Shown one piece after another: positions 1 to 64,000 of a stretch of 64,000 bases of DNA; within the stretch, counting starts at the first letter, position 1, and each line of letters starts with the position of its first letter. The stretch lies in the NCBI GenBank assembly GCA_965223665.1, contig OZ245011.1, positions 384,001 to 448,000 of the forward strand, given 5' to 3'. The notes under the pieces are model-generated. The model was given only the letters and a program-made list of their open reading frames with translations. It was not told the DNA's origin and did no database searches. The position numbers and the translations under genes were made by a program. Origin of the DNA: Nitrospinaceae bacterium (GTDB lineage: Bacteria; Nitrospinota; Nitrospinia; Nitrospinales; Nitrospinaceae).

Positions 1-1
1 C

Positions 2-226
2 GTATTTATAGAAGTAAAATCAAGGAAGAGTCTTCAATTTGGCCATCCCATTGTTGCAGTGACTTCACAAAAGCGAAGAAAAATAATACAGATGTCACAG
101 GTATTCTTAAAAAATTTTTCCATTAAAGACCGAGTAATACGATTTGACGTTGTAACTGTTTTAGGAGACCCCGAATGCCCAAACGATTGGGAATTTAGGC
201 TTTTTCAAGATGTTTTTCGTGTATGA
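2..226 (+). CDS. yraN: YraN/UPF0102 family nuclease-like protein, 3' part (truncated by window edge)
   Basis: Own translation, frame 2: VFIEVKSRKSLQFGHPIVAVTSQKRRKI...IRFDVVTV, stop TGA 224-226; FxEVKxR and RFDV are YraN motifs. Confidence 0.85.
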   Translation, partial: VFIEVKSRKSLQFGHPIVAVTSQKRRKIIQMSQVFLKNFSIKDRVIRFDVVTVLGDPECPNDWEFRLFQDVFRV

Positions 227-360
227 AATCAACCTTGAACTGCAAATTTATTCTAAATGACCCTAAATTTTTCATTCTTAAACAGTTTATTTAGAACCTT
301 TTCTAATACAAAGCATCTAGATTCTAGAACTTTTGTTTCCCAATATAAGGAGATTCTTGA

Positions 361-1191
361 GTGTCCTCAATTTTAAATAGCTTGAAAGAATTATTCGTAA
401 ATAAAAAAAGGGAAGAGGAGAGTTCGAAATCAGAAGATTCCACAGCTTCCTTTTCGGAAGATAAAATAATTCAACCTTCACCTAAAGAAGAAATTAACTC
501 GAAAACACCCGAAGCCTTTCAAGAACCGCCTGCAAGACGCAGAGTGATTCAGGCTCCAGTAATTGCGAACATGGCGGATGATGATGGTTTCAATAATTCT
601 GATGAGATAAAAATAAAAGCCGAACCTTCGCAGGCAGGAGATCAGTGTAAATTCATGGTTAATCGGGTTTTGTTTAATGGAAAGTCCTGGTTGTTTTCTA
701 ATTTTGAAAGTGCCGCAGGTTCTCCTCTAGCTGAATCTATTTTTAGCAATGAGTTTGTGGAAACGGTCCTGGTTCATAATTCAACTGTATTAATCACTAA
801 GGAAGGGGCAAAAGGCCTAACTGATTGGCAAGAACTAGCCAAAAAGGTAGGTCAATCCATTCGTAAAGCTTTAGATTCTAAAGATGCTCTAATTTCTGCT
901 GAAATTGTTGATAGCATTCCTGCCGAAAACCAAATTCGAGACGATATTCAAAAAATAATTGATACCGAAGTGAATCCTGGAGTGGCGGGTCATGGGGGAC
1001 ATATTAAGCTGACAAAAGTAGAAGGAAATGCGGTAACCATTGAAATGGGAGGCGGTTGCCAGGGATGCAGCGCAGCCGACTTGACACTCAAACAGGGAAT
1101 TCATAACTCCTTTCGTAAAGCGGTGCCATTTGTCGGGGCAATATACGATGAAACGGATCATGCTGCCGGTCAAAATCCCTATTTTTCCTGA
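361..1191 (+). CDS. NifU/NfuA-type Fe-S cluster carrier (N-terminal low-complexity extension, Nfu_N scaffold, Nfu C-domain)
   Basis: VNPGVAGHGG..MGGGCQGCS CxxC motif, TLKQGI, C-terminal DETDHAAGQNPYF; GSPLAESIF scaffold motif; GGAG RBS before GTG. Confidence 0.85.
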   Translation: MSSILNSLKELFVNKKREEESSKSEDSTASFSEDKIIQPSPKEEINSKTPEAFQEPPARRRVIQAPVIANMADDDGFNNSDEIKIKAEPSQAGDQCKFMVNRVLFNGKSWLFSNFESAAGSPLAESIFSNEFVETVLVHNSTVLITKEGAKGLTDWQELAKKVGQSIRKALDSKDALISAEIVDSIPAENQIRDDIQKIIDTEVNPGVAGHGGHIKLTKVEGNAVTIEMGGGCQGCSAADLTLKQGIHNSFRKAVPFVGAIYDETDHAAGQNPYFS

Positions 1192-1199
1192 GATAATTC

Positions 1200-1544
1200 A
1201 TGCCTAAATTAAATAGATTTAAATTAGAAATTCAAACTGGAAATATAGGAACCGAAGGTCCTGTTCAATTTACGATAAATAATCATAAATTACCTCTTGA
1301 AGATACTGAAGGAGGGGTAGGGCCAAATGAAACTTTTCGCGGTGGGTTTGAAGTTAGAAGTTTTGCACACTCTTTAACTTTAGTGGGACCCGAAAGTGGT
1401 GAATGGGATATCGAGAAATTAAAAGTAGATTTTGAATGTGAACATACGGATCCTTATTCAATTACATATGGACCGGTTAAATTGGATGAAACAACCGAGG
1501 TTAATATTTGGCGAGATCCTCCTCAGCCTGTTTGGGATGTTTAG
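1200..1544 (+). CDS. Hypothetical protein, possibly PLAT/LH2-like beta-sandwich
   Basis: 114-aa ORF 8 bp after the nfu gene; beta-rich pattern FKLEIQTG..GT...W.IEKLKV. Confidence 0.6.
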   Translation: MPKLNRFKLEIQTGNIGTEGPVQFTINNHKLPLEDTEGGVGPNETFRGGFEVRSFAHSLTLVGPESGEWDIEKLKVDFECEHTDPYSITYGPVKLDETTEVNIWRDPPQPVWDV

Positions 1545-1550
1545 CTTTTT

Positions 1551-2474
1551 CTAATTGGAATTGGAAGCAATCTGGTGACTGTTATATTTTCTTTCTTTAA
1601 AATGTGCTTTCAAATCTCCTAATAAAATATAATCCTTTACGGTAGTTTGAAAAGGAATTAAATGTGAGGATGTCCAAAGCATCAATTCCCCAGAGTCAGT
1701 TTTAAATACATCTTTAGGGATTTTAACTTTAATTAAAAGTAGGTCATCAATCGGGTCCTGTCCTACTAATTTTGCGAATCTTTCTTTTTCTTCATCTGAA
1801 TTGATGTAAGCTGATATTTCTTTCATGCTCTGATCGGGTATTGTATCAATTTTAAAGTTTTTTCCCTTTTCCAGCTTTCCATAAGCCTCGTTTCGAAAAT
1901 TATAAAAGGCCGCTAAAACGTCATCGAAATAAATTCCTTCCGGTATTGTTTCAGACTTATTTTCTACAAGCTCATCATCTTTGTAAAGCAACCAAACATG
2001 TTTTCTAGTTCTATAATCTAGATAATGGACCGTTCGTTCACTGCTTCTTCCTACAATAACTTCTCTTTCAAATTGACGAGTCCTGACTCGCTTTCCGTTA
2101 TCAACAACGTCAAAGATAGATTTATAAACATGTTTGCGATAATTAGTGAAAAATCCAACGAATCCTTTAGTTTCGGCAACTAAGCGAGCCTGAAAGTGCC
2201 CATTAAATTTGCTGAATTTTATTTCTGCGGTTGCAGCGTTGTTAAAAAAAAGAAAACTGACATCGTAGTAAAGAGTTTCTCCGGCAAACCGACGAATATC
2301 CCCATTGGGAGAAAATCCTTGGTATTGTCCTCTGGAAAGGTCCAGGTTAACAGAATTCGGAGTCTCTAAAATCTTATTTTCAGCAAAAGAAATGGAAGTT
2401 ACTCCCACATGAGAATAAAATATAAATAAGAGTGTGAGGATACTGCTAATTCTGCTTTTTGGTTGAGATTGCAT
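1551..2474 (-). CDS. Exported DUF3108-like protein
   Basis: Signal peptide; GETLYYDVSF and D.LAAFY.FR motifs. Confidence 0.65.
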   Translation of the reverse strand: MQSQPKSRISSILTLLFIFYSHVGVTSISFAENKILETPNSVNLDLSRGQYQGFSPNGDIRRFAGETLYYDVSFLFFNNAATAEIKFSKFNGHFQARLVAETKGFVGFFTNYRKHVYKSIFDVVDNGKRVRTRQFEREVIVGRSSERTVHYLDYRTRKHVWLLYKDDELVENKSETIPEGIYFDDVLAAFYNFRNEAYGKLEKGKNFKIDTIPDQSMKEISAYINSDEEKERFAKLVGQDPIDDLLLIKVKIPKDVFKTDSGELMLWTSSHLIPFQTTVKDYILLGDLKAHFKERKYNSHQIASNSN

Positions 2475-2591
2475 GTAGTACTTTCTTCCCTTTGGGGGGT
2501 TGAAATCCCTTAAATGATCCTCTACTATAACTAAAATTATATTCTCAGTTTTTATTGAGCCAATTGTAATTATTTTATTAGTTTAGTAGTT

Positions 2592-2939
2592 ATGCCTGTC
2601 GAAACCTTACCTGAAATATTACCCGAAACGTTGCCCATTGATGCACCCGATGTTGTTGAGGAGGAAAATGTTCACAAAAAAAGTGACCTTTTACCCCTTT
2701 ATCGAGTCATTATGTGGGATGACGATGTGACCACCATGGAGTTTGTGGTGCGTATGCTGATAAAAGTCTTTAGCAAAGATTTTAAAACAGCAGAAAAACT
2801 TATGATGGAGGTTCACCTTACAGGGAAATCCCATGTAGATACGTTACCATTGGAAAGAGCTGAGTTCAAGGTTCAGACGGTCCACTCCGCGGCCATTTTG
2901 GAAGATTTCCCCTTTAGGTGCACAATAGAACCTTTTTAA
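2592..2939 (+). CDS. clpS: ATP-dependent Clp protease adaptor ClpS
   Basis: YRVIMWDDDVTTMEFVV, MMEVHLTGKS, AEFKV, F.CTIEP. Confidence 0.92.
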   Translation: MPVETLPEILPETLPIDAPDVVEEENVHKKSDLLPLYRVIMWDDDVTTMEFVVRMLIKVFSKDFKTAEKLMMEVHLTGKSHVDTLPLERAEFKVQTVHSAAILEDFPFRCTIEPF

Positions 2940-2977
2940 GTTTACTTATTTTTTCAAGCCACGATTGATATTAAGAA

Positions 2978-4264
2978 TTACCTCTCTTTTTTAGGTGTGT
3001 AATTTCGTCTGGTTTCACCTAAATAAACTTGTCGTGGGCGACCAATTTTAAAATCTTCGTCCTCTTGCAATTCTTTCCAGTGCGCAATCCAACCGGGTAA
3101 TCTACCAATGGCAAACATTACAGGAAACATATTGATAGGGATGCCCATGGCTTTGTAAATCAGCCCTGAGTAAAAGTCTACATTTGGATAAAGTTTTTTA
3201 GAAATAAAATAATCGTCACTTAAGGCAATCTCTTCTAATTGTAAGGCTATTTCCAGCAAAGGCTCTTTGATTCCTAATTTATCGAATATTTGATGGGCTA
3301 AGGTTTTAATTATTTTCGATCGGGGATCAAAGTTTTTATAAACCCGATGACCAAAGCCCATTAGCCGAAACTCACTATCTGCATTTTTTGCTTTTTCGAC
3401 ATACTTTTTTACATTGCTGTCATCATCATGTATCAATTGCAACATTTCAATTACGGCTTGGTTGGCCCCTCCATGTAATGGACCCCAAAGCGCGTAAATG
3501 GCTGCAGAGACTGAGGAGTATAGATTGCAACGAGAACTACCTACTAATCGAACAGTACTTGTAGAGCAATTTTGTTCATGGTCAGCATGGAGAATTAAGA
3601 GGACATCCAACGCTTTTGCAACTAATGGATCCACCTCGTATTCTTCACAAGGGTTGGAAAACATCATATTTAAAAAGTTTTCGGTATAACCCAGTGAGTT
3701 TGTTGGGTAAGGTAACGGCTGTCCGATAGATTTTTTATAACTATAAGCCGCAATTGTTGGGAGTTTTGCAATAAGCCGATGAATAGTAATTTCTATTTCC
3801 CGTTCATTTTGAACATTTAGTTGATCTTGATAAAAAGTTGCTAACGCTCCAACAACTGCACTGCAAACAGCCATTGGGTGCGGATTATTGGGAAATCCGT
3901 CATAAAAATTTTTAATTGACTCATGCACCATCGAGTGATGAGTGATATGATGATTGAAGTAATCTAATTCTGTAGAATTAGGTAGATTACCGTAGATAAG
4001 CAAATAGGCAGTTTCTATGAAATTACTTTTTTCTGCTATTTGCTCAATAGGTATTCCTCTGTAAAGCAAAATTCCTTTCTCGCCATCCAAAAATGTGATT
4101 TTGCTTTTGCAGCTTCCAGTGCTAACAAAACCCGGATCGTAGGTAATAAGACCGGTTTTGGACCGCAGTTGGGTGATATCGATTGCTTGTTCGCCGCAGG
4201 TCCCTTCTATAAGAGGTAAATCATAGTTTTGATCACTATGGGTCATTCTAATTGTTTTTGTCAC
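2978..4264 (-). CDS. gltA: Citrate synthase (type II)
   Basis: LHADHEQNCSTS, GPLHGGAN, GFGHRVYKNFDPR, YPNVDFYSG. Confidence 0.98.
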   Translation of the reverse strand: MTKTIRMTHSDQNYDLPLIEGTCGEQAIDITQLRSKTGLITYDPGFVSTGSCKSKITFLDGEKGILLYRGIPIEQIAEKSNFIETAYLLIYGNLPNSTELDYFNHHITHHSMVHESIKNFYDGFPNNPHPMAVCSAVVGALATFYQDQLNVQNEREIEITIHRLIAKLPTIAAYSYKKSIGQPLPYPTNSLGYTENFLNMMFSNPCEEYEVDPLVAKALDVLLILHADHEQNCSTSTVRLVGSSRCNLYSSVSAAIYALWGPLHGGANQAVIEMLQLIHDDDSNVKKYVEKAKNADSEFRLMGFGHRVYKNFDPRSKIIKTLAHQIFDKLGIKEPLLEIALQLEEIALSDDYFISKKLYPNVDFYSGLIYKAMGIPINMFPVMFAIGRLPGWIAHWKELQEDEDFKIGRPRQVYLGETRRNYTPKKER

Positions 4265-4364
4265 ATTGGCCTCCCTGAAGGTTAACTTTATCTCTATTCT
4301 TTTTATTATAACGTGAGTTTAATGTATTTTCGAAAAGTTGATCACTCTTTCCACAGGTGTTGAA

Positions 4365-5591
4365 ATGAAAAAAAATTGGTTGTTGTATTTTATTCTTGTT
4401 GGAATATTTTTTGGTGGACTGTGCGGTTGGTTATTTGGAAAAGAAATGGAATCAGTCGACTGGATTGGTGAAATGTTTTTAAATGCTTTAAAAATGCTAG
4501 TAATCCCTTTAATAATTTCTTCTTTGATAGTTGGAATCGCAGGACTGGGTGATATTACAAAAGTGGGAAAAACTGGGATAATTGCATTGACATATTTCAT
4601 GGCTACCACGGCGTTTTCTGTAATTGCTGGGTTAATTTTTGTTAACCTGTTTGAACCAGGAAAAATGGTGGAAATGGTAAGTCATGTTCCTGAGAATGTA
4701 ACCGGTAAGGAAACCATTGGGATCACGGACATATTTATTAGTTTTGTATCTCCCAACCTTGTGGAGTCCATGGTTAAGATGGACATCCTACCCTTAATAA
4801 TATTTTCACTATTTTTTGGAGGTGTGCTAACCACACTAGGCGAAAAGGGTAAAGGGGTCATTGATTTTTTTGATACAGTCAATGAAGCTATTATGAAGAT
4901 GGTTCATATCGTGTTGTATACAGCACCTGTGGGGATATTTGCTTTAATAGCTTCAAAATTAGGCGCTGCAGGAGGGGGTGACCAGTTTGTTGCTGAATTA
5001 ATGAAAATCGGGAAATTTGCGCTTACAGTAATATTAGCGTTACTTTTTCATGCGGTTATTGTTTTGCCCAGTATCCTCTATTTTTTTACCAGGCGAAATC
5101 CATTAACCTACTTTAGAAATGTTACCGAGGCATTAACGACGGCTTTTTCTACAGCAAGTAGTTCAGCAACCTTACCAGTTACCATTGAATGCGCAGAAGA
5201 TAATAACAAAATATCAAAAAAGAGCGCTTTATTCATACTTCCCATAGGGGCAACAATAAATATGGATGGAACAGCGCTTTATGAAGCGGTAGCAGCCATT
5301 TTTATTGCACAAATGGTGGGTCATCCTCTGGGATTTTCTGAGCAAATTTTGATATTTTTAACGGCTACCTTGGCGGCTATTGGGGCCGCGGGTATCCCTG
5401 AAGCTGGTTTGGTTACCATGGTAATGGTTCTTCAATCAGTGGGTCTTCCGTTGGAAGGAATTGGAATGCTCTTATCAATTGATTGGTTTTTAGATCGGTG
5501 TAGAACCACGATTAATGTTTGGGGCGATTCTATTGGCGCTGCCGTTGTGGATCACCTGGAATTGAAATATGTGGAAGGAGGACAAAAGTGA
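4365..5591 (+). CDS. Dicarboxylate/amino acid:cation symporter (DAACS/GltP family)
   Basis: FSTASSSATLP, GATINMDGTALYE, DWFLDRCRT; ATG 4365 preferred over TTG 4338. Confidence 0.93.
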   Translation: MKKNWLLYFILVGIFFGGLCGWLFGKEMESVDWIGEMFLNALKMLVIPLIISSLIVGIAGLGDITKVGKTGIIALTYFMATTAFSVIAGLIFVNLFEPGKMVEMVSHVPENVTGKETIGITDIFISFVSPNLVESMVKMDILPLIIFSLFFGGVLTTLGEKGKGVIDFFDTVNEAIMKMVHIVLYTAPVGIFALIASKLGAAGGGDQFVAELMKIGKFALTVILALLFHAVIVLPSILYFFTRRNPLTYFRNVTEALTTAFSTASSSATLPVTIECAEDNNKISKKSALFILPIGATINMDGTALYEAVAAIFIAQMVGHPLGFSEQILIFLTATLAAIGAAGIPEAGLVTMVMVLQSVGLPLEGIGMLLSIDWFLDRCRTTINVWGDSIGAAVVDHLELKYVEGGQK

Positions 5592-5950
5592 TATCTTTAG
5601 TTTTGTTAGGTTTGCTAGTTGGATTTCTTTCCTCTTTCTCAGGTTTAGGAGGAGGGTTTTTAGTAGTTCCATTACTCATTTATTTAGGTAAGAAATCTAC
5701 TTTAGCTGTAGGAACATCTTTGCTGGTAGTTTTCTTGGTGGCTATTTCGTCCTTAATAGCTCATAGTCGTTTGGGAAACGTTGATTTTAAAACCGGCGCG
5801 TTAATTGCCCTGGGGGGAGTGGTTGGTGCTCAATTGGGACCCATTCTCTTAAAGAATGTACCTGAAATAATGTTTAAGCAAATTTTTTCGATAATTTTAG
5901 TTGGAATTGGAATCTGGTTATTTTTCAGTGCCAGAAAGACCCTTGGGTAA
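5588..5950 (+). CDS. Half-size sulfite exporter TauE/SafE family protein (~120 aa)
   Basis: GTG at 5588 overlaps upstream TGA (GTGA), GGAGG RBS; GLGGGFLVVP, AVGTSL, GAQLG motifs. Confidence 0.82.
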   Translation: MISLVLLGLLVGFLSSFSGLGGGFLVVPLLIYLGKKSTLAVGTSLLVVFLVAISSLIAHSRLGNVDFKTGALIALGGVVGAQLGPILLKNVPEIMFKQIFSIILVGIGIWLFFSARKTLG

Positions 5951-5974
5951 ATTTATCTAATTGAAGTTAAAGAA

Positions 5975-6418
5975 TTATTCATCAGCCGGACCCTTTTCTT
6001 TACGCTCTCCACGCACTAATCTGGCAGCAAAAGGACCCTCTCCAAGTTTATTGATCCAATTTGATCGTCCTTTAATGAGATTGAACATCATCGCTCGGTC
6101 TCCATTAACCGTATCCGTCCAGGTAACGTCTGCACAATCAGCTTCAAATACCTGAGGCAGATGGATCATGTCTCCCCCTTTGGCTTTAAGTTGTTGACTT
6201 TTATCAAATATCGTTTTTATATCTTCGAGTTTACATACCCGCCAATCCTTAAAGCCACCAAAATTTTCCTTATTCAATTCCTCTGCATAATTTTTGCACT
6301 GTTCCAAATTCCGCCATTTCCCCAACATTTGGCGGGTGTCTTTTTTGAGCCAAGTCAAGTTTGTTTGGGTGTCAGTAATTGTGTCGTTTCCATTGTCGAC
6401 GAATCTAGATTCGGACAT
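5975..6418 (-). CDS. DUF1566 (Lcl C-terminal-like) domain protein
   Basis: RFVDNGNDTITDTQTNLTW, GGFKDWR, RLVR. Confidence 0.85.
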   Translation of the reverse strand: MSESRFVDNGNDTITDTQTNLTWLKKDTRQMLGKWRNLEQCKNYAEELNKENFGGFKDWRVCKLEDIKTIFDKSQQLKAKGGDMIHLPQVFEADCADVTWTDTVNGDRAMMFNLIKGRSNWINKLGEGPFAARLVRGERKEKGPADE

Positions 6419-6495
6419 AGTTTCCTCAAAGTAGTTTAAGAAAAATGTTGTTTTGTAATTTTAGCATCAATTTTATAGGTGAGGATTCTTGGAAT

Positions 6496-6531
6496 AAAAA
6501 AAGCCGGTAGAACAAAAGTTCTACCGGCTTT
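6496..6531 (-). terminator. Intrinsic terminator downstream of the 6545-6997 gene
   Basis: Perfect stem AAAGCCGGTAGAAC / GTTCTACCGGCTTT with 4-nt loop, then T-run on the minus strand. Confidence 0.88.
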
Positions 6532-6544
6532 AATTTTAGGAAAA

Positions 6545-6997
6545 TTACTTCAGAGTTGGGTGATATTCGCCACAAATATCATTAGGAACTAAAGGCTCAG
6601 GCATATAACCTTTGCGATCCTGATTCATTTGCTTGCGATATGCATCGTCAGAGTTGTCTCCACGACAGTCACCAGCAACTAACCCAACAACTTGAGCTTC
6701 TTCTACAGTTTTTGCAGCTTTCCAGGATTGGTCCGTTTGTGAAGAACCAAATTGTTGGTCAACGTTAATACCCCTGTCAGAATTACGGGACAAATGCGCT
6801 CGAGATGCACGGTTAACAGCGTCTGTCAACGCTCGTTGTTTTGCACCCATTTGAACTATGGTTTGTCCAACGCCCATTACACTTTGATCCTGTTGAGCAT
6901 ATTGCCCAGGAATCATTTCGTCAGCAGCTACATTAGAAACACCCAAAAACATAGCAGCCATAAAACATGCTACAGCTAAAAGTACTTGTTTCTTCAT
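6545..6997 (-). CDS. Secreted hypothetical protein (signal peptide, two Cys in mature part)
   Basis: MKKQVLLAVACFMAAMFLGVSNVAA signal peptide; purine-rich RBS before ATG 6997; own terminator. Confidence 0.8.
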   Translation of the reverse strand: MKKQVLLAVACFMAAMFLGVSNVAADEMIPGQYAQQDQSVMGVGQTIVQMGAKQRALTDAVNRASRAHLSRNSDRGINVDQQFGSSQTDQSWKAAKTVEEAQVVGLVAGDCRGDNSDDAYRKQMNQDRKGYMPEPLVPNDICGEYHPTLK

Positions 6998-7173
6998 CCT
7001 TTGTCTCCCCTTCAAAAAATTGAACTAGTAAGAAGCTAAAAGAACCAACTATCCATTAAACCTCAATGAATTAGGTATCGGCGTGAATTGTGGAAAACAT
7101 TTCTAAATTTTACCTCAAAGTTACTCTATAGCAAACCATAAAATAAAAAAGCACTTTGAGGATTTCAGGACAG

Positions 7174-7202
7174 AATTTATATTCTTACGGTCCGTTTGTC
7201 AA
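7174..7202 (-). promoter_or_regulatory. Putative sigma70 promoter for the 6545-6997 gene
   Basis: Minus strand TTGACA-N17-TAAATT. Confidence 0.5.
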
Positions 7203-7362
7203 TAGAAAACATAAGTTTATTTAAAATTGGTTTCTGAATTTTATTTTTTTATGGTCCTACGAAAAATTTGGCAAAGAATCCATTAATTTTTTTTTCTTTG
7301 TTTCAGTGAATTTTATAGAAAAAAATACTTTAAGTATCAATTGAATCAATAATTTAATGTGA

Positions 7363-8133
7363 TTAAACCAAAAGACTTTTTATTTCACGAACCAATTTTT
7401 TATTTCCCACCAGGGCAGAACCCTCAGTCAAATTCGGGGTTTTTCCTGAGAAATTTAAAAATGCTCCTCCGGCCTCTTCTGCCATGATTTTGATAGGTGC
7501 GAAATCCCAAATAAAAGCCCAGGGGTCGACCATAGCATCCACAATTCCTCTGATTGCCATTAAATGACCAAATGCATCCGGATAGGTACGAGTTAATAGA
7601 GATACTTTTTGCAATTGGTTAAATAATCGCATTCTCTTTTTTTCTTTAAAACAATAAATATCTGCTGTTGCAAGAGTGGATTTCTTTAGACTATTTTGTC
7701 GGGAAACTTTCATCGGAGAGTCATTACAGAATGCCCCGTGTCTTTTTACTGCCCAAGCAGTTTCGCCTAAAGCGGGTAAACTCATTACACCTAAAACTGG
7801 GTTTCCGTTTTGTAAAAGTGAGAGCAAGGTTGAATAAAACGGAAGACCGCGAACAAAAGACCGAGTCCCATCTATGGGATCAATGGTCCAAACCCACTCT
7901 CTTTGAATATCTTCTTCTCCAAATTCCTCACCTATAATTCCATGATTGGGGAAATTTTTTTTTATTTGTTTTCTTAATATTTCTTCCGCTTTAAAGTCGG
8001 CTATGGTGACAGGGCTTTGGTCTGCTTTTTTTTGAACCTTTAGGTCTGTGCGAAACCATTTTAAGGTTTCTTTGTTTACTGGTTTGAGCCAGGATAGAGC
8101 AGCATTTTTAATTTCCAGAAGGTTGCTTGTCAT
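7363..8133 (-). CDS. hisN: Inositol monophosphatase family, probable histidinol-phosphatase
   Basis: KADQSPVTIAD, GEEFG, WTIDPIDGTRSF, WDFAP. Confidence 0.8.
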   Translation of the reverse strand: MTSNLLEIKNAALSWLKPVNKETLKWFRTDLKVQKKADQSPVTIADFKAEEILRKQIKKNFPNHGIIGEEFGEEDIQREWVWTIDPIDGTRSFVRGLPFYSTLLSLLQNGNPVLGVMSLPALGETAWAVKRHGAFCNDSPMKVSRQNSLKKSTLATADIYCFKEKKRMRLFNQLQKVSLLTRTYPDAFGHLMAIRGIVDAMVDPWAFIWDFAPIKIMAEEAGGAFLNFSGKTPNLTEGSALVGNKKLVREIKSLLV

Positions 8134-8207
8134 CAGTAAGTAGCATTTTCTTGATTAGGGTTTAATTTGAAATTAACAAAATGGGAATTAAATACTAAGG
8201 TTTTCCT

Positions 8208-8615
8208 TTAAATAATTTCTATATACCATTTTGGTTTTATTCTTCCAAAGTCGGTTCTCTTATTTTTTTTTAATGAACTTTTAGGATCCAAAACATAGCT
8301 TTCTGTTTTTTTCCTAACAAAAATAGTCCAATGCCAATACGTGTCCCCTTTTTTTTGGTGCCATTTAATTGCTAATAATGCAAGATTTGGAAGTTGGTTC
8401 CAATTTTGGAAAGGTTTTTCCGAAGGAGAAATATTTATTCCAAAATGTGTCAGTAATGTTCGGATATATTTAGTTTCGGACCATAGTTTGGGATCCTCCA
8501 CTGAAATTTGTTTTTGATTTGCTGCGTTTTTTACAATCTTGTAAGTTGTACCTGCAAGCATAGCCACACAAGCAAATCCACACCCTGTTACATCTTTTTG
8601 TAATACTAATTTCAT
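8208..8615 (-). CDS. Standalone peptidase C39-like cysteine protease
   Basis: LQKDVTGCGFACVAM (Q..C), WHWTIF (H), VLDP (D). Confidence 0.72.
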   Translation of the reverse strand: MKLVLQKDVTGCGFACVAMLAGTTYKIVKNAANQKQISVEDPKLWSETKYIRTLLTHFGINISPSEKPFQNWNQLPNLALLAIKWHQKKGDTYWHWTIFVRKKTESYVLDPKSSLKKNKRTDFGRIKPKWYIEII

Positions 8616-8789
8616 AACACCTTTTAACTATAACAAAAAGAATTGATATATACAGTTTTCATATAGGGCTCAATTTGAACTTGAGGGATTATAGAAACAT
8701 AAAGCCTTAATTTAAATAGATTTTGCCGTTTTTATTCATTATAATCCCAGTTAGATTCAGCCTGAAATTCTCGATTTTACTAGGAGCTT

Positions 8790-9713
8790 ATGAAGAACAA
8801 ACATTTGGTCTTTGGCGTTATTGGTTGTTTTTTTATATCAATTTTATTTCTGTTAGTCATTGTCTGGGAAATCAAAAAATCTATTGATCATGATAAACGG
8901 ATTCGGACTTTAGCGGCAAAATCTAAGGAAGTTACCATTCAGGACAACCGAGACTTTAGTATATACGAAACCTTGACAGGTGATGATAATCGGGAAATGA
9001 TTTTGGTCCCCGAAGGAGTTTTTACTCGAGGCTCACTAGAGGGTGGATTCGATGAAAAACCGCAACAAGAAATTTATCTTGACGCGTTTTATGTTGATAA
9101 GTATGAAGTAACCGTCGAATCCTATAACCAATTCCGTAAAGCTGCAAACTATGTAGAACCTTCTGTACCCTTTTTTCAGGGAGACTATGAGATGCTGAAA
9201 ACCCCTAATTTCCCGGTAGTCGGGGTTTCCTGGTACGATGCGGTAAATTACTGCACCTGGGCAGGAAAGCGACTTTTGACTGAAGCAGAATGGGAAAAGG
9301 CTGCACGTGGTACGCATGGATTAGTTTATCCCTGGGGTAACGATATGCTTCCCAAAAGAGCGAATATTTCGGGAACAGCAGATGGATTTAAATTTATGGC
9401 ACCTGTAGGTAGCTTTCCTATGGGTCGTAGTGTATATGGAGTTTATGATATGGCAGGTAATGCTTCTGAATGGGTGCAGGATTGGTACAGTCAATTTACC
9501 TACGAGGAATCTCCCATGATCAATCCCACAGGAGCAGGAAAAAGTAAAAATCGTGTTTTTCGAGGTGGTTCCTGGGATGCACGTAAAGTGGATATACGTT
9601 CCGCGAAACGCTTTGCCGCAACTCCGGGCCGAAAAGATAGCATTGTGGGTTTTCGTTGTGGTAAATCCGTAGTTCCTAAAAATTCCCAAGGCGCCGGAAA
9701 GTCTAAAAGTTGA
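8790..9713 (+). CDS. Membrane-anchored FGE-sulfatase (SUMF1/EgtB/PvdO) domain protein
   Basis: DKYEVT, RLLTEAEWEKAARG, YDMAGNASEW, RGGSW, GFRC; N-terminal TM. Confidence 0.9.
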   Translation: MKNKHLVFGVIGCFFISILFLLVIVWEIKKSIDHDKRIRTLAAKSKEVTIQDNRDFSIYETLTGDDNREMILVPEGVFTRGSLEGGFDEKPQQEIYLDAFYVDKYEVTVESYNQFRKAANYVEPSVPFFQGDYEMLKTPNFPVVGVSWYDAVNYCTWAGKRLLTEAEWEKAARGTHGLVYPWGNDMLPKRANISGTADGFKFMAPVGSFPMGRSVYGVYDMAGNASEWVQDWYSQFTYEESPMINPTGAGKSKNRVFRGGSWDARKVDIRSAKRFAATPGRKDSIVGFRCGKSVVPKNSQGAGKSKS

Positions 9714-12550
9714 CGGATGTTCTTTTCTTGAATCGATCCCAATATAAATTTTGGATATTTGCGTTTTTCTTTATTTCAGGGGCTTCTGGACTGATTTATG
9801 AAGTAGTTTGGACGCGACTTTTAACCTTGGTAATGGGAAATACACATTATTCTGTGTCTACAGTTCTGACAACCTTCATGACCGGGCTTGCTCTGGGGAG
9901 TTATTTTGGGGGGAAGTTCATTGATCGTGGTGGGCGTCCTTTATTTTTATATGGCATTTTAGAAGGTTCGATAGGCCTTTATTGTCTTTTAATTCCCTTT
10001 TTGATTGATGGAGCATTGCCTGTTTTTCAATGGATTTATGCAAATTTTCAAAATTCTTACGCCACAGCAAGCCTTTTACGTTTTCTAATTTGTTTCTTAA
10101 TTTTAATCATCCCTTCCTTTTTCATGGGGGCTACTTTACCTATCCTGGGAAAATTTGTTTCAAATGACCCAGAAGTAATAGGTCGTGATGTAGGGACCCT
10201 TTATTCCCTTAATACTTTAGGAGCGGTCGTCGGTGCTTTTGCGAGTGCGTTTTTATTGATGAAAAATTTTGGGATTTCCAACACTATTTTAATCAGCGCG
10301 GGTCTTAACATTTCAATTGCGGTTATAATTTTAGTTTTTCTAAATAAAAGTTCTTATAAAAATATTTCTTCCAATGAAGACGAAGTAAACTCTGCCGAAT
10401 CAGCTAAAAAATTTACTCCTGAAATGTTATTAATTCTTTTGGGGTTTGGTATTTCCGGAATTGCTGCGCTAATTTACCAAGTCACCTGGAATCGAATTTT
10501 CTCCCTTCTCTTAGGTTCTTCTGTTTATGCGTTTAGTTTAATTTTAACTGGTTTTATTCTAGGTTTAGCTTCTGGGACGATGATTTTTTCTCGAATATGT
10601 CATCTCTTTAAAGATTTACAAAAGGTTTTTGGATTGCTTCAAGTGGGTATTGGTTTATCCGCTTTAATCGCATTGCCTTTTTTCGGGAATATTCCAATGG
10701 TGAATCGATGGGTATATCTAAATTGGGGTTTAGATTTTGTTTCTATTCAAGGAGCCAATTTTTTAATTATTATAACTTTAATCTTTATACCCACTTTTTT
10801 GATGGGTGCCCAGTTTCCCGTGGTTGTAAAGCTTATTGCTAAAAAACTTGAAACTTTGGGACACCATGTAGGTACTGCTTATGCTTCTAATACCATTGGA
10901 ACTATTCTAGGTTCATTTTTAGGAGGATTTCTTCTTATACCCTGGTTAGGAATTCAAGGGACAATAATGTTTGCAATCTTTATGAATGTAGTTTTGGGGG
11001 TAATTTTGCTTTTTGGATCCCAAACCTTATCTTCAATTACAAAAGCCTATGTTCTTCCTGGTCTCATTTTCTTAGTCTTATTTTCTCCAAAAGTTATTAA
11101 GCCGTGGGATAAAGCAGTCATATCCAGTGGCTCATTTATGCCCTATAGAATTGATGATTTAAAAGAAGCAATTCAGCAGAATAATAAGATTCTTTATTAT
11201 AAAGAGGGAACTCATACTACGGTTACTACTGAATTAGCAGTTACAGGGAATATTTTTCTTCGGGTAAATGGAAAAACTGATGCTTCGCTGGCAATGGATA
11301 TGAGGACTCAGTTGCTTTCTGGTTATTTGCCAATGTTTTTTGCAAAAGACCCACAATCAGTTTTAGTGGTGGGTCAAGGTAGTGGAGTGACTTTGGGTGC
11401 CGTGGAGCAATTTCCAGTTAAAGAAATTGACTTGGTAGAAATTTCTCCCGCAGTTATTGAAGGAAGTCAATATTTTGAACCATTCAATCACCAGGCTTTA
11501 AAAGATCCCAGAGTTCGTTTAATTCTAGAAGATGGAAGAAATCATATTACACTTACTGAAAAAAAATACGATGTGATCATTTCTGAACCATCAAATCCTT
11601 GGATATCTGGTGTTGGGGCTTTATTCACGCAGGATTTTTATAAGTTAGTGCGCCCGAGATTGAATCCGGGTGGAATTGCTTGTATCTGGATGCATACCAA
11701 TATGTCTCCTGAAAGTTTTAAATCGATATCAAAGGCATTCCATTCCGAGTTTCCCTTCGTCACTATGTGGGAATCCATAGTAGGGGATGATTATCTTTTG
11801 ATTGGTTCTGATGCTCCTTATACGATTCCTTATGAAAGAGTAAGACGTTTAATTGAAGATTCAATACAGGGTAGGGATTTGCGGAGGCTTGGAATCAGAA
11901 GTGTTAGGGATCTTATGGGACTCATGATAATGGATCAGGCCAACCTAAAAAAGTTTATTAAATCCGCTCCAATTCATACAGATGATAATTCATTATTAGA
12001 GTTTGGCGCTCCGGAATATATCTATAAGGATGAAAGGCATATCATTGTTCAGCAATTAACGCCTTTTTTCCAAACTTTTCCGGAAATATTAAGATTTGAA
12101 GAATTGCCCATTGATAAGCAGAAACAGGTTAGAAAAGAAATTGCCTCTTTGGATCGGTCTGAAATTCAAGTTAGGGAGATAAAACGAAAAGCCAGGATCG
12201 ATCAATATTTGGATCAAGCGGTGGAAGCGGTCAACCGTGGTGGTTTAGAAAAAGCGGTCCAGTTTTATAAAAAGATCCTGGAACAGGAGCCTGATCATAT
12301 TCTAACGCATTTAAACTTGGGTAATATTTATTCGGAAATCCAGGAGTATCAGTTGGCTGAAAAGGAATATTTAACAACATTAAAAATAAATCCCTATTAT
12401 GTGTTTGGAAATTTAGCGTTAGCAAGATTGTATTTGAAAACTCAAAAATCTGAAAAAGCCATCGAGGTGTTGGAAGATGTTTCGAAACTTTTGCCACATG
12501 ACAAAGATATTGCAAAATTTTTGGATATTGTGCGTAAGAAAAAGGCATGA
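9710..12550 (+). CDS. Fused multi-TM/spermidine synthase-like protein with C-terminal TPRs
   Basis: SGASGLIYEVVW, MGATLP, NTLGAVVG (repeated membrane halves); VVGQGSG, VEISPAV, EDGR, DVIISEPSNPW; terminal TPR helices. Confidence 0.88.
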   Translation: MTDVLFLNRSQYKFWIFAFFFISGASGLIYEVVWTRLLTLVMGNTHYSVSTVLTTFMTGLALGSYFGGKFIDRGGRPLFLYGILEGSIGLYCLLIPFLIDGALPVFQWIYANFQNSYATASLLRFLICFLILIIPSFFMGATLPILGKFVSNDPEVIGRDVGTLYSLNTLGAVVGAFASAFLLMKNFGISNTILISAGLNISIAVIILVFLNKSSYKNISSNEDEVNSAESAKKFTPEMLLILLGFGISGIAALIYQVTWNRIFSLLLGSSVYAFSLILTGFILGLASGTMIFSRICHLFKDLQKVFGLLQVGIGLSALIALPFFGNIPMVNRWVYLNWGLDFVSIQGANFLIIITLIFIPTFLMGAQFPVVVKLIAKKLETLGHHVGTAYASNTIGTILGSFLGGFLLIPWLGIQGTIMFAIFMNVVLGVILLFGSQTLSSITKAYVLPGLIFLVLFSPKVIKPWDKAVISSGSFMPYRIDDLKEAIQQNNKILYYKEGTHTTVTTELAVTGNIFLRVNGKTDASLAMDMRTQLLSGYLPMFFAKDPQSVLVVGQGSGVTLGAVEQFPVKEIDLVEISPAVIEGSQYFEPFNHQALKDPRVRLILEDGRNHITLTEKKYDVIISEPSNPWISGVGALFTQDFYKLVRPRLNPGGIACIWMHTNMSPESFKSISKAFHSEFPFVTMWESIVGDDYLLIGSDAPYTIPYERVRRLIEDSIQGRDLRRLGIRSVRDLMGLMIMDQANLKKFIKSAPIHTDDNSLLEFGAPEYIYKDERHIIVQQLTPFFQTFPEILRFEELPIDKQKQVRKEIASLDRSEIQVREIKRKARIDQYLDQAVEAVNRGGLEKAVQFYKKILEQEPDHILTHLNLGNIYSEIQEYQLAEKEYLTTLKINPYYVFGNLALARLYLKTQKSEKAIEVLEDVSKLLPHDKDIAKFLDIVRKKKA

Positions 12551-12661
12551 ATATGCGACAAAACTTCATATTAGTCTCTAAAGAAATTTTGCTCCGTTAT
12601 GATATTACTTGTATACTCGCAAGCTATTGGAAACAAATATTTTTTATTGAAAGAAGTGTCA

Positions 12662-13399
12662 ATGCCTAGAAAAGTGAAAATTCTGTGGGTTGTTTGTTGT
12701 ATTTTTATTTTTATTGGATTTATATATTTGTCCATGCAGGATCAGATGCAAAAGGCTCAAGTAAAGTCAAAAGAAAGGCAAGAAAGAATTCAACAGCAGA
12801 AAAAAGAGAAACTGGCAAAGCTGAAGGAAAAAGCAGCCCTAGAGGAACAAGTTCAAAAAATAAAAGAACTCAATGCATTGGGGAAACACTTAGAAGCTGC
12901 TGAGGTAGCTAAAAACTTAATTGAAAAAGATCCCAAAAATGCGAAAGCGTATACTTGGTGGGGAATCACTTTGGTTAAATTAGATAAATATGATGAGGCT
13001 TTGGAAAAGTTTATTACCTCCTCACAAGTCGACCCGAATCAAGTCCAAACCTATATATACTGGGGGCTGACTCTTGATTTACAGAAAAAACATGAGGAGG
13101 CTATTGATAAATACGAAAACGCTTTATTGTTGGATCCTCATAATAGTAAGGCTTATGCTTCATGGGGAGCGGCATTAAATCAAATGGGAAAATATGATGA
13201 AGCCATAGAAAAATTAAAAGAGTCGTTGGACTATAATCCACATAATAAGTCCGCCTATGGGGTTTTGGTAGATTCGTATTTCCATAAGGGTGAATATAAA
13301 AATGCATGGGAGGTGGTATCTAAAGCCAGGAATGCAAAAATTACCATTTCCAAAGCGTCCTTGAAAAGGCTGGCGGATGCAAGTCCAGAGCCTAAGTGA
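12662..13399 (+). CDS. Membrane-anchored TPR protein
   Basis: N-terminal TM, coiled coil, then 34-aa repeats DPxNxxAYxxWG. Confidence 0.85.
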   Translation: MPRKVKILWVVCCIFIFIGFIYLSMQDQMQKAQVKSKERQERIQQQKKEKLAKLKEKAALEEQVQKIKELNALGKHLEAAEVAKNLIEKDPKNAKAYTWWGITLVKLDKYDEALEKFITSSQVDPNQVQTYIYWGLTLDLQKKHEEAIDKYENALLLDPHNSKAYASWGAALNQMGKYDEAIEKLKESLDYNPHNKSAYGVLVDSYFHKGEYKNAWEVVSKARNAKITISKASLKRLADASPEPK

Positions 13400-13528
13400 G
13401 ATAAAAGTTTTTTTTGATATTGGCTTTTGATATATTAAACAGGTTATACCTATGATTAATGGATCTTACCTAAAATTTACATTTTCCTCCCTCCACTTTC
13501 TTTTGTTGAAAGGAAGCTCAACAAATAA

Positions 13529-14575
13529 ATGAAAACTCTTCGATCTAATTCATGGTTCCTTATTTTTGCCATAGTAAGTCTTTTGCTTTTTACTTCTGTT
13601 TCTTCTGCAGATGAATCAATCCAGGAAAAGAGTACCTTGATTGAAAAGGTCAGCTTGGGTTGGAAGGTGGTGAAACAGAAAACATTTGAAATTCCCAATT
13701 ATGCTAAAACTATTGCAAATTATAAGCCTTCTTTTGAAATTCCAAATTTTGCAAAGACTATCGCAAATTATAAGCCTTCCTTTACGAAATATCTTTCCTG
13801 GCCAAAGTTAACTGAGCATGATTATGGAAGAGTTGTCCTGGTAAGTTCTGAAGGGCGGGCATTAAACAGTTATTATGAATCCAGTGATTTAGATTCGATT
13901 TATGCGCAAAATGAAATAAATAATGATGATCCATTTGAGGATCCGTTTGCCAGTGAGGAAGTAAAGTATCCTCCACTAAAAGATCCTTGGGAAGGCTTCA
14001 ACCGTTCTATGTTTTGGTTTAATGATAATTTGTATGTTTATTTTCTTAGACCTGTCGCATTAACTTACCGAGAAATCGTTCATGAAGACATTCGAATTAT
14101 TGTTAGCAACTTATTTGATACCGTGGCCGCGCCTGCTAAATTATTCAGTAGTATTATGCAGGGTGATTTTAATAAATCCGGACGAGTTATTAGCCGAACG
14201 GTGATTAATATACTATTTGGCTGGGGAGGAATGTTCGATGTTGCGGGTGAGGAATATGGGATAAAAAATGTAAATGAAGACTTTGGGCAAGCTCTAGGAA
14301 ATCATTTGTTTCCACCCGGTCCCTACTTAGTGTTGCCTTTTTTAGGACCTTCCACCTTGAGAGATACTTTTGGGCGCGTGGTGGATTCGTTTTTAAATCC
14401 GATTTTTTTCTTGAATCCAGGTTTCTTTGTAAGTGCAGGCTTAACGGCAACTAATATGATAAATGAAACTGCTTTTCGAATTAAGGATATTGATGCCCTA
14501 AGGGAGGATTTTGACCCTTATTCAAATATGAAGAATTTTTATCATCAATTCCGTGAAAAAGCGGTCGAGGAATAA
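13529..14575 (+). CDS. mlaA: VacJ/MlaA family protein with N-terminal extension
   Basis: DPWEGFNRSMFWFND, EDFGQALG, GPYLVLPFLGPSTLRD, DPY. Confidence 0.88.
   Translation: MKTLRSNSWFLIFAIVSLLLFTSVSSADESIQEKSTLIEKVSLGWKVVKQKTFEIPNYAKTIANYKPSFEIPNFAKTIANYKPSFTKYLSWPKLTEHDYGRVVLVSSEGRALNSYYESSDLDSIYAQNEINNDDPFEDPFASEEVKYPPLKDPWEGFNRSMFWFNDNLYVYFLRPVALTYREIVHEDIRIIVSNLFDTVAAPAKLFSSIMQGDFNKSGRVISRTVINILFGWGGMFDVAGEEYGIKNVNEDFGQALGNHLFPPGPYLVLPFLGPSTLRDTFGRVVDSFLNPIFFLNPGFFVSAGLTATNMINETAFRIKDIDALREDFDPYSNMKNFYHQFREKAVEE
13685..13780 (+). repeat. 2 x 48-bp in-frame tandem repeat within mlaA
   Basis: FEIPNYAKTIANYKPS / FEIPNFAKTIANYKPS; units start at 13685 and 13733. Confidence 0.92.
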
Positions 14576-14704
14576 TCCACAATTGGCTTTCTCCGATTTA
14601 ACTCGGCTAATTAATATAGAATTTGGTTTTTAGCTTTCTTCCCTACATAAGATTTTGTATCCTTGATCCATCCAAATTTATTTTTGAACTTTACAAGGAT
14701 TACA

Positions 14705-16894
14705 ATGTCCCCTTCGCAGTTTACGAATCGATTAATAAATGAAACGAGTCCCTATCTTCAACAGCATGCTCATAATCCAATAGAATGGTTTCCTTGGGGA
14801 CCTGAAGCTTTTAATAAGGCCAAACAGGAAGATAAACCTGTTTTCCTAAGTATTGGGTATTCGGCTTGTCATTGGTGCCATGTCATGGCAAATGAATCCT
14901 TTGAAAATATTGAAATTGCCAAACTTGCAAACGAATTGTTTGTAAACGTAAAAGTAGACCGAGAGGAACGACCCGATATTGATGCCCTTTACATGAAGGC
15001 CATAGTTGAACTTACAGGCCATGGGGGTTGGCCACTGAGTATTTTTTTGACTCCTGATCAAGAACCCTATTTCGGGGGAACTTACTATCCCCCAAAATCA
15101 AGAAATCGTCAGCCGGGGTTTAAGGATGTATTGAACCAGGCATATGATCTTTATAAAAGTCAAAAGGATCAGTTGGGAACAAGAACAAGAAATTTACTGA
15201 CAAAAATACAAAGTAAAAATGAAGCGGGAGATTCTAATCAGGAGATACCTGTTAGTGAGTTTATTTCCAAGTCTACTCAATTAATGGCAGAGCGTTTTGA
15301 TGAGACGTATGGTGGTTTTGGAGGGGGAATGAAATTTCCCGAACCAATGATTTATGCTTTGTTACTTCGTCATTGGTGGAAAAATGATAATAACGAAGCA
15401 ATAATGATGGTCGATAAATCTCTTACCAAAATGGCAGAAGGTGGAATGTATGATCAATTGGGTGGTGGGTTTCATCGATATTCCACGGATAGAAAGTGGT
15501 TGGTTCCGCATTTTGAAAAGATGCTTTATGACAATGCTCTTTTAACTAAACTTTTTTTAGAAACCTTTCAGGCAACAAAGCAGGAAATATATGAGCGTAT
15601 TCCCTGCGAAACTTTGGATTATATTTTAAGAGAAATGACTTCCGAAGAAGGAGGTTTTTTTTCGAGTCAAGATGCTGATACGGAAGAAGGAGAGGGAAGC
15701 TTTTTCCTATGGCAAATGCGAGAAGTTCTCGATCTATTGGGTCCACGTCATGCGAAGGTGTTTTGCCGAATTTATGGAATTACTTCTGCGGGAAACTTTC
15801 AAAAGAAAAATGTGCTGCATTTGAAAGATTCTCTGGAAACCATTTCCGATGAGGAAGGGATACCCATTTTTGAAGTGAGTCACATAGCAAAAACTGCCAA
15901 ACAAACTCTATTCCAGGCTAGAGAGAAAAGAAAATTACCGTTTGTAGATGAAAAAATTCTTACAGGATGGAATGGAATGATGATTGGAGCTATGGCTTAC
16001 GGTTACTTTGTCTTAAGGAACCCGGAATATTTAAAAGCTGCTTCAAAGGCTGCAAATTTTATTTGGGATCGATTACGTGAAAATGAAAAACTTTACCGGG
16101 TCTATAAAGATGGGCAATCTAAAGTGCTTGCTGGAATAGAAGATTATTCATGGTATTTAGATGGCTTATTAAGACTATACGAGGCATCTTTAGATTTGGA
16201 ATGGATTAATAAGGCAAAAATAATAGCTGACGAAATGATTAAATTATTTTGGGATATATCTGATGGGGGTTTTTTCATGACAGGAAGTCTTCAGGAAAAC
16301 TTGATAGCGCGAATTAAGGATTCTCACGATGAAGCAATTCCTTCGTCTAATTCAATTGCAGCTAAAGCTTTAATAAAATTAGGTCGGTTAACGGGAAATA
16401 CCGAATATTCTTTAAAAGGTAGGAAAACTATTCAGGCGTTTCAGGGTTCTATAGAACTTCAACCGGCAGCACATTCCAGTTTCTTAGATGCATTGGAATA
16501 TTATGATTCTCCGCCATTGGAAGTTGTTATTTCAGGTGACGAAAATGATAAAGAGTATCTTGAAATGCTAAAAGTGATATATCAGGATTATCGTCCTAAC
16601 TTGTTATTGGTTGGATATAAAGGTGAAAAAACTTTTGAAATAATACCCTGGGCTCAGGGCAGAGGGCCTGTGTCGGGAAAAACAACAGCTTATGTTTGTA
16701 AAGACAATTCTTGTCACCCTCCAGTGCATGATTCGGAGTCACTTAATCATCTCTTAGGTCGTCCTCCGAGAATTAGCTTGAACATTTTTGATCAGGAGAA
16801 ACAAGTCCAAGATATGCAATCACGTGAGCAAGATAATTTTCTTAACGCGATGTCAGATATTTTTAAGTACTCAGGGTTAGGAAAAAAAAGATAA
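14705..16894 (+). CDS. YyaL/SPATA20-like thioredoxin domain-containing protein
   Basis: [49 protein letters not shown]. Confidence 0.93.
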
Positions 16895-16940
16895 AAAAAT
16901 AGCTCATTTAGAATTACAAAAAATTCTAAAGGAGCTATTT
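16894..16940. terminator. Probable bidirectional terminator between convergent genes
   Basis: AAATAGCTC-A-TTTAGAATT / AATTCTAAA-G-GAGCTATTT inverted repeat flanked by A/T runs. Confidence 0.65.
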
Positions 16941-16959
16941 ATATTTAATTTATTTTTAC

Positions 16960-17505
16960 CTAAATTCCCATCGATAAGGTTAGATCGATTAAATCTAAAA
17001 TTATTCCAGTGTCATTTTCTACTAAAGCTACTTGGTTATTAAAATAATATCGGCTGGTTCCAGGGTGTGAGGGAGGTAACTTATCCAATAATTTTTGTGG
17101 AAGTGACTCTCCTGAAATATCTTTGGGAAACTTTTCCTCTTTAATTAATCCAGGAGCTAGATATCCGTTTTCACTAACTGATCCCTTGGGAATTGGTTGT
17201 TTTGCTTCCTTGGGTTTCCACTTAATAGGATGCGGCTTATGGTACTGACTGTAATAGTTGAGAATGACTCTTCGTTCCAATTCTCCAAATCCGATTTTGA
17301 CATTTGAAGCAAGCTTGATTTTTTTGCTTGTATTTGGGGTTTTAGTTTCTTTTGTTACCTTTAAATTATTTTCAAATGTAAATCCCGATAAAATAGATCC
17401 CATAATAAATAATATTGATACCAAAGATTTTAGGTGGAAATCTATTTGATTGAAATTTAATTCAGAGCCTATCCTTAACAGTTTGGTTTTCCGGTTAACC
17501 CACAT
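16960..17505 (-). CDS. Exported hypothetical protein, RcnB/CigR-like Pro-rich type (start uncertain)
   Basis: Hydrophobic N-terminal segment; LAPGLIK...LPQKLLDKLPP...VALVENDTGIILDLI. Confidence 0.55.
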   Translation of the reverse strand: MWVNRKTKLLRIGSELNFNQIDFHLKSLVSILFIMGSILSGFTFENNLKVTKETKTPNTSKKIKLASNVKIGFGELERRVILNYYSQYHKPHPIKWKPKEAKQPIPKGSVSENGYLAPGLIKEEKFPKDISGESLPQKLLDKLPPSHPGTSRYYFNNQVALVENDTGIILDLIDLTLSMGI

Positions 17506-17713
17506 GTTTGTGCTACTCCAAATAGATAGATAGAAATTTAATGTTATTCTAATATTTGAAATTATTTAACAGGCAATGTCCAAATAATTTTTCATTCCAA
17601 AGGGAATAAAAAATATATTCTTAAATCAAATCTAAATATAAAGCCGAAATTCAAAATGAATTTGGTGTAGGGTAAATGTAATGGGGTGAAGGAAAAAATT
17701 CTAAAAAAATTAA

Positions 17714-18169
17714 TTAAAATTCAGACTCATAAACATGATAACCCGCATGGACCATTCCTAAATTTTCGTAAACCAATTTGCCAATTCGGTTTTCTTCTTC
17801 AACATAAAGTCTTAGGCCGACAACTCTTGGGTTAGCTTTAGCTAATGACTCAATATGTAAGAATAATTTTTTAAAAATTCCCTGGTTTCTATAATCCGGA
17901 TGGACGTAGACACTTTGCAACCACCAAAGTTCTCCATTTCGCCAATCACTCCATTCGAAAGTAACCATTGCTTGTCCGAGGACAGAACTGGCTTTTTCGG
18001 CAACATAATATTGACAAATATTAGGTTGTGTTAAACCCTGAATCACTCCCTGCTTTAAGGTCTCTGGTTTAAGAATTTTAGATTCAGTTTCCCAGGCCAT
18101 CTTATTATTAAATTCAATAATGACGCTGGCGTCCTCAGGAATTCCCTTGCGAATTACTATATTGTCCAT
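17714..18169 (-). CDS. GNAT family N-acetyltransferase
   Basis: EWSDWRNG, SVYVHPDYRNQGIF, LRLYVEEEN, YENLGM. Confidence 0.9.
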   Translation of the reverse strand: MDNIVIRKGIPEDASVIIEFNNKMAWETESKILKPETLKQGVIQGLTQPNICQYYVAEKASSVLGQAMVTFEWSDWRNGELWWLQSVYVHPDYRNQGIFKKLFLHIESLAKANPRVVGLRLYVEEENRIGKLVYENLGMVHAGYHVYESEF

Positions 18170-18182
18170 TTTAAACTTTGAA

Positions 18183-18710
18183 TTAAATATTTAGCTGTTG
18201 AATTAAGCTTTGAACCATTTCTTCAATTTTAGAATGCGCTTTCTCAGAAATTAGGCGGTTTTTATCGTCAAAATCTTCATAATTGGTATAAACAATAGGT
18301 TGAATGGTTGTGGCATGGCATTCATATGCTAAAACTTTATCTAAATCTGCAGATGACATGTAGGAATGCTTTCCTCCCGCGTTGCAAACAATACCGGCAA
18401 ATTTTTTGTCATATGCGTTCGATGTAATCTCGATAAAATTTTTCAATACTCCTGAAATAGAATAACAATATACCGGCATTCCAAAAACAAATCCCTGGCC
18501 GCTTTCCAATTTTTTATATACCTTGACCATTGAGTCAGAGTATTTTTTTAAGGGCCTTCCATCGCAAAATTCCATATTTTTTATTTTTCGCAGATCGATG
18601 GTTTCGCAGGGGATTTTGAATTTCTTGAAAAGTCTTGAAATTTCTTTTAGTACAATTGCTGTTTTAGATTTTTTACTCAAGCTTCCTTGGATTAAATAGA
18701 TTTGGGGCAT
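18183..18710 (-). CDS. NAD(P)H-dependent FMN reductase
   Basis: GSLSKKSKT, PVYCYSISGVLKNFIE, AGG. Confidence 0.88.
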   Translation of the reverse strand: MPQIYLIQGSLSKKSKTAIVLKEISRLFKKFKIPCETIDLRKIKNMEFCDGRPLKKYSDSMVKVYKKLESGQGFVFGMPVYCYSISGVLKNFIEITSNAYDKKFAGIVCNAGGKHSYMSSADLDKVLAYECHATTIQPIVYTNYEDFDDKNRLISEKAHSKIEEMVQSLIQQLNI

Positions 18711-18726
18711 ATTAATTCCAGTATTA

Positions 18727-19929
18727 TTAGAGTTGTGTCAAAACCTCATTGATTTTTAAATGAGCCCAATCGATATCGTCCCTTTTTATTATTAGAGGCG
18801 GTGCAATTCGTAGAACATTTTCCTGAGTTTCTTTGCAAAGCAAACCTCTTTCTTGAAGTGCTTCGCAAAATCGTCTTGCTCCACCCGCTGTGGGAAATAA
18901 TTCAATTCCGATGAGTAATCCTTTTCCTCGAACCTCTTTTATGTAGGGAGAAGAAATTTCTTTTAATTTATTTTGAAAATAGTCACCCAGGATTCTAGAG
19001 TTTTCAATTAAATTTTCTTCTACAATAACTCGAAGAGCTTCACGGGCAACTGCACAGGCCAGAGGGTTACCCCCAAAGGTACTTCCGTGATCACCAGGAC
19101 GAAATACTCCTAATACTTCGTGATTAGAAAGGACTGCTGAAATGGGGTAGAATCCTCCAGACAAAGCTTTACCCACCAATGTTAAATCTGATTCTATATT
19201 TTCATGTTCTTCAGCAAACAACTTTCCAGTACGGCCAAGTCCAGTCTGAATTTCATCCAAAATCAACATTACATTTTTTCTCTTACAAATATCTCGAGTT
19301 TCTTTTAAGTAGCCGTTGGGAGGAACAATTACTCCTCCTTCTCCCTGAATGGGTTCTACCAGAAATGCCACAGTATTTGGGGTAATTGCATTTTCTAATG
19401 CCTCACTATTTCCAAAAGGTATAGATTTAAATCCTGGAGTAAAAGGAGCATATCCCTGGCGATATTGTTTTGACGAACTAAATCCCACGATAGTTAAAGT
19501 TCTTCCATGAAAGTTATTTTCGCAAACAATAATTTCAGCTTTCTCATAAGGAACCTTTTTCACTTCATAGCCCCATTTTCGAACCGCTTTAATAGCAGTT
19601 TCTACTGCCTCGGCACCACTATTCATAGGTAAAATGGAGTGCGAATGGGTTAATTCACAAATTTCCTTATAAAATAAACCTAAATGTTCATTTCGAAAGG
19701 CACGGGAAACCAAGGTTAATTTCCTGGCCTGTTCCGTCAAAACCTTTAGAATTCTTGGGTGACAATGGCCCTGGTTAACTGCCGAATACGCAGATAGGCA
19801 GTCCATGTATTTTTTACCTTCTATATCCCAAACCCAAATTCCCTGTCCTCTGGATAAAATAACGTCTAAAGGCTTATAATTATTAGCCCCAAACTTATTT
19901 TCTAAATCGATATAGTCCTGTGTTTTCAT
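18727..19929 (-). CDS. rocD: Ornithine--oxo-acid aminotransferase
   Basis: [59 protein letters not shown]; start at MKTQDY. Confidence 0.95.
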
Positions 19930-20120
19930 TGGTATCTTCTGGATGTTTATTGTTGAATTCTCTATATTTACCAGTTTATCATAGGACCCAAGAACAAAAA
20001 TAAATCTTATCGGAATTGATTTCTTTGGGATTCCCATAGGAATAAGCAATTTCCGTTGATAAAACAATGGAATAATGTATAATTCCAAAGTTTACCAACC
20101 CCATTGAAAGAGAAAAGCTT

Positions 20121-21074
20121 ATGGCCATCGATGATAAAGAATTAGATGAGATGATGCCGGCGACGGAGCTCAATTGGACCGAAGACGCCAAATCCAGAAT
20201 GCTAAATGTCCCTTTTTTCGTGCGGAAAAGTGTAGTACGGGGGATTGAACAATATGCGAAAGACAAAAGTATAGAATTAATCGATGATGAAGTGGTTTCT
20301 CGAGCACGTCAAGAACGTGAAGGTGCTGCAATAGCTGAAAGAAAAGCCCAACAGTCTCAGCAACAAACGGAGGATGGGAAACCTGTTCGACGCCAATTCG
20401 TAAACTTCTCTTTCTTTAAATTGGATCCTGCATATCGGCGTTTGCCTCAAGAAGAAATTGATAAAGGAAAAAAAGAATTTATAGAAGTTTTAGAAGATTA
20501 TGACAATTCGGATGAAGTAATTGTTTTGACTTATACGATGGTTGGAATCCGGGCGGATGCTGAAATTATGCTATGGAGAATTTCCTACCGTTTGGAGGCT
20601 TTTCAAGAAATGACCACACGGTTATTACGAACCGGATTGGGAAAATATTTAAATCAAACCTATTCTTATTTTTCTCAAACTAAACGTTCCATGTATATGG
20701 ATATTTTTAATCCAGAGCATGAGGAAGATCGTACCCATATTATTCCGGGAAAGGCCAAATACCTATTTATCTATCCATTCACAAAAAAACGTGAGTGGTA
20801 TTTGCTGACCAAATTTACCAGACAGGGAATCATGGATGAGCATATTCATGTTGGTAATAAGTTTCCCTCTGTAAAATTAAATACCACCTATTCTTTTGGA
20901 ATAGATGATTATGAATTTGTCGTTGCATTTGAAACCGATTCACCGGATGACTTTTTAGATCTAGTCATGGAATTGCGTGAAACTGAGGGAAGCCGGTACA
21001 CCTTGGAAGATACTCCTATCTTTACATGTACGGCGCTATCAATTCATGATGCTGTAGATTCACTTGGGATATAA
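20121..21074 (+). CDS. Chlorite dismutase-family protein, probably coproheme decarboxylase (ChdC/HemQ-like), with N-terminal PCP_red-like domain
   Basis: IYPFTKKREWY, MDEH, YSFGIDDYEFVVAFE; N-terminal WTEDAKSRMLNVPFFVRKSV..IEQYA. Confidence 0.8.
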   Translation: MAIDDKELDEMMPATELNWTEDAKSRMLNVPFFVRKSVVRGIEQYAKDKSIELIDDEVVSRARQEREGAAIAERKAQQSQQQTEDGKPVRRQFVNFSFFKLDPAYRRLPQEEIDKGKKEFIEVLEDYDNSDEVIVLTYTMVGIRADAEIMLWRISYRLEAFQEMTTRLLRTGLGKYLNQTYSYFSQTKRSMYMDIFNPEHEEDRTHIIPGKAKYLFIYPFTKKREWYLLTKFTRQGIMDEHIHVGNKFPSVKLNTTYSFGIDDYEFVVAFETDSPDDFLDLVMELRETEGSRYTLEDTPIFTCTALSIHDAVDSLGI

Positions 21075-21215
21075 ATATTTCCAGGAAAAGTCTTTAATGA
21101 ATAAAACTGGAATATAGCGTACACTCTCCCTTTTTATCTTAGTAGGATAAAAAGCTTTTACCGGGCAACCCAGGAAAATTCCTTTGGCCGCCCGGCATAA
21201 ACCTGGTAACAACTA

Positions 21216-23240
21216 TTACTTCACAGAAAACCCAACTGCTTTACCGTTATGATGGACAACCGCGCCATTGCTATTAACAATAGCCCGATCATAACCCCTT
21301 AATGTAAGTGTATAGCCGCACTTATCCATTTTTGAAGTGTCTAACTGCCAAACCCCGTTTCCATCCCCATTATCCGACAGGGAACCGTAGCTTCTGCATT
21401 GAGGCGAAGCTTTTGTTCCATTGGTATGAGTACTAGGTTGAAGATCTAAATGCCATTTCCAAAAATGTTTATCGACTGCCCTAAGATGTCCTTGAATTGT
21501 GTCTCCTTGGTCATAGCTATGACAATCTCCTCCGTCAATAACAATATCCAAAGTAGAACTAAAGTCGATGGATGTATTGGCCGTAGGACTTGCCAAATAA
21601 TTCGTATTATCCAAAACAATTGTCACTATATCTGAGTATTTAATATTGATTGGATTCAACCCTGGATAATCTTGAGTGTAAGCAACACGAAGATCATAGG
21701 GACCTTCCAAACTGCCTGTACTCCAACTTGCTAAAAAGGCACTTTCTTCAAGAATAGGGGGAGAAGCCGTGGGGTCTTCTTGGTAGGGAAACCAACCATC
21801 GGGCCTATTTTCAGTTTTTACCTCGACAGGATGAAGCGGATCGAAAGGGTTGGGGTGTGCTAAACGATAAGTAATTTTATTGGTAACTGGAAGCCAATTA
21901 TTGGCACCGTGAGGTGAATATTGTACTTGATAATAAACACTTCCAGGAACACCGGTATTATAGATCCTACCTTTTACCGAAACGTGCCCACCAAAGGGTC
22001 TGTCTTTAGCAGGCTGACTGCAATTGGCTGGGTTAAGTATTCCCATTGAAGGATTAGCCAGAAAGGTTGAAGAATCTATATTCTCGATCGGAACATTGCC
22101 TACATAATATAGTAAATCTATCAATCCAGTGCCACGTTGTTTAATGTGTCGCAAACGAACCAGACGATCCAAACGGTTTCCCCATGTGTTTAGTTGATCA
22201 GGGTCTGTTGTAGAGGGAGGCACTGCCCATGATAATACAGCACGTATTCGAATGATATTTGGGTCATCACAACCTTTAAGTTTATCGGTTAGATTTATCG
22301 GTAAAAACACACTATAAAATAATCCATTATTTGGGATATTATTTATGTCGTGTACATCGACTGAGGCCGTACCCAAGTATTTATCATAAACACCGTTGTT
22401 ATTACAATCGGCCCAAAATGCGACATATTCTTTGCTTCCGCTTTGACACAAGCTTCCACTATAACCGGAGGATTTTTTTAAATGGATTACGGCTCCTAAG
22501 GTATCAGTTGCCGTATTCAAACCTACACAAACAATTTCTTCAAAACTTACATTAGCTTTATCTTCAGAAATAGCTTTAATTATTTTATTGAAATCAATAT
22601 TTAGTTCCTTCAATTTTGTGAAATCCGGTTGAAGGGAAGCTTGTGCAAATGATTGATTTTTGAGAAACATTGGACCAACCGCATCGTAGATAATTCGATG
22701 GTCAGGAACCTTTGCTTTTCTATATTTTTCCACCAATTTGCTATAGGGGACTGGATTAGGTTTTTTGAGTTTAAGGTTGGCATCAAAGTCAATGGATTCC
22801 AAAATTTCCGGGTTGGGAAATTTAATGAATTCATTCTGAATAAGACAATTGAAACTAAACTTTGGACGGATTTGAATATCTGCGTCTACGTGATTTCCAA
22901 ATGGAGGCATATAATTGGGATCTAAAGGTGGAATTTGGTTCCAAGCTAAAATAGCTCGAACTTTGGGTAATACACTGGTGTTACAGCATTTTTGATAATC
23001 ACTGTCCTGCAAAGGAAGAGTGACCATAGCTTCCAATTGTGATAATTGAGGATTAAAACCAACGCAATGAAGTTCCTCCCAATGTGTAGTACCAATAAAA
23101 GGAAAAAATTTTTCAAATTGATCTGAAAAAATAGTTTCTGCTGCAAATAAATTTGCAAGAATAGTTTTTCGGGTTTCCTCCAATTGCCTAATTCGGTTTG
23201 GATTAATTTTTACAAGTTTTCCTGTTTTTACTTCAATCAT
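21216..23240 (-). CDS. Large hypothetical protein with an internally duplicated Cys-containing domain
   Basis: 674-aa ORF with GGGAG RBS; EELHCVGFNP/EEIVCVGLNT and VRAILAW/IRAVLSW repeats. Confidence 0.8.
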   Translation of the reverse strand: MIEVKTGKLVKINPNRIRQLEETRKTILANLFAAETIFSDQFEKFFPFIGTTHWEELHCVGFNPQLSQLEAMVTLPLQDSDYQKCCNTSVLPKVRAILAWNQIPPLDPNYMPPFGNHVDADIQIRPKFSFNCLIQNEFIKFPNPEILESIDFDANLKLKKPNPVPYSKLVEKYRKAKVPDHRIIYDAVGPMFLKNQSFAQASLQPDFTKLKELNIDFNKIIKAISEDKANVSFEEIVCVGLNTATDTLGAVIHLKKSSGYSGSLCQSGSKEYVAFWADCNNNGVYDKYLGTASVDVHDINNIPNNGLFYSVFLPINLTDKLKGCDDPNIIRIRAVLSWAVPPSTTDPDQLNTWGNRLDRLVRLRHIKQRGTGLIDLLYYVGNVPIENIDSSTFLANPSMGILNPANCSQPAKDRPFGGHVSVKGRIYNTGVPGSVYYQVQYSPHGANNWLPVTNKITYRLAHPNPFDPLHPVEVKTENRPDGWFPYQEDPTASPPILEESAFLASWSTGSLEGPYDLRVAYTQDYPGLNPINIKYSDIVTIVLDNTNYLASPTANTSIDFSSTLDIVIDGGDCHSYDQGDTIQGHLRAVDKHFWKWHLDLQPSTHTNGTKASPQCRSYGSLSDNGDGNGVWQLDTSKMDKCGYTLTLRGYDRAIVNSNGAVVHHNGKAVGFSVK

Positions 23241-23578
23241 CTCGATTCTCCCTAAAGTTTTGTTAGTAATTTATTATAGGGATCATCTAATAAATATAGG
23301 TTTGCCAATATCGTTGAATAAATGAAAAATATGTCGTGCGGGTCGAAATTCCCCTGTCGTAATTAAAACTACAGAAAAATGAGAGAAGGGTGGAGTAATT
23401 TAATCTGTTGGCTAGGAATTATATTTTAAATAAATTATAGGATATTTATTTAATTCCTATCATTTTATATAGGAGTGATTTCATGTGAAAATATCTAAAA
23501 GTAATGTTGCCTGATTTATATGAGAGATAAGATTTAGAAAGAGACTAAAACCTAAACGGGAAATTCAAATTAACTAGG

Positions 23579-24271
23579 TTAGGAGAGTAAGTATCCATTT
23601 TCCCAAAGCCCTCCATAAACTTGACCACTAGCTAAAATGTGTACGCCTTCTCCATGGGGTAGGTCGTCTTTAAAATACCCCATGAATCGATCTCCATTGG
23701 CATAAATATAAGTTCCTTTCCCATGCATCCTATCTTGTTGGAAACCACCTGAGTAGGAATCTCCGTTTGCATATATCATCTTTCCCTGGCCATCGGGTTT
23801 GTTATATTTGAATTGCCCAGTGTAGCGGTCTCCGTTGTTAAAGGTGTAAATACCCATCCCATGCATCATATTGTTTGACATCTGTCCTTCATATCGGTCT
23901 CCATTTTTCCAAACCCTTGTATAGAACCCAGGGGCCTCTTCAGATTCAAAATGAGAGTTGGGAGAAGATTCAGGGTCGCTTTTTGGGGATTGAGTTGAAT
24001 CATCTTCTGTTTGAAATTGAGAGTGCCTAAATTTGGGATTGGATTGGTCATCTGCATAACGAATGTTATTTTGATTATCCAGGACCGATTCTATTCGTTT
24101 ATAAGCATCAAGAATTTTTTGAAATTTTTTATGGGCTCTTTTCTGTAAATCTGTGTCCTCAGAGGGAAAACGGTCAGGATGCCAACGTTTTACTTGTTCC
24201 TTGAAAGCTCGTTTGACATCCTTCCAAGTGGCGTTTGGTTGAACGCCTAAAATTTCGTAATCATTGAGCAT
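23579..24271 (-). CDS. DnaJ-domain + MORN-repeat protein
   Basis: YEILGV..WHPDRF J-domain; repeated NGDRYxG..xxHGxGxY MORN units. Confidence 0.9.
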   Translation of the reverse strand: MLNDYEILGVQPNATWKDVKRAFKEQVKRWHPDRFPSEDTDLQKRAHKKFQKILDAYKRIESVLDNQNNIRYADDQSNPKFRHSQFQTEDDSTQSPKSDPESSPNSHFESEEAPGFYTRVWKNGDRYEGQMSNNMMHGMGIYTFNNGDRYTGQFKYNKPDGQGKMIYANGDSYSGGFQQDRMHGKGTYIYANGDRFMGYFKDDLPHGEGVHILASGQVYGGLWENGYLLS

Positions 24272-24332
24272 TAAACACCTAAAGAAGAAAATAGATTCTA
24301 GGCATTATATAGGACTCTATTAAAAATAAAAA

Positions 24333-25253
24333 TTAGAATTGGGGTTCAGCTTCCGGAACTAATGGAGTTTCAGGAGCCTCAATCTTTTCTAAAGGCTTTA
24401 GAGGCTTTACAGGTCTATTCATAAAGTGACAAAGTAGTTGATTAATCTGTTCACGCAATTCTTTTCGATGAACCACTTGGTCTATGAGGCCATGTTCCAA
24501 AAGAAATTCCGCAGTTTGGAAACCTTCTGGAAGTTTTTGATTAATAGTTTGCTCAATAACTCTTGGGCCGGCGAACCCAATCAAAGCTCCTGGTTCTGCA
24601 ATAATCACATCTCCCAAAAAAGCAAAACTTGCAGAAACACCTCCCGTCGTCGGGTCACTTAGAATAGAAATATAAGGAAGTTTATGTTCGGCTAATTGCT
24701 TAAGAGCGGAGGAGGTTTTTGCCATTTGCATTAAAGAGAGAATGCCTTCCTGCATTCGCGCTCCTCCGGAACAACTTATAATAATTAGTGAATTTTTATT
24801 TTGAATGGCGCGTTCAATTGATCTGGTAATTTTCTCACCTACGACTGAGCCCATACTTCCACCTAGAAAGCCAAATTCAAAGGCGCAAACTTCCACTCGA
24901 TGTTCTCCAATCATACCTGTTCCACAAAGTATTGAGTCTGAACTTTTTCCCTGTTTGAGAGAGGATTTGATTCGGTCTTTATATTTTTTTTTGTCTTTGA
25001 ATTTCAGTGGATCCGTTGAAACCAAGTGATGATCATGCTCTACAAAAGAATCAGGGTTTGTGAGTGATTGAATTCTTTGCATTGCAGACATACGAAAATG
25101 ATAATCACATTTGGGGCAAATATGTGAATTCGCTTCCAAATCAATTTCGTATACTTGTTCTTTGCATTTTTTGCATTCCACCCAAGATTCGGTAGGCTTG
25201 GGAATTTTTTTAGTTAGTCCAGATTTAGTTTTAAATTTATCGATCCAAGACAT
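24333..25253 (-). CDS. accD: Acetyl-CoA carboxylase carboxyltransferase beta subunit
   Basis: CxxC...CxxC zinc finger, [29 protein letters not shown]. Confidence 0.97.
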
Positions 25254-25302
25254 AAGCAATAATTAGAAAAGATGAATGAGTGTTAGAGAGAAAAGATAAA
25301 AA

Positions 25303-26055
25303 TTAAGAGGTTTTTTTTATCTCCAAATTTTGTTTCCGCTTTGAAATAGAAGTAAGCATCATTAAAGGACCGGATAAAGTATAAATGAGGCTTACCGTAA
25401 ATAAGGCTATTCTAGGTATGGTTGCTATGGTGTAGAGGAATAATATTACAAACATAAAGCGCGTGAAAGTGACACGTTTTTTAATTTCAAACTTCTTAAA
25501 TGTTGGATAAGGAACATTGCTTACCATAAGAAAAGCTAAGAGATAAACAACAAACACCATAATCATGGGATTTAATCGCGTTGCAAATAAATCCTCGAAA
25601 GCAATCACAATACATGCAATTACTGCTGCGGCTGCAGGGATAGGTAAACCGGTAAAGCGATTGTTGCTTTCTTCAGGTTTCGTAATATTGAATCGTGCTA
25701 ATCTTAAAGCTCCACAAAGTAAAAATAGAAAAGCGGCCATCCAACCTAGGCGTCCAAATGGTTTTAATACCCAAGAGTAAGCTAAAAGGGCAGGGGCCAT
25801 TCCAAACGAAATTACATCTGCAAGGGAATCATATTGAACCCCAAATTCACTGGTTGTATTTGTTAGGCGTGCAACTCTTCCATCAAGTCCATCGAAAACA
25901 ATGGCCAGGATAAGGGCACAGGCAGCCATGTAATACTGTTCATTCATTACGGCAATTAAGGCATAAAAACCGCAGAAAACATTTCCTGTAGTGAAAAGGC
26001 TGGGAAGAATATAAATGCCTTTTTTAAACTTTATTCGATCTTTTTTGAATTTCAT
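25303..26055 (-). CDS. pssA: CDP-diacylglycerol--serine O-phosphatidyltransferase
   Basis: DGLDGRVAR, DSLADVISFGMAP, LRLARFN, FTGLPIP. Confidence 0.95.
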   Translation of the reverse strand: MKFKKDRIKFKKGIYILPSLFTTGNVFCGFYALIAVMNEQYYMAACALILAIVFDGLDGRVARLTNTTSEFGVQYDSLADVISFGMAPALLAYSWVLKPFGRLGWMAAFLFLLCGALRLARFNITKPEESNNRFTGLPIPAAAAVIACIVIAFEDLFATRLNPMIMVFVVYLLAFLMVSNVPYPTFKKFEIKKRVTFTRFMFVILFLYTIATIPRIALFTVSLIYTLSGPLMMLTSISKRKQNLEIKKTS

Positions 26056-26714
26056 GCAGCCTCTGAGGTGCGGGAAGGACTCTCCTCTCCTAAAAATCCA
26101 ATTATGCTTGATCCTCCCTTAACATGATCGCCGATTGTCACTTTAATTTCAGCATTTTTCGGTAAAAAAATATCTGTGCGTGAACCAAATCGGATTAATC
26201 CGAATCGCTGGCCTAATTGATAATTATCACCTTCTTTAGCCCAACATACAATTCTTCGAGCTATTAACCCAGCAATTTGTTTGATCAAGACTTTATTTTT
26301 TCCTGTGTTGATTAATAAAGCATTTTGTTCGTTATCCAAGGAAGCTTTGTGGCTAGCAGCATTTAAAAACTTTCCTCGGTTGTATCTTACTGCTTCAATG
26401 GTCCCACCCACTGGAACTCTATTGACATGTACATTAAACACATTGAGGAAAATACTCACTCTTTGGAAGGATTCTCCTAAAAGTGGATCAGTGTCTTCAA
26501 CTATTTCAACAACTTTTCCATCAGCAGGTGAAACCACAACATTTTTCTGCTGGGGAATTTCTCTTTCAGGGTCCCTAAAAAAGTTTAACACAAAAATAAG
26601 TGCTAAAAAACAAAGGCCTGCCAACCAAAAAATAGATAGAAACCCAAATAATAGCGTTAACAACAGCAGCGGAATGATGAAGCGGTAACCATCTGAGGCG
26701 ATTGGAATTCTCAT
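26052..26714 (-). CDS. psd: Phosphatidylserine decarboxylase proenzyme
   Basis: FFRDP, SPADG, NVHVNR, QIAGLIARRI, IRFGSR. Confidence 0.95.
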   Translation of the reverse strand: MRIPIASDGYRFIIPLLLLTLLFGFLSIFWLAGLCFLALIFVLNFFRDPEREIPQQKNVVVSPADGKVVEIVEDTDPLLGESFQRVSIFLNVFNVHVNRVPVGGTIEAVRYNRGKFLNAASHKASLDNEQNALLINTGKNKVLIKQIAGLIARRIVCWAKEGDNYQLGQRFGLIRFGSRTDIFLPKNAEIKVTIGDHVKGGSSIIGFLGEESPSRTSEAA

Positions 26715-26726
26715 AGTCGTCTCAGA

Positions 26727-27743
<1,017 letters not shown>

Positions 27744-27769
27744 CTATAAATAATTTGAGAGATTAAGAA

Positions 27770-28258
27770 TCAATTTAAAGATTTAATTCCGCGGCTGAGA
27801 GCAATTCGACCGGAACGAACGATTTCTTTTATTCCCAAAGGTTTTAATAGTTCCAGAAATCCTTTAATTTTTCCTTCGTCTCCGGTAATCTCAATCGTGT
27901 AGGTGGACGAACTAACATCGACGACTTTAGCTCTAAAAATTTCCACAATTCGAAGAATTTCTTCTCTCACTCGTGGTTCTGCATTCATTTTTACCAAAAT
28001 CATTTCGCGATCAATAAAGTTTTCTTCAGTAAGATCTACGACTTTAATTATGTCCACCAATTTGTTTAATTGTTTGGTAATTTGCTCAATGACTTTATTG
28101 TCACCTCGCGTGACAATAGTCATTCGGGAAATATTAGGGTCATTGGTCTCGGCCACGTTTAAACTTTCAATATTATACCCTCTACCGCTAAATAGGCCGG
28201 AAATTCTAGATAGGACACCAAATCGATTGGCCACCAAAACGGAAATCGTATGTTGCAT
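27770..28258 (-). CDS. ilvN: Acetolactate synthase small subunit
   Basis: ACT domain GVLSRISGLFSGRGYNIESL, EQITKQLNKL, EITGD, RSG. Confidence 0.96.
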   Translation of the reverse strand: MQHTISVLVANRFGVLSRISGLFSGRGYNIESLNVAETNDPNISRMTIVTRGDNKVIEQITKQLNKLVDIIKVVDLTEENFIDREMILVKMNAEPRVREEILRIVEIFRAKVVDVSSSTYTIEITGDEGKIKGFLELLKPLGIKEIVRSGRIALSRGIKSLN

Positions 28259-28393
28259 GGATTTTGAACCTAAAGGAAATGAAAAAGTTAAAAAGATTCG
28301 AAAATTGAAGAGGTTATACTAGCAAAAACAAGGCTTTTTTTCTATAGTTCTTGGGCATAGATTTCTTTAAAACCTGTATTTTTTAAAAAAACC

Positions 28394-29047
28394 TTGGACA
28401 ATTCCACTTTAATTAAAGTCATCAGGCAATTAGATAAAAATCTGCCCAAATGGAATAAACCCACCGCAGTAAAAATTGCCGAGTCGGGAAATCCATTTAA
28501 AATTTTATTGGTAAGTTTATTGAGTTCCCGAACCCGCGATGGGGTTACGGAAGAAGCACTCAGCCGGTTATGGAAATTTGCAAGTTCCCCCACAAAATTA
28601 CTTACGTTGAAAGTTGAAAAAATTGAAAAGCTTATTTTCCCGGTAGCGTTTTATAAGAATAAAGCTAAATGTTTGCAATCAGCTTGCCGGGATATTGTGG
28701 GAAAATTTGAAGGCAAAGTACCTGAGAATATCCAAGGATTACTATCATTAAAGGGAATTGGGAGAAAAACCGCCAATTTAATTTATACACTTGCGTTTAA
28801 TGGAGAAGGAATTTGTGTTGATACACACGTCCACCGGATTGTGAATCGATGGGGGTATGTCAAGACCTCTTCAGCAGAATTAACCGAGCAAGCTTTGCGG
28901 AAAAGATTGCCAAAAAAATATTGGAAAAAATTTAACGAATTATTGGTAACTTTTGGGCAAAATTGCTGCAAGCCTCTTTCCCCCATTTGCAGCGAATGTG
29001 CAGTTGCAAGGTTTTGCCCAAAAATCAGTGTAAAAAACCAACGATGA
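28394..29047 (+). CDS. nth: Endonuclease III
   Basis: HhH LKGIGRKTAN, VDTHV, CKPLSPICSECAVARFC 4Fe-4S motif. Confidence 0.93.
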   Translation: MDNSTLIKVIRQLDKNLPKWNKPTAVKIAESGNPFKILLVSLLSSRTRDGVTEEALSRLWKFASSPTKLLTLKVEKIEKLIFPVAFYKNKAKCLQSACRDIVGKFEGKVPENIQGLLSLKGIGRKTANLIYTLAFNGEGICVDTHVHRIVNRWGYVKTSSAELTEQALRKRLPKKYWKKFNELLVTFGQNCCKPLSPICSECAVARFCPKISVKNQR

Positions 29048-29078
29048 AAATTTGATTATAAAATCAATTTAATAATTT

Positions 29079-29804
29079 CTAGTCTAAATTACCTATAATT
29101 TTCTTTTGAATTTCAATCAATTCCTGTATTCCCTTGTTGGCTAAGGTCAACATTGCTTCCATCTCCTTTTTTCCAAAAGGGTCTCTTTCTGCAGTACCTT
29201 GAATCTCAACAAATTTGCCTTTCCCGGTTTTGACAATATTCATGTCAACTTCTGCGATAGAATCCTCGCTATAATCCAGATCTAGAATCTTATTTCCTTC
29301 AAATATTCCTACACTGGTAGCCGCCACAAAATCTTTTACCGGAATTGATTCAATTTTCTGATTTTTCTTTAATGATTTTAATGCTAGACAAAGGGCTACA
29401 AAAGCACCTGTGATGGATGCCGTTCTAGTTCCGCCATCTGCTTGAATTACATCGCAGTCAATCCATATGGTTCTTTCTCCAAGTTTTTCCATATCGATTA
29501 CACTTCTAAGAGACCGTCCAATAAGTCTTTGGATTTCTTGAGTACGGCCAGAAACTTTTCCTCTGGATGATTCTCTTGGGGTTCGGGAATGTGTTGCTCT
29601 TGGAAGCATTGAATATTCTGCGGTGACCCAACCGTGATTAGAGTCTCTTAAAAAAGGCGGAACCTTTTCATCAACGCTTGCATTGCAGATCACTTTAGTA
29701 TTTCCTACTTCAATTAATACGGAACCTTCTGCATGCTTGATGAAATTCTTCTTAATGGAAACTGGTCTCAGTTGTTGAGGGGAGCGTCCGTCATTTCTGA
29801 TCAT
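29079..29804 (-). CDS. rph: Ribonuclease PH
   Basis: [43 protein letters not shown] 29804 with GAGG RBS. Confidence 0.97.
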
Positions 29805-30096
29805 TATGACCTCTGTCTTTGAATTAGAGATGATAGGGGTATCCTTTAAGGAAATCGAAAATTTGAAGGGCATAAAATATCAGGATTTGTATATATTATC
29901 AATCAATTCCCATGTTGATTCTTTGTGTTATTTGTAAATAATTTTGGAAAATAAGGCTCAATCAAGAAATAAATTGGGAAATGGATGGTTAAATGCAGAA
30001 AGGACTTGATATTTAGTTATATAATTGATTATAAAAGGGAAACCCGTTACTCTGAATTTAGGTTCCAATATTAATTATATGGAGATAAATTAGCGC

Positions 30097-32370
30097 ATGG
30101 ACTCTTATTTTCAAAAGGGTGTAACGCTCAAAGGAGTATTACGTTCCAAGGGAGTTGTCCACATGGAAGGCGATATGGAAGGGGAAATTATATCCTCTAG
30201 TCATTTAATTGTCGGAAAAGGTGGAAACGTAAAGGGTGATATCGAATCTTATGACATTACAAATATGGGGTCTATTAAAGGAAACATAAATGCCAAAAAT
30301 AAAGTTTCCTTAATGGATGATAGTCATTTGGATGGTGATATTGCTACCTACCAATTGATTGTGGAGGAAGGTTCAAATTTTGAAGGAAAATGTAAAATGC
30401 TAGGCAAAGCTCCTTCAGAAAAAAAAACTCCAAAATCCCCAGAGAAGAAAAATGGAAAAGGAAGCGATCCTTCTTGGGAGTCTCTTCAGCAAAACCTAGA
30501 TCAGATTGGACTGCCCCAAAAGGACAGTAAAGCTGATAAAAAAGAGCCGGAAACTGCAGCTGCTCCCAAAAAGAGTTTTTTTCCAAGAATTTTGACTAAA
30601 TTAACTATGTTGGTTTTGGGAGTTGCGGTTTTGGCCATGATAGGTCTGAATTTGCCTTTTTCCCCCGATGAAGATGTCGGGGGATTTTTGAGTAAAGGAA
30701 GGGAGTTAATAAAAAATAAGCAATATGCGGATGCTGAATCTGTATTTAACGAAGGTATAAAACAAGTTCGTGATAATCCTGAGTTACATTTAGAATTGGG
30801 AAATATTTACTTACTAAAAAAAAACTTTAAGAAAGCTTTAGTTGAATTTCAAAGATCTTTAGAAATAAATCCTTCCAAAGAAATCTACCGATTAAAACTA
30901 TCAGAAGCATTATTAGGATTAGGACAACTCCAAGAGGCTGAGAAAAATCTAAATGAATTAATAGAGAAAAACTCTAATAGTTTTAATGCTTACTATGGAT
31001 TAGGGCTTTTAAAAGTTAAGGCCGGCAAAAATCAGGAAGGCATTGCAGCTTTTCAGCAAGCCTCAAAAATTGATCCGGATAATTTCAATGTTCATCAGAA
31101 GTTGTTAGAAATTTTTCGTTCCGAAAAAAACCATTTGGATTCCATTCGAGAAATGGAGGAAATGGTTCGATTAAAACCTGAAGAACCTGGGCTTAGGCTA
31201 ACTTTAGGTGAAATGTATTTTGAAAATAAAAATACTAAAAAAGCTGCAGAGCAATTTCAAAAGGTTTTAAAACTTCATCCTGAAAACCAATTGGCCCAAT
31301 TAAGGGTTGCTGATTGGTATTACGAGGGAAAGATGTATGACGATGCTTTAAAACTTTATGAAACTGCTTTGAAAAAAAATCCAGATAACCCAGATATACA
31401 GGTAAAATTAGGAAAGATTTACCTTCAAAAAAGAGATAAAGCCAATGCGGAGCTTGCCTTTCGAAAAGCGGAAAAGAGTAAAACACAAAATAGCGAAGCC
31501 TATTTTGAGCTTGGTAAAATTTTAACTTCAGATTTGAAATATGATGAGGGTCAAAAACAATTTGAAAAAGCGATTGAATTGAATCCTAACTATGGGGATG
31601 CTTATTACGAACTGGGAAAAATATGGGAAGTAAACGAAAAAATGGGAAATGCCCTCCAATATTATGAAAAGGCGGTGGAATTTGAACCTAAAAATACGGA
31701 ATACATTTTTTCTCTCGGAAAAACATATATAGAAGAGAAAAAATTTGATAATGCAGTAAAATTTTTGAAAACTGGGATTAAAATTGAACCTAATAACGGA
31801 AATTTAATTTTTCAGCTATGCAGAGCCTATCGGAAAAAAGGTTATTACACGATTGCGATCAGGCATTGTGAGAAAGCTTTAAGTATTATTCCAGAATCAG
31901 ATGCTGTAAATAATCGATTAGCATGGCTTTATGCCAAAAAGCAGAAAAAACTTGATAAAGCTTTAAAAATGGCCCGGAAGCTTGTGATCAAATACCCAGA
32001 TAATGCTGGCTATATCGACACTCTTTCAGAAGTGTATTACTCAATGGGGAATGTGGATAGAGCCATTAAAAATATGGAAACCGCTTTAAGGATTTCACCA
32101 GAAACAAGGTACTACAAACAACAAATGTGGAGATTCAAGCATATTAAACCAAAGCCTATAAAATCTAATAATACCCCCAAGCCTGTGGTAAAAACGGTAG
32201 AAAATACTGCAATGCCAGATAAAGAAAGTGCATCTGAAACTTCTAATGTTAAAACCCCATCTCCCTCATCCGAAAATGAAGCCACTGTTACTCCCCAACC
32301 AACCTCCAATACTCCCAATTTGACTGAAAAGGATTTACAAGAAACAGCCTCTGAAACGAGAATCAATTAA
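30097..32370 (+). CDS. Bactofilin domain - TM - multi-TPR fusion protein
   Basis: aa 1-101 bactofilin beta-helix (G.MEGEI, IVGKGG.VKGDI, L.VEEGS.FEG.C.M), one TM near aa 169-186, many TPRs, P/T/S-rich tail. Confidence 0.85.
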   Translation: MDSYFQKGVTLKGVLRSKGVVHMEGDMEGEIISSSHLIVGKGGNVKGDIESYDITNMGSIKGNINAKNKVSLMDDSHLDGDIATYQLIVEEGSNFEGKCKMLGKAPSEKKTPKSPEKKNGKGSDPSWESLQQNLDQIGLPQKDSKADKKEPETAAAPKKSFFPRILTKLTMLVLGVAVLAMIGLNLPFSPDEDVGGFLSKGRELIKNKQYADAESVFNEGIKQVRDNPELHLELGNIYLLKKNFKKALVEFQRSLEINPSKEIYRLKLSEALLGLGQLQEAEKNLNELIEKNSNSFNAYYGLGLLKVKAGKNQEGIAAFQQASKIDPDNFNVHQKLLEIFRSEKNHLDSIREMEEMVRLKPEEPGLRLTLGEMYFENKNTKKAAEQFQKVLKLHPENQLAQLRVADWYYEGKMYDDALKLYETALKKNPDNPDIQVKLGKIYLQKRDKANAELAFRKAEKSKTQNSEAYFELGKILTSDLKYDEGQKQFEKAIELNPNYGDAYYELGKIWEVNEKMGNALQYYEKAVEFEPKNTEYIFSLGKTYIEEKKFDNAVKFLKTGIKIEPNNGNLIFQLCRAYRKKGYYTIAIRHCEKALSIIPESDAVNNRLAWLYAKKQKKLDKALKMARKLVIKYPDNAGYIDTLSEVYYSMGNVDRAIKNMETALRISPETRYYKQQMWRFKHIKPKPIKSNNTPKPVVKTVENTAMPDKESASETSNVKTPSPSSENEATVTPQPTSNTPNLTEKDLQETASETRIN

Positions 32371-33308
32371 TAGATTCCGCTTCCTTTAATTCCCATATAT
32401 ACAAAATAGACTAACAAAAGGATAATCCCATCCAGTTTCATTAATGTGTGAGATCTCTTTATTTGTAAAATCAATAGACAGGTAAAACCGGTGGTAAATA
32501 ATAAATCAAAATGAATTGGCTCTGTAATATTTAGAGGTTTATAGGCTGCTGTTGAACCAAGGACCATAAAAATATTAAAAATATTGCTTCCAAAAACATT
32601 TCCTAATGCCATTTCTCCATGACCTTTTAAAGCCGTCATAGTTGAAGAAACTATTTCAGGTAAGCTTGTCCCTATGGCTAAAATTGAGATCCCAATCAAC
32701 CATTCGCTTATTCCAAAATAGCGTGCAATATTTACACTTCCTTCTACCATTCCTTGAGCTCCGGTCACTAGAAGGACAAAACCAAATAAGACCAAAGTAA
32801 ATTGATAAGCCATTCCTCTGTTTGCAAAAAGAGTTACTTCATCGTCGAATTCCAAATTTGAGTCTTCTTTATCTTGAAAAGCTCTCCAGACAAATATGGC
32901 CAAACCTAGAATTAAACCTATCCCTTCCCAACGATTTAATTTTAGGTTCCAGATCAAAATTGTTATTAAAACCGTAGCAATTATTAGTGGAGGGGTTTCT
33001 AGTTTTAACCGATTTTGAGAAATTGATACTGGAGTAAGCAACGCTGTAATTCCTAGAACCAGTCCAACATTTGCGATATTACTTCCAATCACATTGCCTA
33101 AAGCCATTTCAGGAGAACCATTATAGGCAGCTAAAAGACTAACTGCGAGTTCAGGAGATGATGTTCCAAAACCCATCACAGTTGCACCAATAACGAATGG
33201 GCTCACTTTGTAATGCTTAGCGATACGAAGGCATCCAGTAATTAAAAATTCTCCGCCAAAATAAAGGGAGGCCAAACCAATTAAAATATATGCAATGTTA
33301 ATTAGCAT
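32367..33308 (-). CDS. Calcium/sodium antiporter (YrbG/CaCA family)
   Basis: GTSSPEL, GNVIGSNIAN, GTSLPE, GNVFGSNIFN. Confidence 0.93.
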   Translation of the reverse strand: MLINIAYILIGLASLYFGGEFLITGCLRIAKHYKVSPFVIGATVMGFGTSSPELAVSLLAAYNGSPEMALGNVIGSNIANVGLVLGITALLTPVSISQNRLKLETPPLIIATVLITILIWNLKLNRWEGIGLILGLAIFVWRAFQDKEDSNLEFDDEVTLFANRGMAYQFTLVLFGFVLLVTGAQGMVEGSVNIARYFGISEWLIGISILAIGTSLPEIVSSTMTALKGHGEMALGNVFGSNIFNIFMVLGSTAAYKPLNITEPIHFDLLFTTGFTCLLILQIKRSHTLMKLDGIILLLVYFVYMGIKGSGIY

Positions 33309-33440
33309 GAAAAAAATTGGGATTCTTTAAAGTATTTTGAAGGTAAGAGCAAATTTAATCAGGAGGATAGTTAGCGAAATAAAGAAAATCAATCAATTTG
33401 ACTTGGAATATCTTAATGTAAATTTGGAAGTTTACAAAAT

Positions 33441-33468
33441 AAAAAACCAGAGCCGTCTTCGACTCTGG
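33441..33468 (-). terminator. Intrinsic terminator after the 33494-33808 gene
   Basis: Minus strand CCAGAGTCG-AAGA-CGGCTCTGG-TTTTTT. Confidence 0.78.
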
Positions 33469-33493
33469 CTAAGTATGTTGTATGTCTAAAAAA

Positions 33494-33808
33494 TTAATCT
33501 TTACTTCCTTCCATTTTTCTTTTCATTTCATGGGATTTTTCCATGCCTTTACTTTTGCTTTTTTCCATTGCTGCAGGGCTCATTTTTCCATGCTCATCTT
33601 TCATTCCCCCACTTCCTTCTTCATATTTTTCCTTCGCATGATCTCTATATTCTTTTCCCTCTTTCATTGCAGAAGAACCACTTCCTTCTTCCATCATTTC
33701 ATGTTTATCTTTTCCCTTATGCTCGCCGTCATGAGCAAATGAAGAAAAGGGTACGGTGAAGGTCATCATAAAACAAATGAAAGTTAATAACCCAAATATT
33801 CTTTGCAT
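33494..33808 (-). CDS. Secreted His/Met/Lys/Glu-rich low-complexity protein
   Basis: Signal peptide ending SFA; HDGEHKGKDKHEMMEEGSG..., EEGSG repeated; GGAG RBS. Confidence 0.8.
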   Translation of the reverse strand: MQRIFGLLTFICFMMTFTVPFSSFAHDGEHKGKDKHEMMEEGSGSSAMKEGKEYRDHAKEKYEEGSGGMKDEHGKMSPAAMEKSKSKGMEKSHEMKRKMEGSKD

Positions 33809-33976
33809 AAAAAGCTCCTATAAAAAGTGTATTGAAGGTAAAAGCGGATTAATTATTATTACCGGGTAAAATCATAAAATGTGATTAGTAGCAACTTTAC
33901 CAATTATATTACAATAGGAAGTCAATTTTGGTAGGAATTTTGGTGAAACCCTTTGCGAGGTAACCTATTACTTTAA

Positions 33977-35098
33977 TTAAGCTTTCTTAGGTTTAATGGT
34001 AATAATACTTTGTTTAAACCCAAATCGTCTTAATTTTTTCTGTTCATTACGTGCGGTTTTTTTGCTCTCAAAACCTCCCACTTTAACTGTATAGATTTTT
34101 CGCTGAGAGGAAGTTTGACCCAGATTAGTAAGAATTCCATCTTCAATTAATTTGTTTTGAATCTTTTCGGCCTGACTTCTAGTAGAAGTTCGGCCCAGAA
34201 TTATCGAATATGTACCATCTGCTGATTTTTCTAATGCTGGTTTATGTCCTTTGTCTTTCAAACTTGTCAAAAGTGAACGTGTTTCATCCCTATTTAAGAA
34301 TCCCCCTATAAAAACGGTATGTTGGGAAATATTCCGTGTACTAACTTCTATAAAGGGCGAATAACCTTTAGAAATTAATTTTTCTGAAAGGCGATTTGAA
34401 TTAGCTTTATTTGCAAACGCACCAAGTTGAATAAAATATTTCCCAATTTTTGAAAAAGTATTTGAAGGTGTTTTAATAATTGGCTTAGCAGACTTAAAGT
34501 TTTTTTCTGGCTTCAAAGAGTTTGAAATCATTTTTGCGGGATCAAGAGCACTTTTAATGGACGAGGTTTTTGGTGATAATATTGCCGCGACTTTTTCAGT
34601 GGCTTTTTCAATATCACCAGCCAGAGTATCATTTTCAGAGGTTTTAGCTGTTTTTACAGGTTTGTTTATCGTATTGTCCGGGCTTCCAGGGTTTTCTTTA
34701 GTATTGGAATTAGGAATCGAGGGTGGCATGATTCTTTCACTTCTAAACGAAGAGCTTGCAGAATCAACATTTTTTCCAGAATTTAATGATTGCTGAGGAA
34801 GTAGGGGAAATGGAAGTGGTTTTGGGCCTTCCTCACCTTCCATTAATTCGGCCACCTGAGTATCACTTTCTGATCCAAAAAAATAAGGTTCATCCTGGAT
34901 AGCCACATAAAATGTAAAAAGTAAAATCAACCCTACCAAGGATATAAGAACGATCTTCGCATTTTTTCGACGAATATTTCTTTCAATCTCAATTTCTGCT
35001 TCAATTTCCGCATCTTCGATTAAGTCTTCTATTCTTTTTACATGATTTGGTTTAAACTCTTTTTTAGAAATTTTTTCGTCGATTTGATTGGTTAGCAT
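33977..35098 (-). CDS. Membrane-anchored SPOR-domain protein
   Basis: TM near aa 49-67, P/S/T linker, YFIQLGAF and YTVKVGGF SPOR half-repeats (four in total). Confidence 0.85.
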   Translation of the reverse strand: MLTNQIDEKISKKEFKPNHVKRIEDLIEDAEIEAEIEIERNIRRKNAKIVLISLVGLILLFTFYVAIQDEPYFFGSESDTQVAELMEGEEGPKPLPFPLLPQQSLNSGKNVDSASSSFRSERIMPPSIPNSNTKENPGSPDNTINKPVKTAKTSENDTLAGDIEKATEKVAAILSPKTSSIKSALDPAKMISNSLKPEKNFKSAKPIIKTPSNTFSKIGKYFIQLGAFANKANSNRLSEKLISKGYSPFIEVSTRNISQHTVFIGGFLNRDETRSLLTSLKDKGHKPALEKSADGTYSIILGRTSTRSQAEKIQNKLIEDGILTNLGQTSSQRKIYTVKVGGFESKKTARNEQKKLRRFGFKQSIITIKPKKA

Positions 35099-35256
35099 GG
35101 CATTTTGTGGATTGAAATGTTATTGAAATAGAAGACGTGAGTTTTTTGAATTATTTCCCAGATTTTGATCGAAATATGAAAAAACCAGGTCAATTTGGCC
35201 AATAAAGAGAATATTTAGAAATTTTGAGCAAAATTCACATCCCCAAATCTGCTAAA

Positions 35257-35285
35257 AGTATATATATTACGGCTCTATGTGTCAA
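35257..35285 (-). promoter_or_regulatory. Near-consensus sigma70 promoter for the SPOR gene
   Basis: Minus strand TTGACA-N17-TATACT. Confidence 0.7.
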
Positions 35286-35335
35286 GTAAAACTTCTTAAA
35301 GATCAATAAGTTATATAAAAAGTGACGACTTAATT

Positions 35336-36253
35336 ATGCCTTCCATTCCTGATCTTTCAGTTAAACTAGGTGATCTCAATTTTGCCAATCCCATTATTGC
35401 TGCTTCGGGTACTTTTGGGTATGGGTTAGAGTTCTCTCCATTTGTAGATCTTGATATTTTGGGAGGGTTTTGCACTAAGGGTCTTTCTTATCATCCAAAA
35501 ATAGGAAACCCTGCCCCCAGAGTTATTGAAACCAGTTCTGGGATGTTAAATTCTATTGGCTTAGAAAATATTGGGTTTGAGCAATTCAGGGATGAAAAGC
35601 TTCCTCTTCTTAGAAAGTTTTCAACCAGAATTATTTGTAATTTTTTCGGAAACACAGTTGAAGAATATGCTCATCTGGCTAAAGAATTGTCTGCTTTAGA
35701 AAGGGTGGATGCCTTGGAAATGAATATTTCATGTCCCAATGTTGAGGAGGGTGGGGTGTTATTTAGTTCAGACCCCACAATCGTTGAGCGGGTGGTAGGG
35801 GCAACTCGAAAATCTACTGATAAACTTTTAATTGTGAAACTGTCCCCCAATGTCACCGATATTACTCAAATTGCTCAAGCGGCTGAACGAGCAGGAGCGG
35901 ATGTGATTTCTTTGATTAATACTTGTATTGGAATGGTTATCGATACTAAAACCAGAAAACCCTATCTAGCTAATGAGACTGGAGGCCTTTCAGGCCCTGC
36001 GATTAAACCTATTGCGTTGAACATGGTTTATAAAACTGTTAAGGCCGTAAAAATTCCTGTGATTGGGATTGGTGGTATTCAAAGTGCTGAAGATGCTTTG
36101 GAGTTTTTAATGGCTGGAGCTAAAGCTATTCAGGTTGGTACAGCAAACTTCGTTGATCCCAGAATTACCATGAAGATTCTCAAGAATCTTCAAGATTGGT
36201 TGGTAAATAATGGAGTTTCTAGTTTAAAAGACCTAAAAGGAAAAGATAAATAA
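35336..36253 (+). CDS. pyrD: Dihydroorotate dehydrogenase, family 1B catalytic subunit
   Basis: ASGTFGYG, NSIGLEN, NISCPNV, KLSPNVTDI, GGLSGPAIKP. Confidence 0.96.
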   Translation: MPSIPDLSVKLGDLNFANPIIAASGTFGYGLEFSPFVDLDILGGFCTKGLSYHPKIGNPAPRVIETSSGMLNSIGLENIGFEQFRDEKLPLLRKFSTRIICNFFGNTVEEYAHLAKELSALERVDALEMNISCPNVEEGGVLFSSDPTIVERVVGATRKSTDKLLIVKLSPNVTDITQIAQAAERAGADVISLINTCIGMVIDTKTRKPYLANETGGLSGPAIKPIALNMVYKTVKAVKIPVIGIGGIQSAEDALEFLMAGAKAIQVGTANFVDPRITMKILKNLQDWLVNNGVSSLKDLKGKDK

Positions 36254-37402
36254 TTAAGGAATATAAACTCTAGGAATGCGCTTGCCCACGGCACATAGAA
36301 TTTCATAAGGAATGGTGCCAACTTTGTTAGCAAGTTCTTCAACAGAAATAAATTCTTCTCCTTGTCTACCAAAGATAACTACCGGGTCTCCTTCATTTGC
36401 GTTTGGTAAATCTGTTATATCAATCAAACACATGTCCATACAAATATTTCCTACCTGGGGAACTTTTTTTCCAGAAATAATTACTTCCATATTATTTGAA
36501 AGTGACCTAAATAATCCATCTCCATACCCTACGGGAATGGTTGCTATTCGACTGGGTTTTTGAGTTATGTGAGTGCGGCTATAACTTAATGGAGTTCCTT
36601 TATCGAAAGATTTAATTTGAATAATTTGGGTTTTTAGTTCCATAACCGGTTTTATGGCATCAAAAGAATTTGGACACTTAAGAATAGGTTTAATGCCATA
36701 GAGTAATAATCCTGGTCGAACTTGGTCTTGGTGACTTTGAGAGTACTTAATTAAAGCGGCGCTATTGGCACAATGAATTGTGGGTAAAGAAATGCCGGAA
36801 TTATTTAATAATTCTAATGATGAATTAAATTTCTTAATTTGATTAAGTGAATACTCTGAACATTCTTCGTCTGCTGAAGAAAAGTGAGTAAAGATTGAAT
36901 TAATAGTTAAATTTGGAAGTTTTTTAATATTCTGGATTAATGGTAAAAGGTTTTCTGGCAATACACCCAAACGCCCCATACCGGAATCTACTTTTATATG
37001 TACACCAACGTTTTTTCCAAAATGAGTAGCACGTTCGGAAATTTTCTTGGCCATATTTGAGGACCAAATAGATGTTGTTAGATTAAATTGGATTAAATCA
37101 TCCACTTCATCAGGAAACACCCCCATTAGAATATGAATAGGAACTTGAAAACCGTTATTTCTAAGTTCAATTCCTTCTGAAACTATACTTACACCCAATA
37201 TATCTGCTCCGGCGTCTACAAGAACCTGGGAACAGGGAATGGCTCCATGACCATAAGCATCTGCTTTTACAACGGCCATTATTTTAACTTCGGAAGATAA
37301 ATAGTTCCTAATACAATTTAGATTATTACGAAGGGCCGATAAACTTATCTCAGCTCTGGTGGCTCTATGAAGTGCTGAACTGTAAAGTTTCTGTTTATCC
37401 AT
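36254..37402 (-). CDS. alr: Alanine racemase
   Basis: AVVKADAYGHG, KVDSGMGRLG, VRPG, GYGDG, CMDM, TIPYE. Confidence 0.97.
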   Translation of the reverse strand: MDKQKLYSSALHRATRAEISLSALRNNLNCIRNYLSSEVKIMAVVKADAYGHGAIPCSQVLVDAGADILGVSIVSEGIELRNNGFQVPIHILMGVFPDEVDDLIQFNLTTSIWSSNMAKKISERATHFGKNVGVHIKVDSGMGRLGVLPENLLPLIQNIKKLPNLTINSIFTHFSSADEECSEYSLNQIKKFNSSLELLNNSGISLPTIHCANSAALIKYSQSHQDQVRPGLLLYGIKPILKCPNSFDAIKPVMELKTQIIQIKSFDKGTPLSYSRTHITQKPSRIATIPVGYGDGLFRSLSNNMEVIISGKKVPQVGNICMDMCLIDITDLPNANEGDPVVIFGRQGEEFISVEELANKVGTIPYEILCAVGKRIPRVYIP

Positions 37403-37457
37403 TATTACTTTATCTTTTATTTCTTTAAAGGAAGGGATGATTTTATTTCTGTGTTGT

Positions 37458-37937
37458 TTATTCCCGCCGTGTTCGACCAGTTAGAGAAACCCGACCCATT
37501 ACTTTTGCCTTTCCTGTTGTTCTTACGGGGCGACAGGACATGAAGGAATCTTCTTTTGCAGTTTTTCGAATTTGATAACCTCTGTCACTATAGAAATTAT
37601 AAGCCATGGCATTGGTACCGGTTTCTTCAGAACACCAAAAGTTAAATCCGCATCCTTCAGGGAAAATATAATCTATGTGAACAATATCACCATTAAAGTC
37701 AGAGTTTTTACTGTCATGATCATATAAGTTTCGACAATCTTGACTTTTGGGAAGCCGCCAATCATCAAACCCAGCGAACTTTTTTTCATTCATTAGTCCT
37801 ACATATTTATTGGCTCCTTTCCAGGTGCACCACTTCCCCTTTCTTTGATAGTAGTCCTCTTTTAACCACATTAATTTATATTTGTTATCTGTGACTGTTC
37901 CATCACCATTATCGGTAAAGCGTTCTTCATCTCCCAT
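37458..37937 (-). CDS. DUF1566 domain protein
   Basis: RFTDNGDGTVTD, AGFDDWRLP, RPVR; paralog of 5975-6418. Confidence 0.87.
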   Translation of the reverse strand: MGDEERFTDNGDGTVTDNKYKLMWLKEDYYQRKGKWCTWKGANKYVGLMNEKKFAGFDDWRLPKSQDCRNLYDHDSKNSDFNGDIVHIDYIFPEGCGFNFWCSEETGTNAMAYNFYSDRGYQIRKTAKEDSFMSCRPVRTTGKAKVMGRVSLTGRTRRE

Positions 37938-37967
37938 AAGTAAGCATTTCTTAAAAAAGGTTAAACA

Positions 37968-37984
37968 TTGATAATGATTATCAA
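37968..37984. promoter_or_regulatory. Fur-family operator (perfect 7-1-7 palindrome)
   Basis: TTGATAAT-G-ATTATCAA contains the Fur consensus TGATAATnATTATCA. Confidence 0.78.
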
Positions 37985-38234
37985 GAGAAACGATAGGATA
38001 ATATTAAAATAGTTTATCTTGCAAACCAAACTATAAACGAATATTTCCTATACTATAATATTAAAAAATTTAATCTCATTTACAAAGTTATAAAAAATTT
38101 TGATATTAAAATATCGTTTGATTTTTTTTAGTCTATGCTTAAACTAACCTAAATAGACTGCTAGCGTGTATTGTAGCAGGAATGAAATATACAGCGCTCT
38201 AAAAATAATTTTTAAAAAATTTTAATATGCTTCA

Positions 38235-38957
38235 ATGAATAATAAGTTTGTAAACCATTACATTGCAAAAAGATTTTTACTATTTTTGTTTTTAGTATAT
38301 TTAACCGGGTGTGCCACACCCCCTGGAAAACATGAAGTTGATAAGCTCGAAAGGTTACAGGGGGTACCTAAGGTTCTGATTTTACCATTGGATGTAGAGC
38401 TATATGAAATTTCGGTTGGAGGGGTGTCCGAATTAAAACCAGAATGGACTACAACAGGGAAGGCTAATGCTCAGGCTGCAATAGAAGAATTCTTATCAAA
38501 AGATTCCGATATAATACTTGTTCCTTTTAATTCACAAAATCAAGAAACCGAATCCCATCGTAATTTTTATAATTTAATGAATGCAGTTGGTGATGCAATG
38601 TTGCTTCATTACCATAGTGTAAATCACCATTTGCCTACAAAAGAAAAACTTCAATGGTCAGTAGGAGATTCTACGAAAATATTTCGTGAAGAGTATGATG
38701 CAGATTACGCTCTCTATGTATATTTAAGAGACCATTTTTCTTCTTCCGGTCGAATTGCAATGGGAGTAGTTTCTGGTCTTCTTTTTGGGGCTGCCCCCGG
38801 AGCAGGGATGGAAATCGGTTTAGCTCAATTTATAAACTTAAAAACCGGTGATGTGGTGTGGTTTAATTTTATACGTTCTGAAGGGTTTGGAGATTTAAGA
38901 GAACCCGATTCTGCTAAAACTGCTATCGAAAACTTACTCAAAGAACTACCGAAATGA
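38235..38957 (+). CDS. Lipoprotein of unknown function
   Basis: Lipobox LTGC; glycine-rich hydrophobic hairpin; TGDVVWFN. Confidence 0.78.
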   Translation: MNNKFVNHYIAKRFLLFLFLVYLTGCATPPGKHEVDKLERLQGVPKVLILPLDVELYEISVGGVSELKPEWTTTGKANAQAAIEEFLSKDSDIILVPFNSQNQETESHRNFYNLMNAVGDAMLLHYHSVNHHLPTKEKLQWSVGDSTKIFREEYDADYALYVYLRDHFSSSGRIAMGVVSGLLFGAAPGAGMEIGLAQFINLKTGDVVWFNFIRSEGFGDLREPDSAKTAIENLLKELPK

Positions 38958-40126
38958 ATAAAAATCTCATTTATTTTCTTAGTCTCATTTTCTTTTCGTC
39001 TACTGTGGGTTGCAGTACAGTAAATGAATCTTCTTCATTAGCACCGGGTCAACGGCCTGAGGTTAACGATTTAGAGGCTGGTTTGTGGATGCAAATGGAA
39101 AATGTTGAAAAAAGTATTCAAAGGTCTGGGCGATTGGAAAGGGATCCTAAACTTAATCAATATGTAAAAACAATAGTCTGTAGTTTGGCCGGGAAATATT
39201 GTCCGGATGTAAGGGTTTATGTGATAAAAGCAGACTCTTTTAATGCAGGTATGTATCCGAATGGTTTAATGGTTGTATATACGGGCTTGTTACTAAGAGT
39301 CCAAAATGAAGCTCAATTAGCTGCCGTTTTGGGTCACGAGATTACTCACTTTATAAAACGCCATAGCTTAAAAAGGCTTATAGATATACAAAATAAGGCC
39401 AATACTTTAGCGGTTATTGGAATTCCTTTAGCAGCAATTGGTTTAGGTCCTGTCAATACGGTTGCAGGCCTTGTAGCGATAGGTTCCATTGCAGCTTACA
39501 GTAGAGACCATGAGCGAGAGGCGGACAAAGGAGGCTTAGAATTTTTAGTAAATAGAGGATATTCGGCAATGAGCGCCTATCAGATTTGGGCAAATGTTTT
39601 AAGAGAACAGGAAGCCGATGATGAAGGATCTACGGCAGTCTTTTTTTCTTCTCATCCATTACCAGAAGAACGAATGGATAATATTAAAAAGCAAAGTGAA
39701 CAATATTCAATTCACGGTAATCCAGTAATAAAGGAGGATGAATATTTGCAAATTATTGCTCCTTTCAGGGACGATTGGTTTCATAGAGAATTACTAAGAG
39801 GCAAATATGAGCAAACTAAGGTAGTTATAGACAACTTGAAACCATCGAAAGCGTTTCCGGGGGAAAAATCATATTTTGAGGGTGAATTAATCCGAATGGA
39901 AAAAGAAAAAGATTTTCAAATGAATGCAATTCAAAAATATGAGGAAGCAATAAATCTAGACCCTAATGATCCAAGACCACAAAAGTCTGTTGGGTTGATG
40001 TATATGAAAATAGATAAAAAAAACCAGGCGGCGAAACATTTAAAAAAATATTTAGAATTGCAGCCAAAGGCCGAGGATGCGTTTATCATTAATGAATATA
40101 TTGTTCAACTAGAGAATGACTCATGA
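38954..40126 (+). CDS. M48 family zinc metallopeptidase lipoprotein with C-terminal TPR
   Basis: Lipobox TVGC, FNAG, EAQLAAVLGHEITH, YSRDHEREAD, SSHP. Confidence 0.9.
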   Translation: MNKNLIYFLSLIFFSSTVGCSTVNESSSLAPGQRPEVNDLEAGLWMQMENVEKSIQRSGRLERDPKLNQYVKTIVCSLAGKYCPDVRVYVIKADSFNAGMYPNGLMVVYTGLLLRVQNEAQLAAVLGHEITHFIKRHSLKRLIDIQNKANTLAVIGIPLAAIGLGPVNTVAGLVAIGSIAAYSRDHEREADKGGLEFLVNRGYSAMSAYQIWANVLREQEADDEGSTAVFFSSHPLPEERMDNIKKQSEQYSIHGNPVIKEDEYLQIIAPFRDDWFHRELLRGKYEQTKVVIDNLKPSKAFPGEKSYFEGELIRMEKEKDFQMNAIQKYEEAINLDPNDPRPQKSVGLMYMKIDKKNQAAKHLKKYLELQPKAEDAFIINEYIVQLENDS

Positions 40127-40686
40127 TACGTTTTATTTGGGTATTTACATTAATAGGATTCTTATGGGTATCTGGTTGTACCCCCTTAAACTATCGGCTG
40201 GTTGAACCGGAAAAACGCGTAGATTTATTTGATACTTATAGCGTAGATCCCCAAATTCCATGGAGCGGAAAAATTCTTAGAGATGGAATTCTCTGGACCA
40301 TTGATGGTGCCAACTTAGAACAGATCGTATTTTCTGAAGCAGTAGAAGATGGCGAATCATTTTTAAATGATGAAAAGGCACCAAAGTTTAATAAAGAGAT
40401 GAATGTAATCGAATTGTCAGAGATGCTGACAGATTCATTGAAAATTAAAAATTGGTTTGAAATAAAAACATCTAATTTAAAGCCTGCTGATTTGGGGCCA
40501 TTTAAAGGTTTTAGGTTTGACGTAAAAATGGTAAATGCAAATGGATTGCCCTATAATGGTTCCATTGCTGGTGCGATAATAAATGAAAAGTTGTATTTAA
40601 TTTATTATTTGGGAGTCAGTTTGCATTATTATCCAAAGTACATCAACCATTTTAATGGCATTCTGAATTCAATTCAGAAACTATAA
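40123..40686 (+). CDS. Lipoprotein of unknown function
   Basis: Lipobox VSGC; ATGA overlap with upstream gene; WTIDG motif. Confidence 0.78.
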   Translation: MIRFIWVFTLIGFLWVSGCTPLNYRLVEPEKRVDLFDTYSVDPQIPWSGKILRDGILWTIDGANLEQIVFSEAVEDGESFLNDEKAPKFNKEMNVIELSEMLTDSLKIKNWFEIKTSNLKPADLGPFKGFRFDVKMVNANGLPYNGSIAGAIINEKLYLIYYLGVSLHYYPKYINHFNGILNSIQKL

Positions 40687-40881
40687 AGCCTCTAAATTTT
40701 TATACACCCCTCTGCTTCCAATTACCTCCCAGGTTTTTCAAGAAAATCCATAGAAAATGCATATAATTATCCTCCTTAAAAAACTCCATATAATATGATA
40801 TTGTGTTTCATTCCTTAAAATTCGTAATTCAAGAATTGAATAATTTTTATGTCTCGAAATCTTTGAAAGTGAAGGAAGGGT

Positions 40882-41181
40882 ATGCCAAAAATCGAAATTC
40901 AAAGCTTTTTTTATGATTTAATTCATTGTAAAGATAAAATTTTGTCAACTTTTGATGAATTCGATGAAAAGTATGGTGAAGACGAACGCGGAGCCTTGGT
41001 TGCGGGTATTCGTGAACTAGGCGATGCGGATCTTGTTAATTTGTTAATTAACATTCAGCGTCTAGCCAGTGGTTATGAACAGATAAAAGAATTAATGGAC
41101 AACGCTGAAGAAGAAGAAATGAATGCCGCGTTAGAAGAATCAGATGAAGAGGAAGATGAGGATGACGATGATGAAATTTAA
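40882..41181 (+). CDS. Small acidic hypothetical protein
   Basis: 99 aa, purine-rich RBS, D/E-rich tail. Confidence 0.75.
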   Translation: MPKIEIQSFFYDLIHCKDKILSTFDEFDEKYGEDERGALVAGIRELGDADLVNLLINIQRLASGYEQIKELMDNAEEEEMNAALEESDEEEDEDDDDEI

Positions 41182-41213
41182 TTTTAAAACGCTGAAGCAA
41201 AGGAATAGTTAAA

Positions 41214-42071
41214 TTGATTTTCTTCAATAATTTGTCAATGAGTTTGGTCTTATTTTGTTTTTCAGTATTTATTTTTTCCTGTCAAAATAACTACTCATCA
41301 AATTCTTCCAAATTAAGTCCTTTTAAAATCTCACCTATGGACGGCAAAAAAATGGTTTTGATTCCAGAGGGTGAATTTATTATGGGTACGAATAAAATTG
41401 ATAAAGAAAACACTCATGTGAAAATTGGAACAGTTAAACCTTTATATTTAGATCAGCATCCAGAGAGAAAAATAAATTTAAAAGCCTTTTATATGGATCA
41501 GTATGAAGTTACCAATGCCGAATATGGTAGGTTTATTGAGGCCACTGAATTCAATGAATTGCCTGCACATTGGGAAAATGGAGTAATTCCCAATGGATTA
41601 GAAAATCACCCTGTAACCAATATTACCTGGAGAGAAGCTTTGGCATATTCTCTGTGGGCAGGAAAAATTTTACCCACTGAACAACAGTGGGAAAAAGCGG
41701 CAAGGGGATTGGATGGAAGGTTGTACCCGTGGGGAAATGATTACAAAAAGGGAATTGCTAATATTGGTTTAGATAGTATTCGCAAAACAGCCGCTGTTGG
41801 TAGTTTTCCTAAAGATATTAGTCCATATAATGTTTATGACTTGGCTGGAAATGTCATGGAATGGACTTTAAATTGGTATTTACCTTATCAGGGAAATGAC
41901 TATAAGAATTCTAAGTTCGGTAAAAAATTAAAAGTGCTTAGGGGGAACGGGTTTCAAAAAGGAGGGCATTACTTCTTGGATGCCTATCGGTATGCATTCT
42001 ATCGCACAGAAGTAGACCCTGATGAATATTTTGAGAATGTGGGTTTCCGATGTGTTCTTCCTTTAAATTAA
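41214..42071 (+). CDS. FGE-sulfatase domain lipoprotein
   Basis: Lipobox-like IFSC, DQYEVTN, LPTEQQWEKAARG, DLAGNVMEW, GFRC. Confidence 0.88.
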   Translation: MIFFNNLSMSLVLFCFSVFIFSCQNNYSSNSSKLSPFKISPMDGKKMVLIPEGEFIMGTNKIDKENTHVKIGTVKPLYLDQHPERKINLKAFYMDQYEVTNAEYGRFIEATEFNELPAHWENGVIPNGLENHPVTNITWREALAYSLWAGKILPTEQQWEKAARGLDGRLYPWGNDYKKGIANIGLDSIRKTAAVGSFPKDISPYNVYDLAGNVMEWTLNWYLPYQGNDYKNSKFGKKLKVLRGNGFQKGGHYFLDAYRYAFYRTEVDPDEYFENVGFRCVLPLN

Positions 42072-42076
42072 TTCCA

Positions 42077-42928
42077 TTATTCTAAAATGGTATTATCAAG
42101 TATGGCATCTTTAAGCAGTGCTTTTGCAATATTAGCATCTACTAAATAAGCGTCCTTAAGATTAGTTCCATTTAAATTGGTTCCATGTAGATTGGCCTCT
42201 AATAAAAATGAATTTGCAAGGTTTGCATTTTCCAGATTGGCGTAAGTGAGGTCGGCCCCTTCCAGGTTGGATTCTTCCATATCCACTCCTTTACAAAATG
42301 AATCCTTAAATTCAACTCCGATTAAATTGGCGTAGGACAACCGGACTGCTCTCAACGTGCAAGAATTAAAGTCAGAGTATTTTAGTATGGAGGAACGAAG
42401 GTCAACATCCGACAATTTGGAAAAGGAGAAATCTGAACCGCGGATATTGGCCCCATTCATGCGGGTGGAGAAAATTTCTGTAGATTTCGCAAAGCAATAC
42501 ATAAGATTTGAAAAAGAAAAGTCGCAATTTTGAATTTTTGAGGAAGTAATATTACTGTGGTCTAAACGTGCGGCGCGAAATTCACACCCTCGGAATTGAG
42601 CAGATGCAAAATTTGCATTTTCAATTTTGGCATTTTTAAAATTACAATTTACAAGGGTTGCATTCTGAAAATTGGATTCGCTTAAATTAGCACCACTAAA
42701 ATTAACATTTTTTACCCGGGCATTTTGAAACTTTACTTTGGTTAGGTTTGCTTGAGAAAAATTGAGATCAATTAAATCGGAACCATCAAATATTGCTCCA
42801 GACAGTGTTCCATAAATAAATGAAACTCCATTGAGACTAATTCCTTTTAAGTCATAAGAGCTTAGATTGGTTCCATCCTGGCATTCATTATTTAAAATGA
42901 GTGATAAAACTTCTTCGACGTTTGACAT
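42077..42928 (-). CDS. Pentapeptide repeat protein
   Basis: Near-continuous A(D/N)(L/F)xx repeats; ATG overlaps motA-like stop (TAATG). Confidence 0.92.
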   Translation of the reverse strand: MSNVEEVLSLILNNECQDGTNLSSYDLKGISLNGVSFIYGTLSGAIFDGSDLIDLNFSQANLTKVKFQNARVKNVNFSGANLSESNFQNATLVNCNFKNAKIENANFASAQFRGCEFRAARLDHSNITSSKIQNCDFSFSNLMYCFAKSTEIFSTRMNGANIRGSDFSFSKLSDVDLRSSILKYSDFNSCTLRAVRLSYANLIGVEFKDSFCKGVDMEESNLEGADLTYANLENANLANSFLLEANLHGTNLNGTNLKDAYLVDANIAKALLKDAILDNTILE

Positions 42929-43755
42929 TATTTTTGCTGATCTGGAGGAAGCAGAGAATTCATATTTCTTTTAATTTTTTGGGGATTGATTCTGTCATGA
43001 ATTCCCTGGATCCCTACTCTAATAACTTTAAATAATGTAGCTTCATTTTCAGTACGGTTGCTAAGCTTTGCCACAATTGGCGTGATGATTAAATTTGCGA
43101 TAATAATTCCATAAAAAGTAGTGATTAAAGCTGTAGCTAAGGAAGGTCCAATGGTTTCAGGGTTGTCAATATGCATCAGCATTTGTACCAAGCCAATAAG
43201 TGTGCCTGCCATACCAAAAACAGGAGCCTGGACGGCCATGAACCTTAATATTCGCTGACCCGCATTGTGTCGATCCAGCATTGCACTTAATTCTCGCTCC
43301 AATATTTCATGAATTTCTCTTAATCCATAACCATCCACAATCATAGCAATTCCTTTTTTGAGGAATCTATTTTCTAAGTACTGTTCTTCCGCTTCTAATT
43401 TTTTTAAACCCCCAGTCCTATATTTGTGGGAAAGGCTCATAATCTCTTCAATATAATCAGAGGGACGTAGAGTGTCTGGTTTGTAGGCATTTATTATTAC
43501 AGGGAATAATCCCAGAATTTTTTTAGAGGAAAAGGCAATGAAAGTTGTAGCCAAAGTTCCGCCTATCACAATAAGTATGGCATTTAGATTAAAAAAGGTA
43601 GAAGCATCTCCACCTCTAAAAATTGCCCAGACTAACAGGCTAATGCCCAAAACAGTACCTGCTAGGGTCATAGCATCAAATCGGCTTTCAGGGGAAGAAT
43701 CGATTTCTGTAGAAAAGTTATGAACGTTTTCAGCTTGTCTTAACGGAATTTCCAT
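42928..43755 (-). CDS. motA: MotA/PomA family stator A subunit
   Basis: IVIGGTL, YRTGGLKKLE, FLKKGIAMIVDG, APVFGMAGTLIGLVQML, ATALITTFYG. Confidence 0.88.
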   Translation of the reverse strand: MEIPLRQAENVHNFSTEIDSSPESRFDAMTLAGTVLGISLLVWAIFRGGDASTFFNLNAILIVIGGTLATTFIAFSSKKILGLFPVIINAYKPDTLRPSDYIEEIMSLSHKYRTGGLKKLEAEEQYLENRFLKKGIAMIVDGYGLREIHEILERELSAMLDRHNAGQRILRFMAVQAPVFGMAGTLIGLVQMLMHIDNPETIGPSLATALITTFYGIIIANLIITPIVAKLSNRTENEATLFKVIRVGIQGIHDRINPQKIKRNMNSLLPPDQQK

Positions 43756-43756
43756 T

Positions 43757-45835
43757 CTAAATACTGATTAGTTTATTAGTATCTAAAGTCCTGGCTATTA
43801 GAGATTTATGTATATAACTGGGAACCCAGGCAAGGCTCTCTAAATCTAATCGGCTTCCGGGAATAAAAACCTTAAAAAATTCCGGATGATCCTCGCTGAA
43901 CGATAAAATTTGAGGTTGGAGTTCTGATAAACAACGGGAAAGACACATTAATCCAGAAAAAGTTTTACAAAAAAGTTCTCCCCATGAAGTCAAGTATATG
44001 GCTATGACACTACGCACTCTTTCAAGTCTCTTTTGGACAAACTGGGTATATTCCTCTAAAGTTCTACATTCCTTTATATTTCCAATTGTGACTTCTTTAG
44101 GGACGGGATTTCCGAAATCAATGATTAAATATAATTGCTTTACATAAGAATCATTCAGGAGCTCTTTATTGGAAATTTCTGCGACATTGGTTAAAGATAA
44201 AAATCCGGAAAGATCTTCGAGTAGTTTTCGTAGATCATTATCCTTAATTGAATGATCTTCCGATCGAAGTAACAAAAAGGTTTCCTCAGAATAAAGTCGA
44301 TTAAAGCAAGTAAACGCTATTAGAAATTGGAGTGTGGATGCTTTTTTAATGATTTTTGCTTTCGGAATTTGCTCAATAAAATCTAATGTTTTCCCGCGTA
44401 TAAGAAACCACTCACCCGGGTCCCGGGGTTGTGTTTTATGGTGAAGAAAGGTCAATTCCTTTTCACTAGTTTTACCGTCGACCAAGGCAAATAAGTTTTC
44501 GACTTTATTAACTGTTTTCCGATAGAAACTGAATAATTTTCTGCCGAGTAAATGCGTGTCTTTCTCAGTAATTAAACTTTCTCCCGGCGCTAATTTTTGA
44601 TTGGCTTCAGAAATATTTTTATATGAATTCATTAAAATTTTATTGACACGATTTCCCAACGCTACCTTTTCCATCATTTGCCAATTAAAATAATCATTTA
44701 AATAATCAGCTTTGGCCCGAGGCCAATTCCATGAATTTATTAAGTCAATTAATATGACTTTTTTGGGTTGTGAACTTCCATATTTTAATTCGTCAACTGT
44801 AAGTTTTTTTCCTACTTTTAAATAAAATGCGGTTCGTAATACTTCCAATTCGTCACTAGTTTTGTTGTTTTTAAAGAAATTTTCTACTCTTTCAAATAAA
44901 TTAATATAAGGATCGATTTGATCAAATGGAATGCCGCTATAAACTTTACTTTTAATTTCGTGGCAAAGTAAATTACTGGTTGTAGTATTAAACATATATT
45001 CTTCTAATAAAGCCATTTTGATGAGGGTCTTGAAGGGAGCCTTAAACGATTTAATTAATGCCCAAATGGAACCTCCGAAAAATTCACCTTGGGATATATC
45101 ATCTACATTTCCAATATCTAGAAAATCATTACTATTTAAAAGAGTCTGGTGTGTGTTAACCATTTGGTAAAGCTGCTCATACTGTTTGTCATCGGTTTTT
45201 AAAGGGACGACCCACCAAAAGGGGATTTTCCCAGCAGTGATGACGGCGGTTCTATACATTTCTTCTTTTAGCAATTTCGCTTGTGCCGATCCGGTACTTT
45301 CAGAGTCGCTTTCTCCAAAAATATTTTCCTTCACCTCATTAATATCATTACTAAAAAAGTGTATTTCCAATCCATAGGTTTTCCATGCCCATTCTTCAAT
45401 TATTTTTAATTTAAGATTAAAAAGGTCTAGATTTTCAGGAGACACACTATATTTGTTTATAAAAACTGTAAAATCTAAATCAGATTTTACGTTTTGAGCA
45501 ATGGAACCGGCACTCCCCATTAATAAAATACATTCAATAAAAGGATTCAGGTTTTCATTGGGCTGTGAATGAATATCAGGGAAGAGACTTTCTTGAGCAA
45601 AACGGCATTCATAACTTAATTTGAACCCTTGAATTCCACAGGGGACTTGATCAGTTATGAATCCGGGCAGACCTTTTTGATTTATATGTAATAATCGGGG
45701 AATTAAAGTGAAAACCTTCCGGTCTTCAGGGTTGAGGTTGCTAAAGATTTCATTTATTCGGTGCTGATTGTATCGCAGGAAAATTTGCCTATTATGGAAA
45801 AGTTCATTTGAAATGCTCTGTCCATTTGTTGTCAT
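43757..45835 (-). CDS. cyaA: Class I adenylate cyclase
   Basis: MGSAGSIAQNVKSDLD (nucleotidyltransferase DxD), EIHFF, ESTGSAQAKLLKEEMYRT, AGKIPFWW, KSFKAPFKTLIK, DPY, FYLK. Confidence 0.87.
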   Translation of the reverse strand: MTTNGQSISNELFHNRQIFLRYNQHRINEIFSNLNPEDRKVFTLIPRLLHINQKGLPGFITDQVPCGIQGFKLSYECRFAQESLFPDIHSQPNENLNPFIECILLMGSAGSIAQNVKSDLDFTVFINKYSVSPENLDLFNLKLKIIEEWAWKTYGLEIHFFSNDINEVKENIFGESDSESTGSAQAKLLKEEMYRTAVITAGKIPFWWVVPLKTDDKQYEQLYQMVNTHQTLLNSNDFLDIGNVDDISQGEFFGGSIWALIKSFKAPFKTLIKMALLEEYMFNTTTSNLLCHEIKSKVYSGIPFDQIDPYINLFERVENFFKNNKTSDELEVLRTAFYLKVGKKLTVDELKYGSSQPKKVILIDLINSWNWPRAKADYLNDYFNWQMMEKVALGNRVNKILMNSYKNISEANQKLAPGESLITEKDTHLLGRKLFSFYRKTVNKVENLFALVDGKTSEKELTFLHHKTQPRDPGEWFLIRGKTLDFIEQIPKAKIIKKASTLQFLIAFTCFNRLYSEETFLLLRSEDHSIKDNDLRKLLEDLSGFLSLTNVAEISNKELLNDSYVKQLYLIIDFGNPVPKEVTIGNIKECRTLEEYTQFVQKRLERVRSVIAIYLTSWGELFCKTFSGLMCLSRCLSELQPQILSFSEDHPEFFKVFIPGSRLDLESLAWVPSYIHKSLIARTLDTNKLISI

Positions 45836-45919
45836 AAAAGAAAATTGTGTTTAGCTATGTATTTTGGTTATTAATTAATTATAAAACTATATTTTGAATA
45901 AAATTCATTCCTGGAGCGA

Positions 45920-45946
45920 TTATCGGATTTATTTCTTCTAACTTAG
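45920..45946 (-). promoter_or_regulatory. Possible sigma28-type promoter upstream of cyaA
   Basis: Minus strand CTAAGTTA-N11-TCCGATAA versus consensus TAAAGTTT-N11-GCCGATAA. Confidence 0.4.
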
Positions 45947-47475
45947 GGATTTAAAAGAACTTTGAAATTTTTCCCAGGCTGGTTTAGGGAGATTTTTTTA
46001 GTAGCAATTTCATCATCTAGTACATCCTTATCCTTTAAAATTTTGATTTCTACCCTTCGATTTAGAGCTCGGTTTTTATCGTTTGAATTGGGTTTTTGCG
46101 GCCTATATTTTCCAAAGCCTTTTACAACTATTCTATTTGGAGGAAAATTTAAGGATTCAGTTATAAATCTTGCAACTCTTGAGGCACGGGCTGTAGATAA
46201 TTCCCAGTTTGAGGGGAACTTTTCATTATGAATGGGAACATCATCAGTATGACCTTCTACATATATTTGTTTTACACCTTCTTTTAAATAATCATTCAAG
46301 GCTTGCTTTAAAAAGTCTCTTGCTTTGGGAAGCAGATCCGAATCTCCAGGAGAAAATAAATTATTACTTTGTAATCGAACAGAAAGAGTTTTAACATCGC
46401 TACGGATCAGGCTTTCGGGATCTACATTATCTTGAACTAATTCCTTAACCCTATTGAGCATAGTCACTTCTTGTTGGCTTAAATGTATATTGTCGTCATC
46501 CCAACGAAATTCTTTTTCTTGAAATGACGAGAATGCTTCTGCAAATCTATTTTGATCCACTTTAGAAATTGTAAATAGTAAAACAAAAATTACTAAAATT
46601 AATGTGATCATGTCACTATAAGTAACCAAAAAACTTTCAAGCCCTGAGGAAAACTCCGTTGAACCTTTAGCCCTACTGTCAATTTGAATATTGTTTTCAA
46701 AACGATCGATGTCTTTCTTTTCCTGTTCTTCAATGGCTTTTCTTTCTATATCTGAGATATATTCTTGCTGCTGTTCTAATTTTTCATTTAATTCATTGTT
46801 TTCATCAATTAGTTCACTAAGTTGATTTTTTAAATCATAACCGTATTCTGAAGATAAGAGACCTTTTTCCATGGATTGGGCTGATTCTTTGTAAAATTTC
46901 TCATAGTGTTCAATTAATTTTTCTTTTTCTTTTAATCGCTCTTGTAAATCCTCATTGGTTAAGGTAGGGCGTTTTTTTAGCTCGGTTTTTAATCTAATTA
47001 TTTGTTGATTTAAATCATCAATTGAGTTTATTTTTTCACGAAATCGGCGTAATTCTCTAAGTAGGTAAGATTTTTCCCGGTTACTTTTGTCCAAGGCTTT
47101 TTGTTCCTTAACAAGTCTTTTCCTTATGGCCTTTTCTTTTATGGTTAGCTCATCCAGTTTTTGTTTCCATTCATTTTTTAGATCCGGTACATTGACTCCA
47201 AAATCAGGCTTTCGAGTTTCTTTGTTTTCTTGGGAAGAACTTTGTTTAACTGTTATATGCCGTGATATCCTAGCAACCGAAGCCATTTGCTTGGCTTCTT
47301 GTATTTCCTTATCCTTCTGCTTTAACAGCAGATGCAGTTCGCGAATTTTATCTTTGTTGAGCTGAGTAACCTGAGAAACTTTGCGGTGCAATCTTGAGGC
47401 TTCTCTTTCCTGTTTTTTAAGCTCACTGCTTTTTATTTTTAACTGTTCTTTTACTGTTTGGAGAGAATGATTCAT
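45943..47475 (-). CDS. motB: MotB/MotS-like stator B subunit with long N-terminal coiled coil
   Basis: FLVTYSDMITLILVIFVLLF TM with conserved Asp; OmpA domain VEGHTDDVPI, SNWELSTARA, NRRVEI; aa 1-~270 heptad K/E/L/Q-rich. Confidence 0.88.
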   Translation of the reverse strand: MNHSLQTVKEQLKIKSSELKKQEREASRLHRKVSQVTQLNKDKIRELHLLLKQKDKEIQEAKQMASVARISRHITVKQSSSQENKETRKPDFGVNVPDLKNEWKQKLDELTIKEKAIRKRLVKEQKALDKSNREKSYLLRELRRFREKINSIDDLNQQIIRLKTELKKRPTLTNEDLQERLKEKEKLIEHYEKFYKESAQSMEKGLLSSEYGYDLKNQLSELIDENNELNEKLEQQQEYISDIERKAIEEQEKKDIDRFENNIQIDSRAKGSTEFSSGLESFLVTYSDMITLILVIFVLLFTISKVDQNRFAEAFSSFQEKEFRWDDDNIHLSQQEVTMLNRVKELVQDNVDPESLIRSDVKTLSVRLQSNNLFSPGDSDLLPKARDFLKQALNDYLKEGVKQIYVEGHTDDVPIHNEKFPSNWELSTARASRVARFITESLNFPPNRIVVKGFGKYRPQKPNSNDKNRALNRRVEIKILKDKDVLDDEIATKKISLNQPGKNFKVLLNP

Positions 47476-47500
47476 AGTATTGTCTATTTCTAGTAGTATC

Positions 47501-47508
47501 TTATCGGA
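47501..47508 (-). promoter_or_regulatory. Possible sigma28 -10 element upstream of motB
   Basis: TCCGATAA on the minus strand 25 bp before the ATG; -35 match is poor. Confidence 0.3.
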
Positions 47509-47680
47509 ATTTAAGCGAAAATAAGTAATAACAAAGTTGGTCTCTTTGCTGAGCCCTTTGAATAGTTTTCCACGCTTTATTTAATAAACCACAGGCTTTC
47601 CTTACCCAAATCTCCCTGGATCTATTAGGGAATTGGTGAATTTTCAATCATTTTGCACACGATTCATTTTCAACTTCCTA

Positions 47681-49147
47681 ATGGAAAAAAAATCTAATTT
47701 ATTAAAATCAAAACTATTTTGGGTAGGAATTTTATATTTTGCCGAGGGATTTCCCTTAGGAGTTTTTTATGATGTATTTCCAGTCCATTTTAGAAAACAA
47801 GGGGTCGATCTTTGGCAAATAGGATTTATGAGTCTCCTGGGATTGGCTTGGACGTTGAAATTTCTTTGGGCTCCTGCAGTGGATTATTATCGCCAGCACA
47901 GAAAATGGATTTTCTTAATGGATTCATTGATGGCTTTTATCATGATTGTATTTGCCATTTATGTGGATTTTGGACCTTGGGTTTGGTTTGCCATTGGTTT
48001 GTTTACTATTTTTTCAGCGACCAGTGATATTGCGATTGATGGGTACACGATAGAAATGTTGGAAAAAAATGAGCTAGGGATAGCAAATGGGATTAGAAAC
48101 GGAATGTATCGTGTGGGAATGTTGGCATCGGGATTTATTTTAATTTTAAGTGACTGGTTATCCTGGAGTGCAACTTATGCTGCTGGAGGTTTGATTCTTG
48201 GATTATGCGCAATTGTGGTTTTAATGGCTCCTAAAGAAAAAATCTTAAACTCAAAATCAAACAGGTCTCTCATTTCAGAATTTTCACTTCTAATTAAACA
48301 TCCACTTGCCACTACAGGTGTATATTTGTTTTTGCTGGGTTGCGCACGATTAATTGATATGAAAATTCACTTTTCTAAGGATCAAAATTACATTTGGCCA
48401 TCCCTACTGCTGTCTGTAGTAATCGTGTATTTAATCAGTTTTGTTTTTGCTAATAATTCAAAGTCTTCAAATAAAACATTACGGGATGAACTAAATGAAG
48501 GACCTATGTTTGGTGCTCTTTTTGAGTTGTTGCAGAGACCTCTAATTATTCCAATAATAATCTTTATATTGATTTATAAATTAGCAGATACCTCCATGGG
48601 CTTTATGGTAAAGCCGTTTTGGGTGGATAAGGGATTTACTTCAACCGAAATTGGTCTGGTATCAGTTAATATAGGCTTGGGATTATCAATTGCTGGTGGC
48701 TTAGTGGGGGGATGGTTTACTGACCGTTTTGGAATTTTTAAAGGAATTTGGGTTTTAGGGTTATTACAAGCATTATCCAATCTGGGTTATGCCTGGGTAG
48801 CCTGGATTATTCCGGATCCCGTCGAGGGGATTCCCATGGCTTTAAATTATAAAATTTGGATGTATGGGGCCAGTGTGGTTGAGTCATTTACTGGGGGTTT
48901 AGGTTCCGCAGCTTTTCTAGCATTTCTTATGGCCATTGTAAATAAGAAACGAACAGCTTCTGAGTATGCACTGCTGTCTTCAATTTTTGCTTTAAGCCGA
49001 TCTGTAGCCGGTTGGGCAGGAGGTTTTGGAGCAGAGGCAATGGGTTATTCTTCTTACTTCACTTTGACGTTTTTTTTAGCTTTTCCTGCTTATTTTCTTC
49101 TTCCCTGGGTTAGAAAAATGCTTGATTACACTAAAGATTGGAAATAA
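47681..49147 (+). CDS. ampG: AmpG-family MFS muropeptide permease
   Basis: YFAEGFP, WTLKFLWAP.VD, SATSDIAIDGY, YKLAD, YALLSS. Confidence 0.85.
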   Translation: MEKKSNLLKSKLFWVGILYFAEGFPLGVFYDVFPVHFRKQGVDLWQIGFMSLLGLAWTLKFLWAPAVDYYRQHRKWIFLMDSLMAFIMIVFAIYVDFGPWVWFAIGLFTIFSATSDIAIDGYTIEMLEKNELGIANGIRNGMYRVGMLASGFILILSDWLSWSATYAAGGLILGLCAIVVLMAPKEKILNSKSNRSLISEFSLLIKHPLATTGVYLFLLGCARLIDMKIHFSKDQNYIWPSLLLSVVIVYLISFVFANNSKSSNKTLRDELNEGPMFGALFELLQRPLIIPIIIFILIYKLADTSMGFMVKPFWVDKGFTSTEIGLVSVNIGLGLSIAGGLVGGWFTDRFGIFKGIWVLGLLQALSNLGYAWVAWIIPDPVEGIPMALNYKIWMYGASVVESFTGGLGSAAFLAFLMAIVNKKRTASEYALLSSIFALSRSVAGWAGGFGAEAMGYSSYFTLTFFLAFPAYFLLPWVRKMLDYTKDWK

Positions 49148-49837
49148 ATGATCAAAAGTAATCTACGTTTTATCTATTTACATGGTTTTGCATCGAGTCC
49201 TCAATCCCAAAAGGCGTCTATATTTAAGGCTAAACTAAAGGAAATCGGAGTAAATTTAATTATTCCAGATCTGGAAGCAGGAGACTTTAAATACATAACC
49301 ATTTCCAAACAAATGAAGGTCATAGAAAAAACAATAAATCAGGTGAAAGGTGGACCCGTTGTTCTGGTAGGAAGCAGTATGGGAGGTTATTTGGCAATAT
49401 TGGCTTCTCAAATTCATTCAAACGTAAAAGGACTTTATTTAATGTGCCCGGGTTTAAACTTTTTGAAACGATGGCGACAAAAGCTGTTGGATCAGAATCC
49501 TAAAATAAATGATTTTCCGCACTTGATAAGAGTTTTTCATTACCGTTACAATAAAGAGGTAGACTTGGATAAAGGATTATTTGAGGATGCTCTGCAATGG
49601 GAACAATTATTAATAGATAAAAAGCTTCCCATTCGAATTGTTCATGGGATAAATGATGAAACCGTGCCCATAGAAGTTTCCAGAAAATTTTCTAACAAAC
49701 GACCTTGGGTTAGTTTAAAAGAGTTAGAATCGGATCATTCGCTTCTTTCTCATATTTCCTGGATAATTGAAGATTGCATTCTATACTTTTGCCGGAATAA
49801 CTTTCTCAAAAATGGACCTACAAAGGAAAAATACTAA
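49148..49837 (+). CDS. YqiA/YcfP family alpha/beta hydrolase
   Basis: YLHGFASSPQS.KA, GSSMGG, HG..DETVP, SDHSL. Confidence 0.88.
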   Translation: MIKSNLRFIYLHGFASSPQSQKASIFKAKLKEIGVNLIIPDLEAGDFKYITISKQMKVIEKTINQVKGGPVVLVGSSMGGYLAILASQIHSNVKGLYLMCPGLNFLKRWRQKLLDQNPKINDFPHLIRVFHYRYNKEVDLDKGLFEDALQWEQLLIDKKLPIRIVHGINDETVPIEVSRKFSNKRPWVSLKELESDHSLLSHISWIIEDCILYFCRNNFLKNGPTKEKY

Positions 49838-50381
49838 AATCGAAAAATATCAAGGCTTAAAAAAAGCTGTCTGTTTATCAAAAATGGGTCATTTGGGGCA
49901 ATTAAGAAAAGGTCCCTTGAAGGAGCCTTTTTATAATCATCCCAGAAGGGTGTGTAAATCTTATTTAAAGTTTAAACATAAAACTCATGCAGGAGTATTA
50001 GCTGCTCTATGTCATGATTTGGTGGAAGATACTTTTGTCACTACTAATGAGATTGAAAATAACTTTGGAGTTGATGTCGCTATTTTAGTTAACGACTTAA
50101 CAAAACCAAAAAATGTTTCTTCTGAAGATTACGCGAGAAGCATCTACCAATGGCAATGGGAATCTAAAAAGCTTAAATTATGTGATATTGAGGACAATAT
50201 TTTGAGTTCTAAATTAATTAATACACATGATAGAAAAAGAATGCTTAATAAATGGAATAATTACTTAGAAAAACTTTTCCATTCAGCTAAAGGATCATTG
50301 GATGAATTGATGGAGTTTTATAAGAAATGGAATTTTGTTTACAATTTACTCCAAAATAGTTTGGCAGAATGTGCTGCTTAA
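49812..50381 (+). CDS. Standalone HD-domain protein, RelA/SpoT hydrolase (SAH/Mesh1)-like
   Basis: HLGQLRK, EPFYNHP, AALCHDLVEDT, FG..VA.LV..LTK, KLCDIEDN. Confidence 0.8.
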   Translation: MDLQRKNTKIEKYQGLKKAVCLSKMGHLGQLRKGPLKEPFYNHPRRVCKSYLKFKHKTHAGVLAALCHDLVEDTFVTTNEIENNFGVDVAILVNDLTKPKNVSSEDYARSIYQWQWESKKLKLCDIEDNILSSKLINTHDRKRMLNKWNNYLEKLFHSAKGSLDELMEFYKKWNFVYNLLQNSLAECAA

Positions 50382-50410
50382 AAATAATTATAATGAAGGT
50401 AAAAAAATAG

Positions 50411-51103
50411 ATGATTGGAAAATTTACAATTTTAATTGTCGATGATGATGAAGAAATTTTAAAACTTCTTCAGCATAAATTAGGGAAAGAAGAGAAAGAT
50501 AAGTTTAAGGTCATTGTTGCGACGGATGGTGAGTTGGCTTTGGATATAGTAACAAATAAAAAACCTGATTTGGTGATATTAGATGTAAATATGCCACTAG
50601 TAAATGGACTAGAAGTATGTCGGACAATAAGAGCTGATCCTCAAACCAAGGAAATTCCAATAATCTTTTTATCTGCGAGAAAAGATGAGGTAGATAGGAT
50701 TCTAGGCCTGGAATTTGGGGCGGACGACTATATAACAAAACCCTTCAACCCTAAAGAGCTATTGCTTAGAATTAATAATGTTTTGAAAAGAGTATATGGA
50801 GATGGAAATAAAACTGAAAACTTAACTCATGGTTTATTAAGCATTGATTTTGCGAAACATGAAGTAATAGTAAATAATCAATCCATAAAGCTGACTTTAA
50901 CAGAATTCAAATTACTTTCCTGTCTTTTGGAAAATATTGGTCAGGTTAAATCAAGAGATTATTTATTAGAACAAATTTGGGAACATGGAGACGGTGTGTT
51001 TTCACGTACTATTGACACGCATATCCAAAGACTCAGAACAAAATTAAATGAAGCAGGAGATTATATTGAGACAGTTAGGGGCGTCGGATATCGGTTTCAG
51101 TAA
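50411..51103 (+). CDS. OmpR/PhoB-family response regulator (PhoB-like)
   Basis: IVDDD, ILDVNMP, GADDYITKPF, LTLTEF, RTIDTHIQRLR, ETVRGVGYRF. Confidence 0.92.
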   Translation: MIGKFTILIVDDDEEILKLLQHKLGKEEKDKFKVIVATDGELALDIVTNKKPDLVILDVNMPLVNGLEVCRTIRADPQTKEIPIIFLSARKDEVDRILGLEFGADDYITKPFNPKELLLRINNVLKRVYGDGNKTENLTHGLLSIDFAKHEVIVNNQSIKLTLTEFKLLSCLLENIGQVKSRDYLLEQIWEHGDGVFSRTIDTHIQRLRTKLNEAGDYIETVRGVGYRFQ

Positions 51104-51190
51104 ATTTTATTTTTCTGCTCCTAATAAACACTACCTTTTTAATATAGGTTTTCCTTCCTGGGGATTGATCTGGTTATCCCGTACCGAATT

Positions 51191-51234
51191 TTGTTACAAA
51201 ATTGTAGCTTCCTTGTAATTCGATTTTAACCTTT
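51191..51234 (+). promoter_or_regulatory. Pho-box-like array, four direct repeats with 11-bp period
   Basis: TTGTTACAAAA-TTGTAGCTTCC-TTGTAATTCGA-TTTTAACCTTT. Confidence 0.55.
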
Positions 51235-51284
51235 GTTATCTACCCTGAACATGGCATTGGTTAATTAATTTTTATGAGGGAGTC

Positions 51285-51707
51285 ATGTCTAATAACAATT
51301 TAATTACTTCAGAAGTACCAATAACTGTAGGTGGACGCTTACGATATTGGAGAAAGTTTTCAGCGCTTCGGTTAGTCGATTTAGCGGCACTGATTAGCGT
51401 ATCCCAAGGGTCTTTATCGGATTTAGAAAACGATAAGTCTCTTCCATCAGCCACAACTTTAACAGGTTTATGTAAAAAAACCGATATGAATATTTGTTGG
51501 CTCTTGACCGGGGAGGGTGATATTACCCGTGAACCTGATCGAGGAGATGCCGAAATTTCTGCATTTCAAGATTTTATGAGATTAATGCAAGATCGAGAAT
51601 TCAGAAAAACTGCAATTAAGTTAATGAATATTTTTGAAAAAGGCTCATTAACGCAAAAAGCCCAAATAAAAGGGTTTTTGGCAGGTGTCGAAGCTGAAAG
51701 CATTTAA
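51285..51707 (+). CDS. XRE/Cro-family HTH transcriptional regulator
   Basis: GGRLRYWRK, LAALISVSQGSLSDLEN, WLLTGEG. Confidence 0.88.
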   Translation: MSNNNLITSEVPITVGGRLRYWRKFSALRLVDLAALISVSQGSLSDLENDKSLPSATTLTGLCKKTDMNICWLLTGEGDITREPDRGDAEISAFQDFMRLMQDREFRKTAIKLMNIFEKGSLTQKAQIKGFLAGVEAESI

Positions 51708-51732
51708 GGTTGAAATTATGATTTCGACCTTT

Positions 51733-52491
51733 TTAAGCCCCAATGGAACTTTTATTAATCCAGCCTTTTTGACCATCGGCTAATTGAATATTAACCCATT
51801 GGGGCGTTTCATCTTTTATAAAAATAATTGCCCCTTCGTGGAGAATAAATAGAGTTGTTTGTTTTTCACCAATATCTGAATAAACATTCACCTGAGGATC
51901 CATTATTACTCCATAGTTCCATTCTGAATTATATTTCCAACGTAAAGCCGTAGAAATTATTACAAACAAGAAAATTCCCGCTATCAAATTCCGAAATATT
52001 CGAAGTGTATGGGATTTATTAACAAATCCTATTCCCCAAAAAAGCCAAAATAACAAATTCAAAATCACCAAAAGCCAAATATGTTCTCTTAAAGTAAAAT
52101 CCTGAATCCAAAATAATACTGACCAAATACTTTCGGGGGATTCCCAATCCAGCATGTCCTCTGTATTTTTAACTGCAAACTTAAGGTTAGCTTCTACATC
52201 TTCATTTCGAGGAAGAAAAAAAGAAGCTTTTAAGTAGTTTAGAATAGCTGGTCCGGTCTTACCAATTTTTATATATGCGTTTCCTAAATTATAGTAAAGA
52301 TGTCCGCTTTCCCACCCCTCAGTAACTAAATTTTTATAAACCAATACCGCTTTATTAAAATTCCCTTGCCTATATAAAGTATTAGCTTTTTGTAACTGTT
52401 CAAGATTTAATCCAAAACCATTCTGAATCCAGATCGTTTGAGAGAAAAGGATGATTAGCGTTGTATATTTCAGCCTTTTTAAAAATGGCAT
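51733..52491 (-). CDS. batE: BatE-like TPR + SH3 protein
   Basis: LYYNLGNAY.K, AILNY, P.NEDV.ANL; LHEG, LADGQKGWI. Confidence 0.85.
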   Translation of the reverse strand: MPFLKRLKYTTLIILFSQTIWIQNGFGLNLEQLQKANTLYRQGNFNKAVLVYKNLVTEGWESGHLYYNLGNAYIKIGKTGPAILNYLKASFFLPRNEDVEANLKFAVKNTEDMLDWESPESIWSVLFWIQDFTLREHIWLLVILNLLFWLFWGIGFVNKSHTLRIFRNLIAGIFLFVIISTALRWKYNSEWNYGVIMDPQVNVYSDIGEKQTTLFILHEGAIIFIKDETPQWVNIQLADGQKGWINKSSIGA

Positions 52492-52493
52492 AA

Positions 52494-54281
52494 TTATTTC
52501 TCCAGGCTGCTAATAACTTTTTTAGATTCTTCAAATAAATCTTGCATCTTGAGATTGGATCCATTTGCATATTGAAGTAGCTCAAGTTTATCGAGTAGCT
52601 CTCTTGTCTGGATAATCTGTTCTTGAGGATAACCTCTTTGCTGAAGTTGTTCAGTAACTTCTAAAGATGTAAATGCAGTACCAATAAGATTTAATTTGTT
52701 TCCAATATATTCCCGGACAATAAGAGAAAGTCTTTTACCCATATCTTTTAAATTTGTGCTTTGGGAAATTTTGTCTAATTGGGTTTTGGCTTGTTTGAAT
52801 GCCAATTTGTTTCTAGAAAAAGCGATGTCATGTTTTAATTGATACTGATGCTTTGAGTAAAAAACAAATCCCCAAAATAGGATAGGAGGAAGGAATATTC
52901 CTAAGCCAAAAAATATATATTCATTAGTGGAAAACCGTTGATTGGAGAATAGGGTTAAATTGGTATGAATTGGTAAAATATCTTGTCCTAAGGTATTTAC
53001 AGAAGACCGACTTTTTCCCAAATTATTTTTGGAAGATTCTACCACTTTCATTGATCCGGACTGTGATGAAGGAGTTACATTTAAAAAAATAGGCTTTGTT
53101 TGAATCGTTTGGTATTTGGCTTTTGAAACATCAAAATATGATAGAGAAATTGGTGAAATAGTTAAATCTCCAGAAACCATAGGGACCAAGGCAAATTTAT
53201 ATATTTTGGTTCCGGATATTTTTTTGTCTATTACAGTCTGCATAAATTCTGGTTGATCTTTATATATTTTAAAATCGTTTCCCAAATCAGGGATAGCTAT
53301 GTTAATAGCTTGTGCATTTCCTTTTCCTGAAGCAGTCAGTGTTAATGTAGTGGTTTCTCCTACTTCTAATTCCTTTCTACTAATATTTGCGGAAATATTA
53401 AACTGCCCAACCAGGTTAGAAAAGTTTTTGGGACGATTCTTCTTGGGTAAAGGTTTAACTTTAAGACTAATTGGATTAGTAAGGAGATTTTTATGGTCAG
53501 TCTTTACAACATTCGTAAAAAAGGGATCGGAAAAAAATGAATCTAAATTTCCAAAACCTCTTTTACGTTTATTTCTATAAACAATATCAACACCCAACGT
53601 AGCGGATGGAATTTCTATGGAACCGGATTTTAGAGGAAATAATACGGTTTGAATTTCGTAAACCTGATAACGGAGTCCATTAATTACTCTGGTGTATTTT
53701 TTTGGCTCTCCATAATCTTCTTCTCGAAATGTATCTAATTTAATATCTAAAGACAAATTTCGGATCTCGACTTTATAATACAATTTAACAGTGAAAATTA
53801 TTTGCTCATTAATAAATGGCTGATTATTTGAAATGTATGCTTCTGCAAATATATCGGATTGAGTTCCAGGTTGATAAACTTGTTTTTTAACGTTAATGGT
53901 AATCGGAGCGGTTAAGTAGGGATTGCCGTCAATTTCCATTGTTATTGGAGCAATGGTAAAAGTTCCAACAGATTTTGGTATTAATTGATAGTTAAATGTT
54001 ACCGAGGAAGCTTTTTTACCATTTACAATTTGGATGGAAGAAGAGGATCCTTGCGATTTGACTTGAAAGTTTGGAAGTGAGGGAAGAGTTGGGGGAAGAG
54101 AATCCCCCTTGCCCTGAATTGTTACAGAAAAATTTAGAGTATCTTCAAGGGTGATTTCTGTGTTATCAGTGCTTGCTGAAATTTGAATTTCTTCTGCAAG
54201 GGCACTTTCTGCAAGTAAAAAATAAAATGATAAAAGTATTAAGAAAAAAAAATTAGAAAAATATGAAATTTTATTATTCAT
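52494..54281 (-). CDS. batD: BatD family protein
   Basis: Signal peptide, SSSSIQIVNG, VKPLP..RP..F...VGQF, C-terminal TM; position in bat cluster. Confidence 0.85.
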   Translation of the reverse strand: MNNKISYFSNFFFLILLSFYFLLAESALAEEIQISASTDNTEITLEDTLNFSVTIQGKGDSLPPTLPSLPNFQVKSQGSSSSIQIVNGKKASSVTFNYQLIPKSVGTFTIAPITMEIDGNPYLTAPITINVKKQVYQPGTQSDIFAEAYISNNQPFINEQIIFTVKLYYKVEIRNLSLDIKLDTFREEDYGEPKKYTRVINGLRYQVYEIQTVLFPLKSGSIEIPSATLGVDIVYRNKRKRGFGNLDSFFSDPFFTNVVKTDHKNLLTNPISLKVKPLPKKNRPKNFSNLVGQFNISANISRKELEVGETTTLTLTASGKGNAQAINIAIPDLGNDFKIYKDQPEFMQTVIDKKISGTKIYKFALVPMVSGDLTISPISLSYFDVSKAKYQTIQTKPIFLNVTPSSQSGSMKVVESSKNNLGKSRSSVNTLGQDILPIHTNLTLFSNQRFSTNEYIFFGLGIFLPPILFWGFVFYSKHQYQLKHDIAFSRNKLAFKQAKTQLDKISQSTNLKDMGKRLSLIVREYIGNKLNLIGTAFTSLEVTEQLQQRGYPQEQIIQTRELLDKLELLQYANGSNLKMQDLFEESKKVISSLEK

Positions 54282-54293
54282 TAATAATTTAAT

Positions 54294-55163
54294 TTACCAA
54301 TCCTTGCCATTATTAACAAAAACATCTTTCATTTCACCTTGCATTTGCCGTCGGTTGAATTTTTTAATATCTTCGTTTAAAGAATCCAGCCATTGCTCCG
54401 CTTCTTCTTTTGACATCGAAGTGATTTGCTCAATAGCCTCTTCTGTGGTTTGTTGGTCTAATTGATTAGATTGGCTTGAAGAGTTTTTATTTTCTGCTTT
54501 TTTAGGAGATTTAGGAACTTCCCCATCCAAATGGTTTTTATCAGAGTTTTGCTGAGCTTGATTTTCTTCATCAGATTCATCTGAACTTGGGGCATTAGAA
54601 TCGCTTTGATTTTCGTTATTAGCCTTAGAGTCAGCAGGATTATTGGCATTTTCGGTAGGGTTTTGTTTTTGAGATTTATCTCTCGGTCCTATATTCCCTG
54701 TTCTTTGAGCTTTTTCCAATTGCTTTCTTGCAAACTCCAAATTGAACTTACTATCTTTATCGTTCGAGTCCAACTCTAAAGCTTTTTTATAGGATTGGAT
54801 AGCTTTGTCCAGATACCCCAACCTGTAATAAGCGTTTCCCTGGTTGTAATAAGATTTTTGTTTTAATTTAGGATCATTGGAGTTTTTCAAAGCCTTATCA
54901 TATTCTTCCACGGATTGTTCGTAGCGACCAACACGAAAATTACTGTTTGCTAAATTATAAGCTAAATTCGGGTTCTCCGGATCTTCTGCTTGAGCTTCAA
55001 TGAATTTGTCGGTTGCTTCTTTATATTTTTCTTGATTATAAAATGTAATGCCCTCGTTGAGAGCCGAAGAGGATGAGTTCGCAGAGGTTTGATTCAGGAA
55101 AAATGTAAAAGAAGTAATGAAAACTATAAAAACCGTGGTAACTACGCGTGAAAACATAACCAT
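54294..55163 (-). CDS. batC: BatC-like TPR protein
   Basis: TPRs YNLAN/YNQGNAYY, Q/N-rich linker, MSKEEAEQWL, terminal KDW. Confidence 0.82.
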   Translation of the reverse strand: MVMFSRVVTTVFIVFITSFTFFLNQTSANSSSSALNEGITFYNQEKYKEATDKFIEAQAEDPENPNLAYNLANSNFRVGRYEQSVEEYDKALKNSNDPKLKQKSYYNQGNAYYRLGYLDKAIQSYKKALELDSNDKDSKFNLEFARKQLEKAQRTGNIGPRDKSQKQNPTENANNPADSKANNENQSDSNAPSSDESDEENQAQQNSDKNHLDGEVPKSPKKAENKNSSSQSNQLDQQTTEEAIEQITSMSKEEAEQWLDSLNEDIKKFNRRQMQGEMKDVFVNNGKDW

Positions 55164-55185
55164 TACTATTTAAATTACTCATCTC

Positions 55186-55220
55186 AAAAACTAATAGTTG
55201 ACCCAATGGCCAACTATTAG
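55186..55220 (-). terminator. Intrinsic terminator after yccA
   Basis: Minus strand CTAATAGTTGGCC-ATTG-GGTCAACTATTAG-TTTTT. Confidence 0.8.
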
Positions 55221-55246
55221 CGGTAACCAATAAGATTTAATTTATC

Positions 55247-55951
55247 CTATCTTCGATCACCCATGATTCTGAGAAGCATTAGAAACAAGTTTATGAAATC
55301 CAAATAAAGGGTCAAAGCCCCGCTAATTGCTTCTTTTGTATCTTCATCGGTGCCTTCGTTACCTAGAATATTCATTTCTTTTATTTTTTGGGTGTCGTAA
55401 GCGGTAAGCCCTACAAAGATCAAAACTCCGGCATAAGTTACTACCCAATATACGGTTTCATTATTTAGAAACATGTTTACGATGGAAGCAATGATGATTC
55501 CAATAAGCCCCATAAATAAAAAACTTCCCCAAGAGGTAAGGTCTTTCTTTGTGGTGTAACCGTAAAAACTCATTGCGGCAAAAGTGCCTGCAGTGACAAG
55601 AAAAGTAGAAGTAATAGAAGATGCTGTATAAACAATAAAGATGGATGAGAAGGTTAATCCAGTAAGGCCTGCATATAATAGGAAAACACCTGTTGCTTGA
55701 CTGGCAGACATTTTTTTTACGGCCATTGCTAAATATACAACAAGACCTAATTGTGCAATTACTAGGACAATGGGTACAATTGGATTGCCAAAAATTAACT
55801 TTAATAGAGTTGGACTATTTGCGACCATATAAGCAGTTCCCCCGGTCATGCCCAAACCTACAGTCATCCAGTTATAGACGCGCACCATAAAACGTTGTTG
55901 TTCTTCTGCGGCTGCTTGGGGACTTGCATACACTTGTTGTCGGTATTCCAT
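55247..55951 (-). CDS. Bax inhibitor-1/YccA family membrane protein
   Basis: FMVRVYNWM, YGYTTKKDLT, GLTAYDTQKIK, ALTLYLDFINLF. Confidence 0.93.
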   Translation of the reverse strand: MEYRQQVYASPQAAAEEQQRFMVRVYNWMTVGLGMTGGTAYMVANSPTLLKLIFGNPIVPIVLVIAQLGLVVYLAMAVKKMSASQATGVFLLYAGLTGLTFSSIFIVYTASSITSTFLVTAGTFAAMSFYGYTTKKDLTSWGSFLFMGLIGIIIASIVNMFLNNETVYWVVTYAGVLIFVGLTAYDTQKIKEMNILGNEGTDEDTKEAISGALTLYLDFINLFLMLLRIMGDRR

Positions 55952-56102
55952 TATTTAAAACTCCTTGATCATTATTTAAGTAGAGGTTTACAAATTCAAC
56001 GGGTCACTAGTAGCATATAAAATTTACCCTATGCTTTGTCAAGCCCTATGAGGGTAAAAGCCCATTATACAGGAATTTCGTAAGGCTTTGTAAAACAATA
56101 TC

Positions 56103-57101
56103 TTATTTTGTTGTTCGCTCCCGCAAAGCTTGTTCACTCATTAATAGAACAAGGGCAAAACCCAATATCCATTGAAACCGATGGGTCCAACGTTTTCTAT
56201 GAGAGGATTTTAAGGCTTTTTTTTCAATTTTTTGTTTAATGTCTTCTAAATATATTTTTTCCAAATCCATGTTTCCCATCACTGATCGGACATAAGTTCC
56301 ACCCGTTTTTAATGCAATTTGTTGTAAGGTGGATTCGTCAATTTTTGACAGAATTACTTCCCCCTTGGAATCTTTAATGAATCCACCTCCTGAATCCAAA
56401 TCTGGAATGGGTGCGCCTGTAGGTTGCCCGATGCCAATAACAAATACGCGCACCTTTTCATTTTTGGCCAATTCGGCAGATTTTATAGCTGCTCCTTCAT
56501 GATCTTCTCCATCGGTGATAAGAATTATGGATCGGGATTTTTTCTCGATTTGGCTAAACCCTTTGATTGCAGTTTGAATTGCGTGACCAATTGCGGTCCC
56601 TTGAAGGGGAATTATATCTGTGTCTAATGAATTTAAAAATATTTCTGCTGCCTGGTAGTCTAATGTAAGAGGGCATTGTAAGAAACTTGTTCCTGCAAAA
56701 GCGACAATTCCAACTCGATCTCCATCCAGCATCCTTAATAGATCAATAACTTTATATTTAGCTCGTTCTAAACGATTGGGCTTTATATCACTGGCAAGCA
56801 TGCTTTTTGAAACATCTAAAACAATCATGATGTCTACCCCTTCTTGAGTTAAGTCCTCCCACTTAAATCCAAGTTGAGGTTGTGAAAGTGCAAAAATCAA
56901 TAAGGCAAAGGCAATAACCCAAAGAGATCCCTTGCTATGCCTTTTTTTCCAAAGTAAAGGATTTGTCAATCTAGAAATTAGTGGAGATTGAATAAATTTT
57001 TGAGCCAATCGTTTTCTTTTTTTTTCAGCCCAAATTAAAAAAAAGATAATAGGGATCAAAAGAAATAAAAAAATTAGATATTGGGGATTTCCAAATTGCA
57101 T
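56103..57101 (-). CDS. batB: BatB-like VWA domain protein
   Basis: LDVSKSM.ASDIKPNRL, GDRVGIVAFAG, PLTLD, ITDGEDH. Confidence 0.88.
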   Translation of the reverse strand: MQFGNPQYLIFLFLLIPIIFFLIWAEKKRKRLAQKFIQSPLISRLTNPLLWKKRHSKGSLWVIAFALLIFALSQPQLGFKWEDLTQEGVDIMIVLDVSKSMLASDIKPNRLERAKYKVIDLLRMLDGDRVGIVAFAGTSFLQCPLTLDYQAAEIFLNSLDTDIIPLQGTAIGHAIQTAIKGFSQIEKKSRSIILITDGEDHEGAAIKSAELAKNEKVRVFVIGIGQPTGAPIPDLDSGGGFIKDSKGEVILSKIDESTLQQIALKTGGTYVRSVMGNMDLEKIYLEDIKQKIEKKALKSSHRKRWTHRFQWILGFALVLLMSEQALRERTTK

Positions 57102-57102
57102 A

Positions 57103-58101
57103 TTAGGGAATCCTCCGCATTTGGGTTTGGCTTAGTAAGGCTTCTAAAAGCAAAAGAAATATTCCGGGAATTAAAAACAATGGAAACAATTCATTGAATT
57201 CACTATGGTCAATCCATTTTACTTCTGATTTTTCCAAACTATCAATTTGCTCATAAATCTTTTTTAAAGAGTCTGAATCTGTGGCTCTGAAATATTTCCC
57301 ACCAGTTAAATTGGATATTTTTTTCAAGGTTACTTCGTCTAACGCAACTTCTTGATAGACAACCTGTGTGCCAAAAGGAGTGTCTACCATAAAAGGTGCT
57401 TTACCTTGGGTTCCTACACCTACTGTATATATTTTAATCCCTAGCGCATTTGCTATTTTTGCGGCTTGGAAGGGTAGAATTTTCCCTGCATTATTTTGTC
57501 CGTCTGTTAAAAGTATGATTAACTTGGATTTTGATTTTAAATCCTTCAATCGTTTGGTAGAAATTCCAATGGCAGAACCAATAGCAGTGGAATCGCCTGC
57601 TATCCCAATTTTTAGTTTATCCAGGAAAGAGAAAAGGATGTCATGGTCTAAAGTGAGAGGACATTGAGTGAATGCCTCATTTCCAAAAACAACCATTCCC
57701 ACTCGGTCGAATTCACGTCCTTCAATAAAGTCGTTTACTACCTGTTTCACTATAGTAAGTCGATCCACCTGTTTATCATTTTTAATAAAGTCCATGGCTC
57801 GCATACTACCCGATGTGTCGATGGCAAGCATAATATCCACACCCGCAGAGAGGATTTCTGTGCTTTTTCTACCTTCCTGGGGTCGAGCTATTGAAATGAT
57901 AATGAGAATTACTGCGATGCATCGCAAAATAAAGGGGATATGACTTATATAGAAAAGTTTTTTAGGATTTAGTTTTTTTAATCCAGCCAATCCTGAAAAA
58001 TTAAAGGTAGCAGGTTTAGTTTTCCAGTTGTTAATTATCATCCATGGAATAATAACAAGTAATGAAAAAAACAATGGATCTTCAAATCGAAAATAACTCA
58101 T
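57103..58101 (-). CDS. batA: BatA-like VWA domain protein
   Basis: IDTSGSM.AMDF, DRVGMVVF, TAIG.AI, LLTDGQNNAG, TGGKYFRA. Confidence 0.9.
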   Translation of the reverse strand: MSYFRFEDPLFFSLLVIIPWMIINNWKTKPATFNFSGLAGLKKLNPKKLFYISHIPFILRCIAVILIIISIARPQEGRKSTEILSAGVDIMLAIDTSGSMRAMDFIKNDKQVDRLTIVKQVVNDFIEGREFDRVGMVVFGNEAFTQCPLTLDHDILFSFLDKLKIGIAGDSTAIGSAIGISTKRLKDLKSKSKLIILLTDGQNNAGKILPFQAAKIANALGIKIYTVGVGTQGKAPFMVDTPFGTQVVYQEVALDEVTLKKISNLTGGKYFRATDSDSLKKIYEQIDSLEKSEVKWIDHSEFNELFPLFLIPGIFLLLLEALLSQTQMRRIP

Positions 58102-58105
58102 TCAA

Positions 58106-59107
58106 TTATTTGTTCGTTAAAGCAGTTTCTTGTTTATGTTGATTCTGGTGAGTGGTCATTAAAACAAAGTCATTTATAGACTCTATATCATCCAAAGATG
58201 TTTGGGTGTTTATGGGTGCTTTAGCAAACTTTACCTGGTCCGTTTTTTGTAAAAGTTGAATTGCATTTTCCTGAATTTCAAAAGGAATATTTTTTTTCTC
58301 GAAATAGAACTTAATTTCTTCAGTCGTCCAATCTAGTGCCGGTATGTTAAATATTGCTCCCAAATAACGTCTAAATATTTCAGATAGTTCAAAGTAGTGA
58401 TCCTGAAAAAAACCCTGTTGAATTAAATTTTTTTGTAATAAACCCTGGAGTTCAATTTTAATTAATTCTTGGGCTGATGGGGTTTGATTATCCAAGGGAG
58501 CATTGTTTTCGTGCTTCGGTTGACTGGCCCATTTAAAAAACACAATTAGAATGGCCAGTCCAGCAAGTATAGACCCTATAACTAATAACCATTTTTCCCA
58601 AGCCGGTCTTGCCCCAATAATAGGTTTAATGTCCTTTATGTCTGTTGGTTCACCGTCTTCATAAAGAACTGATCTAACCACAATAGAATTTTTTGGGGCA
58701 AAAATTTGCCCTGGGATTAGAGTGTTAGGATTTTTAGGATTAGGGATCGTGAAATTGACCTGGATTTTTGGAAATGTGAAATTTCCCACTTTATCTGCAC
58801 GTAACTGGAACCAAAAGTTTTCTATTATTTGTCCTTCTTTTTTTTGAGAGGGAAGGCTTCCTTGATCTACAAATTCAAAGTCAGAAAAAACCATAGAAGG
58901 ATTGGGAGGAGCAATTTTAATTTCCGGATCATGTTGAATCGATATTGAGTATGTAAATTTATCTCCTACAGTCACTTCTTTTTTATCTATGTTTGAGGTT
59001 GTTGATATAGGCGATTTCGAATTTTTTGCATCCCCAAATACTGGGGATTTTTGTTGGATAATTAAACTGAAGCTGGTTAGAAATAAAATAATTAATATTT
59101 TTTTCAT
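58106..59107 (-). CDS. Bat-cluster membrane protein (Ig-like periplasmic part, TM, helical tail)
   Basis: Signal peptide, DIKDIKP, TM, LSEIFRRYL, TTEE, D.VKFAK. Confidence 0.78.
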   Translation of the reverse strand: MKKILIILFLTSFSLIIQQKSPVFGDAKNSKSPISTTSNIDKKEVTVGDKFTYSISIQHDPEIKIAPPNPSMVFSDFEFVDQGSLPSQKKEGQIIENFWFQLRADKVGNFTFPKIQVNFTIPNPKNPNTLIPGQIFAPKNSIVVRSVLYEDGEPTDIKDIKPIIGARPAWEKWLLVIGSILAGLAILIVFFKWASQPKHENNAPLDNQTPSAQELIKIELQGLLQKNLIQQGFFQDHYFELSEIFRRYLGAIFNIPALDWTTEEIKFYFEKKNIPFEIQENAIQLLQKTDQVKFAKAPINTQTSLDDIESINDFVLMTTHQNQHKQETALTNK

Positions 59108-59112
59108 TATTT

Positions 59113-59583
59113 TTATTTTAAATACTGATTGATTTGGCTCTGACATTTTTGAATATTGTTTTGGACTTCAGAATTCCAATCGGCTTCTTGATAATATGCT
59201 TCTGAATAAAAAAACCAAACAAGCGCTTCAGAACAATCCTTTTTCTTAACAAAAAGATTTCCAAGAGAATAGGAAATTTTTGATTTAGTTTTTGGGCTAA
59301 CCTCCGGTTGAATAAATATTTTTTTGTATTCTTGAATTGCTTTATCTATCAATCCCACTTCCTCAAGTTTTTTGGCGACTTGGATTGTTGGTGAACTGGT
59401 TGAAATATTTTCTGGAGAGGGGAAAGCAAATCGTTTTATGAGTAATGCCGTAAAAGTTCCAAAAGCAATAATCGTGACTAGGGTCAGAAAAATAACAAAA
59501 TATTTTACCCCTGAGCTTACCCCTGCTGAGGGTAAAAGTGTGGATTCACTTGGTTCATACCTTCCTGTATTTTTTTCATTCAT
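59113..59583 (-). CDS. Small membrane-anchored TPR-like protein
   Basis: One TM then helical repeats (AIQEYKK, SYSLGNLF). Confidence 0.68.
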   Translation of the reverse strand: MNEKNTGRYEPSESTLLPSAGVSSGVKYFVIFLTLVTIIAFGTFTALLIKRFAFPSPENISTSSPTIQVAKKLEEVGLIDKAIQEYKKIFIQPEVSPKTKSKISYSLGNLFVKKKDCSEALVWFFYSEAYYQEADWNSEVQNNIQKCQSQINQYLK

Positions 59584-59600
59584 TCTTCTTTACTTTTTAT

Positions 59601-60554
59601 TTAATGTTTTTTCTCTCGGAACTTGAAATATTGAATAATCGGCTTAATTAGAGGTTTATCTGTTTGGATTTCAATTAAGTCAATCCCAAAGGAATGGAAC
59701 CTGCTTTTCAAATGGTTCCTCTCTTTTTCAGCCCATTGCGAATAACTTTTAACAAAATCTTTATCACCCGTATCAATTACTAGAGTTTCTCCCGTTTCTG
59801 AATCCTCCAAATGGACCCACCCGACATTTGGTAAAATAGATTCTCTGGGGTCTTTAATGGAAATGGCAATTAGATCATGTTTTTGTCTAGCTAGCTTTAG
59901 GTTCTGGTCGTATCCTTCTGCTTGAAAATCTGAAATTAAAAAAGCCACTGATTTTCTTTTTTGTACCTTCAGTAAAAATTCCAATGGAAGGTTTATGTCA
60001 GTTTTTTTACCTTCCGGAGTAAAGTTCAGGATGGTCTTTATAACATTCCAAATATGGGCGCGGCCCTTTTGAGGGAGAATATAATGTTCGATTTGATCTG
60101 AAAAAATGATGAGTCCTACCTTGTCGTTATTTTTTATTGCTGCAAAAGCAAGGATAGAAGCAATTTCCACTGAAACTTCATTTTTTAATTTTTCTGCGGA
60201 TCCAAAATGACCTGAAGAACTTACATCAACTAGAAGCATTACGGTTAATTCACGTTCTTCACGAAATTCCTTAATATAAGGGTGTCCCATTCTTGCCGTA
60301 ACATTCCAGTCAATAAGACGAATGTCGTCACCTGGTTGATATTCCCGGACTTCACGAAATTCCATCCCTGAACCTTTAAATGCCGAAACATATTCACCTG
60401 CCATCATATGATTTACCAAATGATTAGTTTTTATCTGGATATCTCTAATTTTTTTTATCATTTCAGGTGAAATTGATTTTTCAAAAATATCTTGAGGTGG
60501 CAGGGGGGTAGCACCGAAGGGTGAAGTGATTTTTTCTAAAAGACGGGTAAACAT
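59601..60554 (-). CDS. DUF58 domain protein
   Basis: G.GMEF.EVREYQPGDDIR.IDWNVTAR, EEREL, DVSSS, ISDF. Confidence 0.93.
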   Translation of the reverse strand: MFTRLLEKITSPFGATPLPPQDIFEKSISPEMIKKIRDIQIKTNHLVNHMMAGEYVSAFKGSGMEFREVREYQPGDDIRLIDWNVTARMGHPYIKEFREERELTVMLLVDVSSSGHFGSAEKLKNEVSVEIASILAFAAIKNNDKVGLIIFSDQIEHYILPQKGRAHIWNVIKTILNFTPEGKKTDINLPLEFLLKVQKRKSVAFLISDFQAEGYDQNLKLARQKHDLIAISIKDPRESILPNVGWVHLEDSETGETLVIDTGDKDFVKSYSQWAEKERNHLKSRFHSFGIDLIEIQTDKPLIKPIIQYFKFREKKH

Positions 60555-60559
60555 ATTTT

Positions 60560-61549
60560 TTATGGAACCTCAACGGTGTCAAAAATTTTCTTTAAAACAT
60601 CATCCGTTTCGATATTTTCCGCCTCCGCTTCATAGCTCAAAATAATTCTATGACGAAGAATATCCAGGCCTATTGTTTTAATATCATGAGGGACTACGTA
60701 ACCTCTTCCTTGCATAAAGGCAAATGCTTTAGAAACCCGGTTCAAGAAGATCGAAGCCCTTGGAGAAGCTCCAAATTGAATCATATTCTCCAGAGACTTT
60801 AAGTTATACTCTTGAGGTTCTCGTGTGGCTGAAACCAAGTTTACTATGTAGTCCTGGAGGTTTTCATCAATGTAAATAGTGTCAAATACGTTTCTTGCTT
60901 CTAAAATATCTTTTGGATGGACCACCGCTTTAATTCCATGATTGTTTTTAGTGGTAGACATTTTTTGTAAAATTGTTTTTTCCTCATCTTTAGTGGGATA
61001 TTTTATTTTTAATTTAAAAGCAAAACGGTCAACTTGTGCTTCAGGTAAAGGATAGGTTCCTTCCTGTTCAATAGGATTTTGTGTAGCCATTACCATAAAC
61101 GGCTCTTCCAAACTAAAAGTTTCCCCACCTATTGTAATTTGACGTTCTTCCATTGCTTCTAATAGCGCGCTTTGGACTTTCGCAGGAGCACGATTAATTT
61201 CGTCAGCTAGAATAATATTGGCAAATAGAGGACCTTTCTTAATGATAAATTCTTCTGTCCTGGGTTGATAAACCTGGGTTCCAATTAAATCGGCAGGTAA
61301 TAAGTCTGGTGTGAATTGAATCCTCTTAAAACTGGCTTCGATGGTTTGGGCCAAAGTTTTTACTGCAGTAGTTTTAGCTAAACCAGGAACACCCTCAACC
61401 AGAATATGTTCTCCAGTGAGAAGCCCTAAAATTAAACGCTCGACCAAATATTTTTGGCCAACCATTATTTGTTCCATTTCTTTTGTGATTTCACTAACAA
61501 ATCCACTAGATTGCTTTACTTTTTGAGTAATTTCTTCAATAGGAGTCAT
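60560..61549 (-). CDS. moxR: MoxR family AAA+ ATPase
   Basis: EGVPGLAKT, RIQFTPDLLPAD, ADEINRAPAKVQSALLEAM, ATQNPIEQEGTYPLPEAQ.DRF. Confidence 0.96.
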   Translation of the reverse strand: MTPIEEITQKVKQSSGFVSEITKEMEQIMVGQKYLVERLILGLLTGEHILVEGVPGLAKTTAVKTLAQTIEASFKRIQFTPDLLPADLIGTQVYQPRTEEFIIKKGPLFANIILADEINRAPAKVQSALLEAMEERQITIGGETFSLEEPFMVMATQNPIEQEGTYPLPEAQVDRFAFKLKIKYPTKDEEKTILQKMSTTKNNHGIKAVVHPKDILEARNVFDTIYIDENLQDYIVNLVSATREPQEYNLKSLENMIQFGASPRASIFLNRVSKAFAFMQGRGYVVPHDIKTIGLDILRHRIILSYEAEAENIETDDVLKKIFDTVEVP

Positions 61550-61912
61550 AAATTTTAATTTGTAAGAATAGGAATATTTAATGAATTTCTGGTAGTTCCT
61601 TTAAATTTAAATTCGTGATCGGATATAAAAAAGATCAATTTAACAAAATTGAACTTGATTCATTGGCCTTAATTTTAATATTTGATTGGCAAATAAAGGA
61701 TTAAAAATGAATTTTAAGAGTTATTTTATATATTTTTTAAGCCACTTTTAGTCAAATAAATACATACAATATAACAATTCTGTGGATAATGGCTCAAGAA
61801 AGTGTTTATTTTTGATTTTTTAGGGCAAATTATGTCTTTACAAAAACTGTGGTTTTTTTAAAATATGCGGTTTGAACTTGAATTCCCACAACCATTGAAC
61901 CGGGATTAAATT

Positions 61913-62806
61913 ATGGTAGATACCCAGGAATTAATAAAAGAAAGTTTGGATATTGAAAATAGCCAATTAGACTTGCGTGAAAAAGAGTTAAAGGACGAAT
62001 CACTCATCGAAATAATGAAAAGTGATCAGATAAAAGGAGTCACTGCGCTATTTTTAGAATTTAATGAAATAGGAGATGAGGGAATTCAAGCTATCTTAGA
62101 TTGTCCTCAAATGAAAAATTTGACAGTTTTGAATTTATTTAAAAACAATGTTTCAGATGACGGCTTAAAAGCCCTGGTAAATTCCAAATCCATGTTGAAT
62201 TTATCTGAACTCATTTTGAGTGACAATAATATTACGGTTGAAGGGGCTAAAGCATTAGCTCAATCTCCAATAATGGGTAACCTGGTTTCGCTATGGATTG
62301 GGGATTCATTAGGTGACGAGGGTGTTGAAGCCATTTCCGCATCTGAAACTTTAACTCGATTAAACTTATTGTCCCTATATCGCAACAATATAGGAAATGA
62401 GGGAGCCAAGGCCATTGCTCAATCAAAAAACCTATCAAAACTTACTGAGTTGAATTTGAATTGGAATTATTTAGAAGGTGAGGGTGTGGAAGCGCTGTCT
62501 AACTCTGAAACTTTAAAAAATTTAAAACAATTGACTCTTACTTACAATCCTATTGGAGATCAAGGGGCAAAGGCAATTGCTAACTCAGAAACCTTGAAAA
62601 ACCTAACTCTATTAGATTTATATGAAACTGAGATTGGAGATGAAGGAGCCAAGGCCATTGCTCAATCAAAAAACTTGTCAAAATTAGAATCCTTAGTTCT
62701 AATTCATAATGATATAAGTGAAGATGTTCAAGAAATGATTAAAAACTCCGAAAATCTTCCTAATTTGAAGAATGTAATCTTTCGCATTGCCCCTTCTGAA
62801 GAATAA
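61913..62806 (+). CDS. Leucine-rich repeat protein (28-aa RI-like repeats)
   Basis: Repeated LxxLxLxxNxIGDEGAKAIAxSxxL. Confidence 0.9.
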   Translation: MVDTQELIKESLDIENSQLDLREKELKDESLIEIMKSDQIKGVTALFLEFNEIGDEGIQAILDCPQMKNLTVLNLFKNNVSDDGLKALVNSKSMLNLSELILSDNNITVEGAKALAQSPIMGNLVSLWIGDSLGDEGVEAISASETLTRLNLLSLYRNNIGNEGAKAIAQSKNLSKLTELNLNWNYLEGEGVEALSNSETLKNLKQLTLTYNPIGDQGAKAIANSETLKNLTLLDLYETEIGDEGAKAIAQSKNLSKLESLVLIHNDISEDVQEMIKNSENLPNLKNVIFRIAPSEE

Positions 62807-62860
62807 AGAATAGAATGGTCCCTTCCTAGCATTTTTTCGGTTTAATGGAGTTTTGATCCT

Positions 62861-63697
62861 ATGTTTACTGGCGAAAAACCTGATTTAATGGATATTTGGG
62901 CATTCGGCCCTGACAATATTTATGTTGTGGGAAAGGATGGAATCCCTCAGCACTATGATGGGGAGTTTTGGACACCCGTTCGCACTAACAATACAAATCC
63001 TTTAATGGGTATTTGGGCGGCGCATGAAAAGTGTATTTATGCGGTGGGTATTGGTGGTGTGGTTCTCCATTATAACGGAAAAGAATGGGTTCAAATTGAT
63101 ACAGGTAATTATGATTCCCTTAATTCTGTTTATGGTTACCATGAGAATGAAATGTTTATTTTCGGAGTGGGAGGAAGAGTATTATTTTGGAATGGAAAAA
63201 GTTGGGAATACCGGGAGCCTAATACAATCCACGATTTATTTGGATTTTGGGGGGAAGACATCAATCGAATCTACGCAGTTGGCGGGGAGGGAATTTTTAG
63301 ATTCTATAACGGAAAAACCTTTGAACGCCGAGAAGAATTGACCGATGAGCAAATTTCTCTTTATGGAGTATGGGGATCACATACAAACAGTGTTTATGTG
63401 GTAGGGTCTAGTGGAACCATTCTTCATTTTAATGGTGAAGAATGGGAAACAATGGATTCTGGAACTGAGGAATACCTACTCAGTATTTGGGGAATCACTG
63501 ATGATAATATTTATGCTGTTGGTGATGAATGCACTCTTCTCCATTATGATGGAAATAAATGGAATTCTATTGAGCCTATTTGTAAAGAATACTTTACTAA
63601 GGTAAGAGGTTTGGGTCCGGATCAAATTTATGTGTGTGGAGAAAATGGTTGTGTTATGCGTTTTGACGGTAAGGAATGGATTGATGTTTCAATATAA
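62861..63697 (+). CDS. Predicted beta-propeller protein with seven ~39-aa repeats
   Basis: Repeated L.(G/S)(I/V)WG....IYAVG..G..LHY(D/N)G..W. Confidence 0.8.
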   Translation: MFTGEKPDLMDIWAFGPDNIYVVGKDGIPQHYDGEFWTPVRTNNTNPLMGIWAAHEKCIYAVGIGGVVLHYNGKEWVQIDTGNYDSLNSVYGYHENEMFIFGVGGRVLFWNGKSWEYREPNTIHDLFGFWGEDINRIYAVGGEGIFRFYNGKTFERREELTDEQISLYGVWGSHTNSVYVVGSSGTILHFNGEEWETMDSGTEEYLLSIWGITDDNIYAVGDECTLLHYDGNKWNSIEPICKEYFTKVRGLGPDQIYVCGENGCVMRFDGKEWIDVSI

Positions 63698-63741
63698 TTA
63701 TTTTCTTGGTTTAGGTCCGATATAAGATAAAAGGAATATTC

Positions 63742-64000
63742 ATGGAGCGTTTAACTAGTAGTCATTTATTGTCCATATATGGTTTTAATGAAAACGATGT
63801 GTTTGTAGGTGGAGCGGAAGGCACCATTCTTCACTTTGATGGAAAGTCATGGTCATCAATGGATTCCGGTGGGCGCTGGACAGTAAAAAGAATGTGGGGA
63901 ACCTCCCATGACAATTTATATGGTGTATGCACTGACGGAAAAATTTTAAAATATGATGGGGAAAAATGGACTCCTGAAGATACAGAGAGTTTTCCTCCCA
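63742..64000 (+). CDS. Second beta-propeller repeat protein, 5' part (runs off window)
   Basis: Own translation: MERLTSSHLLSIYGFNENDVFVGGAEGTILHFDGKSW...MWGTSHDNLYGVCTDGKILKYDGEKW; AAGGA RBS. Confidence 0.8.
   Translation, partial: MERLTSSHLLSIYGFNENDVFVGGAEGTILHFDGKSWSSMDSGGRWTVKRMWGTSHDNLYGVCTDGKILKYDGEKWTPEDTESFPP

Follow-up and report, generated by a model that had tools for sequence, protein, structure and literature searches.

How the state of the flagellar motor, be it surface contact, load, or ion-motive force, is converted into second messengers is an open question that has been addressed mostly by genetic work in a few Proteobacteria. Surface-sensing links of this kind include MotC-SadC and, in Caulobacter, the link between the motor and DgcB. 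In Pseudomonas aeruginosa and Caulobacter, genetic work revealed the links, and the cyclases, either class III adenylate cyclases or diguanylate cyclases, have their genes elsewhere. MotAB-family proteins also occur in Zorya, where the ion-driven ZorAB complex has a long coiled-coil element and is joined to non-motility effectors; ZorA carries a long cytoplasmic tail. Among class I adenylate cyclases, E. coli CyaA is 848 aa long, and its C-terminal part is a regulatory region. PomAB and MotPS are described as "TGI4" flagellar ion transporters, and the charged residues of E. coli MotA that contact FliG are R90 and E98 in the numbering of that paper (PMC12505986). For P. aeruginosa, a study of flagellar load (PMC6855561) describes increased cAMP at higher load, via FlhF-FimV, and a rotation response to cAMP that depends on MotAB: exogenous cAMP changes how often flagella reverse and how fast they rotate, an effect that depends on MotAB, and its authors suggest that cAMP may target the stator, directly or indirectly. 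In the reading that we propose here for a locus of the Nitrospinaceae, flagellar stator state would likewise be tied to a cyclic-nucleotide messenger. Unlike in P. aeruginosa and Caulobacter, a class I cyclase is encoded inside the putative stator operon, together with a dedicated predicted partner, the pentapeptide-repeat protein PRP. No published description of a motB-cyaA-motA-PRP operon was found in the literature.

The locus occupies positions 42077-47475 of the 64,000-nt stretch of DNA that was analyzed, hereafter the window (Nitrospinaceae bacterium, GCA_965223665.1 OZ245011.1:384001-448000). As proposed in a first-pass annotation of this DNA, it comprises four co-oriented genes, and the open reading frames begin and end exactly where that annotation had placed them (Table 1). 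The junctions also read as it had described: the TAG stop codon of cyaA is followed by a single base and then by the motA ATG, and the motA stop and the PRP start share bases (TAATG). The four genes form a single predicted operon, in which cyaA, motA, and PRP are nearly contiguous. No terminator-like site was found on the minus strand within the motB-cyaA spacer, which could be the seat of an internal promoter.

Table 1. Features of the motB-cyaA-motA-PRP locus (positions in the window)
Feature	Positions	Strand	Length and description
motB3-long	47475-45943	minus	510 aa; MotB/PomB-type stator B subunit
motB-cyaA spacer	45836..45942	minus	107 nt, AT-rich
cyaA	45835-43757	minus	692 aa; short-form class I adenylate cyclase
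motA3	43755-42928	minus	275 aa; PomA/MotP-like stator A subunit
PRP	42928-42077	minus	283 aa; cytoplasmic pentapeptide-repeat beta-helix protein

Like the A subunits of PomAB and MotPS, MotA3 can be aligned along its entire length to PomA and MotA chains of solved structure, at E values of 1e-42 to 8e-44 (phmmer against the PDB: PomA, 1.2e-42, residues 27-267; C. sporogenes MotA, 8.7e-44, residues 26-274), and it matches the MotA_ExbB family (Pfam PF01618, 95.7 bits). It is thus a predicted full-length homolog of the solved flagellar MotA/PomA proteins, including their expanded cytoplasmic torque-generating domain. The residues expected to contact the FliG rotor are kept: R113 is present in 66/66 sequences, in an invariant arginine column shared with E. 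coli MotA, and the acidic residues E121 and E124 occur in 62/66 and 64/66 sequences, respectively. The channel prolines P178 and P226 (66/66) are also invariant when aligned with E. coli MotA, and T185 and T213, threonines also found in PomA, are present in all 66 sequences. In our phylogenetic tree, the cyclase-linked MotA sequences form a clade of their own (support, 98/96), the sister of which consists of ordinary motA plus short-motB pairs from other Nitrospinota classes.

MotB3 shares with PomB and MotS the channel aspartate, the plug, and the OmpA-like peptidoglycan-binding domain. Asp288, in the transmembrane helix, is present in 32/32 full-length orthologs; the plug (MotB_plug, PF13677) is matched at residues 279-320 with 49.7 bits and the OmpA domain (PF00691) at residues 373-473 with 64.7 bits. 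In the AlphaFold2 model (pLDDT 74.5), the transmembrane helix spans residues 278-305 and the plug helix residues 308-319, preceded by helices at 2-74, 101-168, 174-203, and 209-266. Taken together, MotA3 and MotB3 display every sequence feature expected of a working PomAB-type ion-driven stator, FliG-contact residues included. Unlike PomAB and MotPS, however, motB precedes motA with the cyclase gene in between, so that the motA-motB adjacency of flagellar stators is absent here, and both subunits score below the NCBIfam equivalog cut-offs (MotA3 against PomA, 194.1 versus 341 bits; MotB3 against its best match, MotS, 139.8 versus 264 bits). A further difference is the N-terminal extension of MotB3, a predicted cytoplasmic coiled coil of ~280 residues that is unusual for a stator B subunit. 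PDB matches to PomB and MotB cover residues 329-490, and solved chains start matching at residue 280 or later, leaving the coiled coil uncovered. An Atlas search with this N-terminal domain gave no usable match, and a word-indexed protein search returned 10 proteins, all long MotBs, the one named match being from Nitrospinae. The genome encodes another long MotB, a paralog that adjoins no cyclase; it is 28% identical to MotB3 over its full length and has the same coiled coil and conserved N-terminal tip. Therefore, the coiled coil is not a cyclase-specific adaptor.

CyaA has in common with the E. coli enzyme both Pfam domains of class I cyclases (Adenyl_cycl_N, PF12633, 166 bits, E 1e-48; Adenylate_cycl, PF01295, 234 bits, E 4.7e-69) and an invariant GS...SDLD nucleotidyltransferase signature. 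It differs in that it is shorter, it is paired with PRP and mostly with stator genes, and its PF01295 match extends over positions 1-407 of the 601 in the profile. What forms the C-terminal third in enzymes of the E. coli type is missing or different here, and the full-length architecture is thus lacking. Its best NCBIfam class I cyclase match (446.6 bits) falls below the cut-off of 802. The catalytic signature, which we take to be G-S ... D-x-D, is complete: G107, S108, G110, S118, D119, and D121 (GS..G..SDLD) are present in 71/71 orthologs, and each is retained in ≥97% of the 87 sequences compared when distant paralogs are included. A fold search with the AlphaFold2 model (pLDDT 84.6) found Pol-beta-type nucleotidyltransferases as the nearest solved folds, weakly (best E 1.6e-3, with 0 matches at E ≤ 0.001). 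From its conserved catalytic residues, we infer that CyaA, the only class I cyclase of this genome, is apparently active and makes cAMP.

PRP (Pentapeptide, PF00805, 161 bits) has one ortholog per genome in 82/120 genomes, all within the order Nitrospinales, and all 62 complete copies are 283-286 aa long. Contig-end fragments excepted, it always adjoins motA or cyaA, and the cyclase and PRP always occur together. In three runs, models of the CyaA-PRP complex scored 0.64, 0.66, and 0.64, with 0.00 for the best of 3 controls. They passed a mark that is reached by 58/80 solved complexes and 2/110 mismatched pairs, counts that hold only roughly here because analysis-specific alignments were used. 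The runs share at least 93% of contacts, with a partner pLDDT of at least 90. A sequence search turned up no class I cyclase of solved structure, so the pass is unlikely to be a recall of a known complex. In the modeled interface, the N-terminal helix of CyaA (approximately residues 13-32) runs along one face of the PRP beta-helix, where it follows a conserved stripe. On PRP, conservation at the predicted interface exceeds the mean of the protein (0.86 versus 0.70, permutation p 0.0013), whereas on the CyaA side it is no higher than in the rest (0.65 versus 0.70, p 0.81). The modeling thus supports the binding of PRP to CyaA, and the earlier suggestion that the pentapeptide protein could act as an adaptor gains backing, as to a partner of the cyclase, from the constant adjacency and from a complex model that passes its controls. 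PRP belongs to the same repeat family as Qnr and MfpA, but its scores stay below the cut-offs of their NCBIfam models (Qnr, 73 versus 240 bits; MfpA, 61.9 versus 360), and its predicted partner is an adenylate cyclase helix rather than gyrase. A relationship to the secretion-system effector families PipB, PipB2, and SopA was considered and set aside, their NCBIfam scores being far under the cut-offs; we read them as generic repeat similarity.

We searched 120 genomes, of which 102 belong to the order Nitrospinales. The cyclase is present in 82 of the 102, and the synteny of the four genes is conserved: the order motB-cyaA-motA-PRP is shown or consistent in 64/82 carriers, as a single locus in 53, split over contig ends in 5, and truncated yet consistent in 6. 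Given this recurrence, in 53 single loci and 11 split or contig-cut ones among 82 carriers, the arrangement is far above chance. Spacing is tight, with a motB-cyaA gap of 25-289 nt in 49/50 loci, a cyaA-motA gap of 1-36 nt in 62/64, and a motA-PRP gap of -1 to 39 nt in 41/43. A further 15/82 carriers have cyaA-PRP without a linked stator, and 2/82 have an arrangement that was not assigned. In the remaining genome (G054; 1/82), the sole arrangement is motB-motB-motA'-cyaA-PRP, a second architecture joining a stator to cyaA-PRP, which also occurs as a second copy in G067. A scan of genome contigs matched one near-identical locus, and patterns used on metagenomes recovered orthologs of 51-67% identity and none more distant. 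Short class I cyclases are also held in Atlas clusters labeled Pseudomonadota and Thermodesulfobacteriota, cluster data that come without gene context. In the remaining Nitrospinota classes, the paralogs of cyaA (30-37% identity) lack MotA, MotB, and PRP genes in their vicinity; the neighbors at two scanned loci are unrelated, namely oxidoreductase, metallo-beta-lactamase fold, glycosyltransferase, DHH, rhodanese, and dTDP-sugar genes.

The first-pass annotation had pointed out that the window is free of flagellar and chemotaxis genes. For the markers checked this stands, since FlhA, FliG, and the other five MotA_ExbB-family matches all lie outside the window, but the genome as a whole is flagellated, with both FlhA and FliG. 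It also contains the separate canonical motAB pair that the annotation had proposed to look for, plus a second motA with a long motB, both in the motA-motB order. MotA3/MotB3 is thus not the only stator of the genome.

Among the 102 Nitrospinales genomes, which as relatives are non-independent samples, 79 carry both cyaA and FlhA, 15 carry neither, and 8 have one without the other. The 15 lacking both belong to four genera; their completeness is ≥90% in 7 cases. Of the 8 discordant genomes, five are <80% complete; in G070 and G049, genes of the operon sit where a contig begins, and the FlhA of G052 is broken. The module thus occurs almost only in flagellated members of the Nitrospinales, although general genome streamlining could be behind the loss of both flagella and cyclase. 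One 97% complete genome (G017) has FlhA, FliG, and flagellins, and its cyclase-linked MotA is the sole PomA-type MotA found. The absence of other stators from a MAG, as argued for G017, is weak evidence, because a 92% complete genome with flagellar genes and cyaA-PRP (G092) shows no PomA-type stator.

We propose, with a probability of about 0.5, that MotA3/MotB3 is a third, specialized flagellar-type stator which, co-produced with CyaA-PRP, forms a motility-linked cAMP module, probably coupling motor state to cAMP. What endures from the first-pass idea of an ion motor linked to a cyclase is a conserved genetic link between an apparently functional, peptidoglycan-anchored motor of the 5:2 type and an apparently active CyaA; a physical link between motor and cyclase is an inference. 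In such a module, MotA3/MotB3 would dock at the flagellar rotor, and its channel would open according to load, surface contact, or sodium-motive force. CyaA-PRP would receive the state of the stator by way of the MotA cytoplasmic domain, the coiled coil of MotB, or both, and would then set cAMP output. The cAMP may act on cNMP-binding proteins, of which 10 domain matches in the genome are candidate receivers. The module would thereby hard-wire the link from motor state to second messenger known from Pseudomonas and Caulobacter. The stricter version, in which the stator is the sensory input of the cyclase, with docking, load, or sodium flux passing through PRP, and perhaps the MotB coiled coil, to CyaA, is tentative and, on balance, unlikely.

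The annotation had favored a repurposed, non-flagellar 5:2 motor, akin to ExbBD, TolQR, or Zorya, that would respond with cAMP to stress on the envelope, to ion-motive force, or to attack by phage, without involving the flagellum. The atypical gene order and the lack of the checked flagellar markers in the window fit this idea, as do the failure to reach any flagellar NCBIfam equivalog cut-off and the weak ZorB matches of MotB3. As in ZorAB, a MotAB-family complex with a long coiled coil has non-motility partner genes, and the MotB3 extension loosely resembles the cytoplasmic tail of ZorA, with the difference that it sits at the N terminus of the B subunit rather than on the A subunit. The PADLOC models, however, gave no match, to ZorA or otherwise, for MotA3, CyaA, or PRP, and the matches of MotB3 to ZorB models (up to 78 bits) are generic and weaker than those to flagellar MotB families, which led us to reject a defense system; no ZorC- or ZorD-like genes were seen among the scanned neighbors. 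Moreover, the alignment of MotA3 to solved PomA/MotA chains runs from end to end, its FliG-contact arginine is invariant, the acidic residues persist in 62-64 of 66 sequences, and the plug and OmpA-like domain of MotB3 are traits of flagellar stators (PMC12505986). The closest outgroups of the linked MotA are ordinary motA-motB pairs, and the module was found in 0/15 FlhA-less genomes, being essentially restricted to FlhA-bearing ones. With a flagellated host, two further stator pairs, and a PomA-type MotA3, we consider a repurposed motor very improbable and depart from the annotation on this point.

That the genes share only a transcript, with an extra stator (like MotCD or MotPS) and a separate motility-associated source of cAMP produced under the same conditions without physical or allosteric coupling, is unlikely yet a more serious contender. 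It is in line with the 15/82 genomes that retain cyaA-PRP alone, where the catalytic motif is intact and constraint is not relaxed: of 225 conserved CyaA positions, only 2 deviate in two or more of the 3 motor-less lineages. The cyclase therefore does not depend on this particular stator; it follows flagella as such, and the coiled coil also belongs to a stator pair unlinked to any cyclase. On the other side, cyaA splits a near-universal motA-motB adjacency and has been retained there in 64/82 genomes, the independent motB-motB-motA'-cyaA-PRP architecture again unites a stator with cyaA-PRP, and the motA-PRP spacing fits the coupled production of cooperating proteins. This spacing would equally suit a PRP that binds MotA, as part of a reverse coupling in which CyaA-PRP, or its cAMP, would be the regulator (a brake, clutch, or assembly factor) and the stator its target. 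The MotAB dependence of the cAMP effect on rotation in P. aeruginosa and the stator target suggested there (PMC6855561) point the same way. Nevertheless, Pfam found a cNMP-binding domain in none of the four proteins, and cyaA-PRP outlives the loss of the linked stator; we regard this direction of control as very improbable.

With a cyclase and its partner lodged between and beside stator genes, a small, defined set of proteins becomes available that could be reconstituted to test directly how motor state is converted. PRP is a candidate protein regulator of class I adenylate cyclases, which would be a new role for pentapeptide-repeat proteins. If the coupling proposed here is true, the module would be the first hard-wired, operon-encoded pathway from a mechanosensor to cAMP, and PRP, outside the sugar-phosphotransferase system, the first protein known to regulate a class I cyclase. 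Because the carriers are related to the main marine nitrite oxidizers, motility-linked cAMP could bear on how these bacteria find particles or hold on to them.

We infer that the stator and the cyclase of this operon form a functionally coupled module, a reading to which we give a probability of about 0.5. The four open frames lie at exactly the coordinates reported by the first-pass annotation, and both of its tight junctions are borne out: a single base separates the cyaA TAG from the motA ATG, and the motA TAA overlaps the ATG of the pentapeptide-repeat protein (PRP) gene. The motB-cyaA gap measures 107 nt and contains no minus-strand terminator-like site. The operon is flanked by an FGE-sulfatase-like gene at one end and an MFS transporter gene at the opposite end, both unrelated and oriented convergently or divergently. 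Beyond the motB end, an HD-domain protein and a response regulator are encoded, with no evident operon link seen. The window corresponds to G000:C1:384001-448000; the genome, G000, is 4.35 Mb long and 98.6% complete, and a near-identical locus (95% protein identity) is present in a Nitrospinaceae bacterium MAG. PomAB-type stators and E. coli-type CyaA are the closest families to the cyclase-linked stator pair (MotA3/MotB3) and to the operon cyclase, respectively, each matched at the domain and residue levels but not at the NCBIfam equivalog level, whose curated cut-offs were missed by every match of the four operon proteins. In CyaA, the PF01295 match is limited to profile positions 1-407 of 601.

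Features of the operon and of related loci (positions in the window, or in the genome or locus named)
Feature	Position	Strand	Details
motB-cyaA-motA-PRP operon	window 47475-42077	minus	
MotB homologue		minus	510 aa; MotB_plug residues 279-320, OmpA residues 373-473
Class I adenylate cyclase (CyaA)		minus	692 aa; PF12633 and PF01295
MotA_ExbB protein (MotA)		minus	275 aa; top NCBIfam matches PomA, MotP
PRP		minus	283 aa
HD-domain protein (PF13328) and OmpR-type response regulator	window 49767-51103	opposite to operon	~2-3.6 kb past the operon's motB end
Canonical motA and short motB (268 aa)	G000:C1:263194-264789		~16 kb from flhA
flhA	G000:C1:245351-247318		
Second stator pair, motA (261 aa) then motB (499 aa)	G000:C1:620467-622768 (L053 4467-6768)	minus	outside the window
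Open frame (810 aa) with two cNMP-binding domains	G000:C1:274518-275096		outside the window; ~10 kb from canonical motAB, ~28 kb from flhA
Broken flhA	G052:C5:292151-293624		in-frame TGA and split match
OmpA-domain remnant (92 aa)	L081 (G056:C22) 5832-6107		directly upstream of cyaA
Tandem long motB-like genes (530, 500 aa), motA', cyaA, PRP	L077 (G054:C44) 2539-10153	minus	also L078 (G067:C119)

MotA3 aligns over its full length with solved PomA/MotA chains (E 1e-42 to 8e-44). Among 66 sequences of this operon type, including the query and one variant form (A'), R113, P178, T185, T213 and P226 are invariant, while E124 and E121 are kept in 64 and 62, respectively. When E. coli MotA is aligned as well, the columns of R113, P178 and P226 are conserved throughout, and E121 pairs with the Glu of the "LERD" stretch; the FliG-contacting residues of E. 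coli MotA are R90 and E98, according to PMC12505986. The TM-helix Asp288 of MotB is invariant in all 32 full-length orthologues. The AF2 model of MotB3 (pLDDT 74.5, pTM 0.33) comprises four long cytoplasmic helices (residues 2-74, 101-168, 174-203 and 209-266) followed by a TM helix, a plug helix and a peptidoglycan-binding domain. MotB3 shares 28% identity with the second long MotB of G000 over the full length, N-terminal tip included, and an alignment of 35 sequences, four of them of this second type, shows E10 and Q11 without exception, with Q6, K9, L12, E18 and K21 at least 90% conserved. The 499-aa protein begins with a coiled coil of ~280 residues, a homologue of the one in the cyclase-linked MotB, and the tip motif is common to both proteins. 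The gene pair encoding the 499-aa protein is conserved across the order, also in lineages that have lost the cyclase-linked stator; of its two downstream ORFs (131 and 212 aa), neither matches a Pfam or NCBIfam model.

A cyclase match was obtained in 94 of the 120 Nitrospinota genomes compared. CyaA orthologues (46-95% identity) occur in 82 of the 102 genomes of the window's order, Nitrospinales (families f1-f4 plus G000); other Nitrospinota classes have only cyclase paralogues (30-39% identity), with no MotA, MotB or PRP nearby. The surroundings of every cyclase match were scored by tblastn and counted per genome. The synteny is conserved: motB-cyaA-motA-PRP forms one locus in 53/82 genomes, is split over two contig ends in 5 more (G017, G060, G082, G088, G107) and is cut at a contig end, consistently with this order, in another 6 (G014, G055, G081, G087, G098, G104). 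Fifteen genomes have cyaA-PRP only (G026-G029 and G031-G037, of genera g4 and g5; G089 and G090, of g21; G092; G056), one has only motB-motB-motA'-cyaA-PRP (G054), and two could not be assigned (G086, G103). In G056, the OmpA remnant upstream of cyaA is probably a decayed motB. The divergent motA' of L077 is 47% identical to the window's MotA, and G067 carries a second, variant-type copy (motA'-cyaA-PRP at a contig end, L078) beside a standard operon. In G070 and G049, operon genes lie at contig starts and the cyclase is unassembled. Across loci, the cyaA-motA gap measures 1-36 nt (62/64 loci), motA-PRP -1 to 39 nt (41/43) and motB-cyaA 25-289 nt (49/50). Writing B, C, A and P for motB, cyaA, motA and PRP, 80 metagenome contigs gave BCAP 39, BCA 9, CAP 7, BC 5, CA 1, CP 14, BACP 3, ACP 1 and AC 1, which agrees with the genome picture, though contigs and genomes are not independent samples.

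The flagellar setting shifts our interpretation of the operon away from that of the first-pass annotation. G000 has FlhA and FliG, and six MotA_ExbB-family genes, three of them PomA-type; a separate canonical motAB is present, plus the second motA and long-motB pair. Across the order, cyclase and FlhA are both present in 79/102 genomes and both absent in 15/102, the latter spread over four genera and including 7 that are at least 90% complete. Cyclase only is seen in 3/102 (G013, G014, G026) and FlhA only in 5/102 (G030, G049, G052, G070, G093). The flhA of G052 (98% complete) is broken, and this genome also lacks the cyclase and any PomA-type stator; it looks like a lineage in the process of flagellum loss. 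In G017 (97% complete), which has FlhA, FliG and flagellins, the sole PomA-type MotA is the cyclase-linked one. Absences from MAGs are weak evidence, since in G092 (92% complete) flagellar genes and cyaA-PRP are accompanied by no PomA-type stator.

In a maximum-likelihood tree of 47 sequences, the cyclase-linked MotAs form one clade (support 98/96), closest to which are the A' variants and next the MotAs of other Nitrospinota classes, from ordinary motA and short-motB pairs; canonical MotA1 and MotA2 form separate clades (100/100 each). A quick tree built on the last 235 residues of MotB agrees, with the linked MotBs clustering beside the B' variants (SH-aLRT 99) and away from both remaining types. 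Judging from these trees, the operon stator appears to be one of three ancient flagellar-type lineages and to have been taken over by a cyaA-PRP pair within Nitrospinales.

The CyaA residues G107, S108, G110, S118, D119 and D121 are invariant in all 71 orthologues, stator-less lineages included. A profile of 50 orthologues found no solved structure by sequence; the confident AF2 model (pLDDT 84.6) is nearest to Pol-beta-type nucleotidyltransferases such as AadA/ANT and DrrA, albeit weakly (best E 1.6e-3). Complex prediction, with alignments of 50 rows for each partner, supports binding of CyaA to PRP: the runs scored 0.64, 0.66 and 0.64, against 0.00 for the best of three controls, with contact agreement of at least 93% and partner pLDDT of at least 90. 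The score mark is reached by 58/80 solved complexes and 2/110 mismatched pairs, counts that are rough owing to the use of our own alignments. The modelled faces comprise CyaA residues 13-32, 74-79 and 232 and PRP residues 109, 128-129, 144-149, 164-169, 189, 209, 229, 249 and 269, the PRP stripe repeating every 20 residues, that is, once per coil. Conservation at the predicted PRP interface exceeds the mean for the whole protein (0.86 vs 0.70, permutation p 0.0013), with Y144, G164, D166, D209 and Y229 invariant; that of CyaA shows no excess (0.65 vs 0.70, p 0.81). A single PRP orthologue is present in each of 82/120 genomes, all inside the order, and the 62 complete copies all measure 283-286 aa though identity drops to 44%, suggesting that a fixed count of beta-helix coils may be required. 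The ten cNMP-binding-domain matches in G000 show, at the level of sequence, that putative cAMP receivers exist there; the 810-aa protein is a possible candidate near flagellar genes.

Full-text searches of the literature turned up nothing on an operon joining a stator to a cyclase, on a class I cyclase partnered by a PRP or on a MotB whose N-terminus is a coiled coil; the one paper containing both "Nitrospina" and "adenylate cyclase" is unrelated, and neither "cyclase" nor "Nitrospin" occurs in PMC12505986. Signalling from the motor to a second messenger offers the nearest functional precedent, with MotC-SadC and the Caulobacter motor-DgcB link as examples. In P. aeruginosa, higher flagellar load leads to more cAMP, and the way rotation responds to cAMP is MotAB dependent (PMC6855561). 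The reverse coupling, in which the cyclase or cAMP would act on the stator, appears improbable.

The repurposed, ExbBD- or Zorya-like non-flagellar motor of the first-pass annotation is a similarly remote prospect in a genome with FlhA, FliG and two further PomA-type stators; among the operon proteins, PADLOC gave no ZorA match and only generic matches to ZorB. That stator and cyclase share nothing beyond co-expression is rather unlikely, although it ranks ahead of these two. Coupling of the stator to the cyclase remains our preferred reading. CyaA shows no relaxation in lineages that have lost the linked stator (of three such lineages, two or more deviate at 2/225 conserved positions), and the MotB coiled coil is common to the linked MotB and to one without cyclase linkage. 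Together, these two results indicate that the cyaA-PRP pair is tied to a flagellated lifestyle and not strictly to this stator.

Follow-up and report, generated by a model that had tools for sequence, protein, structure and literature searches.

A MotB-like stator subunit with a long, conserved N-terminal tail encoded beside a class I adenylate cyclase in Nitrospinaceae

A 510-residue open reading frame (45943..47475, minus strand) in the window analysed here, a 64,000-nucleotide stretch of a Nitrospinaceae genome, encodes a stator B subunit of the MotB/PomB type, which we call MotB-long for its extended N-terminus. MotB-long appears to have gained a conserved N-terminal cytoplasmic tail of about 275 residues, predicted to consist of four long heptad-patterned helices. 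Together with a PomA-like MotA encoded two genes downstream, it would most likely form a 5:2 ion-driven stator unit, which may serve the flagellar motor of this flagellated Nitrospinota bacterium. We hold with moderate confidence that this unit is an accessory flagellar stator in which the tail acts as a signalling scaffold. Through such a scaffold, or transmission rod, carried by the non-rotating subunit, signalling proteins in the cytoplasm would be linked to stator state; in the window copy, that state would be tied to cAMP synthesis.

Stator units are both the force generators and the load sensors of the flagellar motor, and the path from stator state to second-messenger networks, for example in surface sensing, has been examined chiefly in Pseudomonas, via indirect or A-subunit contacts. 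Here, the static B subunit carries a conserved cytoplasmic rod of about 275 residues, which has either a receiver domain on it or a PilZ receptor or cAMP cyclase next to it. Should the tail prove to be a signalling element, coupling from stator to messenger, or from messenger to stator, could be studied in a compact and testable system, and a long tail on a 5:2 motor would have come into use twice independently, here and in Zorya. A search of the accessible literature for Nitrospina MotB, flagella and adenylate cyclases of Nitrospina, N-terminal extensions of MotB and class I cyclases with MotA found nothing relevant.

Stator B identity and the start of translation

The C-terminal part of MotB-long has the composition of MotB, PomB and MotS, namely a single Asp-containing transmembrane (TM) helix, a plug helix and an OmpA-like peptidoglycan-binding domain. 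The TM helix (residues 277–303; 46567..46647, minus strand) was located by alignment, AlphaFold2 and comparison with solved MotB chains. All 22 orthologs compared share its Asp288, which lies in the sequence TYSDM. The plug helix (residues 308–320; 46516..46554, minus strand) was assigned from Pfam and AlphaFold2, and the OmpA-like domain (residues 373–473; 46057..46359, minus strand) from Pfam and PDB matches. Both Pfam models scored above their cut-offs (MotB_plug at residues 279–320, 49.7 bits against 24; OmpA at residues 373–473, 64.7 bits against 27.2). The best PDB matches are B subunits of MotAB and PomAB with E-values of 1e-24 to 1e-31, and the TM segment aligns with solved MotB chains starting at their residues 14–17. 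MotB-long scored below the NCBIfam equivalog cut-offs for MotB, MotS and MotD, the best being MotS with 139.8 bits against 264.

The main difference from MotB, PomB and MotS lies ahead of the TM helix, where these proteins have about 15–30 residues and MotB-long has about 275, predicted as coiled coil. An earlier note on this DNA had stated that canonical MotB N-termini are short, and a comparison set, consisting mostly of ordinary MotBs from a broad-pattern scan of genome contigs, agrees with this. Among its 84 MotB-like open reading frames, drawn from 80 loci in many phyla, the median N-terminus before the equivalent of residue 270 was about 6 residues. Only three exceeded 150 residues there; two were Nitrospinaceae copies, and the third was a tandem-OmpA protein that lacks a coiled coil. 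L042 (480 aa), a candidate long-tailed MotB from outside the phylum, was rejected as a tandem OmpA plus MotB protein with no coiled coil.

The ATG at 47475 is the earliest start past the preceding stop in this frame (47475..45943, minus strand), and we considered whether the annotation is an artefact, with the true start just before the TM helix and the 275 upstream codons untranslated. An obvious strong Shine-Dalgarno sequence is absent upstream of this ATG, which would fit such a case. However, the tail begins with a conserved Met-xx-KEQLK motif; the alignment of MotB-long orthologs (A1) shows no change at Q6, E10, Q11 and K13 and hardly any at M1. Dozens of genomes, at 38–56% identity, keep the frame open, and the tail is under strong purifying selection (dN/dS 0.03 between genomes G000 and G018, from 82 synonymous and 17 non-synonymous differences; 0.07 for the remaining protein). 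All 120 listed homologs of MotB-long are 498–579 aa long with a coverage of 91–100%; one ortholog, P0005, is recorded by NCBI under Nitrospina gracilis. The start of the tail is supported by these conserved N-terminal residues, the low dN/dS and the homolog lengths with near-full coverage. Moreover, the segment from residue 202 to the TM helix holds no alternative Met except M289, itself within the TM helix. A start just before the TM helix, which the earlier note had named as a result that would overturn its reading, is contradicted by the invariant residues from position 1 and the selection on the tail, and we regard it as highly improbable. Some copies in genus g14 look eroded at the sequence level; alignment to MotB-long begins only at residue 115 in G043 and at residue 224 in G045, and the G047 copy has two in-frame stops.

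Architecture and distribution of the tail

The tail (residues 1–276; 46648..47475, minus strand) is conserved and heptad-patterned, and its location in the cytoplasm is supported by homology. The earlier note had described about 280 K/E/L/Q-rich, heptad-like residues before the Asp-containing TM helix (its span, 46630–47475, corresponds to residues 1–282), and composition, heptad score and AlphaFold2 all confirm this. Residues 1–275 contain 14.9% K, 13.8% E, 11.3% L and 8.0% Q, and K, E, R, D and Q together make up 49%. With a crude in-house heptad scorer, residues 1–69, 100–169, 174–204 and 213–249 lay above the 99th percentile of shuffles of the entire protein.

AlphaFold2 predicted four helices with 245 helical residues in total. 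Helix 1 (residues 2–79; 47239..47472, minus strand) carries the conserved KEQLK motif at residues 9–13. It is followed by a disordered linker (about residues 80–98; 47182..47238, minus strand), which has a pLDDT below 50 at residues 77–97, a dN/dS of 0.44 over residues 71–100 and a variable length in alignment A1. Helix 2 (residues 99–168; 46972..47181, minus strand) was delimited by heptad score and AlphaFold2. Helix 3 (residues 174–203; 46867..46956, minus strand), from AlphaFold2 and conservation, carries an EKxxLIxxYE motif at residues 183–192. Helix 4 (residues 209–275; 46651..46851, minus strand), from AlphaFold2 and the alignment, comes after a GxLPxEII break at residues 205–212. In place of the single rod proposed earlier, the tail is thus predicted to have four helices, with breaks that are conserved and a disordered, variable linker about 20 residues long, and the suggested length of up to about 40 nm comes down to at most about 36 nm for 245 helical residues.

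The tail seems to be confined to a narrow group of proteins. Most of 59 Nitrospinota genomes have it in its entire length, and it measures 272–287 aa across 11 loci of the cyclase-linked family. Residues 1–278 have no match in a Pfam scan of MotB-long, and a Foldseek search of the tail model against the PDB gave no match below an E-value of 0.4, returning generic coiled coils only. When 1.84 billion proteins were searched with a profile of the tail, no more than 115 clusters matched, almost all of them N-termini of MotB-like proteins. In the ESM Atlas, scores of at least 0.95 were obtained only for Nitrospinota clusters with MotB_plug and OmpA; a hypothetical Bdellovibrionota cluster scored 0.83.

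A homologous tail was also found on a paralogous MotB encoded in a MotA-MotB-PilZ-p212 operon, at all 16 loci examined. PilZ was confirmed in 15 of the 16 members, with RxxxR and D/E-x-S-x-x-G conserved. The anchors common to the cyclase-linked and PilZ-linked tails include KEQL and EKxxLIxxYE, and K9, E10 and Q11 are invariant in both families. The GxLPxEII break, in contrast, is specific to the cyclase-linked family, as are a KExxRxR motif and R268. In a further variant (P0186, L143), a receiver domain, the tail, MotB_plug and OmpA are joined within a single protein, which adjoins an HD-GYP-type protein. A tail specific to cyclase linkage is ruled out by the PilZ-linked paralog and the receiver-capped MotB; judged from these alignments, the tail is a family-wide trait of the order's long MotBs.

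Operon partners and ties to the flagellum

MotB-long is the first gene in the order motB-cyaA-motA-pentapeptide. The neighbouring class I adenylate cyclase (692 aa; 43757..45835, minus strand) exceeds the Pfam cut-offs for Adenyl_cycl_N (166 bits) and Adenylate_cycl (234 bits). Its nucleotidyltransferase G-S...D-x-D motif is intact, with G107, S108, D119 and D121 invariant in 23 sequences; it falls below the NCBIfam equivalog cut-off (446.6 against 802). The stator A subunit (275 aa; 42928..43755, minus strand) matches solved MotA and PomA chains with E-values of about 1e-43 and lies below the NCBIfam PomA equivalog cut-off. Like the MotA, PomA and MotP partners, it is a cognate four-TM subunit with a conserved Arg/acidic pair and a Pro. 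R113 aligns with the R-K-G-G motif of PomA and is the same in every sequence of the order's three MotA families (17, 17 and 3 sequences). Of the 17 cyclase-linked sequences, 16 keep E121, 15 keep E124 and all keep P226. We take the Arg/acidic pair and the Pro to be the rotor-contact residues of PomA/MotA. The start of the pentapeptide-repeat protein gene (283 aa; 42077..42928, minus strand) overlaps the motA stop. An FGE-sulfatase and an MFS transporter are further neighbours of the operon.

The linkage of motB to cyaA is strong in this family. The tailed MotB lies directly 5' of cyaA in 57 of the 59 genomes with this MotB type, as counted from the gene listings, and MotB and CyaA are followed by MotA and the pentapeptide protein at all 15 loci where the contig continues (16 were chosen). 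Linkage is kept where the gene order is altered, as in MotB-MotB-MotA-CyaA (L100) and MotA-CyaA (L105). Elsewhere, MotB and MotA are jointly missing with the synteny of cyclase and pentapeptide protein kept (L097–L099, L103 and L104), and a decayed motB remnant is present at L101. At least three lineages have CyaA and the pentapeptide protein but neither MotB nor MotA. In lineages without the tailed MotB, the cyclase remains about 65% identical to the window copy; therefore, it is not obviously dependent on the tail. The link between tail and cyaA proposed in the earlier note consequently stands for this family, where the two genes are adjacent, and fails as a general rule, since homologous tails are also PilZ-linked or receiver-capped. 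The sharing of an operon with a cAMP-making enzyme hints at a motor part wired into cell signalling.

Genome G000 encodes FliG, FlhA, flagellins and FliA. Of 120 genomes, 87 have both FliG and CyaA, 18 have neither and 15 have only one of the two. The 10 high-quality genomes without FliG all lack the three MotB types, the cyclase-linked one included, although this phyletic tie depends on a small number of independent losses among streamlined genomes of small size. The cyclase-linked type was found in three FliG-negative genomes, each less than 85% complete.

Upstream of motB, a CCGATAA box (47501..47507, minus strand; 26–32 nt 5' of the ATG) is a candidate sigma-28-type -10 element. The sigma-28 (FliA) consensus is TAAA-N15/16-GCCGATAA, and the fliD promoter of this genome reads TAAAGTTT...GCCGATAA; the CCGATA element also precedes its flagellin genes. 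Ten of 16 orthologous loci have CCGATA within 70 nt 5' of the conserved start, where about 0.01 occurrences per locus would be expected (P about 5e-17). CCGATA was found 5' of none of 16 PilZ-linked paralog operons and none of three HD-GYP-MotAB operons. The window copy has the -10 box without a good TAAA -35 box at the fliD-type spacing, and in some orthologs, for example at L084, a well-matching -35 box stands at the expected distance.

Possible roles of the tail and comparison with known systems

We read the tail as a signalling scaffold because every tailed family adjoins a second-messenger or phospho-signalling part: a class I cyclase and a pentapeptide protein in the window family, PilZ in the paralog, and a receiver cap beside an HD-GYP-type protein in the third case. 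The cap also suggests that signals enter at the tip of the tail. A tentative extension of this reading, which we think has a low probability, is that the MotB dimer is a transmembrane signalling rod. The state of the stator (engaged, plugged or conducting ions) would then be relayed by the TM helices to the coiled coil in the cytoplasm and would switch the enzymes associated with the tail, namely PilZ in the paralog and, in the window family, the class I cyclase together with the pentapeptide protein. The direction would be reversed in the receiver-capped variant, where phosphorylation might gate the stator. If so, a flagellar stator would act as a mechanosensor that has a second-messenger output of its own. 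The narrower model of the earlier note, in which a dimeric rod of about 40 nm docks the class I cyclase under the wall-anchored MotB and mirrors the ZorA tail, which recruits ZorC and ZorD, appears equally doubtful. It is favoured by the near-constant position of motB 5' of cyaA, the persistence of linkage through changes in gene order, the family-specific tail motifs and, as far as the available text on Zorya goes, the precedent of a tail recruiting soluble partners. However, the PilZ-linked paralog has the same tail architecture and anchor motifs with no cyclase, the receiver-capped variant is likewise tailed, CyaA and the pentapeptide protein outlive the loss of MotB and MotA, and the tail is segmented rather than one rod. 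A complex prediction of CyaA (A2) with tail residues 1–275 (A1) gave no answer (score 0.00) and does not bear on docking either way.

A non-flagellar 5:2 machine, that is, a free-standing ion-driven motor or an envelope sensor with cAMP output, comparable to Zorya, Tol or Exb, is slightly less probable again. No described flagellar stator has a comparable long tail or comparable operon partners, the NCBIfam equivalog cut-offs are missed, and a canonical short MotAB set is already present in the genome; that set could be the sole true flagellar stator. Against this, MotA is far closer to flagellar PomA/MotA, has no ZorA match in PADLOC and keeps the presumed rotor-facing Arg/acidic pair, the three MotB types are absent from high-quality FliG-less genomes, and the operon is preceded by the sigma-28-like box. 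The tails might also be purely structural, acting as spacers, struts, a C-ring cage or a means of positioning or retaining the stator, with the signalling genes as merely co-regulated neighbours. The tightly held tail length, the strong purifying selection along the helices and the sharing of the tail by paralogs with differing partners would suit such a role, but one variant carries a receiver cap and each tailed family adjoins a different signalling gene, and we judge it distinctly unlikely. As to the accessory stator itself, sampled genomes of the order hold several stator sets, and three to four sets per one FliG is many, which speaks against it. A rigid axial rod beneath a stator might clash with the C-ring, given the architecture of the motor.

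Like ZorAB of Zorya, the unit proposed here is a relative of 5:2-type MotAB with a long cytoplasmic coiled-coil tail. The available text of PMC11946911 bears out the earlier statement that the Zorya tail is on the A subunit, where it transmits a signal and recruits soluble proteins. The ZorA tail is C-terminal, on the subunit that rotates, and assembles into a pentameric bundle of about 70 nm. The tail of MotB-long is instead N-terminal, on the B subunit, presumably dimeric, segmented and at most about 36 nm long. PADLOC gave no ZorA match for the 275-residue MotA and no hit for the cyclase or the pentapeptide protein, and no ZorC-, ZorD- or ZorE-type effector genes adjoin the operon.

Physical or genetic ties between stator units and nucleotide cyclases or PilZ receptors are described for Pseudomonas aeruginosa, in which MotC binds and stimulates the nucleotide cyclase SadC (10.1101/483339), and for PilZ-stator coupling by FlgZ in the same species and stand-alone brakes such as MotL (PMC8203827, PMC6855561). 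The coupling in P. aeruginosa runs via MotC, an A subunit, and a membrane diguanylate cyclase, with an untailed MotB and no shared operon. In Nitrospinaceae, by contrast, a class I cAMP cyclase lies inside the stator operon and the extra domain is on the B subunit.

Fusions to MotB-like proteins also occur without a coiled-coil tail, as in P0286, with cytoplasmic Hpt and H-kinase_dim domains, and in P0289, a fusion with a receiver and a CheB fragment that is possibly an artefact. Other public long MotB-like proteins (470–700 aa) also combine MotB_plug and OmpA; in 7 of 10 sampled, the plug is at residues 8–59, and the extra length is therefore periplasmic or C-terminal.

The long MotB and its cytoplasmic tail

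The genome under study (G000; order Nitrospinales, 4.35 Mb, completeness 98.6%) carries a cluster of four closely packed genes on the minus strand of the window (G000:C1:384001-448000). In ORF calling and Pfam, the first is a MotB-like ORF of 510 aa (MotB-long, 47475..45943). After a gap of 107 nt comes the gene for a class I adenylate cyclase of 692 aa (CyaA, 45835..43757), followed 1 nt later by that for a MotA/PomA-like protein of 275 aa (43755..42928). The last gene, for a pentapeptide-repeat protein of 283 aa (42928..42077), has a start that overlaps with the stop of motA. The gene junctions at 43755-43757 and 42925-42928 are very close. The 1-nt gap and the stop/start overlap suggest that the cyclase, MotA, and the pentapeptide protein may be translationally coupled. 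MotB-long contains MotB_plug (residues 279–320) and OmpA (373–473) domains, and the Pfam scan returned no match for residues 1–278. In NCBIfam, MotB-long is matched best by MotS, a MotB-family model, and MotD, and the operon MotA by PomA and MotP, all under their equivalog cut-offs. Among the matches listed, the closest relatives of MotB-long are named Nitrospina or Nitrospinota by their sources.

The cytoplasmic tail (residues 1–275) is rich in K, E, L, and Q (K+E+R+D+Q = 49%). With a simple heptad scorer of our own, residues 1–69, 100–169, 174–204, and 213–249 scored above the 99th percentile of shuffled sequences, and AlphaFold2 predicted four long helices (residues 2–79, 99–168, 174–203, and 209–275). 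Composition, heptad score, and predicted helices agree with an earlier note that described a K/E/L/Q-rich, heptad-like region ahead of the Asp-containing transmembrane (TM) helix; the Asp is residue 288 and is invariant (22/22 orthologs). The pLDDT was 71 for the whole protein and 84 for the tail alone. The low pTM of the tail model (0.36) indicates no confident tertiary packing, which is consistent with an elongated element. The note proposed a rod of up to roughly 40 nm. The long helices were retained in our model, but they form four segments separated by a disordered linker (residues 77–97) and short breaks near 169–173 and 204–208. Taking 0.15 nm per residue, the 245 residues in helices would give a length of no more than ~36 nm.

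The reading frame offers no start ahead of ATG 47475. Among 22 orthologs (38–93% identity), Q6, E10, Q11, and K13 never vary and M1 hardly ever does, and the 120 homologs among the matches listed are all 498–579 aa long with 91–100% coverage. Between G000 and the congener G018, the tail has 82 synonymous and 17 non-synonymous differences (dN/dS 0.03; 0.07 for the TM and periplasmic part), and selection is relaxed only at linker residues 71–100 (dN/dS 0.44). Judged from this conservation, the start codon at ATG 47475 is correct, and translation would begin at this Met rather than just before the TM helix.

The TM helix aligns with solved MotB chains beginning at their residues 14–17; therefore, the ordinary cytoplasmic N-terminus comprises ~15 residues. 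In 84 MotB-like ORFs from 80 loci of many phyla, a median of ~6 residues precede the position equivalent to residue 270, which bears out the short N-terminus ascribed to canonical MotB. A long coiled-coil extension was found at only two loci of this set, both from Nitrospinaceae. In 7 of 10 sampled long MotBs from elsewhere, the plug lies at residues 8–59, so the added length is periplasmic. A 480-aa candidate (L042) was rejected as a tailed MotB because it is a tandem OmpA form. A 315-aa MotB on a Nitrospinia MAG contig (L008:1092-2039) has ~95 coiled-coil residues at its N-terminus and might represent a short-tailed relative from a different class of Nitrospinota; its neighbors, in our reading, are MotA, a probable sensor kinase, and a protein of receiver-HD type. 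Two metagenomic MotB-like proteins carry other cytoplasmic N-terminal domains, namely Hpt and H-kinase_dim (P0286, 702 aa) and a receiver with a CheB fragment (P0289, 477 aa). These could be genuine fusions or products of faulty gene calling.

Linkage to the cyclase gene and a probable tie to flagella

The cyclase-linked MotB type (E ≤ 8.7e-55, identity ≥38%, read from the matches listed, with 154 weaker ones outside) occurs in at least 59 of 120 Nitrospinota species genomes, and all 59 belong to the order of the window. In the other classes, the matches listed include only MotBs with open frames of ~230–290 aa. MotB-long lies directly upstream of the cyclase match on the same strand and contig in 57/59 genomes among the matches listed; the exceptions are a gene 344 bp from a contig end (G049) and genes on separate contigs (G055).

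Around cyaA, 20 loci of our choosing were compared. MotB is followed by CyaA in 16 of them, and MotA and the pentapeptide protein come next wherever the contig continues (15/15), flanked by a divergent MFS gene and an FGE-sulfatase gene. Of the other four, one has the order MotB-MotB-MotA-CyaA-pentapeptide (L100), and L097–L099 have only CyaA and the pentapeptide protein, with synteny unchanged. The tandem long MotBs of L100 (L100:8995-13253, G054; 530 and 500 aa) have tails that diverge. Among further loci, L101, L103, and L104 likewise have only CyaA and the pentapeptide protein, L105 has MotA-CyaA, and a partial MotB adjoins CyaA in L102. A frame-broken, decayed remnant of the 3' part of motB lies upstream of cyaA in L101; a search of L097–L099, L103, and L104 found no such remnant. 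These loci indicate that gain or loss affects MotB-long and its MotA together and that the cyclase can stand alone with the pentapeptide protein. Joint loss of the two stator genes occurred at least three times, with the cyclase/pentapeptide synteny kept. The cyclase homologs of other classes (31–37% identity) have no MotA, MotB, or pentapeptide neighbor (0/15 loci). In genus g14 (L090), some MotB copies look eroded, with alignments starting only at residue 115 (G043) or 224 (G045), and the cyclase-linked MotB of G047 has two in-frame stops.

The flagellar genes of G000 include FliG, FlhA, FliA, and seven flagellin-type matches. Against solved chains of MotA and PomA, the operon MotA scores ~1e-43, and it keeps E121, E124, and P226; R113 is invariant across all three MotA families of the order. 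By this alignment, R113, E121, and E124 would correspond to the charges that face the rotor in PomA and E. coli MotA. PADLOC gave a ZorB-type match for MotB-long (78 bits), no ZorA match for MotA, and no match for the cyclase or the pentapeptide protein.

Of 120 genomes, 87 have both FliG and the cyclase, 18 have neither, 8 have only FliG, and 7 have only the cyclase; the corresponding numbers for 57 high-quality genomes are 45, 8, 2, and 2. The tailed MotB type was found in 3 of 25 FliG-negative genomes, all <85% complete, and in none of the 10 high-quality ones (both among the matches listed). Because relatives are non-independent and the FliG-negative genomes are small, this co-occurrence is moderate evidence. 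This tracking of FliG by the cyclase (15/120 discordant) extends to the classes in which the cyclase lies away from stator genes.

A CCGATA box lies 20–55 nt upstream of the conserved start in 10/16 loci (expected ~0.01 per locus). It was absent upstream of the PilZ-linked operon described below (0/16), the HD-GYP-MotAB operon (0/3), and stand-alone cyaA (0/6 regions), where the sole copy, in L099, is within coding sequence. In G000, fliD and a flagellin gene are preceded by CCGATA and, 16 nt farther upstream, TAAA; this arrangement matches the sigma-28 consensus. A good −35 box was not found for the copy in the window.

Tailed paralogs and the possible role of the tail

G000 has three MotB_plug genes, one of which is MotB-long. 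The canonical one encodes a 268-aa MotB after MotA and a receiver-HD-GYP protein, an order seen in 3/3 loci. This short pair (260 + 268 aa; G000:C1:261832-264789, L139:5833-8790) is preceded by a 451-aa receiver protein, which we read as HD-GYP-type. The third gene lies outside the window in an operon (G000:C1:619449-622768, L121:4450-7769) encoding MotA (261 aa), a long-tailed MotB paralog (499 aa), a 131-aa PilZ protein, and a 212-aa protein with no Pfam match, and this operon is kept in 16/16 loci examined across the order. The PilZ assignment rests on Pfam matches in 15/16 members (best E-value 5e-10), an invariant R26-x-x-x-R30, and a conserved D/E-I-S-x-G-G box with invariant S54 and G57, which are PilZ motifs. 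Every stator set sampled in the order thus adjoins a cyclic-nucleotide signaling gene.

The tail of the paralog is homologous to that of MotB-long. Both families share M1, KEQL (9–12), L47, L110, L117, E134, L138, EK (183–184), I188, YE (191–192), E225, and E252, while GxLPxEII, KExxRxR, and R268 are confined to the cyclase-linked family. Tails are 272–287 aa long in 11 cyclase-linked loci and 260–348 aa in 11 PilZ-linked loci. A profile from both families, searched against 1.84 billion representative proteins, gave only 115 matches at E ≤ 1e-3 (72 at 1e-10 and 35 at 1e-30), located at the N-termini of ~480–560 aa proteins or in fragments. Of ten odd-looking matches that were checked, six carry both MotB_plug and OmpA, a seventh carries the plug alone, and the other three are unrelated.

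One of these six, P0186, combines a receiver domain (6–117), the tail, MotB_plug (385–431), and OmpA. A 607-aa gene 48% identical to it (L143:1462-3285, G099) follows an HD_5 (HD-GYP-type) gene and faces MotA, and a copy broken by stops (L144:195-2751, G100) precedes MotA, back to back with another pentapeptide-repeat gene. These three represent a third, receiver-capped tailed family.

The best-supported reading is that the MotB-long unit is an accessory flagellar-type stator, in which a conserved cytoplasmic rod has been added to the static B subunit; we infer tail dimerization, a 5:2 assembly, and localization at the motor. The note regarded the tail as a plausible docking site for the cyclase. 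Its link to cyaA holds for the adjoining genes, but homologous tails also occur on the PilZ-linked paralog and the receiver-capped MotB. Because the signaling partners differ (class I cyclase, PilZ, or a receiver domain with HD-GYP) and one family bears a receiver at the tail tip, we read the tail as a possible signaling scaffold or transmission element, rather than a cyclase-specific dock. The state of the stator might control cAMP, or, alternatively, a cytoplasmic signal might act on the stator. For stator-cyclase coupling, the closest functional precedent comes from Pseudomonas, where the stator protein MotC is reported to bind the diguanylate cyclase SadC and to stimulate it (10.1101/483339). 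In architecture, the nearest precedent is the tail of ZorA, which recruits ZorC and ZorD (PMC11946911); in Zorya, as the note stated, the long tail belongs to the A subunit, whereas here it is on B.
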